From: Arenicellales bacterium
Lineage (GTDB): Bacteria; Pseudomonadota; Gammaproteobacteria; Arenicellales; JAJDZL01
NCBI GenBank assembly: GCA_963664525.1
Contig: OY761535.1
Location: 2,456,082 to 2,520,081, forward strand
Length of the DNA: 64,000 nt
Direction of reading: 5' to 3'
Shown: one piece after another, positions 1-64,000 of the stretch
How positions within the stretch are numbered: the first letter of the stretch is position 1
Layout: every line of letters starts with the position of its first letter
Position numbers and translations under genes: made by a program
The notes under the pieces: model-generated
Seen by the model: only the letters and a program-made list of their open reading frames with translations
Databases searched by the model: none
Told to the model about the DNA's origin: nothing

Positions 1-123
1 TTCGAACGGTCTGCTTGTTCCTGCAACACTGTCCTGCGCCAATACATTGGCTCGAACGGTCAATAATCCGATCAATAAGAGCAGTGCGATGACAACTCTA
101 CTTAATGTAACCTGTTTATTCAT
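1..123 (-). CDS. 5' part of an exported protein, possibly an ABC-type substrate-binding protein; runs off the window edge
   Basis: Not in the ORF track. ATG at 123 overlaps the end of the upstream MFS gene (ATGAATAA). It reads MNKQVTLSRVVIALLLLIGLLTVRANVLAQDSVAGTSRPFE..., a Sec-type signal peptide, and stays open to position 1. Confidence 0.6.
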   Translation of the reverse strand, partial: MNKQVTLSRVVIALLLLIGLLTVRANVLAQDSVAGTSRPFE

Positions 124-2290
124 TCGTCAGTCCCATCTCAGATTCTTCACCCTGGCGCATCGCAGACAGATTTGTCAGCACAAAAAGGGAAATCAAGCCA
201 ACCAGTATCACACCGAATCCAACAATTGCGCCTTGATATCCGAATCCAGAGATCAGGGCGACTGCAATCAGCGGACCGAATACCATACCCAAGCGCTCAC
301 ATAGACGATAGGCGCCGACAACAGAAGCCCGTCCAAGCGTGTGTTCGTATCGTTGAGCAACCTGCTGAATGATAGAATTTTGTGAAGTCAACGTCAATGC
401 GTGACCCACGCCAAGCGAACAGATTGCCAAGGCAACCGCGTACGACGCATCGCCAAACAAGTTTGAAAAATATGCACCGATGCAACCGAATCCTGCTATG
501 GCAGTACCTAAGGCCACCATTGTTCCGTACTTCTCGGTACGGTCAGCATAACGTGCAGCAAAGGTCAGACAAATCAGTGTCAAAATTCCATAGAGCATCA
601 AAATCCGGCCGATGGAGGACTGGTTGTGGCCAAGTTCATTCAGATACAGCGGAACCAGGTACGCAATAAAACCGGCAACCATCATTTTCCCTGGTATTGC
701 GGCAAACAAGAGGACCGATACAAAGCGGATATCTTTCAGTAATGTGAGCCAGCCCTTGGCACCCAGAATCAATGCGGGTCGCGTACTGTTTGATTTTGGT
801 TTTTCCGGCTGCAAATTGCTGACGCGAAACACCTGATAAATGATCAATCCGGAAACTGTTGCCAGTGCTGCAGAAAGCAAAAATGTTGCTTCAAAGCCAA
901 AACGATCTGCAAAAATTCCACCGATTGGTGGACCGCAGATAATTCCTGCAAATACAGCCGCGACAAACACACCCGTCGCAGACGCCCGACTGAATCGTTT
1001 GGCATTTTGTGTAACCCAGCCTTCTGAAGCAATGAATACGAGCCCGTATCCGATTCCGGTCAAGATTCGATAAGCCACCAGATCATAGTAACTCTGCGTG
1101 TAAAAGTTGCCAATAAAGCCGACCACTGCAGCGGCGATTCCGACCATGAAGACGCGCCGTACACCAACCCGATCAACAAATCCACCACCCAGTGGCGTGG
1201 CAATCATCGCCGCCACCATGAACAGCGTGATCGGCAAACCGATCAGAAATTCGCTGGAAACCATCAGGTCCGTTGGAGCGTAGCGCTGAACGAATAGCGG
1301 CAAAAATGAGCGTGACAGTTCTTCGGAGAATATGAACAGAAAAAGTGGTACTCTGATGCGATCCGGTGCCTTCACCTGCAATGCCTCACCTCTTTCGAAG
1401 CGATAGCGGCTGTCGATATTCTTGTGTACGTCGGAGATTTTGTTTGCGATCTCACCTTGGATTTGCGCATTTTGGGTTTCACGCACATCGAAAACAAAGT
1501 CGTTATACCGGTGGCGCAAATTTTGCAGTGTCCGATTGAAACTTGAAGTCAGTTGGCCAATTTCATCGCTGCTGCGAACCAGCAGCCAAGAGGAAAATTT
1601 TCCTCGCGCACCTTCAGACATCGCACGCAATATCGTCTCCATCGGCTTTTCTACTCGAGCGACCGAAAAGAACAGCAAGAATTCAAAGGTTACAAGCCAG
1701 CAAATGATGACGATGGTGATGATTTCCCAGAAGACTTCACGCAGGTGGCTGCGTATACGATTACTGCTGACACCAACATGCAACACACTATCGTCTTGTT
1801 GCGCACCTTGTACAGTAAAGACACCAACGATGTACTCGTCCATCGCGTGCCCGAACTGTTCTTGCTCAATTTCCCTCATCGCCAGGTTCTGCAAGATGGT
1901 ATCCAATTCGTCCCGTGAAACCCCACTGACAAAAAGAACTTCACCGTCGGTATCGATCAGAGTCAGGTACTTGATATCATCGTTGTTCGCTAAAACACTT
2001 TGAAAATATTCGTTCATACCGACCAATTCATTGGCAGGAATCGCAAGTTCCCCGGTGGCATAAGACAACTGATCAGATAGTGCATGTCCGACTGCACTTG
2101 CTTTTTGGTGCAATTGTGGCTCGAGTTCTCGCTCAAAACCATCAAGAGAAAACCACGAGACTGCAGACTGACCTAGAACCAAAACAAAAACCGCCAGCAA
2201 AACCAGACTCACCAGCAATTTTCGCTGGTCTTGTCGAAACACCTGCTGTGCCGCTTTACTGTGGCTTTTCTTGCTGGTATTAGTGTTCAC
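116..2290 (-). CDS. Fusion of an N-terminal TM-periplasmic sensor-TM-HAMP region to a C-terminal MFS transporter
   Basis: TM1 LLVSLVLLAVFVLVLG; Cache-like DIKYLTLIDTDGEVLFVS; TM2; HAMP-like KPMETILRAMSEGARGKF...RSSDEIGQLTSSFN. About 12 further TMs carry MFS motif A (GGFVDRVGVRR), GPPIGGIFADRFG and ARYADRTEK. Confidence 0.85.
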   Translation of the reverse strand: MNTNTSKKSHSKAAQQVFRQDQRKLLVSLVLLAVFVLVLGQSAVSWFSLDGFERELEPQLHQKASAVGHALSDQLSYATGELAIPANELVGMNEYFQSVLANNDDIKYLTLIDTDGEVLFVSGVSRDELDTILQNLAMREIEQEQFGHAMDEYIVGVFTVQGAQQDDSVLHVGVSSNRIRSHLREVFWEIITIVIICWLVTFEFLLFFSVARVEKPMETILRAMSEGARGKFSSWLLVRSSDEIGQLTSSFNRTLQNLRHRYNDFVFDVRETQNAQIQGEIANKISDVHKNIDSRYRFERGEALQVKAPDRIRVPLFLFIFSEELSRSFLPLFVQRYAPTDLMVSSEFLIGLPITLFMVAAMIATPLGGGFVDRVGVRRVFMVGIAAAVVGFIGNFYTQSYYDLVAYRILTGIGYGLVFIASEGWVTQNAKRFSRASATGVFVAAVFAGIICGPPIGGIFADRFGFEATFLLSAALATVSGLIIYQVFRVSNLQPEKPKSNSTRPALILGAKGWLTLLKDIRFVSVLLFAAIPGKMMVAGFIAYLVPLYLNELGHNQSSIGRILMLYGILTLICLTFAARYADRTEKYGTMVALGTAIAGFGCIGAYFSNLFGDASYAVALAICSLGVGHALTLTSQNSIIQQVAQRYEHTLGRASVVGAYRLCERLGMVFGPLIAVALISGFGYQGAIVGFGVILVGLISLFVLTNLSAMRQGEESEMGLTNE

Positions 2291-3075
2291 GCGGTTTCCT
2301 CGTCCAATCGACGAAGCTCGCCGACCGCTGAATCGAGCGAGTCCATCGCACCGAATACCGCGCCGGAGAACTCTTCAAACTCAGGATGTCTCGCGTTGGC
2401 TTCGAGCAGGCTTTCGCTGTCGCGGCGCCGTTCACTGATATCTGCCAAAGCTTCGCTCATAATCTTCCAGTCCTGAAAATGTCCCCGGAGCAGCGTCGTG
2501 CAACCCAGCACACTGAGCAAAGTGACCACAATTGCGACAATTCCAACAATCAGCGTCAATCGTTCCAACTGCTGAGCAACGCTTTGGTCAAGAAAATAAC
2601 GTGAATAACGAAGTGCGATCGCACCAACATTCTGGTTCAAGTTGTTTTGCAGGCCAACACCGACGACACCTGCGTCATTTTCCAGCATCGACCAGGAAGC
2701 GGATTTGTTGCGATTGACTTGCCAGGCAAAAATCCAGTTTTCAGCGATCAGATCGCCGATAAAACTGGGGTCGGTACTGAAAATTACGGTCCCGGATTCA
2801 TCAAAAATTTCGATAGAGAGAATCTGCTCGTCATTGAGCAAGAGCGAGTCCAACTCGTCGTTGATATTTTCAAGGTTGACCAGTGCCAAGCCCAAATCCA
2901 TTTGAGTTTCAATTCGGGCACGCAGATCATTTGCAACGAACTCAAACCGGGAAGTCAAAAGATCAGCGAGTGTGCGTTCGTATTTGTGCAAACTCAATAC
3001 ACTGGTTAAGACCGTGCCTGCAACAAGTGTCAGCGCGAGCACCAGCGCAATCCGGTAAGCGAAACCAAGTTTCAC
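2287..3075 (-). CDS. Membrane protein with TM-periplasmic Cache-like domain-TM and a degenerate HAMP-like tail; no output domain
   Basis: Two TM segments flank QILSIEIFDESGTVIFST, which parallels the sensor part of the downstream fusion. Its stop overlaps the next start (GTGA). Confidence 0.7.
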   Translation of the reverse strand: MKLGFAYRIALVLALTLVAGTVLTSVLSLHKYERTLADLLTSRFEFVANDLRARIETQMDLGLALVNLENINDELDSLLLNDEQILSIEIFDESGTVIFSTDPSFIGDLIAENWIFAWQVNRNKSASWSMLENDAGVVGVGLQNNLNQNVGAIALRYSRYFLDQSVAQQLERLTLIVGIVAIVVTLLSVLGCTTLLRGHFQDWKIMSEALADISERRRDSESLLEANARHPEFEEFSGAVFGAMDSLDSAVGELRRLDEETA

Positions 3076-3231
3076 TTAATGACGCCTCCTAGCCGTAATA
3101 TCTGTTCTTTGGTTTAGTTGATGCAACACAAATGGGAGCAAGCGAGAAACCGTTCCTTTTTTATTTCTTGCGATTATAAGTTTTTCTCAAGCCACTCACA
3201 TTCAATCTGAAACCAGTTTTACCAGAGTGTG

Positions 3232-5427
3232 CTAACTGCGCGGGCTGAATGATTGCCATGTTCCTTTAAGACCTGTTTGACCCACGCCGGGCTTGTTCCA
3301 GTCACATACCCCTGCGGAAAAGATTTGGCGGAGGCGGTTCCTTTCCCCCGGAAGAAAGGCTACAGCGTAATCAGTTAAGTCTACCGGTTTGAGCTGACAC
3401 TTTACGATGTCACCTGCTAGGGGCGCCCCGGCAACCTCGCGCGGTGATGGCGGTGACGGGTACAATAAATTACATTTACCCGAATCACGTTGCTGCGTTT
3501 CAACGATTTTCACCGGTTTTTCATTACGAGACCAACACGCATCGGTCAACTCTTCGGGCTTAGCCTGCGCCAATTTGTCTGGCAATGTTTTCACAGAATC
3601 GTCTACGGCCAAGGCTTGCAGCCATTGGTCCATATAACGCAGAGCACTGCGAAGCAACGGACTTTCCATGTTATAGAGACCGTAGCGATAGTCCTCCACG
3701 AGCATGATGTGGTTGTCAATTCGCCCGTTTGCCTTGCGCAAACGCTCACGCATGGAAAACGAGTGGTATCGTGTATGCACGTCTCCGGTTTCAAGATCGT
3801 CGCTGTAGGCTCGGTAGTCGATGATGGGCGTATGCGCAAGTCCTCCTCCCCCACTGGTCAATCGGCCGGTCTCATACGCGATCCGCACTGCTTCCAGATC
3901 CGCCACAGTACGGTTCGGTTGAAATTGCCCATCGCTGTCGTATCCACCAATTTTCTCGTTCAGGTCCAGAAACTGGGCAGGGCTGATCACGCCATCGTTG
4001 AGAGCCAGAAGACCATACTGTACTCCGACATTATCAAGCGGGCGGCGGACAAACCCGGTCATTGAATTTCGCCCATACACATTCACATAATGCTCAAACA
4101 CCTCGCATCTCGCACCGGTCGGGTTGTCCTTCGGGTGATACCGCAACGATTGCGGCAAAACATCGGGGCAAAATTCGCCGATGGTAATTCTTCCGGCTTT
4201 GTGGGATACATTGGGCATCGTTTCCCAAACCAGAAAACCGGCAACTGCCTTTTGCTGTTCTTTGGTGAAAAGACCGACGCCCTCGTTCTTAAAGTAGCGG
4301 TTCAACAGCCTGGCATCGGTAATCATCGAAACTGTGCTAAAGCCGACTTCAGGAAAGCTACACCCGGGAATAATCCCGTCGAGCAAGCCCGGATAATTGT
4401 CTGCGGTCTGGTGTGCCTGGTATGAGCCGCCAGAACAGCCCATGCCAATGGTATAAAGCGGCACGCCATATCCCTCAATAAAACGCTCTTTGACCATCAT
4501 TGTGGTCTCGGCAGCCAACACATCATTGCAATTGTTGCCGAACACGTTGAGAGTTGAAGAAGCAATTGCGTAGCCCAGACCGAGCATCCACGGGTCTGTG
4601 ACGCCGCCGGTGCGGGCACCCTGGCGAAACCAGCCGTTCACGCAACCGCCGCCGAAGGTGTATATCAAGCGGCCATTCCAGCCTTTGGTAGAAGTCCATG
4701 GATCCGGCTCATCGTCGGTACTCGGATCCTGCAGCATCGCAATCTGGTAGATGGCACGGTTAAGGGTGCCAGTCTCAATCCGAACGATGAACGGTACCGT
4801 TGCACCGGTCACTGTGGTTGTGGTCGCGATATCCTCGGGTCTGACATTCGGGTCAACCAGCGCTTTCATTTTTCCATCCAAGATGGAGCGATAGGCGTAA
4901 TCTATACGGTGCCTGATGGAGCAGGCCTCGTCGAGCGACTGACCCAAGGTCTCACCCGACACCAGCAAAAATGCATCCGTTTCGCAGATGAACGGCTGTT
5001 GCTGTGGTCCGGAAAAGACAGGACCCGTGGCGGGATAGTTCCTGAATGGTAGGGAATCCAACGTTCTGCCGTCGGAGTCTGTAAGCCTGAAAGTTCCAAT
5101 CTCCGGGAGATTGTTCACCAATCCCGATCGAATACCTGAAGATGTCATAGGAAACGACGAGGTCACCTCCATTGCATCAAGGAACACCCGAATGGCGGAC
5201 AGATCATGCTCAGCTGCAGCTGATATTCCGACCAAAGCATCTGCGCCGGTGACCATGTCAGGCCGACTCGACAGTAGCTGGATCTCATACGCACTGTCGA
5301 ATAAATCTTCACCTCGCGCAATACCAGCTACGAAGGCAGATAGAATACCCAGGATTAGAATGATCTTCGCAATATTGCGACTAATTTTTCCTGATTCGCA
5401 ATCTTCCATTGTGCCATTTCCAAGCAT
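3232..5427 (-). CDS. Exported DUF6351-like (tannase/feruloyl-esterase-like) alpha/beta hydrolase
   Basis: N-terminal hydrophobic signal; LSSRPDMVTGADAL start; WNGRLIYTFGGGC; nucleophile elbow GCSGGS; RRPLDNVGVQYGL; Cys-rich C-terminus (KCQLKP, GVCDW). Confidence 0.75.
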   Translation of the reverse strand: MLGNGTMEDCESGKISRNIAKIILILGILSAFVAGIARGEDLFDSAYEIQLLSSRPDMVTGADALVGISAAAEHDLSAIRVFLDAMEVTSSFPMTSSGIRSGLVNNLPEIGTFRLTDSDGRTLDSLPFRNYPATGPVFSGPQQQPFICETDAFLLVSGETLGQSLDEACSIRHRIDYAYRSILDGKMKALVDPNVRPEDIATTTTVTGATVPFIVRIETGTLNRAIYQIAMLQDPSTDDEPDPWTSTKGWNGRLIYTFGGGCVNGWFRQGARTGGVTDPWMLGLGYAIASSTLNVFGNNCNDVLAAETTMMVKERFIEGYGVPLYTIGMGCSGGSYQAHQTADNYPGLLDGIIPGCSFPEVGFSTVSMITDARLLNRYFKNEGVGLFTKEQQKAVAGFLVWETMPNVSHKAGRITIGEFCPDVLPQSLRYHPKDNPTGARCEVFEHYVNVYGRNSMTGFVRRPLDNVGVQYGLLALNDGVISPAQFLDLNEKIGGYDSDGQFQPNRTVADLEAVRIAYETGRLTSGGGGLAHTPIIDYRAYSDDLETGDVHTRYHSFSMRERLRKANGRIDNHIMLVEDYRYGLYNMESPLLRSALRYMDQWLQALAVDDSVKTLPDKLAQAKPEELTDACWSRNEKPVKIVETQQRDSGKCNLLYPSPPSPREVAGAPLAGDIVKCQLKPVDLTDYAVAFLPGERNRLRQIFSAGVCDWNKPGVGQTGLKGTWQSFSPRS

Positions 5428-5688
5428 TTGAATTCGATAGAATGCTCATATAAACGCTATTGTATGTAGATGCTACGTACATACCTGCGATTGCGAAAAA
5501 CTGATGAATCCATAAACCGTATCAAAGTGGTAGCTTGACTACGGGTCAACAGCGAGTGTGGATTATTCGGCAATATCAGTTCTATTACTGATACAGTTCT
5601 TAACTCACGAACCAATCACTTTGATCCTCGGCAGAAAATGAATGATGACCTTTACAGGGAAAATGAAACAATTTGTGGTTTTGACTGA

Positions 5689-6810
5689 TCAATTGATTTT
5701 ACGGTACAGGCACGTCGTAGGCCCACCAGCCAGCGCACCGTATAGAGGCTCATGTTGCGAGTCTCTCCACTGACGCATTTTTTCCGATACAGGATGGTCC
5801 GGGAATTGACTGATAAATAATTCAGACCAGGCGAGGTGCCGCGTTCCTGAACTTCTAGTTCTGATCAGTTTGGTCTGCTTCTTTTCAAAAAGCTGATCCC
5901 ATAACCATTCCACGCCATCGACAATGGTACCTTTCTTGGGTGCATATTCGAATACATCGTCGTAGCCTGACCGATGAAGAATAAATGCCGATGCGAGCGC
6001 TGTCTGGTAAGTCATATTCGGATAGTAGACATGGTCTTTCTTTTTTGCCCAAAACCGCCAGATGCGATCTTTACCACGTTTGCCGACACTGAGCATTGAT
6101 TTTTTGTAGTACTTCAGTGCAGTTTCCAGAATTTCATGGTTTCCAGTCGCATTGCCCCAATGGGCATACCCTGTTGCCTGCAAACCACGTCGATCAACGC
6201 CTTTGGTTTTCCCTCCAAAAGAATTTTTCTTATTGACTGTCGTTTCGTAAATTGAATCGCCCCAATTTTTAACAGCTTCAATCAGATTTGTATCGTCAGG
6301 ATATTCTGTTTTCAATATCAAATATGCGTGTGCCACTGGCCCTAGAAATGCACCAAGCTGAAAATACGGCTCGTTATAGGCATTGTAGGAAGACGGCAGT
6401 TCTTTTGGTTTATAGGGTTGGACGTCTGAGAAAGCGTTAATGCGCACCGCTTCAGCAAGTACTTCCCGAATTTCTTCCGCGGCGAAAGTGGACCCGCGGT
6501 AGTAGTTTTCCACCAACAAATAAATGGCGTGTCCCGCCATCTGGACATTCGATTCTTGCCACTGTAGATGCCCGGTAATGACAGCCTGTTTGCTTAACTT
6601 GATGAGCGTAATCCTAGACCCACAATATTTCGACCGCTCGTAGCTAGACAATGATGCGATTTCATTCTTCCTTGCTTGAACATCGATAAATGGCTCAATA
6701 GACGTTTGCTCAGCACTGGTTGCAGCATGCAGGTTTGCAGTGTTGAATGAAACGGCTACCAAGACTGCTGTCAAAAGAAAGGTTGAAAATTTGTGCGAAA
6801 AGATCTTCAT
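5689..6810 (-). CDS. Exported protein, possibly alginate-lyase-like (alpha/alpha toroid)
   Basis: Signal peptide (FLLTAVLVAVSFNTANLHA). The helical C-terminal half, YYPNMTYQTALASAFILHRSGYDDVF...GTIVDGVEWL, resembles alginate-lyase-family helices. The canonical NNH motif is not seen. Confidence 0.4.
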   Translation of the reverse strand: MKIFSHKFSTFLLTAVLVAVSFNTANLHAATSAEQTSIEPFIDVQARKNEIASLSSYERSKYCGSRITLIKLSKQAVITGHLQWQESNVQMAGHAIYLLVENYYRGSTFAAEEIREVLAEAVRINAFSDVQPYKPKELPSSYNAYNEPYFQLGAFLGPVAHAYLILKTEYPDDTNLIEAVKNWGDSIYETTVNKKNSFGGKTKGVDRRGLQATGYAHWGNATGNHEILETALKYYKKSMLSVGKRGKDRIWRFWAKKKDHVYYPNMTYQTALASAFILHRSGYDDVFEYAPKKGTIVDGVEWLWDQLFEKKQTKLIRTRSSGTRHLAWSELFISQFPDHPVSEKMRQWRDSQHEPLYGALAGGPTTCLYRKIN

Positions 6811-7234
6811 GGAAACTCCTAGCCAAGTCGTGATTTCGAAATAGGAATTGTGTCAAGACTCAATACATTGTAATTGAAAAGAATTCAGCCTTTTTTTTCA
6901 ACTTTTGGAGTGGTATTCCTATTAGCACTGGTGCTTGCCTAGTCAATCGTTGAGGCGGTGGTGCGATCATGCAGCCCAAGTCAGTGCATCTTATCTGAAC
7001 GGAACTTGGCTGACTGAAATTCAACATTTTGATCAGCCACATCGCGAGGCATAATGGATGGGGTGTGAACTTGCAGGCCCATTCAGCGACCTGTTGCACT
7101 GGAACAAGGTCTGGCGAACAAATACATTCGTTAGAATCGTAGCCTGCAATTTTAATACTTTTCGAACATATGGATGATTGACTGACAATCACAGATGGTT
7201 GTCATCGACCGTCGTACAGTTTTGTCGCGCAGAA

Positions 7235-7909
7235 ATGATCGGGATCATTAAACTCAATACTAACTTTCCCCGCTTGCCGGGAGATATTGGCAATGAAAAT
7301 TCGTTTGCCCTACCCGTCGAGTATGAAACTGTCGAGTCAGCAACAGTCGATTGTGTCGTCAGTGATCAACCGCCATCTGATTTACTGATCCAGAAATTCA
7401 TCGAAGCTGCAAAGCGACTTGAACAAGAAGGCGCTGTCGTGATTGGTACAAGTTGCGGTTTCTTGTCTTCGACACAGACATTGCTGCAAAATGCCGTGGC
7501 GGTTCCTGTGTTGACATCCTCTTTAATCCTGATTCCGACGTTACGATCATTTTTTGGGGAAAACGTCAAAATCGCGGTGTTGACCTTTGATGAACTGACG
7601 CTTTCTTCAAAGCATTTGCTGGTCGATTCTGACCAGAATATTGTCATTCACGGTTTGCCGAAAAAAGGACACCTGTACAAATGCATCAAGGACGATCAGG
7701 CGACGCTCGATCCACATGCTGCCTTACGCGAAGTGTTGGAATGCGCGAACTCGGCTATTGCAAAACACAGTGATCTTGATCTTTTTTTGTTAGAGTGCAC
7801 CAACCTTTCCCCATACAAGATGGAAATTAGACAGCACTTGGAAAAACCTGTTTTTGACCTTGTCGATGCGCTGCTTTGGGTCGCAGGTGCAAGTGGCGTT
7901 ACTCGCTAG
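7235..7909 (+). CDS. Aspartate/glutamate/hydantoin racemase family protein
   Basis: IGIIKLNTNFPRLPGDIGN and both catalytic Cys motifs (TSCGF, LECTNL). ATG 7235 is preferred to the ORF-track TTG at 7178. Confidence 0.85.
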   Translation: MIGIIKLNTNFPRLPGDIGNENSFALPVEYETVESATVDCVVSDQPPSDLLIQKFIEAAKRLEQEGAVVIGTSCGFLSSTQTLLQNAVAVPVLTSSLILIPTLRSFFGENVKIAVLTFDELTLSSKHLLVDSDQNIVIHGLPKKGHLYKCIKDDQATLDPHAALREVLECANSAIAKHSDLDLFLLECTNLSPYKMEIRQHLEKPVFDLVDALLWVAGASGVTR

Positions 7910-7913
7910 CGGC

Positions 7914-9212
7914 TCAACCTTGCATCATTACGCTGGGCAGATAGGTGGCCAATTCCGGGAATACCAGTAAAACGCAAACTGCGACGATCATCAAAAGAAA
8001 CATTGGCGCTGCCGCACGGGCAATGAACGCCATATCTTTGCCTGTCATGTCCTGAAGAACAAACAGGTTAAATCCAACGGGCGGTGTAATCTGGGCCATC
8101 TCAACGGCAACCATCAAGAATATGCCAAACCAAATCATGTCAAATCCAGCGTTTCTAGCCATTGGCTCGATCACCGCCATAGTCAAAACTACGGATGAAA
8201 TTCCGTCGAGAAAGCAACCCAGAACGATATAAAACGCCAGAAGTGCGAAAATCAGCATCCACGGCGAGAGGGACAGTTCACCGATCCATTCTGCCAATGT
8301 GCGAGGCAAGCCGGTAAATCCCATGGTCAAAGAAAGAAATGTTGAACCGGCGAGAATAAATGCAATCATGGCTGAGGTGCGGGTCGCCCCCATCAAAGCG
8401 GTCATAAACGTTTCGCGAGTCAAAGACCCCTGCAATCCAGAGATCACCAAGGCACCAATAACACCGAGAACAGCCGCTTCTGTCGCAGTTGCAAGTCCCA
8501 AATATATCGAACCCATCACCCCAACTATCAAAAGTACAACCGGTATCAGTTGCACGACATCTTTCATATCACCGGTTTGATCGGCAATGTTCTCGATTTT
8601 GCGTTTTTTTGTAACCACACCCCAAATGGTTACATACCCCATAAACAACAGTGCAAGCATTATGCCGGGCAAGATTCCGGCAATGAACAACTGCGCAATC
8701 GACTCATTGACGGTGATTCCATAGATGATCAACGTAATTGACGGTGGTATCAGTAAGCCTAGCGTCCCCGCTCCAGCCAAGGTGCCGATGATCATGTTTT
8801 CAGGATATTTCCTGGCGCGCAGTTCCGGAATCGACATTTTGCCAACAGTGGCAACTGTCGCAGCGGAAGAACCCGATATCGCAGCAAAGACGGTACAACC
8901 TGCAATATTGACGTGTAACAGCCCTCCAGGCAATCGCCATAAGATCGGAGATAAGCCTTTGAACAGATTCTCAGAAAGCTTGGTGCGAAACAAAATCTCG
9001 CCCATCCAAATAAACAGCGGCAATGCCGTTAGAGTCCAACTGGATGCCCCACCCCAAATTGTGGTTGCCATTGCGTCCCCAACCGGGCGATCGGTAAATA
9101 AGAGCATGCCGATCCACGCAACACCGATCAAACTCATTCCAATCCATACGCCTGATCCTAGCAGCAGGAATAGTACAAACAAGAAGATGAGAATCAGGCT
9201 AAGCTCTTCCAT
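7914..9212 (-). CDS. dctM: TRAP transporter large permease
   Basis: LTALPLFIWMGEIL, FAAISGSSAAT, GTLGLLIPPSI, ATATEAA, ITPPVGFNLFV. Confidence 0.95.
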   Translation of the reverse strand: MEELSLILIFLFVLFLLLGSGVWIGMSLIGVAWIGMLLFTDRPVGDAMATTIWGGASSWTLTALPLFIWMGEILFRTKLSENLFKGLSPILWRLPGGLLHVNIAGCTVFAAISGSSAATVATVGKMSIPELRARKYPENMIIGTLAGAGTLGLLIPPSITLIIYGITVNESIAQLFIAGILPGIMLALLFMGYVTIWGVVTKKRKIENIADQTGDMKDVVQLIPVVLLIVGVMGSIYLGLATATEAAVLGVIGALVISGLQGSLTRETFMTALMGATRTSAMIAFILAGSTFLSLTMGFTGLPRTLAEWIGELSLSPWMLIFALLAFYIVLGCFLDGISSVVLTMAVIEPMARNAGFDMIWFGIFLMVAVEMAQITPPVGFNLFVLQDMTGKDMAFIARAAAPMFLLMIVAVCVLLVFPELATYLPSVMMQG

Positions 9213-9723
9213 CGATTGATTCGATCTCCTGAGGGCGACTGAGCAGACATTTCACCAAGTGATGGACGCAGCAAATAGCCAACAGTACCGAGCCGACGAC
9301 TGCCAGTACTTGCGGTTTCCAAAGCAATATTGCGTCAGATCCTTCACTGTGTTCTTCAAATTTCCACGACCAGTAGGCCAATTTAGCCAAATAGGCTGCC
9401 AGCAGAACTGAAACGATGGACGCAACTGATAAACACCAGACTTCAACGTACCATCGTTTCATCGTCCCAAGTCGTGAAACCAAAACTTCGACTCGTATAT
9501 GACCCTTGCTTTGAAATGTGTAGGCCAGCGCAAAGAAACTGGCGGCTGCCATGGCATAACCAGAGTATTCGGTCAGCCCTGGAACGTAAATCGACAACAA
9601 GCGCGATACGATGCTGACAGTGACCAGAATCGCGATGGTTACCAGGCACGCCGCAGCCAAGTAGCCGCCGATAAGATAAAGACGAATCAGGTACTGATCA
9701 AGTCTAACAAAAAAGGGCTTCAC
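9199..9723 (-). CDS. dctQ: TRAP transporter small permease
   Basis: Four TMs, GHIRVEV motif, located between dctP and dctM. Confidence 0.9.
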   Translation of the reverse strand: MKPFFVRLDQYLIRLYLIGGYLAAACLVTIAILVTVSIVSRLLSIYVPGLTEYSGYAMAAASFFALAYTFQSKGHIRVEVLVSRLGTMKRWYVEVWCLSVASIVSVLLAAYLAKLAYWSWKFEEHSEGSDAILLWKPQVLAVVGSVLLAICCVHHLVKCLLSRPQEIESIDGRA

Positions 9724-9772
9724 GCGACGTCGCCCAAAACAATTGGTTTAAAGATTTACTTGGCGCTCGCGC

Positions 9773-10747
9773 TTACATCGCATGGAATGCAGCGACGGCC
9801 GCTTTTCCGACTTCACCGGCGCGCTCTAACCACTCTTCAGTCATCACCTGACCGATTTGTTCGAAGTCTGCTTTCAACTGATCGCCCGGAGGGGAAATTT
9901 CCATTCCGTTCGCGGCCAATTGTTCCTTGTACCAATCCGCCAACTCCTCAGCTTTCGCCCATCCGGCAGCTTGCGCATCTGCAGCAGCTTTCATGACGAT
10001 GGCCTGCGTATCTGCATCAAGACTGTCCCAGGCCTCCTGATTGACGACGACCATGTTTTTGGGAAGCCAGGCTTGTACATCGTACCAGTGGCTGGTGTGT
10101 TCCCAAAGTTTACGATCATATCCAGTCGATCCCGAAGAGATCATACTCTCTGCAATACCAGTCGCAAAGGCTTGTGATACTTCTGCCGCTTCAATTTTTG
10201 TCGGCACAGCACCCATCAACTCGGCGAGTCTGGAAGTCGCTGCATTGTAGGCTCGAAATTTCACACCTTTCATATCGGCAGCGCTTTGCACGGGTTTGAC
10301 TGTGTAAAGTCCCTGTGGTGGCCACGGTACTGCATACAGAAAAACCAAGCCAGATTCACTTAGGATTTCTGCGAGAAAAGGCGCAACAGCATCTTGTAAT
10401 TTCTTGGCACCTTCAAAACTAGTTGCCAGAAATGGCAAAGCGTCGATTTCGAAAATCGGATGCTCGTTTCCCAAAGCAGAAATCAAGCGTTCACCGATGG
10501 GTGCCTGGCCAGTTCTTACAGCTCTGAATATTTCACCACCCTTGTACAGCGATCCGCTGGGATGGGTTACGATTTCTAAATTTCCGCCAGTCGCTTCTGT
10601 AACTGCCGCGGCAAAATTAGCAGCATTTTCAGAGTGATAGTTTGTCGCGGAATAAGCGAGCGGCATATCCCATTTTTCCGCTGAAGCCAAATTGGCAAAC
10701 AGCATCAAGAATAAAGCGATCAGTCCGGATACAATTTTTAACTTCAT
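9773..10747 (-). CDS. dctP: TRAP transporter substrate-binding protein
   Basis: Signal peptide; KWDMPLAYSATNYHS, HPSGSL, WPPQGLY, KGVKFRAYN. Confidence 0.93.
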   Translation of the reverse strand: MKLKIVSGLIALFLMLFANLASAEKWDMPLAYSATNYHSENAANFAAAVTEATGGNLEIVTHPSGSLYKGGEIFRAVRTGQAPIGERLISALGNEHPIFEIDALPFLATSFEGAKKLQDAVAPFLAEILSESGLVFLYAVPWPPQGLYTVKPVQSAADMKGVKFRAYNAATSRLAELMGAVPTKIEAAEVSQAFATGIAESMISSGSTGYDRKLWEHTSHWYDVQAWLPKNMVVVNQEAWDSLDADTQAIVMKAAADAQAAGWAKAEELADWYKEQLAANGMEISPPGDQLKADFEQIGQVMTEEWLERAGEVGKAAVAAFHAM

Positions 10748-11096
10748 TTCATTGATTCCTATCTATTTGAATATTAAATCATTTTCAATACAACATAAAT
10801 TCAAGGCAGTTAACCGGATGGATCATCAAAATTTCACGACAGAAAATCCGTTTCTTTGCCTTACATTAGTGAATTAAAACACTTCTGACTGCATATGATA
10901 AGGGAAAGCCTGATGCCCAACTACGTTAAAGATTGCGAGAATTTTTGCAATTTCCGGCCTTGGGTGAGGCAAAGACACCGAAAATATTGTTTGCAGACGG
11001 CTGCGTCCCTACCGGGACTGGCGGCGAGCAAATTTCTTTCCGGTAAACGCTAGCGTCTAGGCAAAATCGTAATGTCCCAAATGTCGCACCTCGTTG

Positions 11097-12539
11097 CTAA
11101 GCAACTTCGACCACTGTGATCATTCCGGCGCTTTGATGTTCAAGAACGTGACAATGAAACATCCATTTACCTGGGTTATCAGCAACAAATGCAATTTCAA
11201 CACGCTCTTCAGGCTGCATCAGCACCGTATCTCGAACTGGAGGGTTCTGCAACCGCACCCCATTTCTGCTGATGATCTGGAAAACATGTCCGTGCAGGTG
11301 AATCGGATGTTCCCAAGCCGTACGGTTTTCAATATCAAATACGTATGACTGATTCAACTTAAGCTGGAACATCGGTGGGTCAAAATGAACGTCATCTGGA
11401 ACCATCCCGTTCAGTGCCCAGACTTTGCCCATATTGACCAGATCACGGATCGACTGTTCTTCGCCATTCATATTTGCACTGGTCATAGAGCCCATCGCGC
11501 CACCTTCGAAAACGAGTGATCTTCGCTCGGCACTGGCAAGGTTTGGCAACGAAACAGGATTGTCTGTCAAACGACCGGGATGAAACTCGCGCAAGTTGTG
11601 GACCTGATCAGTACGCACCAGTCGTTTAAGTTCGTAGTCAAAGTTCGGTCGAAAGGCCTGGTCCATTACAACACTCGTATCGCCCGGCGAACCAGAAATA
11701 TCTAAAATCAAATCCGCGCGTTGTCCAGCCCCTAGTACCACGAGATCATTTTCGGGATGTATCGGATCAAGCGGATGTCCATCGAGCGCAATGATCCAAG
11801 GCTTCAAACCCTGAAACTGCAGGGCAAATGTTCTCGCGTTCGCAACGTTGACAAGACGCAAACGCAAACGTTCACCTGGTGCAACATCAAAATTTTCACT
11901 GATGTCACCGTTGACTGTCACCACATTACCGATTCGACCGTTGTGACTTGCATCTCGCATATTCGATTCAAAAGGAACAATCTGCGCTTGGCTATCAAGG
12001 CGCCAATCATCCAACACCCAAACGATGTCGCGATCAACCGCTATGGGTTCGATTTCATCGACAATCAGCACTCCGCGCAATCCGCGCCCAACCTGTTCAG
12101 AACTTGCTACATGTGGGTGGTACCAGAACGTACCTGCGTCTTTAAGTTCAAATTCGTAATGGAAAGTTTCCCCAGGTGCGATGGGAATTTGGCTAAGGAA
12201 TGGCACACCATCCATACCAATTGGAATTCTAAGCCCGTGCCAGTGGACTGTGGTTTGTTGGGGCAACTGGTTTTCGACAATGAGGCTCAGTTTTTCGCCT
12301 TGTCGATAGCGCAACAGCGGCCCAGGTACTTGTTGATTGAATGCCCAAACTTGAGTGGCAGGCCCCAGATCAGTAACCAAAGGAGTTGTTGCCGGTGATG
12401 CAATCAGGTGATAAGGTTTAGTTTGATTTGAGTGGCTTAAACTCGGGAGAGAAAATGTTGCAATTGCGCCAGCCGATGCCTGAAGAAACCGCCTGCGACG
12501 TTTATCGAAGTATGGATTGCCTGGTTCAAATGGTAGCAA
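11097..12539 (-). CDS. Tat-exported multicopper oxidase
   Basis: Twin-arginine RRRFLQ; copper motifs HWHG, WYHPH, HPIHLHGH, HCHVLEHQSAGM. Confidence 0.93.
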   Translation of the reverse strand: MLPFEPGNPYFDKRRRRFLQASAGAIATFSLPSLSHSNQTKPYHLIASPATTPLVTDLGPATQVWAFNQQVPGPLLRYRQGEKLSLIVENQLPQQTTVHWHGLRIPIGMDGVPFLSQIPIAPGETFHYEFELKDAGTFWYHPHVASSEQVGRGLRGVLIVDEIEPIAVDRDIVWVLDDWRLDSQAQIVPFESNMRDASHNGRIGNVVTVNGDISENFDVAPGERLRLRLVNVANARTFALQFQGLKPWIIALDGHPLDPIHPENDLVVLGAGQRADLILDISGSPGDTSVVMDQAFRPNFDYELKRLVRTDQVHNLREFHPGRLTDNPVSLPNLASAERRSLVFEGGAMGSMTSANMNGEEQSIRDLVNMGKVWALNGMVPDDVHFDPPMFQLKLNQSYVFDIENRTAWEHPIHLHGHVFQIISRNGVRLQNPPVRDTVLMQPEERVEIAFVADNPGKWMFHCHVLEHQSAGMITVVEVA

Positions 12540-12780
12540 AACGAATTATCAAAAAAGATTGATCGGTCAATATTGTTGATATCTGACACTGAAGCGATAC
12601 CAACTCATTTTAGGAAATTTTTGCGCAAGCGAGGTTCGCGTTTTTCGGGCGAGCTGGATCGTCTGGTGAGTGTATAACGACCCATATTTCAAGGTCAATG
12701 TGATGGGTATTCCACTCGTTCAGTTTCAATGATTCAGTTAGAATAGGACGACCAGCACACAGTTCAAGGAACTCGATACA

Positions 12781-13395
12781 ATGGTGAAATCTCAGACCGT
12801 TAAAGATTTGACATCATCGCCCCGAGCGACCTATCAGGACGTACTGGATGCGCCACAATACATGGTCGCAGAAGTTGTCGATGGAAAACTTTACACCCAC
12901 CCAAGACCTGCATTTCCACACGCCATGGCTTGTTCAGCACTCGGAGGAATGATCAATCAATTTTTTCAGTTCGGTCGAGGTGGCCCTGGAGGCTGGTGGA
13001 TACTTGACGAGCCTGAAATCCATTTGGATGAAGACATTGTGGTTCCCGATATCGGTGGCTGGCGACGCGAACGCATGCCTGAGCCTCCCAATGCGGCATT
13101 CACTACACTGGCTCCAGACTGGGTCTGTGAAGTGCTGTCCCCGCCCACCCGAAAGCTTGATCTTGGCGGTAAACAGGCAGTCTATGCGCGCGAAAGTGTT
13201 GGCTACCTCTGGTTCGTTGACCCCGATGCCCGTTTTCTGCAAGCATTTGAACTCAGCGGTACGAAGTGGACATTGATCGACACCTTGTTCGATGATGCGC
13301 CGGTGTCGCTGCCGCCGTTTGACACGATCAGTTTCAGTCTTGGTGATTTGTGGCCAACGCATACCGTTCACAAAGGTACGCCGAATGAAATGTAG
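12781..13395 (+). CDS. Uma2 (DUF820) family PD-(D/E)XK endonuclease-like protein
   Basis: AEVVDGKL, WWILDEPEIHL...VVPDIGGWRRERMP, APDWVCEVLSP, YLWFVDP. Confidence 0.9.
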   Translation: MVKSQTVKDLTSSPRATYQDVLDAPQYMVAEVVDGKLYTHPRPAFPHAMACSALGGMINQFFQFGRGGPGGWWILDEPEIHLDEDIVVPDIGGWRRERMPEPPNAAFTTLAPDWVCEVLSPPTRKLDLGGKQAVYARESVGYLWFVDPDARFLQAFELSGTKWTLIDTLFDDAPVSLPPFDTISFSLGDLWPTHTVHKGTPNEM

Positions 13396-13470
13396 GCAAA
13401 AAATATTGCTTAGAGATTGACTCGAACTGTTCTCCACTCATTGAAAGCACGACAACATAATACCAAGCTG

Positions 13471-15102
13471 ATGGACAGAAATATTTACGAACAACATCTG
13501 GATAAAAATCCAGCCAATTACCATTCCTTAACCCCAATCAGTTTTTTGGAGCGCGCCTCTCGGGTATTTCCTAACAAAACTGCTGTTGTTCACGGGAATT
13601 CAAGCTACTGTTACGCCGAACTGTATTCACGTTGTCGTCGACTTGCGAGTGCTCTTGAGAAAAGAGGTATCAACATTGGCGACACGGTTGCCATAATGGC
13701 CCCAAATACGCCAGCCATGTTGGAAGCCCACTATGGCGTGCCAATGTGTGGTGCCGTGCTGAATGCATTGAATTATCGATTGGACGCAGCAGCGATTGCT
13801 TTCATTCTTGAACACGGCGAAGCCAAAGTCTTGCTGACCGACCGTGAATTTTCCCCAGTTATCAAAGATGCACTCGAACGGTATGACGGGTCAATCGTAG
13901 TCATTGATATCGACGACCCCTACGCAGATGGTGGAGAACTGATCGGAGAAACGGATTATGAATCCCTATTGAAAGAGGGCGAGCCCGATTATGAATGGCG
14001 AGTTCCGGATGACGAGTGGCAGGCAATTTGCCTCAACTACACCTCTGGAACCACGGGTAACCCCAAGGGAGTCGTGTTTCATCACCGTGGTGCCTATCTT
14101 AACGCACTTGGAAATGCGCTGGTTTTTCAGTTGGACAATCGCAGTGTTTATCTTTGGACTTTGCCGATGTTTCATTGCAATGGATGGACGTTCACGTGGG
14201 CGGTAACTGCCGTCTGTGCGACACACGTCTGTCTTCGCAAGGTTGATCCTGCTTATATTTTTCCGTCCATCCGGAATAATCACGTAACCCACATGTGTGG
14301 TGCGCCGATTGTATTGAATTTGCTGGTTCATGCGCCAACAGAACAAAAAATTGAATTCGACCAGGTCGTTGAAGTTGCAACGGGCGGTGCCGCACCGCCT
14401 AGCCAAGTCATTGCTGAAATGGAGAAACTCGGCTTTCGAGTAACCCATCTATATGGTTTGACGGAGACCTATGGCCCAACCACAGTCTGCGCATGGCAGG
14501 AAAATTGGGAGGGCATGTCCTTGGAGGAACGAGCAGCAAAAATGGCCAGACAAGGAGTGGGATATCCGACGATTGAAGAGGTTCGGGTGATCGACCCTGA
14601 AACCATGAAAGCAGTACCGCACGACGGAACAACGATGGGCGAATTGATGGTGCGAGGCAACACCGTCATGCGAGGCTATCTAAAAAACGCTGATGCAAGT
14701 GAACAAGCATTCGCTGGCGGCTGGTATCACACCGGGGACCTGGGAGTAACTCATGAAGACGGCTACATCGAAGTGCGCGATCGCTCCAAAGACATCATCA
14801 TTTCCGGCGGGGAGAACGTCTCAAGTCTCGAAGTGGAGGATGTACTGTATCGGCATCCTCGCATCATGGAAGCGGCGGTCGTCGCCAAACCGGACGAAAA
14901 ATGGGGAGAGACGCCGTGTGCGTTTGTCACAATTGCTCCGGGTCAGGAAAACTTATTGACACAAGAAGAGGTCATTGATTGGTGTCGACAAAATCTTGCG
15001 CGGTACAAAGTACCTAAAACTGTCGTGTTTGGATCGTTACCGAAAACCTCAACGGGCAAAATTCAAAAATTTGTTTTGCGTGATCAAGCCAAGGCACTAT
15101 GA
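13471..15102 (+). CDS. Acyl-CoA synthetase / AMP-dependent ligase (short/medium-chain, DmdB/AAE-like subfamily)
   Basis: LNYTSGTTGNPKG, YLWTLPMFHCNGW, YGLTET, WYHTGDL, DRSKDIIISGGEN, PKTSTGKIQK. ATG 13471 preferred. Confidence 0.92.
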   Translation: MDRNIYEQHLDKNPANYHSLTPISFLERASRVFPNKTAVVHGNSSYCYAELYSRCRRLASALEKRGINIGDTVAIMAPNTPAMLEAHYGVPMCGAVLNALNYRLDAAAIAFILEHGEAKVLLTDREFSPVIKDALERYDGSIVVIDIDDPYADGGELIGETDYESLLKEGEPDYEWRVPDDEWQAICLNYTSGTTGNPKGVVFHHRGAYLNALGNALVFQLDNRSVYLWTLPMFHCNGWTFTWAVTAVCATHVCLRKVDPAYIFPSIRNNHVTHMCGAPIVLNLLVHAPTEQKIEFDQVVEVATGGAAPPSQVIAEMEKLGFRVTHLYGLTETYGPTTVCAWQENWEGMSLEERAAKMARQGVGYPTIEEVRVIDPETMKAVPHDGTTMGELMVRGNTVMRGYLKNADASEQAFAGGWYHTGDLGVTHEDGYIEVRDRSKDIIISGGENVSSLEVEDVLYRHPRIMEAAVVAKPDEKWGETPCAFVTIAPGQENLLTQEEVIDWCRQNLARYKVPKTVVFGSLPKTSTGKIQKFVLRDQAKAL

Positions 15103-15309
15103 GAATCGTACCCTAAATTTACCGGAATCGACTTTTGCGCGACCGTTAAATGCGTGACAAAATTCCGAATCAGAATCCTAAAACGGCTGTACGAATTATT
15201 TCGAATTCAAAAGACACAGCTGAAATGGCCTGCGAAATCAACTTGACAATGTTTCGCAAAATGTCTTGAAACGAGTTGTGACATTCAAGCGTTGATGATC
15301 GAGATTATT

Positions 15310-16152
15310 CTATAACTGAGATTTAACCGCTTCGATTACCGGTGCAGTATTTGGCATGACTCCATGCCAAATGTTGAATGACTCCGCAGCCTGCTCAACC
15401 AGCATTCCGAGGCCGTCCGATACATGTTCGACACCCTGTTGACTCGCCCACTGCATAAATTTTGATGGAAACTTACCGTACATCATGTCATACACCAGGC
15501 CAACATTCGCAAATACCTGTGCAGATATTTCAGGAAGTTCCCCATGAATTCCGGTGGACGTTCCATTGATCACAATGTCATAGGAATTTGAGTGAGCCTC
15601 ATCTAGCGCCAGCGCTCGAATATTTCCATAGTTAGCGAACTCTTCGACCAACGCATCGGCATTCGCTTTGGTCCGGTTCGCGATGGTGATTGCACCGGGG
15701 TTTCGTTCCAGTACCGGCAAAAGAATGCCGCGCACCGCCCCACCGGCACCTACGATCAGGATTTTCTGATCGCGCAAATGCACACCCAAGTTGCTCTCAA
15801 TATCCTTGACTAAGCCTGCACCATCGGTATTGTCCCCATTGACCGCACTATCAAATGTCAGGGTATTGACTGCGCCTGCCACTCGTGCGCGATCTGTCAA
15901 ATTGTCAGCCAATTTCCAGGCGTTCAGTTTAAATGGGACCGTAATATTGAGTCCGTTTCCACCGTTAGCCTGAAAGCCGCTAACCGCCTGTTCAAAACCA
16001 CCAATGTCGACATGGACTGCGCGGTAGTCAAGATTGATGCCGAATTCATCTGCAAACAGTCGATGCACCAAGGGAGATTTGCTGTGCGCAATGGGGCTTC
16101 CAAACACAGCGTAAAGCTGCCGCTTCGGAGTAAAATCGAAAAGGTCGGTCAC
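15310..16152 (-). CDS. aroE: Shikimate dehydrogenase
   Basis: GSPIAHSKSP, NITVPFK, GAVNT, GDNTDG, GAGGA, DGLGMLVEQAA. Confidence 0.96.
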   Translation of the reverse strand: MTDLFDFTPKRQLYAVFGSPIAHSKSPLVHRLFADEFGINLDYRAVHVDIGGFEQAVSGFQANGGNGLNITVPFKLNAWKLADNLTDRARVAGAVNTLTFDSAVNGDNTDGAGLVKDIESNLGVHLRDQKILIVGAGGAVRGILLPVLERNPGAITIANRTKANADALVEEFANYGNIRALALDEAHSNSYDIVINGTSTGIHGELPEISAQVFANVGLVYDMMYGKFPSKFMQWASQQGVEHVSDGLGMLVEQAAESFNIWHGVMPNTAPVIEAVKSQL

Positions 16153-16472
16153 GAAACTCTAGCCATGATGGCAGGGTGATATTCACGAGAGTACGAACAT
16201 CTTTTAGCGCCCCACTCAGTGTGAACTGTCTTTTGCATTATCAAAAATTAGTCATTGACACCCACAATCGATGTGTGGGTGTTTCAGTTGTCATTTAGGC
16301 CACATATTCTAACGAATTGTAGCCAACGATCGGCGAAAGTGCGTATGATGCGACCGTTTTCCAAGTTTCAATATGGTGCACTTTTATCACTTTATGCATC
16401 AGATATAGGCCTGGTCGTAAAAATTTCCAATACCACTGGATAGAATTCAACGGGCTATATTCTCGATTCAAA

Positions 16473-18893
16473 TTAGATTCGTGGCAACGATAAAGTCGGA
16501 TCATATGGTGCCTGATCCAAAATTCTTGCCGGGTATCTGCAAGCGATGATTTCAACTTCAAATTCACCTGCTTCAAGCTCGGCATTCTCTGTCAGGTAAG
16601 CAAGTGCCAGCGTTTTGTGGGTTCGATGACCAAAAGCGCCCGAAGTGACAATTCCAACGACCTGATCGCCTTGATAGACGCAGTGCAAGTAAAATGGATC
16701 CGAACCATCGGACTGAATCTCCAGCAGCTTCATACACCAACGCTCAGTTACTTCCTTTCGCTGCAAGAGTGCCTCCTTGCCGATAAATTCACGCCCTTGG
16801 GTCTTCACCAGATGACCCAATCCCGCTTCAAGCGGTGTCCGTTCGGTTGTCAAGTCGATCCCCCAGGCGCGAAATCCTTTTTCGAGTCGCATGGCATCAA
16901 CTGCATAAGCACCGAAATTTCCAAGCCCATAGTGATCTCCTGCTTCGATCAATGCGCAATAGACGGTTTTCGCATTCGATCGCGGAATATGCAATTCCCA
17001 TCCGGCTTCCCCGGTATAGGAAACTCGAAGTGCCAAACAATCAACACCTGCGATGGGCAGTACAGTACCAGACAACCATGGAACGCTGCACTGTGAAAGG
17101 TCATAGTCGGTTAACTCGCTCAATAGTGTCGTCGCTACCGGCCCAGCGATATTCAAAACCGCTCGTTCGGTCGTCACAGGCTTTATTTCGACTCGATCAG
17201 CCGATGCCCGGCTGCGTAGCAAATCAAGGTCGGCACGCGCCGCTCCGGCAGCTGAAGTCAGGTAATAATCAGCATCTGATAAGCGACAGACCACGAATTC
17301 GGACAACACACCACCCGATGCAGAAAGCGCATGAATCAGGGAAATCCGTCCATTATTCCTCGGTGGTGCATTAGAACCCAGACTTTCCATAAAGCGTTCT
17401 GCATCCACACCGGTCACTTCATATTTCGCGATCGGCGACATGTCAAAAATCCCGACACGTTCGGCTACCGTTTGACACTCGTATCGTACCGCCTCGAACC
17501 AGTTTGTTCGCCGAAAACTGTCAATGGCTAGCGAACCACTCTTGGATGTTTGGAACCAGTTCGGACGTTCCCACCCGTAAACTTCACCGAATACTGCACC
17601 GGATTGCTTCAATGACCGGTGAAACGGCGACAACAGGGCAGGTCTGCCTGCAGGGCGCTCCTCTTTCGGGTAGTGAATCCCGAACTGGTGCGAAAAGCTT
17701 TCCACTGCTTTTGCCACCCGATATTCACGGTCGGCATATTCACCGAACCTTCGTGAATCAATTGCCAACGGATCCATCGGTGGCTCACCGCCCACGATCC
17801 ACTCGGCAAGAAATTTTCCTGCACCGCCACCTTCCATGATCCCCATGGATGAACCGGTAATCAGCCAGGCATTTTGAAGTCCAAACGCCGGTCCGATCAG
17901 CGGATTCGCGTCTGGCGTAAAGGTAATTGGACCATTGACATTGGTCTTGATCCCAACTTTTCCGAGTGCTGGTATTCGTTCAGTCGCAGCTTCGATGATA
18001 TCGGCCAGTCTTTCAAGCGAGGGTGGCAGTAATTCTGCGCCAAACTGTGGTGGTATGCCATCGATCGACCAAGCTTGTGGATCTTTTTCGTAAGGACCAA
18101 AAATCAGCCCATCGCGTTCCTGTCTCGTGTACCAACTTTCTTCCGGATCGCGAAAAATTGGCAGCGGTTTTGTTCTCGCGCGAACTTCATCAACGGATTC
18201 GGTGACAAAATACTGATGCAGCACGGGAACAACAGGCAAATCGACACCCATCATCTCGCCGATCTCCCGGCACCAGGTACCTGCCGCGTTGACAAGGTGC
18301 TCACAAAGCAGTTCGCGTTCGGCGGTCATGACTCGCCACTCTCCACCAGAAGTTCGCTCGATGGCGATGACGGGACTTTGACGATAAATCCTTGCACCTC
18401 GAGCACGAGCTATCGCTGCAAACGCTAAAGTTGCCTGACTTGGGTCAACATTTCCATCATATGGTTCATAAATTCCACCCAGCAAGTCATTTGTCTTGGC
18501 CAATGGATACAGTTGTTTAATTTCAGGTGGATCAATCATGTGAAACTCATGGCCAACAAATCTGCCAAGACCCTGGACATGACGAAATTCGTCCATTCTG
18601 TCGCTTAAGCGGGTAACACGCATTGCGCCGGTTTGACGAAACTCAACTTCCAGGCCAGATTCTTGAGCCAGGACAGATTTGTAAAGACGAATACTTTCGG
18701 CGCGCATCTGCATGATCGTTGCATTGTGGGCAAAGTGTGTGCAAAGCCCTGCCGCATGCCAAGTTGATCCGTGCGTCAAATCGTTTTTTTCGAACAAAAC
18801 CGCGTCCGTCCATCCCAACTGTGTCACGTGGTAGAGCGTAGAAGCGCCCATCGCGCCACCGCCGATAATCGCAATTCGCGCTGTTTCAGTCAT
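16473..18893 (-). CDS. GcvT-family FAD-dependent oxidoreductase (dimethylglycine dehydrogenase-like)
   Basis: IIGGGAMG, GSTWHAAG, NGPITFTPD, GWERPNWF, SYTGEAGWELH, RLEKGFRAWG. Confidence 0.92.
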   Translation of the reverse strand: MTETARIAIIGGGAMGASTLYHVTQLGWTDAVLFEKNDLTHGSTWHAAGLCTHFAHNATIMQMRAESIRLYKSVLAQESGLEVEFRQTGAMRVTRLSDRMDEFRHVQGLGRFVGHEFHMIDPPEIKQLYPLAKTNDLLGGIYEPYDGNVDPSQATLAFAAIARARGARIYRQSPVIAIERTSGGEWRVMTAERELLCEHLVNAAGTWCREIGEMMGVDLPVVPVLHQYFVTESVDEVRARTKPLPIFRDPEESWYTRQERDGLIFGPYEKDPQAWSIDGIPPQFGAELLPPSLERLADIIEAATERIPALGKVGIKTNVNGPITFTPDANPLIGPAFGLQNAWLITGSSMGIMEGGGAGKFLAEWIVGGEPPMDPLAIDSRRFGEYADREYRVAKAVESFSHQFGIHYPKEERPAGRPALLSPFHRSLKQSGAVFGEVYGWERPNWFQTSKSGSLAIDSFRRTNWFEAVRYECQTVAERVGIFDMSPIAKYEVTGVDAERFMESLGSNAPPRNNGRISLIHALSASGGVLSEFVVCRLSDADYYLTSAAGAARADLDLLRSRASADRVEIKPVTTERAVLNIAGPVATTLLSELTDYDLSQCSVPWLSGTVLPIAGVDCLALRVSYTGEAGWELHIPRSNAKTVYCALIEAGDHYGLGNFGAYAVDAMRLEKGFRAWGIDLTTERTPLEAGLGHLVKTQGREFIGKEALLQRKEVTERWCMKLLEIQSDGSDPFYLHCVYQGDQVVGIVTSGAFGHRTHKTLALAYLTENAELEAGEFEVEIIACRYPARILDQAPYDPTLSLPRI

Positions 18894-18897
18894 TGCA

Positions 18898-21366
18898 TCA
18901 TCCTCTCATTCGCATCCCGTCGGGATCATAAGGAACTTGTGTCAATACACGAGTTCTGTACAAATCGCCCGCGACTTCGATCTCGTAATCCTTGTCAGCG
19001 ACCGCGAAGAGTGATTCGTTTGGATGACAGTTCACCAGCGCAAATGACAGCAGTTTGCCCGTTCTTGGGCCAACGCAACCCGAAGTCGTCAAACCCACAA
19101 TTTCATCATTGCACATCACCAATTCATCGCGCAGCAACAACGGTCGCTCGGTGGTTTCCAAAACCACTTCTAAAAGTACAAGCCTTTGCGACACACCGTG
19201 CGTTCGTTGATATTCAATCGCGTCACATCCGATATAACCGGATTTTTTTCTGCCTATAACAAATTCAATTCCAGCTTCAATCGGTGTCACGTCAGGCCCC
19301 CATTCGTGACTCCAGTGGCCGAATCCCTTTTCTATTCGACACCCGTCTAGAGCTAGCATCCCAAGATGTGCTATGTCAAATGTAGTACCAGCGGCCAAAA
19401 TTGCGTCGTAAATTTGTGGTGCATCACTTGCATTCATGTAAATCTCATATCCCAATTCACCCGCGTAACTGCGGCGCATTAGCACGACTGGCATTCCACC
19501 CATTGTTGCCTGTCGAATGTCCCCGAACGGAAACGACTCGGATTGGACATCTTGCAGCAAGACCTTCGACAGCACGTCGCGAGAACGAGGTCCCATCACA
19601 CCCAGCACGGCCTCATCCTGCGTCCGATCCTCAACGGAAACCTCATCAAATGATTCCAGTAATCGGCGAATACGGGCAAAATCTCGATAACGGGTTGCGG
19701 CACCACTCACGAGCCGGAATCGCTCATTAGACATTCTGCTGACGGTCACGTCTGCCTCGATTCCTCCAGATTCGTTCAGCATGACCGTGTATTTCGACCG
19801 GCCAGGCATCATGTCCATGTTTCCTGCGCACAAATACTGTAAACCGTCAAGCGCTCTTTTGCCAGAAATGTCAAATTTCGAAAACTGCGAAAGATCAACC
19901 AAGGCGACCCGGTCAGCCATATGTACGGCTTCTCGGTTGGCTATTGGCCACCAGGGCTGTTCACCATAGGTGTGAACGATCTTCCTTTCCGATTCGCACT
20001 TCGCGTACCACAACGGTACTTCCCAGTGCGGCAGACAACCGAACACAGCACCCGCTCTTTTCAGTCGATCAAACAGAGGCGATCGATAAAGCCCGACTCG
20101 AGGTTCAGGCTGCTTGTATGGCCAATGCATCGAAAACTGGGTGTACACGGCTTCTTGCATTCGCTTTTTAAGTCCCGACGAATCGTTCCATGCGCCACTC
20201 GCCCGGCACAAGTCCACCTCCCACATATCAAAACGTGGACGGCCTTTCAATATCCACTCAGCAAGCTCTCGCCCCACACCTGCCGAGGACATCACCCCAA
20301 CTGAATTAAACCCGGCTGCGACAAAAAGTCCAGCCACCTCAGACGACTCACCAATCAGGGGTTTGGTATCAGGCGTGAAACTCTCTGGCCCGTTCATGAA
20401 ACTTTGGATACCCGTTGTTTCAAGCATCGGCATTCGGTGAATCCCGGCATGCATAAACGGCTCAAATTGATCCCAATCCTCGTCAAACATCAAAAAGCCA
20501 CCCTCGTCCGGCAATGCACTGGCGGGGTCCCATGATTTGGCATTTTTTTCAAATCCGCCAATGATCAATTTTCCAGTATCACCTTTAAGATAAATTCCTG
20601 CATCCAGGTCACGAACAACAGGGAAAGAATCTGGCAAATGATCAATTGGCTCGGTAACCACATACATGTGTTCTACGCCTTGGAGCGGAACATTCACGCC
20701 GACACCGGCCGCCAGTTTGCGTGACCAAAGCCCTGCACATAGAACAACGCTGGCACAATCAACTTGTTCACCATTGTCAAGTAACACTCCACTGACCCGA
20801 CCGTTTTTCGCCAAGATGCTGCGTACCGGTTGATTTTCTTCCACTAGCACGTCAAATTTTTTTGCGCCTACAGCATATGCAGCACATAAATCCACCGGAT
20901 TGACCTGTGCATCCTCATCCACCCATAGTCCGCCAACCAGGTCATTGACTTTCAAATGCGGCGCAACCTGCTGAATTTCCCGCGCACTGATCATTTCAAC
21001 ACCCAGTCCAACCCGACAACCCATGGCATGGATTCGTCGAAGCTCAACCAGTCTTTCGTGATTTTGTGCCAGCCACAAGCCACCGGTTTGCCGATATCCT
21101 GTTGCCTGTCCAGTCAATTTTTCGAGCTTTGGAAAAATCTCCATTGCACCCATCGCAATCCTAGTCATGTTCAGCGACGAGCGAAGAGGTCCTACGATAC
21201 CCGCAGCGTGCCAGGATGTACCGCTGCCAAGTCGATTCGCTTCAAACAATCGCACCGCACAACCGCCGGACAAGCCAAGGTGATAAGCAAGCGACAGTCC
21301 AACTGCGCCTCCCCCGATAATGACGATGTCAAAATTGCTATTCACCCAAGAGAACTCAATCATCAA
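18898..21366 (-). CDS. GcvT-family FAD-dependent oxidoreductase (sarcosine/dimethylglycine dehydrogenase-like)
   Basis: IIGGGAVG, GTSWHAAG, NGPESFTPD, GFNSVG, SYAGELGYEI, RIEKGF. Confidence 0.92.
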   Translation of the reverse strand: MMIEFSWVNSNFDIVIIGGGAVGLSLAYHLGLSGGCAVRLFEANRLGSGTSWHAAGIVGPLRSSLNMTRIAMGAMEIFPKLEKLTGQATGYRQTGGLWLAQNHERLVELRRIHAMGCRVGLGVEMISAREIQQVAPHLKVNDLVGGLWVDEDAQVNPVDLCAAYAVGAKKFDVLVEENQPVRSILAKNGRVSGVLLDNGEQVDCASVVLCAGLWSRKLAAGVGVNVPLQGVEHMYVVTEPIDHLPDSFPVVRDLDAGIYLKGDTGKLIIGGFEKNAKSWDPASALPDEGGFLMFDEDWDQFEPFMHAGIHRMPMLETTGIQSFMNGPESFTPDTKPLIGESSEVAGLFVAAGFNSVGVMSSAGVGRELAEWILKGRPRFDMWEVDLCRASGAWNDSSGLKKRMQEAVYTQFSMHWPYKQPEPRVGLYRSPLFDRLKRAGAVFGCLPHWEVPLWYAKCESERKIVHTYGEQPWWPIANREAVHMADRVALVDLSQFSKFDISGKRALDGLQYLCAGNMDMMPGRSKYTVMLNESGGIEADVTVSRMSNERFRLVSGAATRYRDFARIRRLLESFDEVSVEDRTQDEAVLGVMGPRSRDVLSKVLLQDVQSESFPFGDIRQATMGGMPVVLMRRSYAGELGYEIYMNASDAPQIYDAILAAGTTFDIAHLGMLALDGCRIEKGFGHWSHEWGPDVTPIEAGIEFVIGRKKSGYIGCDAIEYQRTHGVSQRLVLLEVVLETTERPLLLRDELVMCNDEIVGLTTSGCVGPRTGKLLSFALVNCHPNESLFAVADKDYEIEVAGDLYRTRVLTQVPYDPDGMRMRG

Positions 21367-21729
21367 GCATGTAAAGATGTGTCATTTTAACGAGATTACA
21401 GTACTCGTGGGCAACGGTGCTGGGCAATAATCAATCAAGCAAATGCAACGAAGTTCGTTCAAATTGAACCAGATTGACCTGGATTTCTTTGGGGTATCTG
21501 AATTGCAGTGCCTTTCTAATCAATAGGTTGACCGACTGCCTGTGGAAATTCAAGAACGAAGTCAGCACAGTCCATCGCGCGGGTGTGGATGTTCGAAACC
21601 GGTATCGGTCGGTCGGTGCAAGAATCTTCACATTAGCACCGTTGATCAACACTCAAACTCTAGAGCAGCGATTTCATTTCGAATATTACTGACTGCTATT
21701 GGAGAGTTTAGGTATTTCATACCGATAAA

Positions 21730-23286
21730 ATGACCTGTATGGACTCTATGGCTGCCAAGAAATCACGCCGAAGGACTGGCGGGCGTCAATCGAAGCGCGA
21801 TCGCAGACGTCAGGCAACGACCCCAGGACGGGGTGCACCTTACATCAAGCGTCATGTTGGCAGAATTTCCCTGCTTGATGAAAATGGTTTGATTCTGATC
21901 GAAAAAAATGCTGACCGTATTCTGGAAAAGGTCGGCATGGACTTTCGTGATGACCCTGAAACCTTAGATATCTTTCGGATGTCAGGGTGCAAGATCACCG
22001 GGGAACGCGTTCGATTCGAGCCAGGTTTTTGTCGTGATGTGATTCAAAAATCAGCACCTCGACAATTTATCCAACACGCCAGAAACCCTGAACGATCCGT
22101 GGTTGTCGGTGGCAATAATTCCCTGTTCTGCCCCAGTTTTGGCTCACCATTCGTACACGACATTGATCGCGGGCGGCGGTACTCAACCACTGAGGATTTT
22201 GAAAACTTAACCCGCCTTCACTACATGCTGGACAGTGTTCACCATTCCGGTGGCGTGGTTTGCGAGCCGGTTGATCTGCCCGTTTCGGAACGTCACCTGT
22301 TTATGGGTAAAACCCACTTAAAGCTAAACGACAAACCGTTCATGGGCGCCGTCACCGCCAAGGAAAGGGCTATTGACACGGTCGAAATGGTGAAAATTGT
22401 TTTTGGCGAAAAATTTGTCGATGAAAACTGCTGCCTTTACAGTGTAGTCAATACCAACGCACCTTTGGTGCTTGACGCGACCATGCTGGATGCGCTGAAG
22501 GTTTATGCCCATGCCAACCAGGCGGTGGTCGTTTCGCCATTCGTGCTCGGCGGTGCCATGAGTCCTGTTTCCGTTGCTGCAACTTTGGCACAGGTGCTGG
22601 CGGAAGTGTTAGCGGGACTTTGCTTGATTCAGTTGATTCGACCTGGCGCACCTGCTGTGTTTGGCACCTTTTTCAGCCCTATCTCCCTACAGTCTGGCGC
22701 GACAACATTTGGTACACCCGAAGGCATGCAGTTCCAGATGTGCGCCCGTTCCCTCGCAGACCGTCTGGGAGTTCCGCTTCACTCCGTCGGTGCCTTGACT
22801 GCTTCTAAAGTTCCCGATGCCCAAGCCGCCTATGAAAGCGCAACACAATTGATCGGCTCATTCATGGCCGGTACACATTTCATCATTCATGCAACCGGGT
22901 GCCTGGAAAGCCTGCTGACCGTAGGATACGAAAAAGTGATTATGGATGCGGACCGGTGCGCAATGCTCACTGCCTTTGCTGAAAAACTGGATCTTTCCGA
23001 AGAGGCTCAGGCTTGGGACGCATTCGAAGAGGTTGAACCCGGTGAGCATTTTCTGGCCGCAAGTCACACGCAGCGCAATTTTGAGACTGCATTTTTTCAG
23101 TCTTTGGCTGCAGACAACAAATCCTATGAACAGTGGCAGGCTGAAGGGTCAAGCTGGCAGCACCAGCGCGCAAATCAGATTTGGAAAGAACTTTTGAACG
23201 AATATCAACCCCCACCGATGGACGCTGATATTGTCAAGGCACTCGACGAATTTGTCGAATGCCGGCTCGGTGAAATTCGCAAATGA
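21730..23286 (+). CDS. Trimethylamine methyltransferase (MttB) superfamily protein, non-pyrrolysine (MtgB-like)
   Basis: Arg-rich N-terminus RRRTGGR, FIQHARNP, CEPVDLP, DKPFMG, GAMSPVS, FGTPE, SKVPDAQAAYE, FIIHATGCLE; no in-frame TAG. Confidence 0.9.
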   Translation: MTCMDSMAAKKSRRRTGGRQSKRDRRRQATTPGRGAPYIKRHVGRISLLDENGLILIEKNADRILEKVGMDFRDDPETLDIFRMSGCKITGERVRFEPGFCRDVIQKSAPRQFIQHARNPERSVVVGGNNSLFCPSFGSPFVHDIDRGRRYSTTEDFENLTRLHYMLDSVHHSGGVVCEPVDLPVSERHLFMGKTHLKLNDKPFMGAVTAKERAIDTVEMVKIVFGEKFVDENCCLYSVVNTNAPLVLDATMLDALKVYAHANQAVVVSPFVLGGAMSPVSVAATLAQVLAEVLAGLCLIQLIRPGAPAVFGTFFSPISLQSGATTFGTPEGMQFQMCARSLADRLGVPLHSVGALTASKVPDAQAAYESATQLIGSFMAGTHFIIHATGCLESLLTVGYEKVIMDADRCAMLTAFAEKLDLSEEAQAWDAFEEVEPGEHFLAASHTQRNFETAFFQSLAADNKSYEQWQAEGSSWQHQRANQIWKELLNEYQPPPMDADIVKALDEFVECRLGEIRK

Positions 23287-23299
23287 TGGAAAACACGCA

Positions 23300-24610
23300 A
23301 TGAAAATTAAAACAGACTGGTCTAGCTCGGGTGTGATTGCACGGCGCGAAAAATACTACGCTGCTTCGCAGCGAAAATTTCAACCCTATCAAACACCCCT
23401 TATTCTTAAATACGGAAAGGGGCAATACCTGTGGGACGAAAATGACAATCGTCTGATTGATCTTCTGGCGATGAATGTGTGCATATCTGTCGGTCACGCA
23501 CATCCGGACGTCGTTCAGGCCGCAAGCGAGCAGGCCGTTTCGCTGCCACACTGCACCACGATGTTTTACCACCCGGTTCCCGCGCATTTCGCCGAAGAAC
23601 TGGCAGCCACCATGCCGCAAGGATACGACTGGGTCGTCCATTTCACCAACAGTGGTGCCGAAGCCATCGATCTGGCATTGATGATGGCGCGCGCCTACAC
23701 CGGTCGTAGTGACATTGTTTCACTTCAAGGTGGCTATCATGGACCGACTTATGGAGCACAGTCAATCACTGGAATCTATGGATTTCGACATGACGTCAAC
23801 TTACCAGGGAACGTTCAGTTCACAACATCGCCGAATCCATATCGAGGCCGATTCGGCGATGCCACTGAACCGTATCTCGCTGCTCTTGAAGACACCATTC
23901 AGTTCGGCACTTGCGGACATCTTGCCGCAATGGTCATCGAGCCGGTCCAAGGCTACGTCGGCATCGTGCCGATGCCAAAAGGGTATATTTCCGGAGCAGC
24001 AGAAAGAATACGCGCCGCCGGCGGGGTGATGATTCTTGATGAAGTTCAGGCCGGTTTCGGTAGAACGGGTGAATCTTTCTGGAGTTTTCAACAACATGAT
24101 GTCATCCCGGAAATTGTGGTTGCTGCCAAAGGGATCGGAAACGGTTATCCACTTGGCGCAGTCATTGCACAAAAGGACGTTGCCGAGCCCATGGCCGATA
24201 AATTCCTGTTTCACACCTACGGTGCAAACCCGATGAGCTGTGCTGCCGGGCGCGCTGTTTTGAAAGTCATCGAAGAAGAAAAACTCCAGCAAAACTCAAA
24301 GACCGTTGGAAAGCTGCTGCTCGATGGACTTTCCGGTTTGATGAGCGATCATCCCGTTATTGGCGATGTACGCGGCCGAGGTCTCATGATCGCAGTGGAA
24401 CTCGTTAAAGATCGCCACACCAAGGAACCGGCAAGCGAAGAAACGGCGCTCGTTTTCGAAAAGACTCGAGACTACGGTCTCGTTACCAGCAAGGCTGGAC
24501 CTGAGCGAAGCGTGTTAAGGCTTGTGCCGCCGATGTGCCTTTCCAGTGAAGATGTTCCATACATTGTGGAGGCGATGGACCGATCGTTTGTTGCCTTAAA
24601 GGACCGGTGA
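23300..24610 (+). CDS. Class-III PLP aminotransferase (AGXT2 / beta-alanine-pyruvate-like)
   Basis: GKGQYLWD, SVGHAHP, FTNSGAEA, EPVQG, DEVQAGFGRTG, AKGIGNG (PLP lysine), HTYGANP. ATG 23300 preferred. Confidence 0.92.
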   Translation: MKIKTDWSSSGVIARREKYYAASQRKFQPYQTPLILKYGKGQYLWDENDNRLIDLLAMNVCISVGHAHPDVVQAASEQAVSLPHCTTMFYHPVPAHFAEELAATMPQGYDWVVHFTNSGAEAIDLALMMARAYTGRSDIVSLQGGYHGPTYGAQSITGIYGFRHDVNLPGNVQFTTSPNPYRGRFGDATEPYLAALEDTIQFGTCGHLAAMVIEPVQGYVGIVPMPKGYISGAAERIRAAGGVMILDEVQAGFGRTGESFWSFQQHDVIPEIVVAAKGIGNGYPLGAVIAQKDVAEPMADKFLFHTYGANPMSCAAGRAVLKVIEEEKLQQNSKTVGKLLLDGLSGLMSDHPVIGDVRGRGLMIAVELVKDRHTKEPASEETALVFEKTRDYGLVTSKAGPERSVLRLVPPMCLSSEDVPYIVEAMDRSFVALKDR

Positions 24611-24670
24611 TCAATAACGCCAAGCGGTCAACGCGATACAGCCAGCGAAGCAAAAGCTGCAGCAGCACAT

Positions 24671-25042
24671 TCAAGGACCGAAAAAAAAGCCGCCAATGAT
24701 CCGGTTCGGAAGCAGGGTGAAGATGCCGGCGACAACCAATCCAATGAAACTGCCGATCATTGAACTGAAGTGTGCGCGGCGGTGGCCCTTACGAATCATG
24801 ATAATGGCAAAAGCCATCGACATCAGCGTAAACGCAGAAAGTACGTGAATCCAACTCAGGCCGCCAGGGTTGAGATCGTGAATTGCGAATGACCCGATTG
24901 CAACCAAAGCCATCATCGATACCCATATCCGCCCGATCAATTTGTGCCTTGGTGTACCTTTGGGCATCAACAGCAAGACCGCGCCAAGAATGACCGAAGC
25001 CAAAGCGAACACGATATGAGATCCGATCAAGTAGGGATACAT
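24671..25042 (-). CDS. DUF2306-like small membrane protein
   Basis: Four TMs; HIVFA, KGTPRHKLIGRIW, SWIHVLS, AGIFTLLPNRIIG. Confidence 0.8.
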   Translation of the reverse strand: MYPYLIGSHIVFALASVILGAVLLLMPKGTPRHKLIGRIWVSMMALVAIGSFAIHDLNPGGLSWIHVLSAFTLMSMAFAIIMIRKGHRRAHFSSMIGSFIGLVVAGIFTLLPNRIIGGFFFGP

Positions 25043-25398
25043 CGAAAATTGCCTCTCTTAATACGTCAAGTAACCGCAGTTGCTTTCGTGTGTTTGACCG
25101 AGTCGACTTTTTGATCAAACGATGCAGCAAGCAGAACATATTCGAATCGTGAAACGTCAATCGTCGGCGAGTAGAACTGACAAAACCAAACTGACACAAA
25201 CAAAACACGCATTTGCAACAAAAATCAAGAAATTTCAGTAAAAACGCAACAGAATATTTTATTTTGCAAGAAAAAATAGGCGAAAAGTATATTTCCTGCG
25301 CCTATTTGAGCGATTTTTTCGTACAATGGACTCTTGATAATGGAACACGCAATGTTGATAGAACAACTTCAACTTCCAGAAATCTGGTGGTTAAATTT

Positions 25399-25680
25399 AT
25401 GGTTACAGTTTCTACAATAGAAGCGCAAATTAAGGAAGTGGAAAAGTTTGATGTTCACCTCATTCATCCACAAAGCGAAAGGCGTCTGCACTCCAAGCTC
25501 GAAGGACTGCCGGAGTACCCATACACAACGCCCGCTGCTTCAAACATGTCAGCGAATCGTTGGCGTCGACTTCGCTTTAATCCGCTTTACTCACAATACG
25601 CGGCAAGAGTATTGATGGGAAATGGTAAGGTAGCAAGAGGTCCGGATCGGTTGTACGCAATACGACGCAGTTACAACTAG
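25399..25680 (+). CDS. Small conserved hypothetical protein (93 aa)
   Basis: ATG 25399. The pattern VSTIEAQIKEVEKFDV...LPEYPY...MSANRWRRLRF...VLMGNG...LYAIRRSY resembles a family of about 90-aa hypothetical proteins as I recall it. The upstream in-frame extension is AT-rich and probably non-coding. Confidence 0.6.
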   Translation: MVTVSTIEAQIKEVEKFDVHLIHPQSERRLHSKLEGLPEYPYTTPAASNMSANRWRRLRFNPLYSQYAARVLMGNGKVARGPDRLYAIRRSYN

Positions 25681-25816
25681 TCACTCGTTCAAATGAAAAC
25701 GCTACTCAAATTGAGTGGCCTTCCTGTCAAAAAAAGCGCATATCCGCAAGACGGCCGTGCGAATGGTGGTCGCAATTTTGTTCGCGCGAGAGCGTACAAA
25801 CCAATCCCAACGCTGA

Positions 25817-26671
25817 CTAAAGGTAAGACAGAGCGAGTCCGCCGAATACGAGCGCCCCAAACCAACTGTTGCCTAAAAAAGCAGCATAGAATTTTTCCCG
25901 ACTGTCTTCACGGCACGCAATCTGGTGCCAAACCCCAACCAATGCTGCACAAACCACGCCAAAAAAGTAATATTCGTTCAAATTCTCCAGATATCCAATG
26001 ACACTCAATATTGCGAGCGTTAACACCTGACAGATTCCGATCACCAGTCGGTCGCGTGTGCCACTCAGTGTCGCCAGCGATTTGACTCCGATTCGAACAT
26101 CGTCATCGCGATCCACCATCGCATAAAACGTGTCATATGCGCCTGCCCACGCAATATTGGCCAAGAGCAATAGCCACCCGACCAGTGGGACTGAATTCAA
26201 GTGTGCTGCAAATGCAATCGGGATTCCCCAACCAAATGCGATGCCCAGATAAAACTGTGGCAGGCCCGAAACTCTTTTGAGAAACGGGTACGAAGCCGCA
26301 AGAAATAGTCCAACGAATGCCAGCATGATCGACAGCCAATTGAGAAATAAAACCAGAACAAATCCAAGCACACTCAAACATAAAAATAAAAGCAAAGCTT
26401 CTCGTCCCGAAACTTCTCCGGTTGCCAAAGGACGCTTACGCGTTCTTTCGACGTGCGGGTCGAAATCCCGATCTGCAAAGTCATTGATGACACAACCGGC
26501 TGATCGCATGACAAATACACCGATCACCATGATCAGTACAATGTCCGGACGCGGCTCTCCTTGACCTGCAATCCAAAGCGCCCATAAGGTCGGCCACAAT
26601 AACAGCAAGCTTCCGATGGGTTTATCCAGGCGCATCAAACGGGCATAGGCACTTAGACGGTTAAACAGCAC
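25817..26671 (-). CDS. ubiA: 4-hydroxybenzoate octaprenyltransferase
   Basis: RLDKPIGSLLLLWP, GCVINDFADRDFD, RPLATG, YDTFYAMVDRDDD. Confidence 0.96.
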   Translation of the reverse strand: MLFNRLSAYARLMRLDKPIGSLLLLWPTLWALWIAGQGEPRPDIVLIMVIGVFVMRSAGCVINDFADRDFDPHVERTRKRPLATGEVSGREALLLFLCLSVLGFVLVLFLNWLSIMLAFVGLFLAASYPFLKRVSGLPQFYLGIAFGWGIPIAFAAHLNSVPLVGWLLLLANIAWAGAYDTFYAMVDRDDDVRIGVKSLATLSGTRDRLVIGICQVLTLAILSVIGYLENLNEYYFFGVVCAALVGVWHQIACREDSREKFYAAFLGNSWFGALVFGGLALSYL

Positions 26672-28754
26672 TGTATTGACCCTCTCGCTTTGTCCATCTT
26701 CGAATCAAAGGCTGCACCAGGTCCGGAAACTGATCCAGGATCATTTCAGCCACCTCAATCACATCATGCAGGTACTCGCGGTCGCGTGAAAGCTCGGCAA
26801 CTCGAAACATTTGCGCACCAGTTTGGCGCGTACCAAGCAGTTCCCCGGCACCTCGCAGTACCAGGTCCTGTTCAGCGATGCGGAATCCATTGCTCGTTTG
26901 TCGCATGACCTGTAATCGCTTGTGTGCCATATCCGACAGCGCCCCCTTGTACATCAGCACACAGGTCGCCTGCGTCGTACCTCGACCGACGCGTCCTCGT
27001 AACTGGTGAAGTTGAGCCAGTCCCAGTCGCTCGGCGCTTTCGATGACCATCAGGCTCGCATTGGGTACGTCTACTCCAACTTCGATTACTGTGGTTGCAA
27101 CCAAGACATCAATTTCACCATTCCTGAATCGTTTCATGACTAAATCGCGATGATCACTCTTGATACGTCCATGAATCAGTGCGATTCGACGCTTAGGCAG
27201 TGACTGTCTGACGTACTTTTCTGCTTCGACTGCAGATTCAACATCCAGCACTTCGGACTTGTCGATGATCGGGCACACCCAGTAAGCTTGCTGACCCGAT
27301 TCGCATAGCGCGTCGATTTTCCGGATGGCTTGGTCCCGATGCTGTGACGAAATGACTTCAGTTTTCACTGGAATGCGGCCTGGCGGTAATTCCGTGATGC
27401 TGGATACATCCAGGTCGGCATAAAACGCCATTGCCAAGGTTCGGGGAATGGGAGTTGCTGTCATGACCAGTTGATGAGGCACCTGTTGGTCAACTCGCCC
27501 TTTCTCGCGCAGCGCGAATCGCTGGCCGACACCAAATCGATGCTGTTCATCGACGATCACCAAGCCCAGTCGAGCAAATTCAACGCCTTCTTGAAACAGT
27601 GCGTGAGTACCAATAACGATCTTGGCCTGACCGCTTTTCATTGCGCGGCCAACTTGCCTTCGAGTTTGCGCAGGCAGGCGTCCGGTCAGCATCAAGGATT
27701 CGATTCCCAATGGTGCAAACCAGTCATAGAAGGATTTCATATGCTGTTCTGCCAATAATTCGGTCGGTGCCATGATGGCGACCTGGTGGCCTGAATCAAC
27801 AACCCAGGCTGCAGCAGCGGCGGCAACCAAAGTCTTGCCGGAACCGACGTCACCTTGCACCAGTCTGAGCATTGGCGTCGTGGTTCTCAAATCAGCCAGT
27901 ATTTCCCGAATGACCAGGCGCTGAGAATCGGTTGGGGTAAAGCGAAGTGAATCCCGCAATCGCTTGGAAAGATCCCCCTCGGGGTGCATTCGCAGCGCAT
28001 CTGCGGATTGTCGCAGTCGTTTTTGCTGTCGGCGCGCAATTTGAAACGATACCAACTCTTCAAATATCAAGCGTTGCATTGCAGACTGAATATCATTCAT
28101 ATCGACCCGTTCAACCGCTCCTGTTTTTGGTGTATGAATGTCTTGCAGCGCACGATCAATCACATCCAAATCAAATCGGTCAACCACGGCACGAGGTAAT
28201 AGTTCTGGAATCTTGTGTCGGTGACAATATTCGAACGCCAAATTCACAAGTTCGCGCATTTTTGCCTGACTGATTCCCTCGGTCAATCCATAAACCGGCG
28301 TTAATCGATCGTCCTTTGGAGCAGAGGGTGGATATTGAAACACGGAATATTCCGGGTGAATCATTTCATAGCCTTGCTTGGAATATCTCACCTCGCCAAA
28401 ACATCGAATCCAACTGGCTTTTTCCAGCATTGTTTTTTGTTTGTACGAATAGTGAAAGAGCCTCATGCTCATTCGCCCACTTTCATCCTGGATTTGTACC
28501 GTGAGCGAACGACGATAGCGATAATGTTCATTGACTGTGGCAATTTGGCCAACGATCAATGCGCTTTGCCCATTGACGAGAGATTCAATTGGTGAGGTTC
28601 GGGTTTTATCCTGGAATCGGTAAGGCAAATGCAACAGCAGATCCTTAACCTGAAAGATGCCTAATCGTTCCAGAGTCGATGCAAGTTTCGGCCCGATACG
28701 CGGAAGTTCCGTTACGGAATTCTCTTCGGGGTGGTCAATTCGGACGGGTTCCAC
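26661..28754 (-). CDS. recG: ATP-dependent DNA helicase RecG
   Basis: QGDVGSGKT, MAPTELLAEQH, DEQHRFG, MTATPIPRTL, LHQLRGRVGRG. Confidence 0.97.
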   Translation of the reverse strand: MEPVRIDHPEENSVTELPRIGPKLASTLERLGIFQVKDLLLHLPYRFQDKTRTSPIESLVNGQSALIVGQIATVNEHYRYRRSLTVQIQDESGRMSMRLFHYSYKQKTMLEKASWIRCFGEVRYSKQGYEMIHPEYSVFQYPPSAPKDDRLTPVYGLTEGISQAKMRELVNLAFEYCHRHKIPELLPRAVVDRFDLDVIDRALQDIHTPKTGAVERVDMNDIQSAMQRLIFEELVSFQIARRQQKRLRQSADALRMHPEGDLSKRLRDSLRFTPTDSQRLVIREILADLRTTTPMLRLVQGDVGSGKTLVAAAAAAWVVDSGHQVAIMAPTELLAEQHMKSFYDWFAPLGIESLMLTGRLPAQTRRQVGRAMKSGQAKIVIGTHALFQEGVEFARLGLVIVDEQHRFGVGQRFALREKGRVDQQVPHQLVMTATPIPRTLAMAFYADLDVSSITELPPGRIPVKTEVISSQHRDQAIRKIDALCESGQQAYWVCPIIDKSEVLDVESAVEAEKYVRQSLPKRRIALIHGRIKSDHRDLVMKRFRNGEIDVLVATTVIEVGVDVPNASLMVIESAERLGLAQLHQLRGRVGRGTTQATCVLMYKGALSDMAHKRLQVMRQTSNGFRIAEQDLVLRGAGELLGTRQTGAQMFRVAELSRDREYLHDVIEVAEMILDQFPDLVQPLIRRWTKREGQYSAV

Positions 28755-29144
28755 CTAAGCCTGTAGAGTCAAGATCGCTTCGACTTCAACACCGACACCT
28801 TTTGGCAGCGAAGCAACACCAATGGCCGCTCGGGCTGGATAAGGCTGTTCAAAAATTTCACCCATGACCTCGTTGACAATGGGAAAATCGTTCAGGTCAA
28901 CCAGGTATACCGTCAATTTGACAACGTGAGCGAGGCTGACCCCGGCGGCTTGCGCAATCGCAGACAGGTTTGCAAAGACCTGTTTGATATGAGTACGAAT
29001 ATCGCCGTCCACAACCTCCTGGGTTTCCGGATCCAGTGGAATCTGGCCGGAAACATAGAGTGTACCCGCGTGCTTTACCGCCTGGGAATAGGCACCGATC
29101 GCAGCCGGCGCTTTATCTGTCGATATGATTTGTCGGATCGTCAT
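28755..29144 (-). CDS. ridA: RidA/YjgF family enamine/imine deaminase
   Basis: APAAIGAYSQA, SGQIPLDP, PYPARA, LPKGVGVEVEA. Confidence 0.93.
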   Translation of the reverse strand: MTIRQIISTDKAPAAIGAYSQAVKHAGTLYVSGQIPLDPETQEVVDGDIRTHIKQVFANLSAIAQAAGVSLAHVVKLTVYLVDLNDFPIVNEVMGEIFEQPYPARAAIGVASLPKGVGVEVEAILTLQA

Positions 29145-29297
29145 TGCCTCACTACCTTGATGTTGCAGGAGCAGTCTTCACTTTCGCCGTTTCCTGACCG
29201 TCGATTGAAAGATGAGTGTGAACGCCAGGTCGACACTCCATCCTGGTTGTGTCGATTATATCGTTGCGCGCATTTTCCCCTGGCAAGGCCAGTGTAT

Positions 29298-31493
29298 TCA
29301 GTTCAACTTCACGCGATCGACGCTGTTAACCAGATTGTGTCTCAATATGTTTTGTGTGATTGCTTCTAAGTGTTCAGCATCGCGAACCTCAATGTCGTAC
29401 TCGAGTACCGCATCGCTTTTGGAGGTATGTGTCATACAACGGGTGATATCGGCATCATGGCGCGATATTCTGCTACTCACATTGGCTAGCAGGCCGGTTT
29501 CGTTTTGGCAATTGACCAACAGCGTCACGCGGTACTGACCTTTAGGTTGTTTTGCCCAGTTGAGTTTTTGCCAAAATTCAGGGGCCAGTTTCGACTGGCG
29601 AACATTCAAACAATCCTGAGTATGAACGACGATCCCCCGACCGCGGTTGAAAACACCGACGATCGGTTCTTTGGGTATTGGATTGCAGCACTTGGCGTAC
29701 TGAACCCCAAGTCCCTCAGTTCCCTGGATTGAAATAACTTCTGATGACTTGGAATTGGAACTTAAGAAAGTTGCAGGAAAAATTTGCCCGATGACTGCGG
29801 AAGCAAACCGTTCACCGGTACCAATTTCTCGCAAAATATCGGACCACGAATCAACGCCCAGTCGACTGGCCAGTTCTTCTTTCATCTCATCGGTGACCGC
29901 AGCCTGCTTGATCTTGTATTTTTTCAGCATTGCCTTGAAAATTCGATCACCCATTTTGACCAGTTCCTTGCTGGACATACCTTTGAGGGCACGGCGAATT
30001 GCGGTGCGCGCATCGCCCGTCACTGCAAAATTCAGCCACGCCGGGTCCGGGCGGCTGAACCGACTCTTGTTGATCTTCACTCGGTCGCCATTTTTCAGTA
30101 CCGTATGGAATGCGACTGGATGATCGTCAATTTTCGCGGACTTGGCACCGTTGCCAACGGCCGAATGAATCGAATAAGCATAATCGATTACAGTCGCCCC
30201 TTTCTTTAGGCGTTTGATTTCACCTTTTGGCGTGAACACGTAGACATAATCAGGAAACAGTTTTAACTTGAGATTTTCCAGATATTCAGCTGGCGATTCA
30301 TGTTCTTCCAGAGATTTGATGACCTCATTGAGCCACTGAACACCGGGCAGGCGCGTGTCATCAGCCGTTGCGCTGCCGGCCTTGTAAGAAAGGTGCGAGG
30401 CAATACCGGATTCAGCGATTTTGTGCATCTCTTCGGTGCGAATCTGCACCTCAATCGCCCGTCCGAAATTACCGTGAACCGTTGTGTGCAATGACTGGTA
30501 ACCGTTCATTTTTGGAATGGCAATATAGTCGTTGAACTCACTGGAAATCGGTTTGTATAGGTTGTGAACCAAACCCAAGGCTCGGTAACAATCATCAACC
30601 GTTTTGACAACGATTCGAAAGGCGAATAAATCGGGCACCATTCGAAGTGCGTTGCCTTTTTTACGCATTTTTTCATGGATCGCCGAGGTCTCCTTAAAAC
30701 GCCCGGTCACTTCCCCTTCAATATTTTTCTCATCGAGCAGTTTTCGAATGGTTGCGGTGTGTTTTTTGACAGTCTGCTCGACCGTTTGCTTCAGATCTGC
30801 CCTGACCGCCTTATGAATCACCTTGTAGCGTTGCGGGTGAAGGGCCTTAAAGCACAACTCTTCCATCTTGCGCCGCCAGTTTCCCATACCAAGCAAGTGT
30901 GCAATAGGGATGTAGATATCGCGCGTCTCATTGACAATACGCTGACGTTTTTTAACGTGATGTACGTGCAAAGAGTCCAGGTTGTGCAGCCGGTCGGCCA
31001 TTTTGATCAGGATCACTCTCAGATCGCTTGCGCTCGCGAGAAACATTCGACGCAAGTTTTCAGCTTCCGCATGCTGAGGGGAATCAAATTTCAGTTTGTC
31101 AATTTTGCTGACCGCATCGACCAATTCCGCGACTTCGCCGCCGAATTCATCAATCATTTCGACCTTTGTCAGATGTGTATCTTCGAGGGTGTCATGCAAG
31201 ATTGCAGCAATGATAGTACTGCTGTCCAGTTTCAGTTCTGCGAGCAGTGCGGCAACCGCCAGGGGATGATTGATGTATTTTTCGCCTTCCAGTCGACACT
31301 GTCCGTCGTGCGCCGCTGCACCAATGGCGTAAGCCTTCTCGACTTCTTCAATTTGGGATTCGCTAAGATACGCACTCAGCGTCTTTACAAGCGATATGAA
31401 CTGAGCGTCTTCACGCTCAGGAATGCCAATACGACGTCGAAATCCTGCTAAGCTATTTCTGGACGCTTTGCTGAGGGGGTTCGCTATCGGCAT
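29298..31493 (-). CDS. spoT: Bifunctional (p)ppGpp synthetase/hydrolase
   Basis: HD hydrolase (HPLAVA, LHDTLED), KMADRLHN, synthetase GYQSLHT/EVQIRT, TGS (VFTPKG), CC and ACT domains; follows rpoZ. Start uncertain (ATG 31493 or ORF-track 31517). Confidence 0.95.
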
Positions 31494-31917
31494 CCGACTC
31501 GCTTGGCGCTTCAGCACTCATTTGTGGTTCATCCTCGGCATCCGACTGCGCGAGCTGTTCTGCTTGCGCACCTGGCTCACCATCCGCAGCCTGTGCCTGC
31601 CCAATTTCCGGTGCGTCTTCTTGAATGTCTCCATCTTCAAGATCTTCTGACTGCTCCAAATCGACATCATCCGGGTACGGGTTCACACCAGCAAATGGGT
31701 CGCTCACAATGGGCGTATCGTCCTCGTCAAGTATTTCTGCGGTAACCAATCCTTCAGCAATTTCGCGTAACGCGATGACGGTATTTTTGTCATTGTCACG
31801 GGCCACCAGCGGTTCTGCTCCACTGGCAAGCTGTCGAGCCCGCTTGGTTGCAATGAGCACCAGTTGAAAACGATTTTCGACTTTTTCAAGACAATCTTCT
31901 ACTGTTATTCTCGCCAT
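31453..31917 (-). CDS. rpoZ: RNA polymerase omega subunit with a long acidic C-terminal tail
   Basis: [30 protein letters not shown]...[19 protein letters not shown] precedes ATG 31917. Confidence 0.96.
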
Positions 31918-32064
31918 ATTTACCTCAGAGAAAGAAACAGTTTGCGCAAATTCGATGAGAGCGAGGCGCAAATTTGAGTGAAAAACAAATTATATCTTTA
32001 CTCAACTGTGAGAAAATAAATTTTTACTTCATTCGTCGCAGGAACCATCCAGAGGAATCTGCCC

Positions 32065-32742
32065 TTGAACAGCGCTGTCGAGATTAACATCAAAGTATGG
32101 GACTTGGTCATTCGGGTGTTTCACTGGCTGCTGGCCATCAATATCCTGGTCATGCTCGTCAGTGCGAAACTGGAAAATTTCGACGTTCACATTACCGCAG
32201 GAAAAATTGTTGTCATTTTGATGCTCATCCGGATTGTGTGGGGATTCATTGGAAGTTCAAACGCTCGATTTTCGGCGCTCGTTTTCAAACCGAAAGCCTA
32301 TTTTGACTATATTCGGACACTGCTCGAGCGAAAACCCGGCTACAGTGTCGCTCACAGCCCGATTGGTTCACTCGCTGTCATCGCACTTTTGCTTGCCGTC
32401 GCTGTTCAGGCGACCACTGGACTATTCGCAGCCGACGTAGACGGGCTTATCGAAGGCCCGTTCGCGTATTACGTCTCCTACGAATTGAGTCGATACGCCA
32501 GCGAAATTCACGTGACTCACATCGACTGGCTCATCACGGTGATCGTGGTCCACATTGGCGCCAACCTGTTCTATTATTTTTACAAGCGCGACAATCTGAT
32601 TAAACCGATGATTACCGGCCAACGACTGATTCCAAAAGAAAATCTGAATCACCCGCCGCGACTTGCCTCACCTTGGAAAGGCTTTTTGGTGGCAATTGCG
32701 GTCGCGGCGATTATGGTTGGGATATATGTACAGTATGGTTGA
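32065..32742 (+). CDS. Cytochrome b (Ni/Fe-hydrogenase b-type / b561-like)
   Basis: VWDLVIRVFHW, RIVWGFIGS..ARF, HSPIG, TGLF, VHIGA, NLIKPMITG; four heme-ligating His candidates. Confidence 0.88.
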   Translation: MNSAVEINIKVWDLVIRVFHWLLAINILVMLVSAKLENFDVHITAGKIVVILMLIRIVWGFIGSSNARFSALVFKPKAYFDYIRTLLERKPGYSVAHSPIGSLAVIALLLAVAVQATTGLFAADVDGLIEGPFAYYVSYELSRYASEIHVTHIDWLITVIVVHIGANLFYYFYKRDNLIKPMITGQRLIPKENLNHPPRLASPWKGFLVAIAVAAIMVGIYVQYG

Positions 32743-32748
32743 TTTAAA

Positions 32749-33246
32749 TCAGTTTTTCTTCTCGCGAAACTGACTGTGGCAACCGCGACATCCATCGAAG
32801 CCCAGAGCTTTGACTGCGGCACCAGTCGCTTTATTGTCACCGCCATCAAAAGCCGCTTCCACAGCCATGGCGGGTTCAACCAGCGCTTCAGATGCGGCAA
32901 CAAAATCAGACCAGTTTTCCCAAATTTCAGGCTTGGCTTCACTTTCTTCATTTTGCGCCATGCCAGTATCCTGCGGAAACAGGCTGGGAATCTCAGATGC
33001 CGTCGCTGCAATTTCAGCGGCCATGGAAGCCAACTCCAATGGTTCGCCTTCGCCTCGTTTCAAAAAATTGCCGAACGCTTTCATGCTAGCGCCAAGACCT
33101 TTCATAAAATCTGAGCGACTGGCATAAACCGCTTCAGCCTCTTGTTCAGAAGCGACTTTCGCCGGCATCGTATCAGCATGCAAAACGGGAATTGAAAATG
33201 CCACTGACGCCAAGAAACCAAATGCAAGAAACTTAATGGTGCGCAT
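32749..33246 (-). CDS. Cytochrome c' (class II cytochrome c)
   Basis: Signal peptide, SEAKPEIWENWSDF, C-terminal CRGCH heme motif. Confidence 0.92.
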   Translation of the reverse strand: MRTIKFLAFGFLASVAFSIPVLHADTMPAKVASEQEAEAVYASRSDFMKGLGASMKAFGNFLKRGEGEPLELASMAAEIAATASEIPSLFPQDTGMAQNEESEAKPEIWENWSDFVAASEALVEPAMAVEAAFDGGDNKATGAAVKALGFDGCRGCHSQFREKKN

Positions 33247-33435
33247 GATTAGATCACCTTTTGTAGTAGTCTATAGGGTGATATACATTCTACACGGAAT
33301 CTTTGACCCATATACAGTTCGAGCCCAACGAACCTTTTGCTTTATTAGAATTGAATTTCTTGATCAAAGGGCCGCATACCTTTGCTTGTCCAGCCTGGAT
33401 TCGTCAACGCCTGCCTAAAACCTGTGAAAAAATGT

Positions 33436-34611
33436 ATGAGCAATCGATTCGATAGATTTCAAAGTGAGCTTGACTCGCTGCTCGAAAACCACCGCCAAAG
33501 ACAACTCATGCCAAGTCGGGGAATGGATTTCAGCTCGAATGATTTTTTAGCGCTGAGTGATTCACCAGTCATTCGCAAAACTTTGATTGATGCGCTCAAT
33601 GAAGGTATCCCGCTTGGTTCTGGTGGATCGCGTCTTTTGCGCGGTAATCACCCGGCCCATACAGAACTTGAGCGCAAGGCAGCCCAAGTGTTTCATTGCG
33701 AAAAAACACTATTTTTTGCCAATGGGTACTCGGCAAATTTTGCGGTGCTGACTACGCTGGTCAATCGCCACGATCTGATCGTTTTCGATGCGCTGTCACA
33801 CGCAAGCATTCGAGAGGGAATTTCGGCTTCCTGGGCCAAATCGAGCAAGTTTCCGCACAATGACGTGGATGCAGCTGAAAGAGTTCTGGAAAAATGGCAC
33901 AGAAATCGGCAAAAGCATTCCAAGGCCTGGATTGTGGTGGAGAGTCTTTACAGTATGGATGGCGACTTTGCGCCGCTATCTGATTTTCTGGACCTCGCAC
34001 AGCGTTTTGATGCACTGGTGCTGGTTGATGAGGCACATGCAACCGGGGTTTGGGGCAAACGCGGACACGGATTAACAGAACCCTTTGAGGGCCATCCACT
34101 TCTGATTGCTGTGCACACCTGCGGTAAGGCTCTGGGTGTCGCAGGCGCCCTGGTCTGTGCACCGGCGATACTGATTGATTATCTGGTCAACCGGTCTCGA
34201 CCTTTCATATACTCGACTGCGCCACCACCGATTAACGCGATTGCAGTCAGTGCAGCACTGGATCTTTTGGAAAGCGAACCTTTCAGACGCGAGCAGCTTC
34301 GCGAGTTGATTGACTTTGCCAATCATGCGCTAGAACAAAAAATTGGAATACAGGGCAGCGGCAGTCAGATTATTCCATTTGTTGTCGGTGAAGACAAAAT
34401 GGCGCTTGAAGCCGCGCGCGCGATGCTTCAAGCCGGATTTGACGTTCGTGCGATCAGACCACCTACGGTCGCGAATGGCACAGCACGACTTAGAATTTCG
34501 ATTACGCTGAATGTGGATCAACGCGCGGTTTCAGAATTCTTTGATGCCCTCGTCGACGTGGTACATGAGGGATTTGCGCTGTCAAAAAATCTAGACGAGG
34601 CAATGGTTTAG
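33436..34611 (+). CDS. bioF: 8-amino-7-oxononanoate synthase; the last 14 residues come from an IS end
   Basis: DFSSNDFL, GSGGSRLLRGN, HASI, ESLYSMDGD, DEAHATG, TCGKALG, AIRPPTV. An IS is inserted after ...VDVVH. Confidence 0.95.
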   Translation: MSNRFDRFQSELDSLLENHRQRQLMPSRGMDFSSNDFLALSDSPVIRKTLIDALNEGIPLGSGGSRLLRGNHPAHTELERKAAQVFHCEKTLFFANGYSANFAVLTTLVNRHDLIVFDALSHASIREGISASWAKSSKFPHNDVDAAERVLEKWHRNRQKHSKAWIVVESLYSMDGDFAPLSDFLDLAQRFDALVLVDEAHATGVWGKRGHGLTEPFEGHPLLIAVHTCGKALGVAGALVCAPAILIDYLVNRSRPFIYSTAPPPINAIAVSAALDLLESEPFRREQLRELIDFANHALEQKIGIQGSGSQIIPFVVGEDKMALEAARAMLQAGFDVRAIRPPTVANGTARLRISITLNVDQRAVSEFFDALVDVVHEGFALSKNLDEAMV

Positions 34612-34787
34612 AGAAGGGTCGAAAAAACTTTCCCCCAACAAACGGCTGATTAGAGGGCTTTGAGTCGATTCAGCATTGATTTTGGCGAATTTCACCCCAA
34701 CGTCAATTACCCGCCTGCTGGTGCAACGAGGTTTCCCCAAAACCTCTACTATACAGTAATAATGTCTTTATTAACATATACATAGAG

Positions 34788-34816
34788 TTGACATTGGCGC
34801 CACCATGGTGTATCAT
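34788..34816 (+). promoter_or_regulatory. Sigma70-type promoter of the IS transposase
   Basis: TTGACA (34788) - 17 nt - TATCAT (34811), just upstream of the transposase start. Confidence 0.65.
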
Positions 34817-34840
34817 TCATGAGCATAAACAACCACATCC

Positions 34841-36349
34841 ATGACCCAATGGAAATCAAACACCATGGCGACAAAAATAGAAACCAGCCTTTTTTCCTGG
34901 AATAATCCGCAACAACTGCCAAGACTGCAAACACTGGCCCGTGTGCTGGAGATTTTACCGTATCAAGCGTTGGTTGAGGCCCTGTGTGAAAAACGCGGCC
35001 GCGGCCGAAACGATTTCCCGGTCGAAGCGATGTTTCGTCTGGTGATTGCCGGTGTGGTGCTGCAATATCCTTCTGCGGCAGCCTTGCTGCGCAACCTGGA
35101 AACCAACCTGAGTCTGGCCCAGATCTGTGGCTTCAACCCGTTGCCAAGACAGCAACAGTCCAAAACGGTGGTGCATGAGTCGTCGCAAGGACCGGTGACG
35201 TTCGAGACCATTGACTACCCACAGCGCATCACGTTGCCGGATGACTGGGCCTTCAGTCGTTTCCTGACCAGTATGCTGGAGCTGTTGGCCCAGCGAGATT
35301 ATCTCAAAGAGATGTTTGAGCAACTGCGCGAACAATTGCGGGTGGTGGTGCCCGATTTTGGATGCTACCTGGCCTACGACGGAAAAGCAATCCAGAGTCA
35401 TTCCACCGGTCGGGTGAAGCACAAAAGCGGTTACAGTTCAGACCCGGATGCCACCTGGGGCAAACATGAGAGCAAAGGGGTTGACAAAAAGGGTCGTGCC
35501 TGGAGCAAAGTCAAAGAATGGTTTGGATTTCGCTTGCACGCCATTGTGGATTCAGTGAACGAGTTGCCGGTGGATTATCGTGTGACGACGGCGAGCGATG
35601 GTGAGGCGGTGGTGCTGTCACAGATGCTCAAAGAGATGGACGAAACCCATCCGCAGATTCTCGAACGCACAGAGCAGTTAAGTGCCGATCGCGGGTTGGA
35701 TGTCAAGGAGTTGTACCGGGCGCTGTTCGACGATTACCAGATCGAGCCGGTAATTGATAACCGTGATCTTTGGCGTCAGGAAAAAGACGAGGGCAACTAT
35801 GATCCACAAAAGCCGATCTTGAGAATGCTCAACGGTGGCAAGCGCATTGATAACATTGTCTATGCGGAAGATGGGACGCTCATGTGCCGGTGTCCGCACA
35901 CTGACACGGAGCGCGAGATGTATTTTATGGGCTATGAGAAAGATCGGGGGACCTTAAAGTATCGCTGTCCTGCCAAAGCCGGTGGTTATCAGTGTGCTGG
36001 TACGCAACAGTGTCTGCGATACGGCCGCTCGAAGGCGCACCGGTATGGTCGCACGGTGCGAATCAAACTGGATCAGGCCAATCGCAGGATATTTACGCCG
36101 ACACCGCGCAACACGTACAAATGGAAGCGCAGTTATGCGCGGCGCACGGCGGCTGAGCGGTTTTTCTCTCGCATCGCTCAGGGCTACAATTTTGATCACC
36201 ACTATGTACGTGGACTGGTCAAGATGCAGGCCAAAGCGTCGCTGGCCATGGTGGTTGGACTGGCGATGGCGATTTTGCACATTCAAGCCGGTCAGGCGAA
36301 CAACATGCGCTCACTGATCCGACCGATTGCGTTGCTTGATACTGGCTAA
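34841..36349 (+). CDS. DDE transposase (DUF772-like N-terminus)
   Basis: GRGRNDFP, AYDGKAI, DPDATWG, WFGFRLH, ADRGLD, YARRTAAERFFSR. Confidence 0.9.
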   Translation: MTQWKSNTMATKIETSLFSWNNPQQLPRLQTLARVLEILPYQALVEALCEKRGRGRNDFPVEAMFRLVIAGVVLQYPSAAALLRNLETNLSLAQICGFNPLPRQQQSKTVVHESSQGPVTFETIDYPQRITLPDDWAFSRFLTSMLELLAQRDYLKEMFEQLREQLRVVVPDFGCYLAYDGKAIQSHSTGRVKHKSGYSSDPDATWGKHESKGVDKKGRAWSKVKEWFGFRLHAIVDSVNELPVDYRVTTASDGEAVVLSQMLKEMDETHPQILERTEQLSADRGLDVKELYRALFDDYQIEPVIDNRDLWRQEKDEGNYDPQKPILRMLNGGKRIDNIVYAEDGTLMCRCPHTDTEREMYFMGYEKDRGTLKYRCPAKAGGYQCAGTQQCLRYGRSKAHRYGRTVRIKLDQANRRIFTPTPRNTYKWKRSYARRTAAERFFSRIAQGYNFDHHYVRGLVKMQAKASLAMVVGLAMAILHIQAGQANNMRSLIRPIALLDTG

Positions 36350-36618
36350 GGGTCGCGTTGTATTGTGAATTGACTTATCGTAGCGTGGCTGCGAGGGCTG
36401 GGCGCGTCTTGATACCAGTAAAATTGACACAAATATGAACAAACCGCATTTCAGACAAAATATTCGACGCGATTGGCTTGGTCGACGGTCTGTGGAAGAT
36501 GATTATTGCCCCGTCAGTGCCCTGGCGGGCCAACGAGTCGGCGTGGCCGGACGCGAAAATGGCTACAACGCAAATCCCTCTACATTCACTTCATATCAAT
36601 CTGTCATAATCTGGCACT

Positions 36619-37287
36619 ATGGAATCATCGAATGGTCCAACAAGCCGCGGCTATTTAATCACTGGCACTGACACGGGAATTGGCAAGACCGTCGTGTCCG
36701 CAATGTTGGTGCGTGCTTTGAACGCATCTTACTATAAGCCGGTGCAGGCCGGCTTGGACGAAGCGACGGATACGCAGATCGTACAAAAGCTTTCTGGAGT
36801 GTCACCGGAATGGTTGTTTCCGGAAAGTTATCGGCTGATGGAGCCAGCCTCACCTCATCTTTCAGCTGCCATGGAAGGCATTGAAATAGAACTTGCGCGA
36901 CTTCAATTGCCACAGTCCACCCGTCCGTTGATCGTTGAAGGTGCTGGCGGTGTATTGGTACCGTTGACCCGATCGACTCTGTTTGTCGAAATGTTCGCCC
37001 GGTGGCAATTGCCTGCGATTGTCTGTGCGCGCACCTCACTTGGCACAATCAACCATACCTTACTGACCCTGGCGGCACTACGAGATTGGAAAGTGCCCAT
37101 TCATGGGGTGATTTTTGTCGGTGAGGCTCACCCGGAAAATGAGTCGATTATTCCGCAATTTGGGCACGTCAAACACCTTGGACGCTTACCCTTGCTTGAC
37201 CCTCTTAACCAAATGACTATTGCAAGAATTTTTCAGGAAAATTTCAAATTAGCAGATTTTGTGACCGGTCAACCGGAAACAAATTAG
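36619..37287 (+). CDS. bioD: Dethiobiotin synthetase
   Basis: ITGTDTGIGKT, YKPVQAG, ASPH, VEGAGG, LGTINHTLL. Confidence 0.96.
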   Translation: MESSNGPTSRGYLITGTDTGIGKTVVSAMLVRALNASYYKPVQAGLDEATDTQIVQKLSGVSPEWLFPESYRLMEPASPHLSAAMEGIEIELARLQLPQSTRPLIVEGAGGVLVPLTRSTLFVEMFARWQLPAIVCARTSLGTINHTLLTLAALRDWKVPIHGVIFVGEAHPENESIIPQFGHVKHLGRLPLLDPLNQMTIARIFQENFKLADFVTGQPETN

Positions 37288-37794
37288 TTGAGGCTTACTT
37301 TTGGGAATAAAGTGTTGACTTTAATCAAATGCGTTGGCGAAATGATGAGTGGTCAATGATCGAATTCTTGAATGAAATTTGATTCTCCTGTTATATCTTT
37401 GGGTCTTCCCCAATACTAGAGAACGTTCCGTTCGATAAATTTTCAAGCCGAGTCAATTCTCCAACACCCTTTGGCATTGTCCAAATGGATGCAGCAATGT
37501 TGTATTTCACGGTCAATCTATCTCAGTCTACAAAGTGTTCTTTTCAATTCGATTGACTCACACTGAGAGTCGAGTGTCATTTGCCAGCCATCCATTGTTG
37601 TGCCATTGAATGGTGAAAAATTGAGCTATAGCACCCTTTTGACACCCACTGCGAATCGACAGTTTCGAATATCATTGACTTTCAGCACGTTTCTTCATGT
37701 TTATCGCCACTTCGGAAATTTGACCGTTGTGGTTTGATTTCGCCGTGCAGATTCTCGTCCAAACTGAACGACGCCAGGATAAGCAATCAGAATA

Positions 37795-39063
37795 ATGAAA
37801 TCGAATTCACCTATTTGGCATCCATTTACCCAGCACGCGATTTTTCCTGACTTTTTAGAAATTGACCGGGCCAAGGGGGTTTATCTGTATTGCACTGATG
37901 GTCAACGGATCATTGACGCGATTTCATCCTGGTGGGTGATCACACACGGGCACTGCCACCCGCGTATTCAACAAGCAGCCAAGGACCAGATCGAACGTCT
38001 GGACCAGGTTATTTTTGCAGGCTATACTCATGATCCGGCAGAAAGAGCAGCAAGTGCACTGGTCAAGCTCACGCCTGATGGGCTCGATTATGTTTTCTTC
38101 TCCGACAGTGGCTCAACTGCAGTCGAAGTTGGGCTCAAAATGGCGCTTGGCTTCTGGCATCATCTCGGTATTGCACGCAATCGCTTCATCGTTCTGGAGC
38201 ACAGTTATCACGGCGATACCATCGGTACCATGTCGGTCGGTGAACCCGGGGTATTCAACAATCCCTACAAGTCCCTGCTATTTTCGGTCGATTCAATTCC
38301 GTTTCCATCTCAAGGCAAAGAACAGGTAACCCTTGATGCGCTTGAACTCCAATGCAAAGATCGTTCCGATGTCGCCGCACTGATCGTTGAGCCGCTGGTA
38401 TTGGGCGCAGGTGGCATGTTGATGTACTCACCCCAGACGCTCAGGGAAATGAAACGCATCTGCGAAAAGTATGACGTGCTGTTTATTGCAGACGAGGTGA
38501 TGACTGCCTGGGGTCGTACCGGCACTGTATTTGCATGCGATCAAGCAGAGATCGTACCTGATATTGCTTGTTATTCAAAAGGCATCACTGGCGGATTCTT
38601 GCCATTGGCGGCTACGATGTGTCACTCTCGAATATTCGATGCACATTATTCAACGGACCGAAGCAAAACATTCTTTCATTCAAGTTCCTACACGGCAAAT
38701 CCGATCGCTTGCGCGGTCGCTGCCGAAAATTTGGAAATGTGGCAAGAAAGGGAGGTTTTTGAGCAGGTTCAGGCCACTGTGGACATGCAATCACAAAGGT
38801 TGGCGAGGATGGCCAGTGTTGATACGTTTATCAATTTGCGACAAACTGGCACGATTGCGGCGATGGACATCCGTGTTTCTGACAGTGGGTATTTGTCTGA
38901 AATCGGAACTCAACTTTACCTTAAGTTTCAAAAAAGCGGGATCTTGCTTCGACCACTGGGCAACACCATCTACGTACTACCACCCTACTGTATGTCAGAG
39001 GATGATTTTGATACGGTATATGGCGTTATCGCTGATACAGTCAGCGAATTTACGAAATTTTGA
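37795..39063 (+). CDS. bioA: Adenosylmethionine-8-amino-7-oxononanoate aminotransferase
   Basis: WHPFTQH, DAISSWW, SDSGSTAVE, YHGDT, DEVMT, SKGITGG, HSSSYTANP, LRPLGNTIY. Confidence 0.96.
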   Translation: MKSNSPIWHPFTQHAIFPDFLEIDRAKGVYLYCTDGQRIIDAISSWWVITHGHCHPRIQQAAKDQIERLDQVIFAGYTHDPAERAASALVKLTPDGLDYVFFSDSGSTAVEVGLKMALGFWHHLGIARNRFIVLEHSYHGDTIGTMSVGEPGVFNNPYKSLLFSVDSIPFPSQGKEQVTLDALELQCKDRSDVAALIVEPLVLGAGGMLMYSPQTLREMKRICEKYDVLFIADEVMTAWGRTGTVFACDQAEIVPDIACYSKGITGGFLPLAATMCHSRIFDAHYSTDRSKTFFHSSSYTANPIACAVAAENLEMWQEREVFEQVQATVDMQSQRLARMASVDTFINLRQTGTIAAMDIRVSDSGYLSEIGTQLYLKFQKSGILLRPLGNTIYVLPPYCMSEDDFDTVYGVIADTVSEFTKF

Positions 39064-39153
39064 TTGGATTTTTCCAGAAACCTGCGCCAGCTGAACCAAT
39101 GTGGGACACACAGAAGCAACACGACAAATGACAAAAATCTTTAAGGTATCAGT

Positions 39154-39696
39154 TTGACTGCCCGTTTCAAAAAAATTGCCATTGTTTGTGCTGGTCTCAT
39201 CTTGGCATTCAGCGCTGCTTTACTGATTCCAATTGCTGGTACAGACACTTCAGTCGAGGAAAATTGGAAGCAAACACTCAATTGGGTGAGGGATGATTTT
39301 CCACGAGTTCGTCATATCTCAACCGATGAACTAGCCGAGTTGCTCCAGGAGCAAACTGATATTGCACTATTGGATACAAGAGAGCCCGAAGAATATGAAA
39401 TAAGTCATCTCAAGGGAGCTGTTTTGGCACAGGATGTCGGCGATGCGCTGGATGCGCTGGAAGACCGTACGCGAGATGAACTTGTCGTTGTATATTGTTC
39501 TGTTGGCTACCGATCGTCAAATCTTGCGGCGAAACTTGCCCGACAAGGCTACTCCAACGTCGTCAATGTTGAAGGTTCGATTTTTAAATGGGCGAATGAA
39601 AATCGTCCGATTTACCGCGGCAACAAGGAAGTTTCAAAGGTCCATCCTTATGACGACGAGTGGGGGCAACTGCTGGAGCGAAAGTTTTGGCCTTGA
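39154..39696 (+). CDS. Membrane-anchored or exported rhodanese-like domain protein
   Basis: N-terminal hydrophobic segment; LLDTREPEEYEISHLKGA, VVYCSVGYRS, NVEGSIFKWAN. Confidence 0.88.
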   Translation: MTARFKKIAIVCAGLILAFSAALLIPIAGTDTSVEENWKQTLNWVRDDFPRVRHISTDELAELLQEQTDIALLDTREPEEYEISHLKGAVLAQDVGDALDALEDRTRDELVVVYCSVGYRSSNLAAKLARQGYSNVVNVEGSIFKWANENRPIYRGNKEVSKVHPYDDEWGQLLERKFWP

Positions 39697-39743
39697 CTGT
39701 TGACTTGAGGAACTGAAGCTGGGTATTTCACCGCAGGGGATTA

Positions 39744-40805
39744 ATGAAAGAATTTCCGACAATTGAGCGCAGTATTTGGCGCAGCCCGCCTCCAGTTCAG
39801 TTCGAATCCATCATTGCCGCAACTGAGCTGTCGCAAACACGTACATTGGCATTGATCGACGCACCGACATACTTCAATCTAGTCCGCGTTCCCATGCCTG
39901 TCAAGGAAGCAGATGTTCTAGACGCACTGGCAGCCAATCAATTGCTTGTGCGTACCGGTAGCGATCAATGGAGTGTCACCAACCTTGGCGCCATACTTCT
40001 CGCCCATCGCCTTGCTAAGTTTCCAAACCTTCAGTCCAAGGCGATACGAATCGTTCAATACCAGGGTAATGGTCGAATAAAGCAAATCTTGCAGCAAAGT
40101 GCGGACAAAGGCTATGCCAATGGTTTCGAGGACTTGTTCGATACTGTCATTCGAATGCTCCCCATCATTGAAGAGGGAAAATGCACTCGTGATGCAACGA
40201 TGCCAGCCTGGCCTGAGACGGCACTGCGAGAACTGATTTTGAATGCCATGATTCATCAGGATTTCTCGACAAAAGGTACAGGAACGCTCATCGAAATTTT
40301 TTCTGACCGTGTCGAAATATCCAATCCTGGTCCACCGCTAGTTGACGTCCAGCGCCTTGTCAACACGCCGCCGATTTCAAGAAATCATGGCTTGACCGCA
40401 ATGATGCAAAAAATGAATCTCATCAACCTGACTGGCAGCGGATGGGACAAGATTGTCACCGAAACAGAACAATATAAGATGCCGGTACCTTTGGCTGAAG
40501 TTGAAAGCAATGTGACTCGGGTTGTACTCTTTTCACCACGAGACTTGTCCGACATGGACCGTGAGACTCGAATCTGGTCGATCTACCAACACGCCTGTCT
40601 GCAATTGGCTAATCGTGATTACCTGACCAATGCCTCGCTTCGAAATCGATTTGGCATTGAACTGAAAAACAGTGCCATTGCATCACGTCTGATCAAAGAG
40701 GCCGTCGAGGCCAATGTAATCATTCCCTGTGAAGCAAACATCGGTCGAAAGCACATGCGCTATGCACCCGCATGGGCTGATTTGACGAGCGATATATTTA
40801 TTTGA
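39744..40805 (+). CDS. HATPase_c_4 (RecG C-terminal-like) ATP-binding protein lacking the usual N-terminal AlbA_2/Schlafen domain
   Basis: TNLGAILLA, KAIRIVQY, ALRELILNAMIHQDF, IEIFSDRVEISNPG, SRN, GSGWDKI, LTNASLRNRFGI, MRYAPAWA. Confidence 0.75.
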   Translation: MKEFPTIERSIWRSPPPVQFESIIAATELSQTRTLALIDAPTYFNLVRVPMPVKEADVLDALAANQLLVRTGSDQWSVTNLGAILLAHRLAKFPNLQSKAIRIVQYQGNGRIKQILQQSADKGYANGFEDLFDTVIRMLPIIEEGKCTRDATMPAWPETALRELILNAMIHQDFSTKGTGTLIEIFSDRVEISNPGPPLVDVQRLVNTPPISRNHGLTAMMQKMNLINLTGSGWDKIVTETEQYKMPVPLAEVESNVTRVVLFSPRDLSDMDRETRIWSIYQHACLQLANRDYLTNASLRNRFGIELKNSAIASRLIKEAVEANVIIPCEANIGRKHMRYAPAWADLTSDIFI

Positions 40806-40964
40806 TGCTTATTTGACAATAACTACATTCTTGTTTTATTGAAACAACAAGTCTTTCAGTTATTATTGTCTTTATAACGGTATTACAAATCTAGTATCCC
40901 AATTATCGGCCAGTACGGTTAACGTGAATACAGGACTTCTTAATATTAATATCATAAATAGTGT

Positions 40965-40992
40965 TTGACAGAAAACCAAAATAGAGTATAAT
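40965..40992 (+). promoter_or_regulatory. Consensus sigma70 promoter whose -35 box lies inside the left IR of the IS
   Basis: TTGACA (40965) - 16 nt - TATAAT (40987), pointing towards the transposase. Confidence 0.7.
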
Positions 40993-41114
40993 ATGTCAAT
41001 ATAAACAATGATGTAGAGGCAGACTTCTGGCACCGAAGATTTCCCGAATCAAGCCAAATATTCGCCTAAAACCCCCAAATTTCTCCTTTTTGATACAATC
41101 TTCAGGCCCTGACC

Positions 41115-42551
41115 ATGCGAAAAGTCAAATCCACACAATCTGAACTGGGCGGCACCTTTATCGCCGATATCGTCATTAGCTCGAAATCGCGCGATGACAT
41201 TCCGGCCTTGCTCAGGGGTCTGCAATATCTGTATACCAACCCGCAGTTGCGAAGCGAAGTCTTTACACTGCTTGATGCACAAGTGAATCCCAAAGCCCGT
41301 AAGGACACCGGTCGTCCGGGCATGGAGCTTTGGCGCATTCTGGTCCTGGCGATCCTCAAGCAGGGTCTGAATTGCGATTACGACCGCCTCACTGAGCTGG
41401 CCAACGAGCATGGCACCTTGCGACAAATGCTGGGCCACGGGGTGATGGCGCACGAATACGAGCGACAAACCGTGATGGATAACGTCACCTTGCTGAGCCC
41501 GCAACTGTTGGCCAAGATCAACCAACTGCTGGTCCAGGCCGGCCACGAGGTGGTTAGAAAAAAGCCTGGCGAAACATTGCGCGGGCGTTGTGATTCGTTC
41601 TGCGTTCAAACGGATGTTCATTTTCCAACCGATGTCAATTTGTTGTTTGATGCCATGCGTTGCAGCATCACAACAGCGGTCTGGCTCGCCGAGCAGTTGG
41701 ATCTTGAGGGCTGGCGCCAGCATCGTCATATTCAAAAAAAGATCAAACAAGCATTCAACCGCGTGCGAACGTCCAAGAAGAATAAGAATTCGCCCGTGCA
41801 GGTGAACGAGTACCTGGCCCAGTGTCAACAATACCTGAATCGTGCACAGGGTACGCTCAAGCAGGTCGAGGCGTTTGAGCTGACGCTTTTTCAGCAAGCT
41901 AAAGTCGTGCAACTTCAAAACTATATCCGCCACGCACACCGTCAGATCGATCAGGTCACGCGGCGCTTGGTGCGCGAGGAGAAGATTCCTCACCGGGACA
42001 AAGTGTTTTCGGTCTTTGAGCCACACACCCGTTGGGTGGTCAAAGGCAAAGCCGGTGTCCCGCAAGAGCTCGGCGTGCCGGTCTGTGTGGTGGAGGACCA
42101 CTACCGATTTATCCTGCATCACCGTATCCTGTGGGACGGCAGTGATGTTGACCATGCTGTACCGGTCATCGAGCAAGCCCGGCAAAGCTTTCCTGACTTG
42201 AACAGCTGCAGTTTCGATCGTGGCTTTCATTCGCCGGCCAATCAGGTGGCGCTCGGTGAGTTGCTCGATGAATGCGCACTGCCGAAAAAAGGCTATCGCA
42301 ATATCAACGACAAGATGCATGAGTCGCAGCCGTGGTTCAAAGCCGCGCGTGGCAAGCACCCTGGCATTGAGTCGGCGATCAATCATCTGGAGCACTGCGG
42401 GCTGGACCGGGTTCGGGACCACGGCAAAACAGGTTTTGCCCGTGCGGTGGCGCTGTCGGTACTGGCTGCCAATCTGAAGCGGCTGGGTAGGATCTTGCGC
42501 GACAAAGAGCGTCAGAAACTCGCCCGTCAGCAGCGTTTGCGCGCCGCTTAG
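41115..42551 (+). CDS. ISNCY family transposase
   Basis: KSRDDIP, GRPGMELW, RCDSFCVQTDVHFPTD, KVFSVFEPHTRW, SFDRGF, HPGIESAINHLE. Confidence 0.9.
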   Translation: MRKVKSTQSELGGTFIADIVISSKSRDDIPALLRGLQYLYTNPQLRSEVFTLLDAQVNPKARKDTGRPGMELWRILVLAILKQGLNCDYDRLTELANEHGTLRQMLGHGVMAHEYERQTVMDNVTLLSPQLLAKINQLLVQAGHEVVRKKPGETLRGRCDSFCVQTDVHFPTDVNLLFDAMRCSITTAVWLAEQLDLEGWRQHRHIQKKIKQAFNRVRTSKKNKNSPVQVNEYLAQCQQYLNRAQGTLKQVEAFELTLFQQAKVVQLQNYIRHAHRQIDQVTRRLVREEKIPHRDKVFSVFEPHTRWVVKGKAGVPQELGVPVCVVEDHYRFILHHRILWDGSDVDHAVPVIEQARQSFPDLNSCSFDRGFHSPANQVALGELLDECALPKKGYRNINDKMHESQPWFKAARGKHPGIESAINHLEHCGLDRVRDHGKTGFARAVALSVLAANLKRLGRILRDKERQKLARQQRLRAA

Positions 42552-42928
42552 CATTTCAATTCACCCATCGGAAACGAAAATCCGGGTGCCGGAGGCACGG
42601 CTGTGGGCTAAATTCGTGATTTTGCCCTGTTTTGGCACTGGATTGTCACAATTCGCCCTGACAGTCCGGCGTTAGTCTTGCTCGGGCTCATTGTCGGTCA
42701 AATGTATTCTGAATTCTCGCCTAAAATCGGGGGTTTTCTGACTGACACTAAATAACAATAGTTTATGTTATTTGATGTTTAATTGATCAGTAGGAAACGA
42801 CGTTTTTCGTTTGATTTGTTTTAGATCCCCGTTCCTGATCCCATTTCACAATGACAGATGGAGAAATCGGAGCCGTTGCAACACAAGTCGCTTCGACTGA
42901 ATGCACAATCGTATCTGCGAAACAACGA

Positions 42929-43639
42929 TTACGACGATACTTGAGTAACAGCAGCCGTAGTTGTTGGCTTCATTACGGAATGGTTAATGGTGTCTTCGTC
43001 AAGCCTGAGTTGGATGGCTTTCATCAACCTGCAAAATAATCTTCGCTCGACTTTCCAAAAGTAGTCGATGTGCGATTTGGCGTAAAGTTCGTCATCGTCC
43101 AGCCGGCGAACCATACTGTTCAAGTGACCTTGTTCTTCCGCCAGCAATTTTGCCAGTGAAAAATCCAGATTACAGCGCTTGATGCAATCTTCGAGAATCT
43201 GATAGCCCCATACTGCCCGGAATTCTACAATCAACGACATGTAAAGATAAATCGTACGGTAATTTGCATCCCGCCCGAAATATCCAACCATCGCAGCCTC
43301 GAGCCTGGCAAAGTAAGCCCGGGCAAAGGCCGGCGCGATCAGCAGTGAGTCTGCATAATCCAATCCTGTACCTTTGAACCGTTCCGCCTGTCTTTTGAAC
43401 AACACGGCGTGACCGGTCTCCTCATTCAAATGCTTTAGTGTCGAATAATCAATGACGTCACCTCTTTGAGTCGCCATGATTTTGTAACTTCCGATATGCT
43501 CCATGTACGATAGCGTGTTGAAAAACAGCCAGCGCAATCGAGCGTCGACACAAAGGTCCATAAAGACCTTTTCAGTCCATGCGCCAAGATCGTCGTTATC
43601 GCGGACGAATTCGTGAACGAGGCTCGGGATTTCAGTCAT
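42929..43639 (-). CDS. Ferritin-like diiron protein, BioE-like (candidate pimeloyl-generating oxygenase)
   Basis: Ligand pattern E...ExxH...E...ExxH: NTLSYMEHIG, LKHLNEETGH, IVEFRA, LAEEQGH. Its ATG overlaps the bioB stop (TAATG). Confidence 0.7.
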   Translation of the reverse strand: MTEIPSLVHEFVRDNDDLGAWTEKVFMDLCVDARLRWLFFNTLSYMEHIGSYKIMATQRGDVIDYSTLKHLNEETGHAVLFKRQAERFKGTGLDYADSLLIAPAFARAYFARLEAAMVGYFGRDANYRTIYLYMSLIVEFRAVWGYQILEDCIKRCNLDFSLAKLLAEEQGHLNSMVRRLDDDELYAKSHIDYFWKVERRLFCRLMKAIQLRLDEDTINHSVMKPTTTAAVTQVSS

Positions 43640-44649
43640 TACGCAAGCGATTGTTTGAGTGGGTTCAATTCAACTTCAGGTTCATCGAAACAGACAGGTG
43701 GCATGTCTGTGATGCCTAATTTGTCAAAAAGTGCAGAATCATGATCATATTCGACATTGTCTGTCGTCAGCAAGCGATCACCGACAAAAATGGAATTGGC
43801 GCCAGCGAAAAAACACAAAGCCTGGAGTTCTTCCGACATGGTGCGTCGCCCGGCTGACAACCTCAACACTGATTTGGGCAACATGATTCTTGCCACTGCA
43901 ATAGTACGAACAAAGTCAAGTGGCTCAACTTGCCGCGCATTCTGCAACGGCGTTCCCGGAATGGGAACCAGCATATTGATCGGCACACTTTCTGGCGGTT
44001 CATCCATATTGGCAAGCACTCTGAGCATACTGGCGCGGTCTCGTTGCGATTCACCCATACCAAGAATACCACCACAGCAGACTTTCATGCCTGCTTCGCG
44101 GACGTAGTCGATGGTCTGTAGCCGATCCTCAAATGTTCGCGTGCTTATGATTTCGCCGTAAAATTCGGGAGAGGTGTCCACATTGTGATTGTAATAATCC
44201 AGGCCGGCTGCTTTCAATTGCGAAGCCTGCTCAAGATTTAGTAATCCCAATGTCATACAGGTTTCAAGCCCCAGGGCTTTTACTTCGCTGATCATAGTGC
44301 AAAGTTTCTCCATATGACTGGCTTTGGGGCCGCGCCAAGCGGCACCCATGCAATATCGACTAGCACCATCAGCCTTTGCTGATTTAGCATCGGCGATCAC
44401 CGCTTCGATTGACATCAGTTTGCTTGGCTCCACTTCAGTCGAGTATCGAATCGACTGACTGCAATACTTGCAGTCCTCAGGACAGCCTCCTGTTTTAATG
44501 TTGACGAGGCGACTTTTTTGCACCTGGTTGGGAACGAAGTTTTGACGATGCACTGTTTGCGCCTGGTAGAGCAACTCGCTGAATGGTAAATCAAATAGCG
44601 CTAGCGTGTCAGATTTTGACCAGGTTTGTTTGTCGATTGCTTGGCCCAT
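43639..44649 (-). CDS. bioB: Biotin synthase
   Basis: [15 protein letters not shown] (CxxxCxxC), [46 protein letters not shown] 44649 preferred. Confidence 0.97.
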
Positions 44650-44787
44650 TGGGAAAATTAGATCTCCAGGAAATTGAAATCTGGCTGATTGACTCGGTTT
44701 AATATACAACACTCAGCGATTTAACAGCGATAGCATAAATCGATAAGTGAATTCGTATCTTGCGATAGTTGCAAATATCCCACAAAA

Positions 44788-45696
44788 ATGCCCGAGTCCT
44801 GGATTCTGATTACCATAGCCGCTGCTTTTTTTCAAAATATTCGCTCGGCATTACAAAAACATCTCAAGCGCAAACTGTCGGTCGGTGGCGCGAGCTATGC
44901 TCGATTTCTATACGCACTGCCGATCGCGGCGATTTATCTTTGGTTGGTCCTTAATGTTGGTGATCACACGCTGCCTGTCAGCAATTCCCGATTTGTGTGG
45001 TTCTGTCTTTTCGGCGCTATCAGTCAGATTTTATTCACTGCCTGTTTGTTGTGGATGTTTTCATTTAAGAGTTTCGCTGTCGGCACGACATTTTCGAAGC
45101 TTGAAGTGATTGTCGTTGCACTGTTTGGCGCAGTACTGCTGGGTGATAAATTAGGCATCTGGGCAGGTGTTGCCATTGTTATTTCATCCATGGGAGTCAT
45201 TCTATTATCACTTGGGCAGAACAAACTGACATTCGCAAGTTTGCGTAGCGGCCTGTTTCGTCGCCCCACCTTGATCGGGCTAATTTCAGCGGTTTTGCTT
45301 GGGGCTTCATCGGTGTTCTATCGAGGTGCATCCTTGGCGCTGCAGTATGACAACTTTGTGATCAGTGCTGCCTGGACCTTGTTTATTGCCCTGATCATCC
45401 AAACCACCCTCATGGGCACTTACCTGGTTTTGCGAGAGCCCGGGCAACTGGCTCGAGTCTTACGCGAATGGCGCTGGGCAGCGCCGGCCGGTGCTGCTGG
45501 CGCACTTGCGTCGATCGGCTGGTTTAGTGCATTCACGATTCAAAATGCCAGCTATGTTCGTGCACTGGGGCAGATCGAACTGGTGTTTACCTTTGTTGCT
45601 ACGACAATGTTCTTTCGAGAAAAAGTTACGCCAGCTGAATTTTTTGGCATTGTTTTGGTCTGCGGCGGTATCCTGTTATTGCTCCTGGGTGGATAA
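44788..45696 (+). CDS. DMT/EamA family transporter
   Basis: Ten TMs; AAFFQNIRSALQK, FAVGTTFSKLE, NASYVRALGQIEL. Confidence 0.88.
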   Translation: MPESWILITIAAAFFQNIRSALQKHLKRKLSVGGASYARFLYALPIAAIYLWLVLNVGDHTLPVSNSRFVWFCLFGAISQILFTACLLWMFSFKSFAVGTTFSKLEVIVVALFGAVLLGDKLGIWAGVAIVISSMGVILLSLGQNKLTFASLRSGLFRRPTLIGLISAVLLGASSVFYRGASLALQYDNFVISAAWTLFIALIIQTTLMGTYLVLREPGQLARVLREWRWAAPAGAAGALASIGWFSAFTIQNASYVRALGQIELVFTFVATTMFFREKVTPAEFFGIVLVCGGILLLLLGG

Positions 45697-45884
45697 CGCA
45701 GTATCCCTAGAGTGACGAGAGTGATCAAGAAGCCACAGCTTGAATACTAATCGTCAATTGCCTGGTTCAATGCAAGGCCTTTATGAATGAGGTGCTGACA
45801 TCTTGATTCCCTAGCGCATCATTCTTGTATATTGTTCGCTTTCAAAGACTAAACTCTGATTCGAGTTCCCCTACCCCAAACTAC

Positions 45885-48197
45885 ATGAAGCCACTCAGTA
45901 CAGCACCAAGAAAGGAAGACCATCGACTGCTGACCGGCCGCGGTCATTTCGTCGACGATTTGCCTTCGGACCAACACCTGTGCGGATATGTAATTCGCTC
46001 GCCTTACCCGCATGCGACTATCGAGTCCATAGATGTCGAAGCTGCCAGGCAGTCACCGGGTGTACATCTCGTATTAACCGCCGACGATTTACTGGCTGAT
46101 GGAATCGGCACGCTGCCTTGCGTTTCAAGTTTTCCCGGGCCGAACGACTTACCAATCGTCAAGCCGCCTCGAACTGTTCTGGCCACCGAACGCGTCCGGC
46201 ATGTTGGCGAACCTGTCGTATTCGTCGTTGCAGACACCTTGACCAATGCAATCGATGCAGCTGAATGTGTCGATATCAACTATGAAGAACTGGCATCAAA
46301 CAGCGACGTTGAAAAAGCGATGAGCGATGCTGCCTTGATCTGGGAACAAGCACAACACAATCTCTCCTACGACTTTAGTCGCGGAGAACCGAACAATGTT
46401 GATCGAGCGTTTGCCCAATCCGCTCACGTTACTTCGATCAAGGTCCATCATCCGAGGATGGCAATCACACCGATCGAACCCAGGTCCGCTGTGGCGCACT
46501 ACGATGAGGATGCGAAACAGCTGGTGCTCAACGTGCAAACACAGGGTGTTCACATGATTCACCGGGTTTTGACCGAGAACATACTGCATATTTCAACTGA
46601 AAGCCTGCGAGTCATCACCAAGGATGTTGGTGGCAGCTTTGGTATGAAAATATTCCCGTATCCGGAGTACGCTCTGGTCTTAATGGCAGTACAGAAAACC
46701 GGCCGAGCTGTCAAATGGACCGCTACACGATCGGAATCATTTTTAGCGGATTGCCATGGTCGGGCGAGGGTGGATTACGCACAAATGGGCTTTGATGAAA
46801 ACGGTAAGATTACAGCCTATCGATGCGACACGATTTCAGATTTAGGCGCCTACTTAAGTTATGTCGGCCCCTCCATTGCCTCGGTCTATGCCTATACCGT
46901 CGTTGGACACACGTACAAGATTCCACAACTGCATTTTCGCAACCGCGGTGTATTTACCAACGCACCGCCTACCGATGCCTTTCGCGGCGCTGGCAAACCA
47001 GAAACTGTTTGTACGCTGGAGCAGTTGATCGACAAAGCTGCCTTCGAAATTGGAATTGACCGTCTCGAACTTCGTCGAAGAAATTTCGTGCTGCCCGAAG
47101 ATCTGCCATATTCGATGCTGAACGGACAAACCATCGACAGCGGCAACTTTGAATCACTGCTGGAGCGCGCAGTAGAGCGCTCTAACTGGAACGAATTTCC
47201 CAAGCGGCGAATATTGGCTGAAACACAGGGCTTGTTGCGCGGAATTGGTCTTGGAATGTATATGCATTCGACAGGTGGTTCGGTCAGCGAAGCTTGCGAG
47301 GTGAGACTTGATTCAAGCGGTATGATCCACGTATTGACAGGCACACAAGCCGGCGGTCAGGGACACGAATCCACCCTGGGTACTCTGGTAGCCGATGTAT
47401 TGGAGATTGACCCGTCAAGAGTCCTTGTAACTCAGGGCGATACCCACAAATACCCGGTTGGAAGCGGAACCGGTGGCTCCTCCTTAGTTGCAATTGCTGG
47501 AACCACCGTAGTCAGGGCAGCAAACGACATGCTGGAAAAATGTCGGCAAGTCGCTTCAGAACTGCTGGAAACTCACACGGATGACATCGCCTATGGTGCG
47601 GGTGCTTTCTTGATACCGGGAACAGACCGACACATCACTCTCGCTAATATCGGCGCACAACTCGAAGCCAAGTCGCCTCATCAGCCCGCATGCATCGGTC
47701 AAGCCAACTTCGCGGGTACCAACACGACCCATCCTTGTGGTGCCTATGTCGTTGAACTTGAGTGTGACCCGTCTACCGGTACCATTCAAATCGTCCAACT
47801 TGTCGGCGTAGATGACATTGGGCGTGTTTTATTTCCACATATAGTCGACGGACAACTGCACGGCTCATGGGCACAGTCCGTAGGAACCTCCCTTATGGAG
47901 TGCGTGAGATTTGACGACGAAGCGAGCGGACAGGTGCTAAGTGGCTCACTGATGGATTACCAACTTGCGCGGGCGCAAGACCTGCCGTTTATTACACTGG
48001 ACAAGATGCCGACACCTTGCGCGACGAACAATCTGGGTGTCAAAGGTGTTGGCGAAGTCGCTAATCTGGGTGCACCGGGCGCACTCGCCAATGCACTGTC
48101 CGATCTGCTAAGTCACCCTGGTGAATTCGTGGTGGTCAAACCGCCGGCCACAGCCTACGCAGTCTGGAAACTGCTTCGAAACCAGCTCGTGGACTGA
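45885..48197 (+). CDS. Xanthine dehydrogenase family molybdopterin-binding large subunit (CoxL/CutL-like, not form I CODH)
   Basis: RKEDHRLLTGRG, RSPYPHA, DVGGSFGMK, active-site loop AFRGAGKPE, GQGHE, KGVGE. Confidence 0.9.
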   Translation: MKPLSTAPRKEDHRLLTGRGHFVDDLPSDQHLCGYVIRSPYPHATIESIDVEAARQSPGVHLVLTADDLLADGIGTLPCVSSFPGPNDLPIVKPPRTVLATERVRHVGEPVVFVVADTLTNAIDAAECVDINYEELASNSDVEKAMSDAALIWEQAQHNLSYDFSRGEPNNVDRAFAQSAHVTSIKVHHPRMAITPIEPRSAVAHYDEDAKQLVLNVQTQGVHMIHRVLTENILHISTESLRVITKDVGGSFGMKIFPYPEYALVLMAVQKTGRAVKWTATRSESFLADCHGRARVDYAQMGFDENGKITAYRCDTISDLGAYLSYVGPSIASVYAYTVVGHTYKIPQLHFRNRGVFTNAPPTDAFRGAGKPETVCTLEQLIDKAAFEIGIDRLELRRRNFVLPEDLPYSMLNGQTIDSGNFESLLERAVERSNWNEFPKRRILAETQGLLRGIGLGMYMHSTGGSVSEACEVRLDSSGMIHVLTGTQAGGQGHESTLGTLVADVLEIDPSRVLVTQGDTHKYPVGSGTGGSSLVAIAGTTVVRAANDMLEKCRQVASELLETHTDDIAYGAGAFLIPGTDRHITLANIGAQLEAKSPHQPACIGQANFAGTNTTHPCGAYVVELECDPSTGTIQIVQLVGVDDIGRVLFPHIVDGQLHGSWAQSVGTSLMECVRFDDEASGQVLSGSLMDYQLARAQDLPFITLDKMPTPCATNNLGVKGVGEVANLGAPGALANALSDLLSHPGEFVVVKPPATAYAVWKLLRNQLVD

Positions 48198-48222
48198 TTG
48201 GAACAAGTTCAGCCTGCCTGAC

Positions 48223-48816
48223 TTATTCGTTGTCAATACGGGCAATACGCCCAAGATACCCGCCGTGGTGACGCAAACCGTACTGTTTTTTTGTGATGCC
48301 TTTTTGCTCCATGAGTGCGAGCGTTACTGCATCTGCGATTGCATTCATAACGGCGATGCTCGCCGATGGAGTCAAACCCAAAGGACACGGTTCCTCGATT
48401 TCACCCATTTCCAGAATAATGTCGCAAAAACTGCGCAATTCTGATTCAGCATGCGAGGTTACACCGACAACTTTCCCCAAGCCGAGATGCTGGCCTAGAT
48501 TTAACATTTCGATGACTTCACGCGTTTTGCCGCTTGTTGAAAAAGCTACCATGCAATCAGCGTTTGAAATGACCCCCAAGTCGCCGTGGGCGGCTTCGCC
48601 AGGATGAATGTATACCGCTGGAGTCCCAGTCGAACAAAGCGTTACCGCGAATTTTTTTGCAATCAATCCGGCCTTACCCATCCCGGTCGTCAAAATTTTG
48701 CTACTGCAAGATAAAAGCAATTTGACAGTTTGCTCAAATGCGGGAGTAATTTTGATCGAATCGATCGCACGCGCCTCCGCCTCAAGCACATATTGAATTC
48801 TTTGAGAAATATTCAT
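48223..48816 (-). CDS. SIS-domain sugar-phosphate isomerase (KdsD/KpsF-like arabinose-5-phosphate isomerase) without CBS domains
   Basis: TGMGKAG, STGTPA, HPGEAAHGDLG, STSGKT, EPCPLGLTPSAS, HHGGYLG; only 197 aa. Confidence 0.88.
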   Translation of the reverse strand: MNISQRIQYVLEAEARAIDSIKITPAFEQTVKLLLSCSSKILTTGMGKAGLIAKKFAVTLCSTGTPAVYIHPGEAAHGDLGVISNADCMVAFSTSGKTREVIEMLNLGQHLGLGKVVGVTSHAESELRSFCDIILEMGEIEEPCPLGLTPSASIAVMNAIADAVTLALMEQKGITKKQYGLRHHGGYLGRIARIDNE

Positions 48817-49169
48817 ACGTTAGAAAAATTATTGACTGAATCATTCACCAGCAACAGAAAAAGGGCTTTGTTTTGTGGCAAAATACTAACAATTACAAAT
48901 AGTTATACCACCAAAAGCCCATGCCTACACATTGTATCTCAAAACCGGTCTAATTCCAGTTCTTTTTCAAGCGCATGACCGATGCATCTATTTGACAATC
49001 CTGTAACTTAGACTGCTTCGCTACGGTCATATAGAGTGAAGGTTGCGATTGATTCAACGGGCTTAATCTTCTTGCCTGAAGTTGCGGTTGAAATGTCGCG
49101 TTTTCGCAACTTTTGTGTTGTTTCTAACTCAAATAATCAGTGTTTTCGTAGTGTTTGCTAAATAATTAG

Positions 49170-49335
49170 TTTTGCTGAATTTTTTTTGGTAAAATTCTTG
49201 ACATGATTCGGTAAATTACTTCGGATTTCTTTCGGGAGAGAAGTCGGACACGAATCAAGGATTGATACGCCGTTCCAAGGATGAGAATAATAAAACTAAG
49301 TGTCTGCAAAATGAAGAATTTTGCTGAATTTTTTT
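49170..49335. repeat. 17-bp direct repeat TTTTGCTGAATTTTTTT, two copies in the long intergenic region
   Basis: Identical copies at 49170-49186 and 49319-49335. Confidence 0.55.
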
Positions 49336-50344
49336 CGTTAAACGAAAACTCAAATCTAAGCCTATCCGCTTGTTCATTGAAAACTGAACAGGCGGTTTTT
49401 TCATATATTTTTTGAAATTAATTTGGGAGCTGTCAGATGCATCCCGTGTTCCAGGCGTAGAAGAAGTAGAAAAACCAAAGAAGTAGAAGAAAAATGCTAG
49501 GGAGGGCAACTCCCGTGTTCACAGGTATGCGTGAGACCAATAGAGACTCCAGCTCGTTAACAGAAATTACAAATTCAACGACGAATTCTTTCGTCTTAGC
49601 GTATCAAGTTCGAAAGTTAATCATTCGCGCTGATCTGCGCCTCGAGCGGTAATTTAGCATGATTCGTGCTTACGAAGTGCGCGACCGTTCATCTGTTTAC
49701 CAGACTTCGCTCAGTCGTTCAAACAATCCCCATTCCCCTTTATTGTTCAGACCAGTGGGCACACTCTGCTCTGGCGAAATCGTCGTGAAACACTCGTATC
49801 CGACTACAACGTTCAACCGTCGTACGCGGCTCGACGTCAAGATGGGTGTGCATACCCATCACAACTGCCAACGGACGGATTGCATCGGTGATGCAGAAGT
49901 TGTTGAAGGATTCGACATCGGACCGAATGATGTCAACAGGACACTATCGTTGAAGACGCCTGGCGAAAATGCAATTGTCGCACCCGAAATGAAGGAGTTT
50001 CACATCCCGTTCCAATTTTGCTTATTCAGCAGCTTGGATCAGCCGTGTAACGAAAGCGAATACCCAGGGGTCGTCAAACACTGTTTTAGCGAATCAAAGA
50101 TTGGGCGCCGCCTGTATAGTCGCAATTCAACTCATCAAAAAACAGTGTTTTTGTGTTGGCATGGTGAGCGCAACGCCAAGCAATCCGATCGTTTTCAATC
50201 GCGAAATGCGAAGGCAAGTCGCGACAGCGTAACGCTCTCGCATTGAGACGGTCAATTTTACGGAAGTGAAGTAACAGGGAAGTACGGCGTAAGAATGACG
50301 AACGTGAAGAGTCAAATTTCTGCAATACAGTCGGTAGGGAAATT

Positions 50345-50355
50345 CCCCCCCCCCC
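50345..50355 (+). repeat. C11 homopolymer about 100 bp upstream of the adhesin start
   Basis: GGGAAATT-CCCCCCCCCCC-TATCCT; by eye the longest C/G run in the window. Confidence 0.8.
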
Positions 50356-50455
50356 TATCCTGCAATTCGAACCGAGGTCGAAGGATTCCGTGTCAGAGCA
50401 CAGAATCGGCTACGACCACACTAATAGAAACAAGAATACCAAGGAAGGTGTTCCC

Positions 50456-53400
50456 ATGTCCGCAACCGCAAATTCAAGAACTAGGCGTTCGATTGCTGCA
50501 GACATAATTGTTGGCGCGGTAAGTAGAACGGTACGTTGTCTCCTTAGATCACAAACTGTCAGAAAATCTCTGGCAATCCTCCTGTTTGTACCGGCTTTCT
50601 TCTCGCTTGCACTTCCAAATTTGGCTCTTGCGGCAGACCCACCTGTTCAGTTCGATAGAGGACCTCAAGCGCCGTTTGAAGGAAACCCTCTAGTCGTTAG
50701 AATTTCTCGAGTAGGCTCTACCTCAGAGAGGCTTGTTGTAAATTGGGAGACATTAGAGCCCCTGACGACAGGGGCAGTCGATTTCGCAACGCCAGTAGAT
50801 GATTTTGTCGCAAATAACGGTACATTAACTTTTGAACCGGGAGATCGCAGCAGTAAGGAGATTTCCATCGCTACAATAACAGACACCGCATATGAACCAC
50901 TGGAATTTATCAGAATACGCTTGCACGGTACACATCAGAGCGAAACGTTTGATTTCACCAATGTCAAGGGAACCGGTAGTCGCTTAAGTGATTATGGAGA
51001 CGCTTTTATACAGGAAAAAGATCCGCGCACCGTTGAAATCACGCCTAAGACATCCAGCGACAAACTTGAATTCAACGAAGGCAATCCCGGGTCGCTGACC
51101 GTTACATTAAATAATGAACTGCCCTATGATTTAAAAATCTCCTACTTTGCTGATGACGCACGTCACCGTTCGGCTACGCAAATGACAGGTGACGGTAATT
51201 CAAAAATGGCTGATTTCAATGTCGGCATAACCACAGATAAGAATAGCATTTTGATCGCAAAAGGTTTTACTACTGGATCGATCAATTTCTCCGGTCACAT
51301 CATTAATGATTCTGTCGCCGAGCCTGCGGAAAAGTTTGCAATGACATTCCAAACGGACCCGGTACTGCCTGCTGGCAGCCATTCCAGGTACAAAGCAGTT
51401 CAATTTCGTAGCGATGGAAATTACTCAGGTTCTCGTGCCTATAAAGGGTTTGAAGTAACAATCGTTGATGATGATACTTCCACTAAACCAGTTATATATC
51501 TGCACGGGAGTGACAGACTTCAAACATCTTTTTCACTCAATCTCAATCGCCGTGATGACACAAGTATTCCGAGCACCCAAGTTGAACTCAATGAAGGGCA
51601 AACTCACACGATAACAGCTACGCTGGCGGGTGGCACAGTTGGAAGCGCTGTCGACATCCCACTCAAATTTACTGGATATCCTTCCAGTGAAGCAACGGCA
51701 TCCGACTATACGATGTCAAAAACGATCACAATTCCAGCAAATCAGACATCCGGTAGCGCCGTATTGACCATTAATGATGATGACAAAGATGAGAGGCAAA
51801 AGGAATTATTAGCTATCGAGGTTAATGGTTCACATTCAAATTTTCCCAGTAGCGTCACCAAGGGAGACCGCAGCAGGTTTGAGGTCATCATGATCGACAA
51901 TGACCCTACCGATTTGGTGTTCAAGCCATTCAATAGATCGCCTGCAGAGATCTTCGAAAAACAAGACAGCCAGAATCGACAGTTAAATTTCAGTGTCGAA
52001 GTGTCGCGAGCGCCCTTCAGTGAGCCGGGAGGGACTAAACCGTTTACCTACGGTCAGCTTCGTGAAGGTAATATCCGCTTCGATTTGAATTTTGGCAACG
52101 CGGGGAAAGAAAGCAGACAAGCACGATCTGATGTCGATTTCGAAGCATCGCCAAAATTCAGAAACATCAGTTCGGGTGGTTTTCAAAATTTTTGCAGACC
52201 CGTCAGCGGTAAACCAACCTGCGCATTTACTCTTACCGCCAAAGACGACAACATATATGAGACAGACGAAAAAGTAAAAATTTCTTTGAGCCACAGCGGC
52301 GGCACTAATTTGAGGGTAAAGGGATCAAATGAACTGATTTTCACAGTCAAAGACGACGAATTACAGCCAAAATTTTCAATTAATGATGTAGCGGAAACAG
52401 AAGGAGGAAAACTGACGTTCGCGGTCACTCGGGCAGGTGCAGCGGGGAACAGGATTTCAGTCAAGGCAAGTACTGCGAACAGCACTGGGGACAACCTCGC
52501 AACGGTTGGAGATGACTATTCGAGTGCTTCGAGGGAGTTGACCTTTGCGCCGAACGTTACATCACAAAATTTCGAAGTTCAAACGAACCAAGACATCATT
52601 GATGAACCAAATGAAACGTTTCTAGTTAATCTAACTGAACCGAAGAGCAAAGACGGAAATCCTGCTCCAGCAGTTGATGACGGTAAAGCGACCGGCACGA
52701 TCAATGATGATGATGATGCGCCTGATGCTTTGACTATTTCAGTTGACACCGATACTGAAACTGATCCTGCAGAATCAGATATTAGCGAAGATGCAGGCGA
52801 AACAACAGTAAAGGTGACAGCAACGATCACAAGTGCAACCCGGTTTGCGACTGAAAAAAAAGTTAACGTCAAAATTGGAAATAGTGATGACTCGGCGGTT
52901 GAAGGTACCGATTACGGAACAGTAGCGGATATCGAAATTACGATTCCGGCGGGAGAAGCAAGTGGCTCCATGGATGTGATGCTGACTCCAACGAACGACG
53001 ATATTGATGAGCCAGACAAAACGATCTCTGTAGAAGGTACGCTGGCAGACGTAACAGTTACGCACGCTAAACTCAATCTGATTGATGATGAAGTCAAACC
53101 GACAGTGACATTGGAACTAGCTGCTGACAGCATTAGCGAGGCTGGCGGGACGACGACAGTGAAAGGGACGTTGAGCGGTAAATCAAGTGAGGCGGTGACG
53201 CTGACGCTTGCTGCCGTGGAAGAGGCGTATACGCTGTCTGGCACAGCGTTAACAATTCCAGCAGGAGAGAAGGAGAGTAGCCCAGTAACAATCACGGCGA
53301 CAAACAACCATGTAGATGCAGACAACAATGAGGTGTCTGTGTCGGCGATGGCGAGTGGCGGCAACGATGTGGAAGACCCAGACGACCAGACGCTGACAAT

Positions 53401-56400
53401 CACCGATGATGACGTGCGCGGGGTGACGGTATCGAAGGCTACAGTCTCGATAAAAGAAATTGATGATGCAGAGACGAACGACAAGGAGCATCAAGACACC
53501 TACACGGTGAAGCTGAACAGTGAACCGTCTAAAGGTACGGTGACAGTGAAGGTGGGCAGTAAACACCCCTTGGTAGCGACGGTGGACAAAGCAAGTCTGG
53601 AGTTTACGAAAGAAAATTGGAGCACAGCTCAAATGGTGACGATTACCGCCGTGGATGATGATGTTTACCATGCAGATGATCAGCGAACGACGAGTATTAC
53701 CCATACGATCATTGCCTCGGGCAATGACTATGCAGACAAGAATTTAGAAGTTGCTCCAGTGGCTGTGACGGTCACTGGCAATGAAACCAAGCCTGTGGCC
53801 ACTTTAGTGTTGAATCCTACGAGCATTGGTGAGAAAGGTGGTTCAACAACAGTGACTGCGACGCTGAGCGGCAAGTCGAGTGAGGCGGTGGTATTGAAGG
53901 TGTCTGCGGCAGCGGGAACCGGTGCGGTGGCTAGAGATTTTAGTTTGTCTGACGACACCGAGTTAAAGATCGCCGCGGGTGCGACAGCAAGCACTGGGAC
54001 GGTCACGATCACGGCAGTGGACAATTCGATCGATACAGATAACAAACCGGTGACGGTCTCGGCAACGGCAACAGGCGGCAACGGTGTCGCTGCCCCTGCC
54101 GACCAAACGCTGACACTCACCGATGATGATGTGCGCGGGGTGACGGTATCGAAGGCTACAGTCTCGATGAAAGAAATTGATGATGCAGAGACTGACGACA
54201 AGGAGCATCAGGACACCTACACGGTGAAGCTGAACAGTGAACCGACAGGCACGGTGACAGTCAATGTGGCCAGTGGTACCGCATCCGTGGCAACGGTGGA
54301 CAAGACAAGTCTTTCTTTTACCACTTCGAACTGGAGCACGCCACAGGTGGTGACGGTCACCGCTAAAGACGACATCATTGACAATACAGGCGATGAGCGC
54401 ACGACGAATATCACCCATACAGTTGTTGCCGGCACCAGTGACTATGGGGGTGTGACAGCGAGTCCTGTGGCAGTGACGGTCGAAGATGAAGATGTAGCGC
54501 CAAGTGCATTGGAGATCACGGTGGACGCGGATTCGAAGACCGGTGGCAATCAGACCGAGATCAGCGAAGGCAGTGATGCAACGACAGTGACGGTGACGGC
54601 GACGATCACCAGTGCGACGCGCTTTGCGATGGCGAAGATGGTGACGGTGACGGTGGGCAAGTCAGGCGATTCAGCGACAGAGGGGACCGATTACGGCAAT
54701 GTCGCAAATGTCAGCATCACGATCCTGAAAGGTGCGGTGAGTGGGTCGAAGGATATCACGTTGACGCCGACGAACGACACAATCGATGAGCCGGATGAGA
54801 CCATCAGTGTTGAGGGTACGTTGGCCGGGGTGACGGTTACGCATGCGCAGTTGACGTTGAAAGACGATGATGCGACGCCGACGGTGACGCTGGAGTTGGG
54901 CAGTGCCAGCATTGGTGAAAACGCCCAGACGACGACGGTGAAAGGGAAGTTGTCGGGTGCGTCGAGTCAGGCTGTGACCTTGGAGTTTTCAGCGCTGGCG
55001 AATGTATATACCTTGAGCGGGACCACGCTGACGATCGCTGCCGGCAGTGTTGAGAGCACCGGGACGTTGACCATCACGGCGGTGGACAATCAGGTGGATG
55101 CCGCTAATCGGGTTGTGTCGATATCGGCGACAGTGACCGGTGGCAATGGAGTGGAAGCACCGGCTTCGAAGACCTTGACGATCACCGATGATGATGTGCG
55201 CGGGGTGACGGTGACGGGGTCTCCCCTGACGGTTAACGAGGTGGACAATACAGGTACGACCGACGAGAACGAGCACCAAGCGACGTACACGGTAAAACTG
55301 AACACTGAGCCAACAGGTACGGTAACGGTCAATGTAGCAAGTGACGCTACATCGGTGGCAACGGTGAACAAGGCAAGTCTGGAGTTTACAACAGCGAACT
55401 GGAAAACGACTCAAACGGTGACCGTTACCGCTAAAGATGACGATCGCGACAATACAGGCAATAAGCGCACGACAAGCATTACACATACGATAAGTGCTAC
55501 GGGTACGGACTATGCTGATTCGAATTTAACAGTCGATTCTGTGGCTGTGACGGTCAACGACGACGAAGTCTTACCGGTGGTGAGTTTGAGTTTAGGTTCT
55601 TCGAGCATTGGTGAAAAGGGTGGTTCAACAACGGTGACAGCCACCATGGTCGGGAAATCAGACAAAAATGTGGTTTTAACGGTCTCAGCGGCGGCGGGCA
55701 CCGGTGCGGTGGCTGGCGACTTTACGTTGACAGGCACGACGTTGACGATTGCCGCGGGCTCTCAAGTCAGTACCGGCACGGTGACAATCGCTGCGGTGGA
55801 CAATGATGTGGACACGGCTAACAAGACGGTGACGGTTTCAGCAACGGCAAGTGGCGGCAATGGGGTAGCGGCTCCAGAAGACCAAACGCTAACGATCACC
55901 GATGATGATGTGCGCGGGGTGAACATTTCAGAAGATACCGTCACAGTTGACGAGGCGGACAATACAGGTACGACTGAAAAGAATGAGCACAAGGCCACTT
56001 ACTCGGTGGTGCTGGATAGTCAGCCAACAGGGACAGTGACAATCAATGTAGCAAGTAGCGCCACATCCGTGGCTACGGTGGACAAGGCAAATCTTTCTTT
56101 TACGACTTCGACCTGGAGCAAGCCACAAACAGTAACGATTACCGCCAAGGATGACGCAATCGATAATACAGGCGATAAGCGAACAACAAGCATTACCCAT
56201 ACAGTAAGTGCTTCCAGTACCGATTACAAAGACGAGACTGCCGCATCTGTATCAGTAACTGTTACAGACAATGATGGTTTGCCGGTGGTCAGTTTAGTGC
56301 TGACTTCTGCGAGCATTGGTGAGAAAGGCGGTTCAACAACCGTGACAGCCACCATGAACGGCACGTCAAGTCAGAATGTGGCTTTAACGGTCTCAGCGGC

Positions 56401-59400
56401 GGCGGGCACCGGTGCGGTAGCTGGCGACTTTACGTTGACTGGGTCCACATTGACGATTGCGGCGGGTACTCAAGTCAGCACCGGTACGGTGACGATCGCT
56501 GCGGTGGACAATGATGTGGACACGGCTAACAAGACGGTGACGGTTTCAGCAACAGCGAGTGGCGGCAATGGGGTAGCGGATCCAGGAGACCAGACGCTGA
56601 CGATCACCGATGATGATGAGCGTGGAGTGACGGTGACCGGGTCTCCACTGACAATTGTGGAAGTCGATGATTCGACATCGGATGACGATGAGGAGCACAA
56701 GGACACCTACACAGTGGTGTTGGACACTAAGCCAACCACTGGCACGGTTACTGTGAGCGTGGCCAGCAAACACCCGTTGGTAGCAACGGTGGACAAGTCA
56801 AGTCTTTCTTTTACGACTTCGAATTGGAACGAGGCACAAACAGTAACGATTACCGCCAAGGATGACGCAATCGACAATACAGGTAATAAGCGAACGACAA
56901 GCATCACCCATACGATCAGTGCCTCGGGCAATGACTATGCAGTTGAAGGACTAGAGGTTGATCCGGTGGCTGTGACGGTCAATGACAACGAAGGCACACC
57001 GGTGGTCAGTTTGGTGTTGACGCCTTCAAGCATTGATGAGGATGGCGGGTCAACGACGGTGACGGCCACCATGAGCGGTCAGTCGAGTGAGGAAGTGGTT
57101 CTGACAGTCTCAGCAGCGGCCAGCACCGGTGCGGTGGCCAATGATTTCGATTTATCCGACGATGTCACGTTAACGATCGCTGCGGGTGAGACAGCAAGCA
57201 CCGGGGCGGTCACCATCACGGCAAAGGAAAACTCGATCGATACGGCGAACAAATCGGTGACCGTCTCGGCAACGGCGACAGGCGGCAATGGAGTAGTGGC
57301 TCCAGGAGACCAGACGCTGACGCTCACCGATGATGATGTGCGCGGGGTGACGGTATCGAAGGCTACAGTCTCGATGAAGGAAATTGATGATGCAGAGACG
57401 ACGAACGACAAGGAGCATCAGGACACCTACACGGTGAAGCTGAACAGTGAACCGACAGGCACGGTGACGGTCAATGTGGTCAGTGGTGCCGCATCCGTGG
57501 CAACGGTGGACAAGCCAAGCCTTTCTTTTACAACTTCGAACTGGAGCACGCCACAGGTGGTGACGGTCACTGCGAAAGATGACATCATTGACAATACAGG
57601 CAACAAGCGCACGACGAATATCACCCATACAGTTGTTGCCGGCACCAGTGACTATGGGGGTGTGACAGCGAGTGCTGTGGCGGTGACGGTCGACGATGAA
57701 GATGTAGCGCCAAGTGCATTGGAGATCACGGTGGATACGGACTCGACGACCGATGGCAATCAGACCGAGATCAGCGAAGGCGGTAGTGCGGCGACAGTGA
57801 CGGTGACGGCGACGATCACCAGTGCGACGCGCTTTGCGACGAATAAGACGGTGACGGTGACGGTGGGCAAGGCAGGCGATTCAGCGACAGAGGGGACCGA
57901 TTACGGCAATGTCGCAAATGTCAGTATTACGATCCTGAAAGGTGCGGTGAGTGGGTCGAAGGATATCACGTTGACGCCGACGAACGACACAATCGATGAG
58001 CCGGATGAGACCATCAGTGTTGAGGGTACGTTAACCGGGGTGACGGTTACGCATGCGCAGTTGACGTTGAAAGACGATGATGCGACGCCGACGGTGACGC
58101 TGGAGTTGGGCAGTGCCAGCATTGGTGAAAACGCCCAGACGACGACGGTGAAAGGGAAGTTGTCGGGTGCGTCGAGTCAGGCTGTGACCTTGGAGTTTTC
58201 AGCGCTGGCGAATGTATATACCTTGAGCGGCACCACGCTGACGATCGCTGCCGGCAGTGTTGAGAGCACCGGGACGTTGACCATCACGGCGGTGGACAAT
58301 CAGGTGGATGCCGCTAATCGGGTTGTGTCGATATCGGCGACAGTGACCGGTGGCAATGGAGTGGAAGCACCGGCTTCGAAGACCTTGACGATCACCGATG
58401 ATGATGTGCGCGGGGTGACAGTTACTGGATCTCCGGTGACGATCGAAGAGGTGGACAAAGCAGGTACAGATCAAAAAGAGAACCAGGCCACCTACACAGT
58501 GAAACTGAACAGTCAGCCGTCTACAGGTACGGTGACGGTCAATGTGGCAAGTCGCGCCACATCCGTGGCAACGGTGAACAAGGAAAGTCTGGAGTTTACG
58601 AAAACGAATTGGAGAACGGCTCAAACGGTGACCGTTACCGCCATAGATGACAATATCGACAATACAGGTAATAAGCGTACGACAAATATTACCCATACGG
58701 TGAGTGCTTCGGGTACGGACTATGTAGACGAGACGGCTGGTTCTGTGGCAATCACGGTCAACGATGACGATGACGCGCCAAATTCAATGCGCATCACAGT
58801 TGACACTGACAGCAACTCATCAGGCAACCAAAATTCCATCCGTGAAAATGCATCAGCAACATCTGTCGAAGTCACTGTAACAATCACGGATTCGACCCGA
58901 TTTGCGATAGCGAAAACAGTCGATATATCAGTAGGAAAACCGGGTGATAGCGCGGTTGAAGGTACTGACTATTTTGCGGTATCGGATTTTTCCATGGAAG
59001 TTCCGGCTGAAAAAGTAAGTGCGAGCAAGAATTTTAATCTCAGGCCCAAGAATGATGTAGTTGATGAACCGCGTGAAGAAATTAGCGTTGAGGGGGAACT
59101 AACGGGTGTAACGGTAGCCCCGGCGAAAATCAGGTTGACTGACAACGACAGAAGACCAAAGGTTACATTGGAGTTGAGCAAAGCGAGAATCAACGAAAAA
59201 AACGGATCGGCAACGGTCAAGGCGACATTAAGTGGTGCATCGAGTGAGGATGTGACCTTGACGTTTGCTCCATTGGCGAATGTATATACCTTGAGCGGCA
59301 CCACGTTGACGATACCTGCGGGCAGTGTTGAGAGCACCGGGACGTTGGCTGTCACAGCAGTGGACAATAATGTGGATGCTCCGAACAACAAAGTTTCTCT

Positions 59401-60574
59401 ATCGGCGACGGTAGCAGGTGGCAACGGAGTGGCGCCTCCGCTTCCAAAATCGCTGACGATTGTAGATGATGATAGGCGCGGTGTGACTATATCGGAGTCT
59501 GCGGTCACGATAGAGGAGGTGGACGATTCAGAAACACCCAACTTGATCGAGCACAAGGCCACATACACAGTAGTACTGGATAGTGAACCTACAGGCACGG
59601 TGACGGTGAACGTGGCAAGTGGCGCCTCTAAAGTGGCAACGGTGGACGAGACAAGTTTGGAGTTTACGACAGAGAACTGGAACGTTGCACGGACGGTGAC
59701 AATCACCGCTGGCGATGATGATGTCGACAATACAAGCGGTAGGCGCACGACCAGCATCACTCATTCAGTTAGTGCAACGGGTACGGACTACGCAAAAGTG
59801 ACGGCCAGTTCTGTGGCAGTAAGAGTCAACGACAACGAAACCTTACCGGTGGTAAGTTTGGTATTGGCTCCTGCGAGCATTGGTGAGAACGGTGGCTCGA
59901 CTACGGTCACAGCGACTTTGAGTGGGAAGTCGAGCAAGGATGTGAATTTAACTTTAGCAGCAGTGGCAGGCACCGGTACGGTGGCGGGAGATTTTAATTT
60001 ACAGGGCAACAAATTAACAATTGCGAAAGGTACGACAGGAAGCACTGGCGAGGTAACGATAGTCGCAGAGAATAACGATGTCGATACACCGAACAAGACG
60101 GTGACAGTTTCAGCGACAGCATCAGGTGGCAACGGGGTGGCGAATCCAGTTAACCAGACGCTGACGATCACCGATGATGATGATCGCGGGGTGACCATAT
60201 CGGAGTCTGAGGTCACGATAGAGGAAGTCGATGATACGCGTACGGATAGTGACCAGGAGCACAAGGCTACCTACACAGTAGTGTTGGACAGTGAACCAAC
60301 GACTGGTACGGTGACTGTGAATGTGGCAAGTGGCGCCACAGCCGTGGCAACAGTGGACAAGGCAAGTCTGATTTTTACAAAGGCAACATGGGATACAGCT
60401 CAAACGGTGACGATTACCGCCAAGGATGACGCAATCGACAATACAGGCAATAAGCGATCGACGAGCATTACTCATGCGGTAGATGCTACTACGGGTAGTG
60501 ACTATGAAAATCAAGGGAATTATATAGATGAGTGCCGAAGAGCTTTGGTATACTATTCCGCTTTAATTTATTGA
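50456..60574 (+). CDS. Giant repetitive surface protein/adhesin (Calx-beta/Ig-like Ca-binding modules), C-terminally truncated by an IS1595-type insertion
   Basis: RBS AGGAAGG before ATG 50456; extended signal peptide ending ALAA; N-terminal Calx-beta-like units (GTLTFEPG, ATVGDDY...LTFAP...DIIDEPNETFLVNL); 22 further modules of about 110 aa ending in DDD/DND. The last module breaks at SDYENQ and there is no anchor or autotransporter domain. Confidence 0.88.
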   Translation: MSATANSRTRRSIAADIIVGAVSRTVRCLLRSQTVRKSLAILLFVPAFFSLALPNLALAADPPVQFDRGPQAPFEGNPLVVRISRVGSTSERLVVNWETLEPLTTGAVDFATPVDDFVANNGTLTFEPGDRSSKEISIATITDTAYEPLEFIRIRLHGTHQSETFDFTNVKGTGSRLSDYGDAFIQEKDPRTVEITPKTSSDKLEFNEGNPGSLTVTLNNELPYDLKISYFADDARHRSATQMTGDGNSKMADFNVGITTDKNSILIAKGFTTGSINFSGHIINDSVAEPAEKFAMTFQTDPVLPAGSHSRYKAVQFRSDGNYSGSRAYKGFEVTIVDDDTSTKPVIYLHGSDRLQTSFSLNLNRRDDTSIPSTQVELNEGQTHTITATLAGGTVGSAVDIPLKFTGYPSSEATASDYTMSKTITIPANQTSGSAVLTINDDDKDERQKELLAIEVNGSHSNFPSSVTKGDRSRFEVIMIDNDPTDLVFKPFNRSPAEIFEKQDSQNRQLNFSVEVSRAPFSEPGGTKPFTYGQLREGNIRFDLNFGNAGKESRQARSDVDFEASPKFRNISSGGFQNFCRPVSGKPTCAFTLTAKDDNIYETDEKVKISLSHSGGTNLRVKGSNELIFTVKDDELQPKFSINDVAETEGGKLTFAVTRAGAAGNRISVKASTANSTGDNLATVGDDYSSASRELTFAPNVTSQNFEVQTNQDIIDEPNETFLVNLTEPKSKDGNPAPAVDDGKATGTINDDDDAPDALTISVDTDTETDPAESDISEDAGETTVKVTATITSATRFATEKKVNVKIGNSDDSAVEGTDYGTVADIEITIPAGEASGSMDVMLTPTNDDIDEPDKTISVEGTLADVTVTHAKLNLIDDEVKPTVTLELAADSISEAGGTTTVKGTLSGKSSEAVTLTLAAVEEAYTLSGTALTIPAGEKESSPVTITATNNHVDADNNEVSVSAMASGGNDVEDPDDQTLTITDDDVRGVTVSKATVSIKEIDDAETNDKEHQDTYTVKLNSEPSKGTVTVKVGSKHPLVATVDKASLEFTKENWSTAQMVTITAVDDDVYHADDQRTTSITHTIIASGNDYADKNLEVAPVAVTVTGNETKPVATLVLNPTSIGEKGGSTTVTATLSGKSSEAVVLKVSAAAGTGAVARDFSLSDDTELKIAAGATASTGTVTITAVDNSIDTDNKPVTVSATATGGNGVAAPADQTLTLTDDDVRGVTVSKATVSMKEIDDAETDDKEHQDTYTVKLNSEPTGTVTVNVASGTASVATVDKTSLSFTTSNWSTPQVVTVTAKDDIIDNTGDERTTNITHTVVAGTSDYGGVTASPVAVTVEDEDVAPSALEITVDADSKTGGNQTEISEGSDATTVTVTATITSATRFAMAKMVTVTVGKSGDSATEGTDYGNVANVSITILKGAVSGSKDITLTPTNDTIDEPDETISVEGTLAGVTVTHAQLTLKDDDATPTVTLELGSASIGENAQTTTVKGKLSGASSQAVTLEFSALANVYTLSGTTLTIAAGSVESTGTLTITAVDNQVDAANRVVSISATVTGGNGVEAPASKTLTITDDDVRGVTVTGSPLTVNEVDNTGTTDENEHQATYTVKLNTEPTGTVTVNVASDATSVATVNKASLEFTTANWKTTQTVTVTAKDDDRDNTGNKRTTSITHTISATGTDYADSNLTVDSVAVTVNDDEVLPVVSLSLGSSSIGEKGGSTTVTATMVGKSDKNVVLTVSAAAGTGAVAGDFTLTGTTLTIAAGSQVSTGTVTIAAVDNDVDTANKTVTVSATASGGNGVAAPEDQTLTITDDDVRGVNISEDTVTVDEADNTGTTEKNEHKATYSVVLDSQPTGTVTINVASSATSVATVDKANLSFTTSTWSKPQTVTITAKDDAIDNTGDKRTTSITHTVSASSTDYKDETAASVSVTVTDNDGLPVVSLVLTSASIGEKGGSTTVTATMNGTSSQNVALTVSAAAGTGAVAGDFTLTGSTLTIAAGTQVSTGTVTIAAVDNDVDTANKTVTVSATASGGNGVADPGDQTLTITDDDERGVTVTGSPLTIVEVDDSTSDDDEEHKDTYTVVLDTKPTTGTVTVSVASKHPLVATVDKSSLSFTTSNWNEAQTVTITAKDDAIDNTGNKRTTSITHTISASGNDYAVEGLEVDPVAVTVNDNEGTPVVSLVLTPSSIDEDGGSTTVTATMSGQSSEEVVLTVSAAASTGAVANDFDLSDDVTLTIAAGETASTGAVTITAKENSIDTANKSVTVSATATGGNGVVAPGDQTLTLTDDDVRGVTVSKATVSMKEIDDAETTNDKEHQDTYTVKLNSEPTGTVTVNVVSGAASVATVDKPSLSFTTSNWSTPQVVTVTAKDDIIDNTGNKRTTNITHTVVAGTSDYGGVTASAVAVTVDDEDVAPSALEITVDTDSTTDGNQTEISEGGSAATVTVTATITSATRFATNKTVTVTVGKAGDSATEGTDYGNVANVSITILKGAVSGSKDITLTPTNDTIDEPDETISVEGTLTGVTVTHAQLTLKDDDATPTVTLELGSASIGENAQTTTVKGKLSGASSQAVTLEFSALANVYTLSGTTLTIAAGSVESTGTLTITAVDNQVDAANRVVSISATVTGGNGVEAPASKTLTITDDDVRGVTVTGSPVTIEEVDKAGTDQKENQATYTVKLNSQPSTGTVTVNVASRATSVATVNKESLEFTKTNWRTAQTVTVTAIDDNIDNTGNKRTTNITHTVSASGTDYVDETAGSVAITVNDDDDAPNSMRITVDTDSNSSGNQNSIRENASATSVEVTVTITDSTRFAIAKTVDISVGKPGDSAVEGTDYFAVSDFSMEVPAEKVSASKNFNLRPKNDVVDEPREEISVEGELTGVTVAPAKIRLTDNDRRPKVTLELSKARINEKNGSATVKATLSGASSEDVTLTFAPLANVYTLSGTTLTIPAGSVESTGTLAVTAVDNNVDAPNNKVSLSATVAGGNGVAPPLPKSLTIVDDDRRGVTISESAVTIEEVDDSETPNLIEHKATYTVVLDSEPTGTVTVNVASGASKVATVDETSLEFTTENWNVARTVTITAGDDDVDNTSGRRTTSITHSVSATGTDYAKVTASSVAVRVNDNETLPVVSLVLAPASIGENGGSTTVTATLSGKSSKDVNLTLAAVAGTGTVAGDFNLQGNKLTIAKGTTGSTGEVTIVAENNDVDTPNKTVTVSATASGGNGVANPVNQTLTITDDDDRGVTISESEVTIEEVDDTRTDSDQEHKATYTVVLDSEPTTGTVTVNVASGATAVATVDKASLIFTKATWDTAQTVTITAKDDAIDNTGNKRSTSITHAVDATTGSDYENQGNYIDECRRALVYYSALIY
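54101..58419 (+). repeat. Near-identical ~1.1-kb internal duplication in the adhesin (54101-55209 vs 57308-58419), plus a shorter pair (~55603-55908 vs ~56311-56616)
   Basis: Long stretches are identical at DNA level at an offset of 3207-3210 nt (e.g. from 54691 vs from 57901). The second pair has an offset of 708 nt. Confidence 0.9.
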
Positions 60575-60589
60575 CATGGATAACTAATT

Positions 60590-61348
60590 ATGTTTCAAAA
60601 TGCTTGCAAGTCAATGATTCACTCAATTTTTCCAATAATTGTTTCATCTAGAACAAATCAAGGAAAAATAAATTGTAGTATCGGTGCTGGCGTGATGGTC
60701 AACAAAGATGGTTGGTTTGTAACCGCGGGCCATATATTGAAAGGAATAATTGAATTAAGTGAAAGTGTAAAAAATTATGATCCAAATCTTGGTAAAAGAA
60801 ATCGTAAGAGAATTACTAATTTTTCGCCAGTTTTTGGAGACGTAAAATTCAATCATCTGTCATTAGCAAGTGTTCATGAAGAATTGGATCTAGGAATTGG
60901 GAAAATTGAGGGTTACCATGCCCCTGTTAAAATGAATCCCGCATTTTTCCGAAACGATGAAATTGAACAGGGTGAACTTTTATGTAGGATGGGATACCCA
61001 TTTGTTGACGGTATATCAAGTCCAACTTGGTCAAAAGACACAGGGTTTTATTTTGCCAATTTATTTCCTGTCCCTATGTTTGTAAATGATGCATTAGTGA
61101 GTAGATTTTTCAAATTGGATTCTGGGTTATGGATCGAAACCAGTTCACCTGGTCTCCAAGGACAAAGCGGAGGGCCCTTAGTAGACGAAGGTGGTAAAGT
61201 GTGTGGAATTCAGGTGAACACTTGCCACTATCCCTTGAATTTCAAAGAAAAAAATGAATTTCTGAATGTTGGTAGAGCAGTTCATGTAAAATCTATATTA
61301 GATTTTCTTGACAGAAATGACATAACCTACGAGGCGGGGAGCAGATAA
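60590..61348 (+). CDS. Trypsin-like serine protease (no signal peptide)
   Basis: Catalytic triad motifs TAGH, DLGIG and GQSGGP; also MGYP. Confidence 0.85.
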   Translation: MFQNACKSMIHSIFPIIVSSRTNQGKINCSIGAGVMVNKDGWFVTAGHILKGIIELSESVKNYDPNLGKRNRKRITNFSPVFGDVKFNHLSLASVHEELDLGIGKIEGYHAPVKMNPAFFRNDEIEQGELLCRMGYPFVDGISSPTWSKDTGFYFANLFPVPMFVNDALVSRFFKLDSGLWIETSSPGLQGQSGGPLVDEGGKVCGIQVNTCHYPLNFKEKNEFLNVGRAVHVKSILDFLDRNDITYEAGSR

Positions 61349-61350
61349 TT

Positions 61351-61506
61351 ATGAACGGCATGACTTTGACATATTTCGATATTAAGGGACAAACACCATC
61401 TATATTTTTGGATGACAATTCAAAACCGAGTTGGGATGATCTTTTGTTTTCTATAACACAAAATGACATAGAAGAACAAAATGACGACAAAGAAATTGAA
61501 GAGTAA
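61351..61506 (+). CDS. Small acidic hypothetical protein (51 aa)
   Basis: Below the ORF-track cut-off. RBS GGGGAG, ATG 2 nt after the protease stop; MNGMTLTYFDIKGQTPSIFLDDNSKPSWDDLLFSITQNDIEEQNDDKEIEE. Confidence 0.45.
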   Translation: MNGMTLTYFDIKGQTPSIFLDDNSKPSWDDLLFSITQNDIEEQNDDKEIEE

Positions 61507-61535
61507 TGATGTATGTATGCAACAATTTTGCAATT

Positions 61536-61697
61536 CTAATTGGATTCTCGCTTTACCTTAACTGGTGTAACAAGTGACTCAATAGCTTGGTCGAATGAAG
61601 ATTTGACTCGCAAATCTTCATTTAGTTCAGCCTTGTTAGGCTGATAGGTATTTGGTTTAAGTCTAACCTCTGGTTGTTTTTGTTTGTCGGGTTTCAT
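61536..61697 (-). CDS. Small hypothetical protein (53 aa) with a YQPxKAEL motif
   Basis: RBS GAGGAG; MKPDKQKQPEVRLKPNTYQPNKAELNEDLRVKSSFDQAIESLVTPVKVKRESN. Resembles small ORFs I recall next to IS1595 transposases. Confidence 0.6.
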   Translation of the reverse strand: MKPDKQKQPEVRLKPNTYQPNKAELNEDLRVKSSFDQAIESLVTPVKVKRESN

Positions 61698-61720
61698 GAT
61701 CTTCTCCTCTCATAGTCAGT

Positions 61721-62203
61721 TTACTTAAGAAATTCTGTTATTACATAGTTTCTATCTTTGCATTTTTCCAACAAATTCCAATTGTTTTTTGCATTTGGTA
61801 TTTTGTTAATTGATAGTGATCCTTGTTGAATTTCCTCAATATACCATGTCGGTATGAACCAAAAATCTATATTTGTGTCTCCGTTGGTCTGTGTAGATTG
61901 AACACCAACTACAACATCTGATGTAGCTGTATTCTGCACATATTCCTTTACGCCGGATAAATACATTCGGTCAGTGCCACCTCTTGTACCACCTTTGAAG
62001 GATACTGAATTTTTTGTACCTACTGTCTTAACTTGAATCCGAATAATCTTATTTTGCTCCAACTCAACGACAATGTCGTAAGTTGAATGAGGTAAATCAA
62101 CACGAGAGGCGTTATAACCTCTTTCCAACAAAGCAGCCAATAATCTATTCTCATTGGCGAATCCTTTCGCAGATGCCAATTTCCCTTTGTCAGTTATCCG
62201 CAT
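61721..62203 (-). CDS. PD-(D/E)XK endonuclease, putative type II restriction enzyme
   Basis: GFANE...YDIVVE...IRIQVKT motif; start overlaps the methyltransferase stop. Confidence 0.75.
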   Translation of the reverse strand: MRITDKGKLASAKGFANENRLLAALLERGYNASRVDLPHSTYDIVVELEQNKIIRIQVKTVGTKNSVSFKGGTRGGTDRMYLSGVKEYVQNTATSDVVVGVQSTQTNGDTNIDFWFIPTWYIEEIQQGSLSINKIPNAKNNWNLLEKCKDRNYVITEFLK

Positions 62204-63468
62204 TTTCTCAGCACTAATACATGGTCGTCATTGATTCGTTCTGCTCTTGGCACTTTTATGAAGTGATTGATTATGCCAGATACAAAGTGCTTTTCAACTT
62301 CGTATCCTAAACGAGGGGCAATTTCTTTCAGATACTTCCAAGATTCAAATTGAACACCTCTAACTAAATTGTTTCCGATTACAACTACGTATTTCCGACC
62401 TGGCTTTAGCACTCGATTGACTTCTTTCAAATTTAGTGCCATATCATCAACATACTTTGAAGCAATGCAAGCTCTCCTGGGATCGGATTGAAATATCTTT
62501 TCTATTTCTTCATTAGCCAATAGTGATTTTGTTTTATTGATAGTCTTATATTCAGCAGCAGTTACGACTTCTGTACCAACATGTTTACTCTTCAATGGCT
62601 GCAACGAACCATTGGCAAGTCCAAGCCAATAGAGTTCTAATTGATGAGTTCTAGGGTAATCCACAGCGTTCATATACGGCGGTGATGTCACAGCAAGATC
62701 AATTGAATTTGATGAAATTCCTTTAAGGTTTCTGGCGTCAGCAATTTTAGGTATCTTAACTTTACCAGTAGGGTCAGCGTCAATTAAACCAATCATCCCG
62801 TCTACATTCGCTTGCATTCGCTTAATGAATAGCGATATCGCGTTGCCTTCATTGACTTGTTTGTTCAATTTTTTTCTGATCACTGTTCTGGTACAGTTGT
62901 TATCAGCCTCAGAAACCGACCTGATAATTGAAGAAAAACATACTAAGAAAAAATCTTTGATTCGCTGTGTGTGATTAAGCGAATGAATTGACGAGTTTAT
63001 ATAAGCCAACTCTTTGAGAATGTATGGCTTAAACCAATTGTCTCGGTAGGGGAATAAAGGAATGCCATTAACCACATTATGTGGGCAATATTCATCCATC
63101 TTCGAAATTAGAAATTCATGAGCTTGCACTAATTTCGGCTTACTCAATGGAGTAGTTTTGACCGATGAAATAAACCTTGAGAATGGGTCAACATCAACAC
63201 CTATGCTATTTCTTCCAAGCAGCGATGCTTCAAGATTAGTTGTACCGCTTCCCATGAAAGGGTCAAGTATTAATTCTCCTTTGTCAGAATACTTTTCTAT
63301 TATCCATCTTGGCAATTCGGGAAAAAACTTGGCTGGGTATTTGTGTAAGCCATGAGTAAATAACCTCTGGTCTTTACTGATAAACATAAATTTTTGATTA
63401 TCAGCAATTTTCAAATCAACAGGGATACTGCCAACAATACGAGTTTCTTGGATGTTTTCGCTCATCAT
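62194..63468 (-). CDS. DNA amino-methyltransferase (probably N4-cytosine; motif I precedes motif IV)
   Basis: THGLHKYPAKF, motif I LDPFMGSGTT, motif IV TSPPY, RVLKPG. Confidence 0.88.
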   Translation of the reverse strand: MMSENIQETRIVGSIPVDLKIADNQKFMFISKDQRLFTHGLHKYPAKFFPELPRWIIEKYSDKGELILDPFMGSGTTNLEASLLGRNSIGVDVDPFSRFISSVKTTPLSKPKLVQAHEFLISKMDEYCPHNVVNGIPLFPYRDNWFKPYILKELAYINSSIHSLNHTQRIKDFFLVCFSSIIRSVSEADNNCTRTVIRKKLNKQVNEGNAISLFIKRMQANVDGMIGLIDADPTGKVKIPKIADARNLKGISSNSIDLAVTSPPYMNAVDYPRTHQLELYWLGLANGSLQPLKSKHVGTEVVTAAEYKTINKTKSLLANEEIEKIFQSDPRRACIASKYVDDMALNLKEVNRVLKPGRKYVVVIGNNLVRGVQFESWKYLKEIAPRLGYEVEKHFVSGIINHFIKVPRAERINDDHVLVLRKCG

Positions 63469-64000
63469 CGTGCCCCTGAATCCAATCCGTTGTCTGCAAT
63501 CAGATTCTTGTATGTCAGTCGTTTCCCCTCCATCGAACGACTAATGGATTCCATTTGTCGAATGGTATCTTTAGAACGGATATTGTGTCTCCCTGAAAAC
63601 TCGTGTACATATCGTTGCAAGTGCTTTGGACTAAGTTTATGAAAAGTCCCCTTATGCGCTCGCTTCAAGGTGGCCCAATACGATTCAATACCATTTGTGT
63701 GGGCTTGTTTTCGGACGTATTCCCCAGCAGAGTGATTTACTGCTTCATGGTGAAATTCGCTGGATAGATCGTTATAGGCACTGGCGGTATCAGTATAGAC
63801 AACAGAACCCGGTTCCGCGTTATCATGGACAAAATTCTGCAAAGTTTTCTTGTCTGTGCTTTCCACTACCTTCGCAATAACTTCGTTGGTTTTTCTGTCC
63901 CTTGCTCCAACAACGGCGGTCTTGCCCACTGTGCCACGACCGGCATTCAATTTCTTTGACTTGTGCTTATTGCGTTCTTTGCCACCAAAATATGCTTCGT
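63465..64000 (-). CDS. IS1595 family (ISXO2-like) transposase; 5' end outside the window
   Basis: The frame stays open to the edge: EAYFGGKERNKH...GRGTVGKTAVVG, VYTD, VNHSAGEYV, HTNGIESYWATLKR, KHLQRYVHEF. Confidence 0.93.
   Translation of the reverse strand, partial: EAYFGGKERNKHKSKKLNAGRGTVGKTAVVGARDRKTNEVIAKVVESTDKKTLQNFVHDNAEPGSVVYTDTASAYNDLSSEFHHEAVNHSAGEYVRKQAHTNGIESYWATLKRAHKGTFHKLSPKHLQRYVHEFSGRHNIRSKDTIRQMESISRSMEGKRLTYKNLIADNGLDSGAR

What the first reader, a model, noticed from the sequence alone, without database searches (positions are those of the whole stretch)
1..5427. Sensor-HAMP-MFS fusion with an output-less sensor twin: a candidate signal-gated transporter system
Seen: the 724-aa protein joins a receptor-like input (TM-periplasmic Cache-like domain-TM-HAMP) directly to a complete MFS permease, with no kinase, cyclase or methyl-accepting domain. 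The translationally coupled 262-aa gene upstream has the same TM-sensor-TM layout (QILSIEIFDESGTVIFST vs DIKYLTLIDTDGEVLFVS) but no output. Downstream an exported protein starts with an 8-nt overlap; upstream lies an exported DUF6351/tannase-like hydrolase. Established: HAMP domains work as dimeric four-helix bundles relaying periplasmic signals, and MFS carriers normally lack them. Inference: the two proteins form a heterodimeric receptor that switches transport on or off, or the MFS acts as a transceptor, with the hydrolase releasing and the exported protein presenting the ligand. I know of no characterised system of this kind.
Basis: partly seen in the sequence, partly recalled or inferred. 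Interest (0 to 1): 0.85.

Follow-up and report, generated by a model that had tools for sequence, protein, structure and literature searches.

The report
Two-part sensor fused to MFS transporter
A membrane transporter that carries its own outside-facing sensor and signal-relay domain, always encoded with a smaller sensor-only twin and a periplasmic binding protein, belongs to a widespread, unstudied signalling gene cassette rather than working with the neighbouring hydrolase.

Summary
The 724-aa protein is TM / Cache-like domain / TM / HAMP / 12-helix MFS. The 262-aa gene overlaps its start by 4 nt and is a paralogous sensor without an output. A PF04392 binding protein starts 8 nt inside the MFS gene's end.

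The fusion is no artefact: 116 of the best 150 representative hits to its sensor-HAMP part carry an MFS domain.

The heteromer idea is supported by four results:
- The 262-aa gene lies directly upstream in 75 of 77 loci.
- Profile comparison shows the two N-termini are homologous.
- Seven representative proteins fuse a 262-like module, sensor-HAMP and MFS in one chain.
- The complex model scores ipSAE 0.61 against 0.00 for the controls.

The binding protein is adjacent in 76 of 79 close loci and 8 of 8 distant ones. DUF6351 occurs in 0 of 80 loci and is not part of the system.

This is a dCache-HAMP-PP2C-HATPase_c_2 enzyme (73 of 76 loci), two hydrolases, and a STAS protein beside an Amt gene, which together make a partner-switching module. 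Distant relatives sit inside type VI secretion clusters.

I read it as a heteromeric, binding-protein-assisted receptor-transporter unit feeding Ser/Thr phospho-signalling. Substrate, ligand and direction of control are unknown. No publication was found.

The parts
2287..3075 (-). 262-aa output-less sensor (S262): TM1, Cache/PDC-like periplasmic domain, TM2, cytoplasmic helical hairpin (about residues 196-262 = nt 2290-2490)
   Evidence: ORF. AF2 model. Foldseek to WalK. dCache_1 gives weak hits in 14 of 24 family members and HAMP in 0 of 24. The family is a conserved ~262 aa.
116..2290 (-). 724-aa sensor-HAMP-MFS fusion gene
1733..2149 (-). Periplasmic alpha/beta (Cache-like) domain of the 724-aa protein, about residues 48-186, flanked by TM1 (about nt 2150-2218) and TM2 (about nt 1664-1732). 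Boundaries are approximate.
   Evidence: AF2 secondary structure. It is homologous to the S262 N-terminus. A distant family member, P0258, scores sCache_3_2 at 30.9 bits against a cut-off of 28.4.
1514..1648 (-). HAMP domain, residues 215-259
   Evidence: Pfam PF00672, E 1.8e-5, 25.4 bits against cut-off 25. Invariant residues P216, D242, E243 and G245.
1343..1513 (-). Conserved post-HAMP helices and linker, residues 260-316, with invariant Y262, D264, F265, E271, A275, Q276, I277, I312, R313 and P315
   Evidence: Alignment A1. AF2 helices 241-274 and 279-295, with residues 291-307 at low confidence. In the complex model this region contacts the S262 tail.
128..1342 (-). 12-helix MFS domain, residues 317-721, DHA1-like
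   Evidence: MFS_1, E 3.7e-41. Foldseek top hits are VMAT/VAChT, NorA, MdfA and YajR. Conserved GGGxxDRxGxRR and CGPxxGG segments are visible.
1..123 (-). 5' end of the PF04392 solute-binding protein gene (348 aa, signal peptide). It runs on beyond window position 1 (L002 15123..14077).
   Evidence: Adjacent in 76 of 79 loci and 8 of 8 loci.
3076..3231 (-). 156-nt AT-rich gap with AGGAGG 8 nt before the S262 GTG start. Likely the start of the cassette's own transcription unit.
   Evidence: Sequence read. This is an inference: the promoter scan was not informative.
3232..5427 (-). DUF6351 tannase-like exported protein. A neighbour, not part of the conserved system.
   Evidence: Pfam. 0 of 80 related loci hold a homologue.

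Best explanation
The 262-aa protein and the 724-aa protein form one heteromeric membrane unit. Two paralogous Cache-like periplasmic domains sit on a four-helix transmembrane bundle. Below the membrane, the HAMP of the long chain pairs with the HAMP-like hairpin of the short chain. A single DHA1-like MFS domain hangs from the long chain through conserved post-HAMP helices.

The PF04392 periplasmic binding protein encoded next door is the unit's obligate partner. It most likely docks, ligand-loaded, on the paired sensor domains. The conformational signal passes through the bundle and HAMP to the MFS domain and sets its transport or conformational state.

The unit is the first half of a six-gene operon. 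The second half is a membrane dCache-HAMP-PP2C-HATPase_c_2 enzyme, which with a nearby STAS protein forms a partner-switching module, plus an alpha/beta hydrolase and a histidine phosphatase. The receptor-transporter unit and the phosphatase/kinase therefore read or act on the same extracellular cue.

Shown here: the architecture, the paralogy, the conserved linkage, the natural fusions and a passing complex model.

Inferred: docking of the binding protein, the direction of control (HAMP to MFS), and the coupling to STAS phosphorylation.
For: **Architecture**
-.

**The fusion is ancient and common**
- The sensor-HAMP part (residues 1-310) finds 1155 representatives at E<=1e-3 and 211 at E<=1e-10.
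- Of the best 150, 116 carry an MFS domain.
- 9 of 10 sampled hits are MFS_1 fusions by Pfam.

**S262 pairing**
- S262 lies directly upstream on the same strand in 75 of 77 loci with room.
- Its stop overlaps the 724-aa start by 4 nt.
- Second S262-MFS pairs occur as pairs in L038 and L042.
- The N-termini are homologous.

**Rosetta-stone fusions**
- Seven representatives of 846-1005 aa hold an S262-like module (E 4e-33 to 8e-15), a separate sensor-HAMP region and an MFS domain in one chain.
- hhalign gives Prob 98.7 for P0278, 96.4 for P0277 and 97.0 for the L095 protein.

**Complex model**
- ipSAE was 0.61, 0.61 and 0.60; the best of 3 controls was 0.00. This mark was reached by 58 of 80 solved complexes and 2 of 110 mismatched pairs.
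- The runs agree in at least 95% of contacts, and the partner's pLDDT is 76.
- The interface is the TM bundle (chain 1 residues 25-70 and 178-213; chain 2 residues 4-50 and 165-214), the HAMP (chain 1 residues 221-262 with chain 2 residues 199-261) and the post-HAMP helix (residues 265-298).

**Binding protein**
- Adjacent in 76 of 79 close loci and 8 of 8 distant loci.

**Partner-switching half**
- SpoIIE E 6.5e-51, HATPase_c_2 E 9.3e-18 and HAMP E 1.8e-8. Present in 73 of 76 loci.
- STAS scores 81.6 bits on TIGR00377, with an invariant YISSAGLR segment. It is found in 58 of 80 loci.
- In this genome the cassette protein is the only SpoIIE match and the only HATPase_c_2 match above the cut-off.
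Against: - There is no experiment and no expression data.
- The HAMP score of the window's protein barely passes (25.4 against 25.0). The S262 tail has no HAMP hit in any of 24 members.
- The complex model may pass by likeness to solved homodimeric receptors. Homodimers (724:724, 262:262) could not be tested because the cap is one job, and the calibration counts hold only roughly with my own alignments.
- In the monomer model the HAMP (residues 210-252) and the segment 291-307 before the MFS are below pLDDT 50. Mechanical coupling is therefore not shown.
- The MFS carries what I recall as antiporter-type motifs. These fit efflux better than uptake fed by a binding protein.
- The PP2C protein is missing in 3 of 76 close loci and 4 of 8 distant loci, so the link to partner switching is frequent but not obligatory.
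- Most loci are MAGs and many are close kin, so the counts overstate independence.
Confidence: 0.55

Rival explanations
1. Transceptor or co-sensor. The MFS domain is mainly a sensor of its substrate or of flux. Together with S262 and the binding protein it modulates the membrane dCache-HAMP-PP2C-kinase laterally, much as UhpC does for UhpB or DctA for DcuS. The real output is then the STAS phosphorylation state, or T6SS assembly in distant relatives.
For: - The unit is co-operonic with the PP2C-kinase in 73 of 76 loci.
- Distant relatives sit between clpV and fha inside a complete T6SS cluster, where accessory genes are usually regulators.
- In L092 the unit is next to VgrG.
- The unit recurs in different signalling contexts.
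Against: - HAMP lies upstream of the MFS in the chain, which is the usual input-to-output order.
- The MFS keeps the conserved segments of active carriers.
- No contact with the PP2C protein was tested.
- The unit occurs without PP2C in L073, L076 and L078 and in 4 of 8 distant loci.
Confidence: 0.25
2. A new binding-protein-dependent secondary transporter. The PF04392 protein delivers substrate to the MFS, as TRAP and TTT systems do. The paired periplasmic domains of S262 and the long chain serve as the docking platform, and HAMP acts as a structural or allosteric latch. The two cytoplasmic hydrolases process the imported compound.
For: - MFS-SBP adjacency is the most constant feature: 76 of 79 and 8 of 8 loci.
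- No ABC permease or ATPase was seen in the cassette.
- The hydrolase and the histidine phosphatase co-occur in 52 and 50 of 75 loci.
- PF04392 structures bind L-Trp, L-Tyr and L-Phe (PMC10443332, Table 1, passage read).
Against: - The antiporter-like motif and the DHA1-like fold (the motif is recalled) suggest export.
- HAMP is a signalling module and is not needed for docking.
- The hydrolases are absent from about a third of loci.
- The T6SS-embedded relatives have no such enzymes.
Confidence: 0.12
3. One reading: the DUF6351 hydrolase releases the ligand, the exported protein presents it, and the heterodimer gates the transporter.
For: DUF6351 is adjacent, exported and on the same strand.
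Against: - DUF6351 has 0 hits in 80 related loci.
- A 156-nt gap with its own ribosome-binding site separates it from the cassette.
- In the closest relatives other genes sit upstream: an acyl-CoA ligase-like gene, a multicopper oxidase and a 113-aa ORF.
Confidence: 0.03

Closest known systems
Sensor histidine kinase input modules of the WalK / sCache-HAMP type
   Same: TM1, a PDC/Cache-like extracellular domain, TM2 and a HAMP. The S262 model matches a WalK model (TM-score normalised to query length, TMq, 0.71 over 284 columns) and the WalK extracellular domain (TM-score normalised to target length, TMt, 0.72). One representative hit is a hybrid kinase with sCache_3_2-HAMP (P0360).
   Different: There is no DHp/CA kinase. 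The output position holds an MFS permease in the long chain and nothing in the short chain. The dimer appears to be made of two different chains.
Output-less Cache_heme-HAMP receptor that binds a Ser/Thr kinase (bioRxiv 10.64898/2026.05.25.727664; abstract read)
   Same: A periplasmic Cache receptor with a HAMP and no enzymatic output of its own, working with a separately encoded Ser/Thr phospho-signalling enzyme.
   Different: That receptor is a homodimer with haem and binds a PknB-like kinase through helical repeats. Here the partner is a paralogous HAMP-MFS chain, and the phospho-enzyme is a PP2C/RsbW-type protein.
Partner-switching systems (RsbU/RsbV/RsbW; SiaABCD; fused forms such as Rv1364c). 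Names recalled; the NCBIfam hits to SiaA, RssB and RsbW are.
   Same: A SpoIIE-type PP2C, an HATPase_c_2 kinase and a single-domain STAS protein with the conserved Ser motif.
   Different: The phosphatase and kinase are fused behind a membrane dCache-HAMP sensor. No sigma factor or other target is encoded nearby. The STAS gene follows an Amt gene. The module is co-operonic with a receptor-MFS unit and a binding protein.
Transporter-sensor pairs and fusions (UhpC/UhpB, DctA/DcuS, CbrA-type SSS-kinase, Amt-kinase fusions). Recalled, not tested here.
   Same: A carrier-fold protein integrated into a signalling pathway.
   Different: In those systems the transporter is the input, or a separate co-sensor for a kinase. 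Here a classical receptor input (Cache-TM-HAMP) precedes the transporter in the same chain.
Binding-protein-dependent secondary transporters (TRAP, TTT) and SBP-assisted receptors (LuxP/LuxQ, TorT/TorS). Recalled.
   Same: A periplasmic binding protein encoded next to a non-ABC membrane partner.
   Different: The SBP family is different (PF04392), the carrier family is different (MFS), and there are two Cache-like domains and a HAMP.

Membership tests
HAMP (PF00672) | Profile match above the gathering score; a two-helix unit directly after TM2 | tested here: met
   724-aa protein: 25.4 bits against 25.0, residues 215-259. PF00672 is on record for 29 of 120 listed homologues. Relatives score higher: P0328 39.9 bits and P0258 26.6 bits.
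HAMP (PF00672), applied to the 262-aa protein | Profile match in the cytoplasmic tail | tested here: not met
   0 of 24 family members hit HAMP at E<=1. The tail is a helix-loop-helix that packs on the partner's HAMP in the model, so it is HAMP-like by shape only.
Major facilitator superfamily (MFS_1, PF07690) | Profile match; 12 TM helices in two six-helix halves; a conserved loop motif between TM2 and TM3 | tested here: met
   E 3.7e-41. The AF2 model shows a helical region over residues 309-721. Foldseek TMt is about 0.8 to VMAT, NorA and MdfA. GGGxxDRxGxRR is conserved; naming it motif A is from recall.
Cache superfamily | Profile match or PDC-type alpha/beta fold in the extracytoplasmic region | tested here: inconclusive
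   The two window proteins have no hit above cut-off. dCache_1 gives weak hits in 14 of 24 S262 relatives (best E 1.1e-5). P0258, a relative of the long chain, passes sCache_3_2. The fold matches WalK, DctB, KinD, CitA and Tlp3 sensors.
Partner-switching system | A PP2C (SpoIIE/RsbU type) phosphatase | tested here: met
   SpoIIE E 6.5e-51. Invariant Asp residues appear in alignment A3.
Partner-switching system | An RsbW/SpoIIAB-type kinase (HATPase_c_2) | tested here: met
   E 9.3e-18, fused to the PP2C. It appears as a separate ORF cluster in 18 loci; one of these was checked by Pfam.
Partner-switching system | A STAS antagonist with a phosphorylatable Ser | tested here: met
   TIGR00377, 81.6 bits against 53.45. 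YISSAGLR is invariant in 14 of 14 sequences. That the Ser is the phospho-site is recalled from SpoIIAA.
Partner-switching system | A switched target such as a sigma factor | not tested
   None was seen among the ORFs scanned in L002. The genome was not searched for sigma factors.
TRAP / TTT binding-protein-dependent secondary transporters | DctP or TctC family SBP with DctQM or TctAB membrane subunits | tested here: not met
   The SBP is PF04392 and the carrier is MFS_1.

The most novel reading that the evidence does not exclude
Cache-HAMP-MFS proteins, their output-less twin and a PF04392 binding protein make up an unrecognised class of receptor-coupled transporters. In this class a classical two-chain transmembrane receptor uses a carrier as its output domain.

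The module would be a portable signal-input device. It sets the STAS phosphorylation state through the co-operonic PP2C/kinase, and the STAS protein would then control the marine-type ammonium transporter encoded beside it, taking the place GlnK holds for AmtB. In other bacteria the same device would license type VI secretion.
Probability: 0.3. Interest if true: 0.85.

Novelty: new variant of a known kind. Interest (0 to 1): 0.72.

Why it matters
HAMP receptors are known to drive kinases, cyclases, phosphatases and chemotaxis arrays. A carrier as the output domain would add direct, receptor-level control of membrane transport to that list.

The census paper on Cache domains lists no transporter output: 'transporter', 'MFS' and 'major facilitator' each occur 0 times in its main text (PMC4822843).

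The strict pairing with a paralogous output-less chain, and the natural three-part fusions, give a rare and well-supported candidate for an obligate heterodimeric bacterial receptor.

The family is large, with 211 representatives at E<=1e-10. It recurs with two different downstream machines, partner switching and T6SS, so one characterised member would annotate many genomes, including abundant uncultured Arenicellales.

Tried and rejected
**Searches and comparisons that gave nothing**
- BLASTP of the 262-aa protein against the 724-aa and 863-aa proteins found nothing significant. Only profile comparison showed the paralogy.
- hhalign of the 262-aa family against the PP2C family was weak (Prob 27). 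A three-way paralogy is not claimed.
- A PDB sequence search with the 262-aa profile returned only chance RNase H hits.
- A search for longer fused forms of the 262-aa protein with the word-index tool found none. This is weak evidence, and the later profile scan did find fusions.
- The promoter and terminator scan was uninformative.

**Expression**
- No RNA holder was listed for the cassette. No statement on expression is made.

**Literature**
- 'HAMP-MFS', 'MFS-HAMP', 'HAMP domain fused' and 'HAMP and MFS': 0 papers.
- Combinations of HAMP, MFS, PP2C, STAS, partner-switching, Amt, T6SS and Cache gave no paper on this architecture. I judged this from listings and abstract starts only.
- Supplements were not consulted.

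**Ideas rejected or left open**
- DUF6351 as a system component is rejected (0 of 80 loci). The alginate-lyase-like neighbour also has 0 of 80.
- Homodimer against heterodimer could not be compared, because the complex cap is one job.

- The look-up of encoding contigs was not called, as it is stated to be closed.
Full report
**What is in the window**

All genes of the finding are on the minus strand.
- The 724-aa ORF (2290..116) has a HAMP domain at residues 215-259. Its score is E 1.8e-5 and 25.4 bits against a gathering score of 25.0, so it only just passes. MFS_1 covers residues 317-647 at E 3.7e-41. There is no kinase, cyclase or MCP domain.
- The 262-aa ORF (3075..2287) ends in GTGA, sharing 4 nt with the start of the long gene. 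It has no Pfam or NCBIfam hit.
- A third gene starts 8 nt inside the end of the long gene, at ATGAATAA, and leaves the window.
- DUF6351 (E 2.5e-236) lies upstream, behind a 156-nt gap that carries AGGAGG 8 nt before the 262-aa start.

**Beyond position 1**

The window is G000:C1:2456082-2520081, and I fetched the flank as L002. The operon continues with these genes:
- a 348-aa exported PF04392 ABC_sub_bind protein (E 8.1e-20);
- an 863-aa protein with a weak dCache_3 hit (E 0.0083, below cut-off), HAMP (E 1.8e-8), SpoIIE-type PP2C (E 6.5e-51) and HATPase_c_2 (E 9.3e-18);
- a 374-aa alpha/beta hydrolase;
- a 212-aa His_Phos_1 protein.

The gaps between these genes are 34 nt, 11 nt and a 68-nt overlap. 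Convergent to them lie an Amt gene (TIGR03644 marine subtype, 518 bits) and, 68 nt after it, a 110-aa STAS protein. The STAS protein scores E 3.1e-22 on PF01740 and 81.6 bits on TIGR00377, against a cut-off of 53.45.

**The fusion is real and old**
- A word-index search gave 266 hits. The best 120 all carry PF07690, and most are 687-747 aa long with over 90% coverage. PF00672 is on record for 29 of the 120. The only source names are 'MFS transporter' and 'MFS family permease/HAMP domain-containing protein'.
- The alignment of 22 members is conserved throughout. This includes the periplasmic part, the HAMP (P216, D242, E243, G245), a post-HAMP stretch (Y262, D264, F265, E271, A275, Q276, I277) and the helix entering the MFS (I312, R313, P315, then E323, E324, R327).
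- An exhaustive HMMER search with residues 1-310 alone found 1155 representatives at E<=1e-3 and 211 at E<=1e-10.
- Of the best 150, 116 hold an MFS domain (108 of them are at least 600 aa). A further 22 are 330 aa or shorter without MFS, and 12 are longer without MFS.
- Of 10 sampled by Pfam, 9 are MFS_1 fusions and one is a hybrid histidine kinase. One fusion, P0258, passes sCache_3_2 and HAMP.

**The 262-aa protein**
- Its family numbers 133 hits, with the 120 listed being 239-304 aa long. It is strongly conserved.
- dCache_1 gives weak hits in 14 of 24 members, and HAMP in none.
- The AF2 model (pLDDT 81.9) shows a long helix 5-60, an alpha/beta domain 71-158, a helix 160-214 and a hairpin 221-261.
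- Foldseek puts a WalK model first (E 3.8e-10, TMq 0.71 over 284 columns). The extracellular domains of WalK, DctB, KinD, CitA and Tlp3 follow.
- hhalign of the two families aligns 262-aa residues 1-102 with long-chain residues 21-123 (Prob 93.4, E 2.5e-7). The twin is therefore a true paralogue of the long chain's input, at least for TM1 and the first half of the sensor.

**Neighbourhoods**

One scan of genome contigs with the family alignment gave 126 pattern matches. Of these, 106 were confirmed relatives, and the best 80 were kept as loci. They come mostly from MAGs of Arenicellales, other Gammaproteobacteria, Rhodospirillales, Paracoccaceae, Magnetospirillum and 'Poriferihabitaceae', and identity falls as low as 29%.

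Counts by tblastn, taking only loci with enough flank:

| Gene | Position | Loci |
|---|---|---|
| 262-aa gene | directly upstream, same strand | 75 of 77 |
| PF04392 gene | directly downstream | 76 of 79 |
| PP2C gene | downstream | 73 of 76 (missing in L073, L076, L078) |
| Alpha/beta hydrolase | downstream | 52 of 75 |
| Histidine phosphatase | downstream | 50 of 75 |

Counts anywhere in the locus:

| Gene | Loci |
|---|---|
| DUF6351 | 0 of 80 |
| Alginate-lyase-like neighbour | 0 of 80 |
| STAS | 58 of 80 |
| Amt | 44 of 80 |
| SulP | 15 of 80 |

Other features of these loci:
- In the distant Rhodospirillales-type loci, STAS follows the PP2C gene on the same strand. A Formyl_trans_N-like gene sits between the SBP and PP2C genes.
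- In 18 loci a separate ORF cluster follows HAMP-PP2C. One member was checked and is HATPase_c_2.
- Many loci are close kin, so these counts are not independent events. The pattern nevertheless holds across classes.

**Distribution**
- The 262-aa profile finds a strong match only in G000 among 300 scored genomes drawn across the class. The next best hit is E 1.1e-13, in a 917-aa frame.
- In the order it is found in 30 of 151 genomes at E<=1e-10. These include 22 of 22 other genomes of the same genus.
- It is single-copy in this genome.

**Distant relatives and fusions**

With the distant member P0258, 8 of 401 genomes sampled across the phylum matched at E<=1e-40, G000 included. I fetched eight loci from seven of these genomes.
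- The PF04392 gene is adjacent in 8 of 8 loci.
- The PP2C gene is present in 4 of 8, and STAS in 1 of 8.
- A separate 262-like gene is found in 5 of 8 by tblastn. A sixth appears by profile: the L092 267-aa ORF, Prob 96.6 over 245 columns.
- The remaining two loci, L095 and L099, have 855-860-aa proteins. For the L095 protein the N-terminus is itself 262-like (Prob 97.0). L099, from the same genus, was not tested.

Among the 150 representatives, seven proteins of 846-1005 aa carry a 262-like module (E 4e-33 to 8e-15). Each also has a separate sensor-HAMP region and an MFS domain in the same chain (hhalign Prob 98.7 and 96.4). Such natural fusions are the classical sign that two separately encoded proteins act as one unit. 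They also imply one MFS per pair of sensors.

**Complex model**

Full-length 724-aa and 262-aa chains were folded with their family alignments. The ipSAE scores were 0.61, 0.61 and 0.60, and the best of three controls was 0.00. This mark was reached by 58 of 80 solved complexes and 2 of 110 mismatched pairs. The runs agree in at least 95% of contacts, and the partner's pLDDT is 76.

The interface is that of a receptor dimer:
- TM1 and TM2 of both chains;
- the long chain's HAMP (residues 221-262) against the short chain's residues 199-261;
- the post-HAMP helix (residues 265-298) against the short chain's last helix.

Three cautions apply. The pass may reflect likeness to solved homodimeric receptors. 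My own alignments were used, so the calibration counts hold only roughly. Homodimers were not modelled.

**The transporter domain**
- The monomer model has pLDDT 68.7. The MFS region scores about 70-87, while the HAMP (residues 210-252) and the segment 291-307 are below 50.
- Foldseek's best matches are VMAT1/2, VAChT, NorA, MdfA, YajR and DgoT, with TMt about 0.7-0.84.
- The family keeps GGGxxDRxGxRR after the second MFS helix, an Arg in 'YRxLxGxGYG', and 'CGPxxGG'. I recall these as MFS motifs A, B and the antiporter motif C. That reading comes from memory, not from a tool. If it is right, the carrier is more likely an exporter or H+ antiporter than an SBP-fed importer.

**The signalling half**
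- The STAS family keeps YISSAGLR in 14 of 14 sequences.
- In this genome the 863-aa protein is the only SpoIIE match and the only HATPase_c_2 match above cut-off. The STAS protein about 2 kb away is therefore its obvious substrate.
- The genome has three Amt genes. One sits beside the only P-II gene. The Amt gene at the cassette is followed by STAS instead.
- No sigma factor was seen among the scanned neighbours. The switched target is unknown.

**Reading**

The best-supported picture is a heteromeric receptor-transporter unit (262-aa chain plus sensor-HAMP-MFS chain) that works with a dedicated PF04392 binding protein. It is usually wired to a membrane PP2C/kinase-STAS partner-switching module.

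I favour signal flow from the paired periplasmic domains through HAMP to the carrier, because that is the domain order and the junction is strongly conserved. The reverse or lateral reading, in which the carrier acts as a co-sensor for the PP2C/kinase, stays open. The T6SS-embedded relatives strengthen it.

A pure nutrient-uptake reading is least likely. DUF6351 is a bystander.

**Known or new**

Literature searches found nothing on this architecture (listings and abstract starts only). The Cache census paper names no transporter output (term search of the main text).

The closest described things are:
- WalK-type inputs;
- an output-less Cache_heme-HAMP receptor that binds a Ser/Thr kinase (abstract read);
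- partner-switching systems;
- transporter-sensor pairs.

PF04392 structures bind L-Trp, L-Tyr and L-Phe (PMC10443332, Table 1 passage). This is only a lead for the ligand.

I file it as a new variant of known kinds, built from known parts, with a new output class for HAMP receptors. The bolder reading is kept in the novel case. Interest: 0.72.

Noticed in passing
L095 215-19861 (genome G594); also L099 (G790): An 855-aa three-part fusion (262-like module, sensor-HAMP, MFS) and its PF04392 binding protein sit inside a complete type VI secretion cluster, with overlapping gene ends. The order is TssC, TssE, TssF, TssG, ClpV, the fusion, the SBP, an SBP_bac_3-like ORF, Fha, TssJ, TssK, TssL, TssM. 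No PpkA or PppA was seen in the 20 kb.
   Followed up: partly
L092 8145-14773 (genome G681): A 262-like gene, a 712-aa sensor-MFS gene and the PF04392 gene are followed directly by a VgrG-like gene and a DUF6931 gene. A response-regulator/histidine-kinase hybrid lies upstream.
   Followed up: partly
L002 7767-9586 (just outside the window; G000:C1:2449034-2450652): A marine-subtype ammonium transporter gene is followed by a STAS anti-sigma-antagonist-like gene instead of glnK. The genome's only P-II gene sits beside another Amt gene at G000:C1:2999292-3000935. Amt with STAS recurs near the cassette: Amt is found in 44 of 80 loci.
   Followed up: partly
L002 6008-7678: A DDE_Tnp_1_4 transposase is split into a 127-aa and a 415-aa ORF. 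It lies between the Amt-STAS pair and a SulP-STAS transporter gene. In close relatives (for example L003) SulP directly follows Amt, so this looks like an IS insertion in this genome.
   Followed up: no
window 5689-6810 (-): A 373-aa exported protein has a sub-threshold Alginate_lyase hit (22.0 bits against cut-off 22.2). It is not conserved next to the cassette (0 of 80 loci).
   Followed up: no
L070 7517-8413; L081 7808-8662: In Rhodospirillales-type cassettes a roughly 290-aa Formyl_trans_N-like gene is inserted between the binding-protein gene and the PP2C gene, and the two hydrolase genes are absent.
   Followed up: no
L038, L042, L050: The ORF maps show a second, inverted 262-like plus MFS gene pair right after the PP2C and kinase genes in L038 and L042. 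L050 has a similar layout, but the MFS-position ORF did not cluster as MFS. In L038 and L050 the best PF04392 hit lies farther downstream at about 33% identity. The pair appears to duplicate as a pair.
   Followed up: no
protein P0260 (1117 aa): One sensor-MFS relative carries an extra C-terminal DUF5939 domain after the MFS.
   Followed up: no
window 7914-9212 (-): A 432-aa multi-pass membrane ORF that I took by eye for a TRAP-type large permease. A 243-aa ORF lies beside it at 7178-7909 (+). Neither was scanned.
   Followed up: no

Follow-up and report, generated by a model that had tools for sequence, protein, structure and literature searches.

In 2025, BioE was shown to make the seven-carbon starter of biotin by cutting fatty acids (PMC12704756, PMC12915131). 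The published BioEs that we compare here are those of Elizabethkingia meningoseptica (EmBioE), Chryseobacterium indologenes (CiBioE), and Chlamydia psittaci (CpBioE). According to the main text of the two papers, each of the six iron ligands is essential in EmBioE and CpBioE, and the PNAS paper names the cyanobacterial ADO as the nearest solved relative. The published survey of BioE distribution used limits of more than 40% identity to EmBioE and more than 85% coverage, in which the 40% figure is a search setting and not a definition (PMC12704756, PMC12915131). BioI (CYP107H1) of Bacillus subtilis also cleaves the C7-C8 bond of long acyl-ACP oxidatively to give pimeloyl-ACP (PMC12704756); it is a functional analogue, being a haem P450 and neither a diiron protein nor a homolog.

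The window studied here is a 64,000-nucleotide stretch from the genome of an uncultured gammaproteobacterium of the order Arenicellales (G000), a host unlike those of EmBioE, CiBioE, and CpBioE. An earlier note on this DNA had pointed to BioE and had proposed that a 236-aa protein encoded beside bioB provides a BioE-type entry to biotin in this organism. The enzyme is real, and the published main text describes it as the note did. As BioE was published in December 2025, the kind of enzyme is already known, and the protein in the window is very probably a new divergent member. The features of the locus are as follows.

33436..34611, plus strand: bioF, 8-amino-7-oxononanoate synthase (TIGR00858, 354 bits; PF00155)
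34567..36580, plus strand: IS1182-like insertion sequence between bioF and bioD (NF033551, 102 bits, below the cut-off; PF01609)
36619..37287, plus strand: bioD, dethiobiotin synthase (TIGR00347, 137 bits, cut-off 83; PF13500)
37795..39063, plus strand: bioA, adenosylmethionine--8-amino-7-oxononanoate transaminase (NF004624, 589 bits, cut-off 494)
39154..39696, plus strand: rhodanese-domain protein (PF00581; NF045521, 123 bits, below the cut-off)
39744..40805, plus strand: HATPase_c_4 domain protein (PF13749)
41115..42551, plus strand: ISNCY-family transposase, downstream of the BioE-like gene (NF033593, 479 bits, cut-off 325)
42929..43639, minus strand: putative BioE-like ferritin-type diiron oxygenase, 236 aa (homology, predicted ligands, fold, and linkage)
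43639..44712, minus strand: bioB, biotin synthase (TIGR00433, 414 bits, cut-off 225; PF04055, PF06968)
44788..45696, plus strand: EamA-family transporter, divergent from bioB (PF00892)

All four late genes named in the earlier note are supported by family models, although TIGR00858, the top model for bioF, scored below its cut-off of 426. The bioF reading frame is open from a TTG at 33382, with the ATG at 33436 as the likely start, and that of bioB is open from a GTG at 44712, with the ATG at 44649 as the start chosen in the earlier note. The IS1182-like element contains a transposase ORF (34841-36349) and 16-nt terminal inverted repeats (34567-34582 and 36565-36580), and a comparison with the C-termini of six relatives indicated that the final 14 or so codons of bioF come from the left end of the element. 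Because the last few codons of bioF have been replaced and the gene has been split from bioD and bioA, the present integrity of the pathway is not certain. The HATPase_c_4 protein is probably accessory or belongs to mobile DNA separating the two bio units. Among 80 related loci searched by tblastn, a homolog of the rhodanese-domain protein was found in the flank of 12 and adjoins bioA in about four; the EamA-family neighbor recurs (81% identity) in one (L024), and its membership of the bio unit is uncertain. No acyl-ACP reductase and no GntR/MocR architecture of the repressor BioL were found by Pfam and NCBIfam among the 10 locus proteins scanned. As described in the main text of the BioE papers, BioL is likewise missing from the Chlamydia locus, and an adjacent BioL is a module of Weeksellaceae that does not define BioE. 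Between 42500 and 45000, we counted four promoter-like sites (3.1 expected) and five terminator-like sites (2.4 expected), from which no conclusion was drawn. Of the 5 sequencing runs containing this DNA, none is listed as RNA.

The junction of bioB with the 236-aa ORF, read on the minus strand, is gcgTAATGactgaa. Its TAATG means that the stop codon of bioB and the start codon of the ORF have one base in common, in agreement with the translational coupling that had been noticed earlier. The four strings from which a diiron site had been suspected are present at residues 41-50 (NTLSYMEHIG), 69-77 (KHLNEETGH), 138-142 (VEFRA), and 168-172 (EEQGH), and the predicted iron ligands are E47, E74xxH77, E139, and E169xxH172. 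When 33 homologs (36-74% identical to the protein) were aligned, the residues E47, E73, E74, H77, E139, E168, E169, and H172 proved invariant; on this conservation, the predicted ligand pattern is more than a chance resemblance. A full-library profile search recovered 662 cluster representatives at E <= 0.001, including 523 at E <= 1e-10. No Pfam or NCBIfam model matched the ORF. In a protein atlas, we saw unnamed 'hypothetical protein' clusters only, with uninformative minority shares of Rubrerythrin, AurF, and DUF455.

In the comparison by hhalign, the family of the window protein (A1, n=33) aligned with the Bacteroidota-type BioE family (A2, n=30), used as a canonical-type proxy, with a probability of 100 and an E value of 1e-49 over 202 columns at 28% identity, and all six ligand columns were matched. 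By BLASTP, the window protein is 29% identical to a Bacteroidota-type member (P0231) over 202 residues (E 1e-22). The invariant ligands of A2 (E26, E53, H56, E125, E155, and H158) are numbered exactly as the ligands of EmBioE are in the published text. In addition, W18, L22, I33, V120, I124, Y132, and Y135 of A2, which are invariant or nearly so, correspond after a shift of 15 residues to seven of the 11 pocket residues named there for CpBioE. The named A2-type members belong to Chitinophagaceae, Sphingobacteriales, and Microscilla, which overlaps the BioE range stated in the papers. No Weeksellaceae or Chlamydia members were among the best 120 of 3052 matches of P0231, and a tblastn search of plasmids with P0231 gave no match. 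The link to the characterized EmBioE, CiBioE, and CpBioE is indirect and runs through these proxies and the published residue numbers. Judged by these alignments, the homology of the 236-aa protein to the BioE-type family is clear, although distant. With 28-29% identity to the canonical-type proxies, it probably does not reach the 40% search threshold, and its clade lies outside the range reported in the published survey.

As in EmBioE, CiBioE, and CpBioE, the site is of the six-ligand E/ExxH/E/ExxH type, and four of the five spacings are identical (27/3/62/30/3 in the window protein versus 27/3/69/30/3 published for EmBioE and CpBioE; PMC12704756, PMC12915131). The difference lies between the second and third ligand helices, where the window protein is seven residues shorter. 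The motifs NTLS.ME, LKH..EE..HA, and EE.GHL are common to the window protein and the published sequences. L43, I54, and Y146 of the window protein are identical to published CpBioE pocket positions, and at two mapped positions the residue is of another kind (G145 in place of Leu, L149 in place of Tyr). Unlike EmBioE, as judged from its published numbering, the window protein has a 21-residue N-terminal extension, and its gene follows bioB, whereas the bioE genes described in the papers head bioEFD or end bioBFDA. The Bacteroidota-type proteins (P0231, P0334 of Ferruginibacter albus, and P0339 of Microscilla marina) and a copy from another Arenicellales family (G030) have the 202 homologous columns and all ligand columns in common with it; their length is about 200-215 aa, and their inter-helix segment is the longer one.

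The AF2 model of the 236-aa protein (pLDDT 92.5) has a predicted ferritin-like fold nearest to cADO, as the published text reports for BioE. The best structural match (VIA) was 8fhc_B, a protein with aldehyde-deformylating activity (Z 15.8, rmsd 3.3, 196 residues aligned), and a Synechococcus ADO gave Z 13.0 (VIA), against the high background of helical bundles in structural matching. Foldseek gave no match in the PDB at E <= 0.001. Of 13 PDB profile matches, 12 were cyanobacterial aldehyde decarbonylase/ADO, the best of which (E 1.3e-4) covers the C-terminal half only; no BioE structure was found in the PDB by either search. The nearest solved fold is that of cADO (5uwz, 5k53) and 8fhc, in which a four-helix diiron core binds a fatty chain. 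The likeness in sequence is marginal, and cADO turns fatty aldehydes into alkanes and is without bio linkage.

The earlier note had seen none of the usual pimelate-supply genes in the window, and a search of the whole genome (a single contig of 3.458 Mb, 97.4% complete) found no other route either. The best matches to BioC and BioH had 52 bits (cut-off 185) and 73 bits (cut-off 207), respectively, the BioH-like ones resembling 3-oxoadipate enol-lactonase; BioW and BioG gave no matches genome-wide. There is one KAS III gene, the housekeeping FabH (451 bits to NF006829), which is the only gene matched by Mesorhizobium BioZ (36% identity). What was left were six P450 matches, all lying over 1 Mb away from the bio genes and all short of any curated family cut-off, and a methyltransferase recognized by the BioC model only (G000:C1:2819052-2819828), next to coaE and about 319 kb from bioB. 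This methyltransferase has ILVIGMQND where BioC of the sister families has ILDVGCGTG, and therefore has lost the glycine-rich SAM loop. Its ortholog in a congener (G040) has the same mnmA-coaE synteny and scores 140 bits to BioC. With an ADO-like ferritin fold predicted for its product, its place in a bio cluster, and a genome in which BioC/H, BioZ, and BioW/I were not found, the window gene resembles the bioE genes described in the published main text.

We then compared 121 Arenicellales genomes, in which the distribution of the BioE-like protein is complementary to that of BioC. The protein was found in 20 genomes, all of which have BioB and none of which has BioC over the cut-off; conversely, it was absent from all 30 genomes with BioC over the cut-off. 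Among the 44 BioB-positive genomes without the BioE-like protein, a hand count gave 38 with a BioC-like match at E <= 1e-20, and in the stretches examined from nine sister-family genomes, this match is no more than about 3 kb away from bioB. The sole genome of the same genus without the BioE-like protein (G088) also has neither BioB nor a BioA that passes the cut-off; it does have BioY, which is absent from the window genome and G012.

Linkage to bio genes gave a divided picture. Bio genes lie within the flank at 43 of the 80 related loci (tblastn). In the tree, 34 of 34 rows of the window's own clade (SH-aLRT 100) are linked to them, and the 30 rows of a sister clade show no such linkage. (Rows L068 and L071 of the tree, ORF-extension products of 702 aa, were trimmed to their last 235 residues; they have a branch length of 10, and their placement was ignored.) Translational coupling to bioB is found in the Arenicellales clade. 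In other clades, the order is bioB-F-D-A followed by the BioE-like gene after bioA, in the fifth slot, where bioZ stands in the Mesorhizobium operon; the MAGs with this arrangement bear the labels Rhodospirillales, Betaproteobacteria, and Mycobacteriaceae. The canonical Bacteroidota-type BioE stands apart in the tree as its own clade, with a long branch of 0.96, and G030 has a canonical-type BioE as the fifth gene of bioB-F-D-A, with 44-50% identity to Bacteroidota members. In the unlinked sister clade, a BioC-like gene lies directly beside bioB in four of five genomes checked. As these genomes keep bioB-bioC, membership of the family alone is no proof of a biotin role. Neighbors at four loci of this clade included DUF945, polysaccharide deacetylase, and DUF6152 proteins, with no common theme established.

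The late genes had been said to look alphaproteobacterial, and both identity and the BioF tree place them with the bioBFDAZ type. They are 64% (BioB), 51% (BioF), 53% (BioD), and 61% (BioA) identical to the products of the Mesorhizobium bioBFDAZ operon, with BioA at 59-62% to alphaproteobacterial plasmid BioA; identity to the sister families within Arenicellales is 33-40% (BioF) and 31-37% (BioD). In the tree, BioF of BioZ clusters nests among the BioFs of clusters with the BioE-like protein. The suggestion of a mosaic pathway therefore stands in that a BioE-like gene is combined with bioBFDAZ-type late genes; it does not stand as something peculiar to this host, since bioBFDA with a BioE-like fifth gene in the MAGs named above means that the mosaic was probably not assembled in the window organism. 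BioZ, which resembles 3-ketoacyl-ACP synthase III, takes the same fifth position beside closely related bioB, bioF, bioD, and bioA and has the same pimeloyl role, with a fold and chemistry unrelated to those of the window protein. It carries out a Claisen condensation of glutaryl-CoA with malonyl-ACP, for which O2 is not needed.

Taken together, the distant homology, the six ligands, the clade-wide bio linkage, and the complementarity to BioC support the BioE-type entry proposed in the earlier note, with the activity itself a prediction. We consider it very probable, on sequence grounds, that the 236-aa gene is a divergent BioE and the sole source of pimeloyl here, in place of BioC/BioH, BioZ, or BioW/BioI. 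By analogy with the published account of BioE, from which chemistry, substrate, and carrier are taken, the enzyme would be a diiron oxygenase of the ferritin-like kind that depends on O2. Its substrate would be a fatty acyl-ACP or acyl-CoA with a long chain of about C14-C18, in which it would split the C7-C8 bond oxidatively to release a pimeloyl thioester. BioF would then condense this thioester with alanine, and BioA, BioD, and BioB would complete biotin.

Could pimeloyl come from elsewhere, with the diiron protein redundant or in another role? The BioC-like methyltransferase beside coaE, together with an unrecognized esterase, or a BioI-like P450 might supply it, and the higher-scoring ortholog in G040 with its conserved synteny, the six P450 matches, and the many alpha/beta hydrolases of the genome speak for this. 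We nevertheless regard it as improbable: the methyltransferase of the window genome is far below the BioC cut-off, has lost its SAM loop, and is distant from bioB, the P450s are remote and without a family call, the top BioH-like matches resemble the enol-lactonase, and both the linkage in 34 of 34 rows and the co-loss in G088 would be left unexplained.

The coupling to bioB in the Arenicellales clade and the modelled ferritin-like fold would also suit an accessory of BioB that supplies or protects iron for its sacrificial cluster, as BsaP, mentioned in the main text of PMC12704756 as an assistant of mycobacterial BioB, might suggest. In other clades, however, the gene comes after bioA and not bioB, the hydrophobic residues L43, I54, and Y146 are those of the published CpBioE pocket, the genome would be left without any pimeloyl source, and presence or absence follows BioC and not the type of BioB; such a role seems quite unlikely. 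It is very unlikely that the protein deformylates aldehydes or oxygenates fatty acyl chains in some other way, has nothing to do with biotin, and stands beside bioB by chance. Cyanobacterial ADOs are its only solved relatives by sequence and fold, and the sister clade is unlinked, but the partial ADO match is weak against the E value of 1e-49 over 202 columns to the BioE type, and bio linkage is conserved across phyla.

A divergent BioE at this locus would extend the BioE route, as the earlier note foresaw, to a subfamily of about 28% identity. Its members are found in uncultured Gammaproteobacteria of the order Arenicellales and in MAGs bearing the labels Rhodospirillales, Betaproteobacteria, and Actinomycetota, groups that do not appear in the BioE family list of the published main text. 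On the shared bioBFDA module, the gene for pimeloyl supply resembles an exchangeable fifth cassette, filled by bioZ, canonical bioE, or divergent bioE. Tentatively, and as a possibility that we hold to be rather doubtful, the BioE-like family may be broader still and comprise at least three lineages: the canonical one of Bacteroidota and Chlamydia; a short-loop one that became an interchangeable fifth gene of the bioZ-type bioBFDA module and, in one Arenicellales family, took over from an ancestral BioC route, leaving the methyltransferase of that route to decay; and an unlinked gammaproteobacterial one, in genomes that keep bioB-bioC, that moved to a different oxidative fatty acyl cleavage outside biotin synthesis. 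The unlinked clade is a warning against reading biotin function from homology alone. As of June 2026, no model in Pfam or NCBIfam recognizes even canonical-type BioE, so pipelines call such genomes incomplete for biotin synthesis or wrongly auxotrophic; metabolic reconstructions of symbiont and environmental MAGs with a divergent BioE would be corrected.

Elsewhere in the window, an rRNA operon was considered for the strong GC/AT skew at 52-60 kb and rejected, because no Rfam family reached its gathering score in the whole window; the region consists of one 3394-aa ORF.

The 236-amino-acid open reading frame (ORF) that follows bioB probably encodes a divergent BioE, predicted to supply the pimeloyl thioester. 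The novelty lies in the clade, its hosts, and its module context, not in the kind of enzyme, which was described before. In PMC12704756 (December 2025), BioE of Elizabethkingia and Chryseobacterium is described as a ferritin-like diiron oxygenase that converts C14-C18 acyl-CoA or acyl-ACP to pimeloyl-CoA or pimeloyl-ACP and a C(n-7) acid, requires O2, complements E. coli delta-bioH, and is most similar to the cyanobacterial aldehyde-deformylating oxygenase (ADO). The ligands of the Elizabethkingia meningoseptica enzyme (EmBioE, BBD33_16475) are given there as E26, E53, H56, E125, E155, and H158; the Chryseobacterium indologenes enzyme is CiBioE (CEQ15_06550). PMC12915131 (December 2025) gives E41, E68, H71, E140, E170, and H173 for the Chlamydia psittaci enzyme (CpBioE), names eleven of its pocket residues, and reports BioE, at >40% identity to EmBioE, in Weeksellaceae, Flavobacteriaceae, Chitinophagaceae, Sphingobacteriaceae, Flectobacillaceae, Burkholderiaceae, and Chlamydiaceae. 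The published enzyme is as the earlier note described it. Our search of the literature on Arenicellales with biotin, and on BioE with diiron since 2024, found no report of the window's clade.

The bio genes of the window form two convergent units, one on each strand. The features of the locus are as follows.

33436-34611, plus strand: bioF, in the plus-strand unit
34567-36580, in the plus-strand unit between bioF and bioD: IS1182-like element; its terminal inverted repeats are 16 nt long (GAGGGATTTGCGCTGT / ACAACGCAAATCCCTC)
36619-37287, plus strand: bioD
37795-39063, plus strand: bioA
39154-39696, plus strand: rhodanese-domain gene, directly after bioA
39744-40805, plus strand: HATPase_c_4 gene
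41115-42551, plus strand: ISNCY-family transposase (479 bits), 378 nt beyond the 3' end of the BioE-like gene
42929-43639, minus strand: diiron ORF (236 amino acids), immediately after bioB
43639-44712, minus strand: bioB
44788-45696, divergent from bioB: EamA-family transporter

One base is common to the bioB stop and the start of the diiron ORF (gcgTAATGactgaa). The gene calls and this junction bear out the earlier description of bioF, bioD, bioA, bioB, and an ORF overlapping bioB, and all four ligand motifs quoted in that description are present in the translation. The IS1182-like element, with its repeats at 34567-34582 and 36565-36580, lies exactly at the bioF-bioD junction and separates the two genes; its right repeat ends 39 nt before the bioD start. 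Roughly the last 7 codons of bioF were lost and replaced by 14 IS-encoded codons. The displaced residues (about 7) are poorly conserved, and BioF keeps its conserved core, the profile being covered as far as position 364 of 365. Neither the diiron gene nor bioB is affected by this insertion.

The ISNCY transposase and the HATPase_c_4 gene keep the two bio units apart; the units are adjacent in more basal relatives (e.g., locus L035). A rhodanese homolog was found in the flank of 12 of 80 related loci (L024-L034, L038) and adjoins bioA in about four of them (L024, L030, L032, L038); that the gene might supply sulfur for BioB is only a thought. The EamA transporter neighbors bioB elsewhere only in L024 (81% identity). 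The E. coli biotin importer YigM belongs to the same superfamily. Further along the window, 50390-60574 is a single ORF of 3394 amino acids with Calx-beta and weak LapA-type matches, which looks like a giant adhesin. This ORF explains why GC and AT skew are strongly positive at 52-60 kb; a search of the window for Rfam families, rRNA included, found none.

The diiron protein matched no Pfam or NCBIfam model, and relaxing the Pfam scan to E <= 10 gave one chance-level match only (RIIa, E 0.29). A word-indexed search gave 143 relatives, none with a Pfam domain. Across the 33 relatives that were aligned (A1), E47, E73, E74, H77, E139, E168, E169, and H172 are invariant. The profile search of the full library gave 662 representatives at E <= 0.001, many of about 200-215 amino acids. 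A protein from a Bacteroidota metagenome-assembled genome (MAG), P0231, is 29% identical to the window's protein over 202 residues (E 1e-22), and its 3052 relatives include proteins of Ferruginibacter albus, Microscilla marina, and Sphingobacteriales. Thirty of these relatives were aligned (A2); their invariant residues E26, E53, H56, E125, E155, and H158 have exactly the EmBioE numbering, and 7 of the 11 CpBioE pocket residues correspond, at a constant offset of 15, to identical conserved residues (W18, L22, I33, V120, I124, Y132, and Y135). Because of this agreement in ligands and pocket, we infer that A2 represents the published BioE family. The comparison of A1 with A2 by hhalign gave a probability of 100 (E 1e-49, 202 columns, 28% identity) with every ligand column aligned, and thus the proposed homology to BioE stood, A2 being taken as that family. 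Relative to the canonical type in EmBioE numbering, the window's protein is 21 residues longer at the N-terminus, and it has 7 residues fewer in the segment ahead of the third ligand helix. Of the pocket positions that were mapped, three are identical (L43, I54, and Y146), four are conservative (F39, M46, M134, and V138), and two differ in kind (G145 and L149). In view of these two residues and the shorter loop, the preference for carrier and chain length may differ too.

The AF2 model built on A1 has eight helices (pLDDT 92.5). Foldseek found no match to it at E <= 0.001. With VIA-align, the top rank among 48,161 chains was 8fhc_B, which has aldehyde-deformylating activity (Z 15.8, rmsd 3.3, 196 residues aligned), followed by HDO and TenA folds (Z 12-14), with Synechococcus ADO at Z 13.0. 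As helical bundles score high by default, these modeled matches to ADO-type folds are taken as supportive only. When the A1 profile was searched against PDB sequences, 12 of the 13 chains at E <= 10 were cyanobacterial aldehyde decarbonylase/ADO; the strongest of these matches (E 1.3e-4) spans the C-terminal half.

The genome of the window (3.458 Mb, one contig, 97.4% complete) was searched for other pimeloyl routes, and none was found. The best scores in the whole genome were 52 bits for BioC and 73 bits for BioH, the latter from proteins that resemble PcaD; BioW and BioG gave no match, and the sole KAS III gene, which is also the only match to a Mesorhizobium BioZ, is FabH. The absence of the usual pimelate genes, first noticed in the window, therefore extends to the genome. 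The best BioC-like gene, a methyltransferase gene downstream of mnmA-coaE and outside the window (G000:C1:2819052-2819828; L001:1453-2229), reads ILVIGMQND where the glycine-rich loop for SAM binding has been lost; its ortholog with the same synteny in the congener G040 scores 140 bits to the BioC model and retains ELGCRSG. The window genome's copy looks like a relic, and may be a decaying remnant of a BioC route. The genome also has several P450 genes (six match segments, two of which are adjacent halves of one gene), which lie far from the bio genes and have no curated family assignment; a BioI-like role for one of them is formally conceivable.

Of the 121 genomes sampled from the order, 20 have the diiron protein; the window's family, with 20 genomes in the sample, contributes 19 of these, and another family contributes G030. 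All 20 have BioB, and none of the 30 genomes with BioC over the curated cut-off has the diiron protein. Of the 44 genomes that have BioB but not the diiron protein, 38 (counted by hand) show a BioC-like match at E <= 1e-20. In the fetched stretches of nine sister-family genomes, the BioC-like match lies no more than about 3 kb from bioB, in clusters of the form bioB-F-...-C-D. Sub-threshold BioC-like matches (76-140 bits) occur in 7 of the 20 diiron-protein genomes, 86-146 kb from bioB. In the case of G088, the sole congener without the diiron protein (single contig, 95% complete), BioB is absent and no BioA reaches the cut-off; it has a BioY transporter (C1:699368-699793), which the window's genome and G012 lack, and has apparently switched from biotin synthesis to uptake. 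G030 has, at L114:7728-12442 (G030:C6), bioB-F-D-A and then a canonical Bacteroidota-type BioE, which shares 44-50% identity with members from Bacteroidota; it has no BioC match at E <= 1e-20. Thus, both types of BioE occur within one order.

BioF and BioD of the window are 33-40% and 31-37% identical, respectively, to those of the BioC-type clusters of sister families, versus 49-56% and 46-58% to those of diiron-protein bioBFDA clusters in other lineages. Identities to the bioBFDAZ operon of a Mesorhizobium plasmid are 51% (BioF), 53% (BioD), 64% (BioB), and 61% (BioA). In a first BioF tree (29 rows, 10 Arenicellales rows kept, tblastn HSPs under 300 residues dropped), 18 BioFs of diiron-protein clusters are on a branch with SH-aLRT 99, apart from BioC-cluster BioFs. 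In a second tree (26 rows), the added Mesorhizobium BioF is nested within the diiron-cluster group. The BioF of L092 is an exception and groups with the BioC type. The late genes are therefore of alphaproteobacterial type, as had been suspected. The data fit a mobile bioBFDA module whose fifth gene would be bioZ, canonical bioE, or divergent bioE.

A scan of species-representative genomes gave 80 loci with the diiron protein, the closest being MAGs labeled Arenicellales, which makes this gammaproteobacterial order the very probable source of the window. The flanks of the 80 loci were compared by tblastn with the window's Bio proteins. Bio genes were within the flank in 43 loci. In all 33 Arenicellales-type loci, bioB is directly upstream of the diiron gene, in most with bioA-bioD-bioF convergent downstream. 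The order bioB-F-D-A and then the diiron gene on one strand was seen in loci labeled Mycobacteriaceae, Rhodospirillales, and Magnetovibrio and in one labeled only Pseudomonadota; bioF-D-A and then the diiron gene was seen in a Betaproteobacteria locus and two labeled only Proteobacteria; and a short Acidimicrobiia contig showed bioA alone. The remaining 37 loci, some of them short contigs, had no bio gene in the flank. A tree was built with six canonical-type proteins as its root; linkage to bio genes was found in all 34 rows of the window's clade (SH-aLRT 100) and in none of the 30 rows of a separate gammaproteobacterial clade (L060, L064, L066, L069, L073, L074, L076-L089, L091, L093-L097, and L099), which includes Candidatus Rariloculus. 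All five genomes of the latter clade that were examined have bioB, and in four a BioC-like gene (130-159 bits, under the cut-off) is directly beside it; therefore, this clade may have another role. A DUF945 protein is encoded downstream of its diiron gene, as the next gene in L081 and the next but one in L087. In two MAGs of the clade, bioB is matched as two overlapping segments that differ in frame (G124:C8:339711-340572 and G125:C3:459784-460699), owing to either a frameshift or misassembly.
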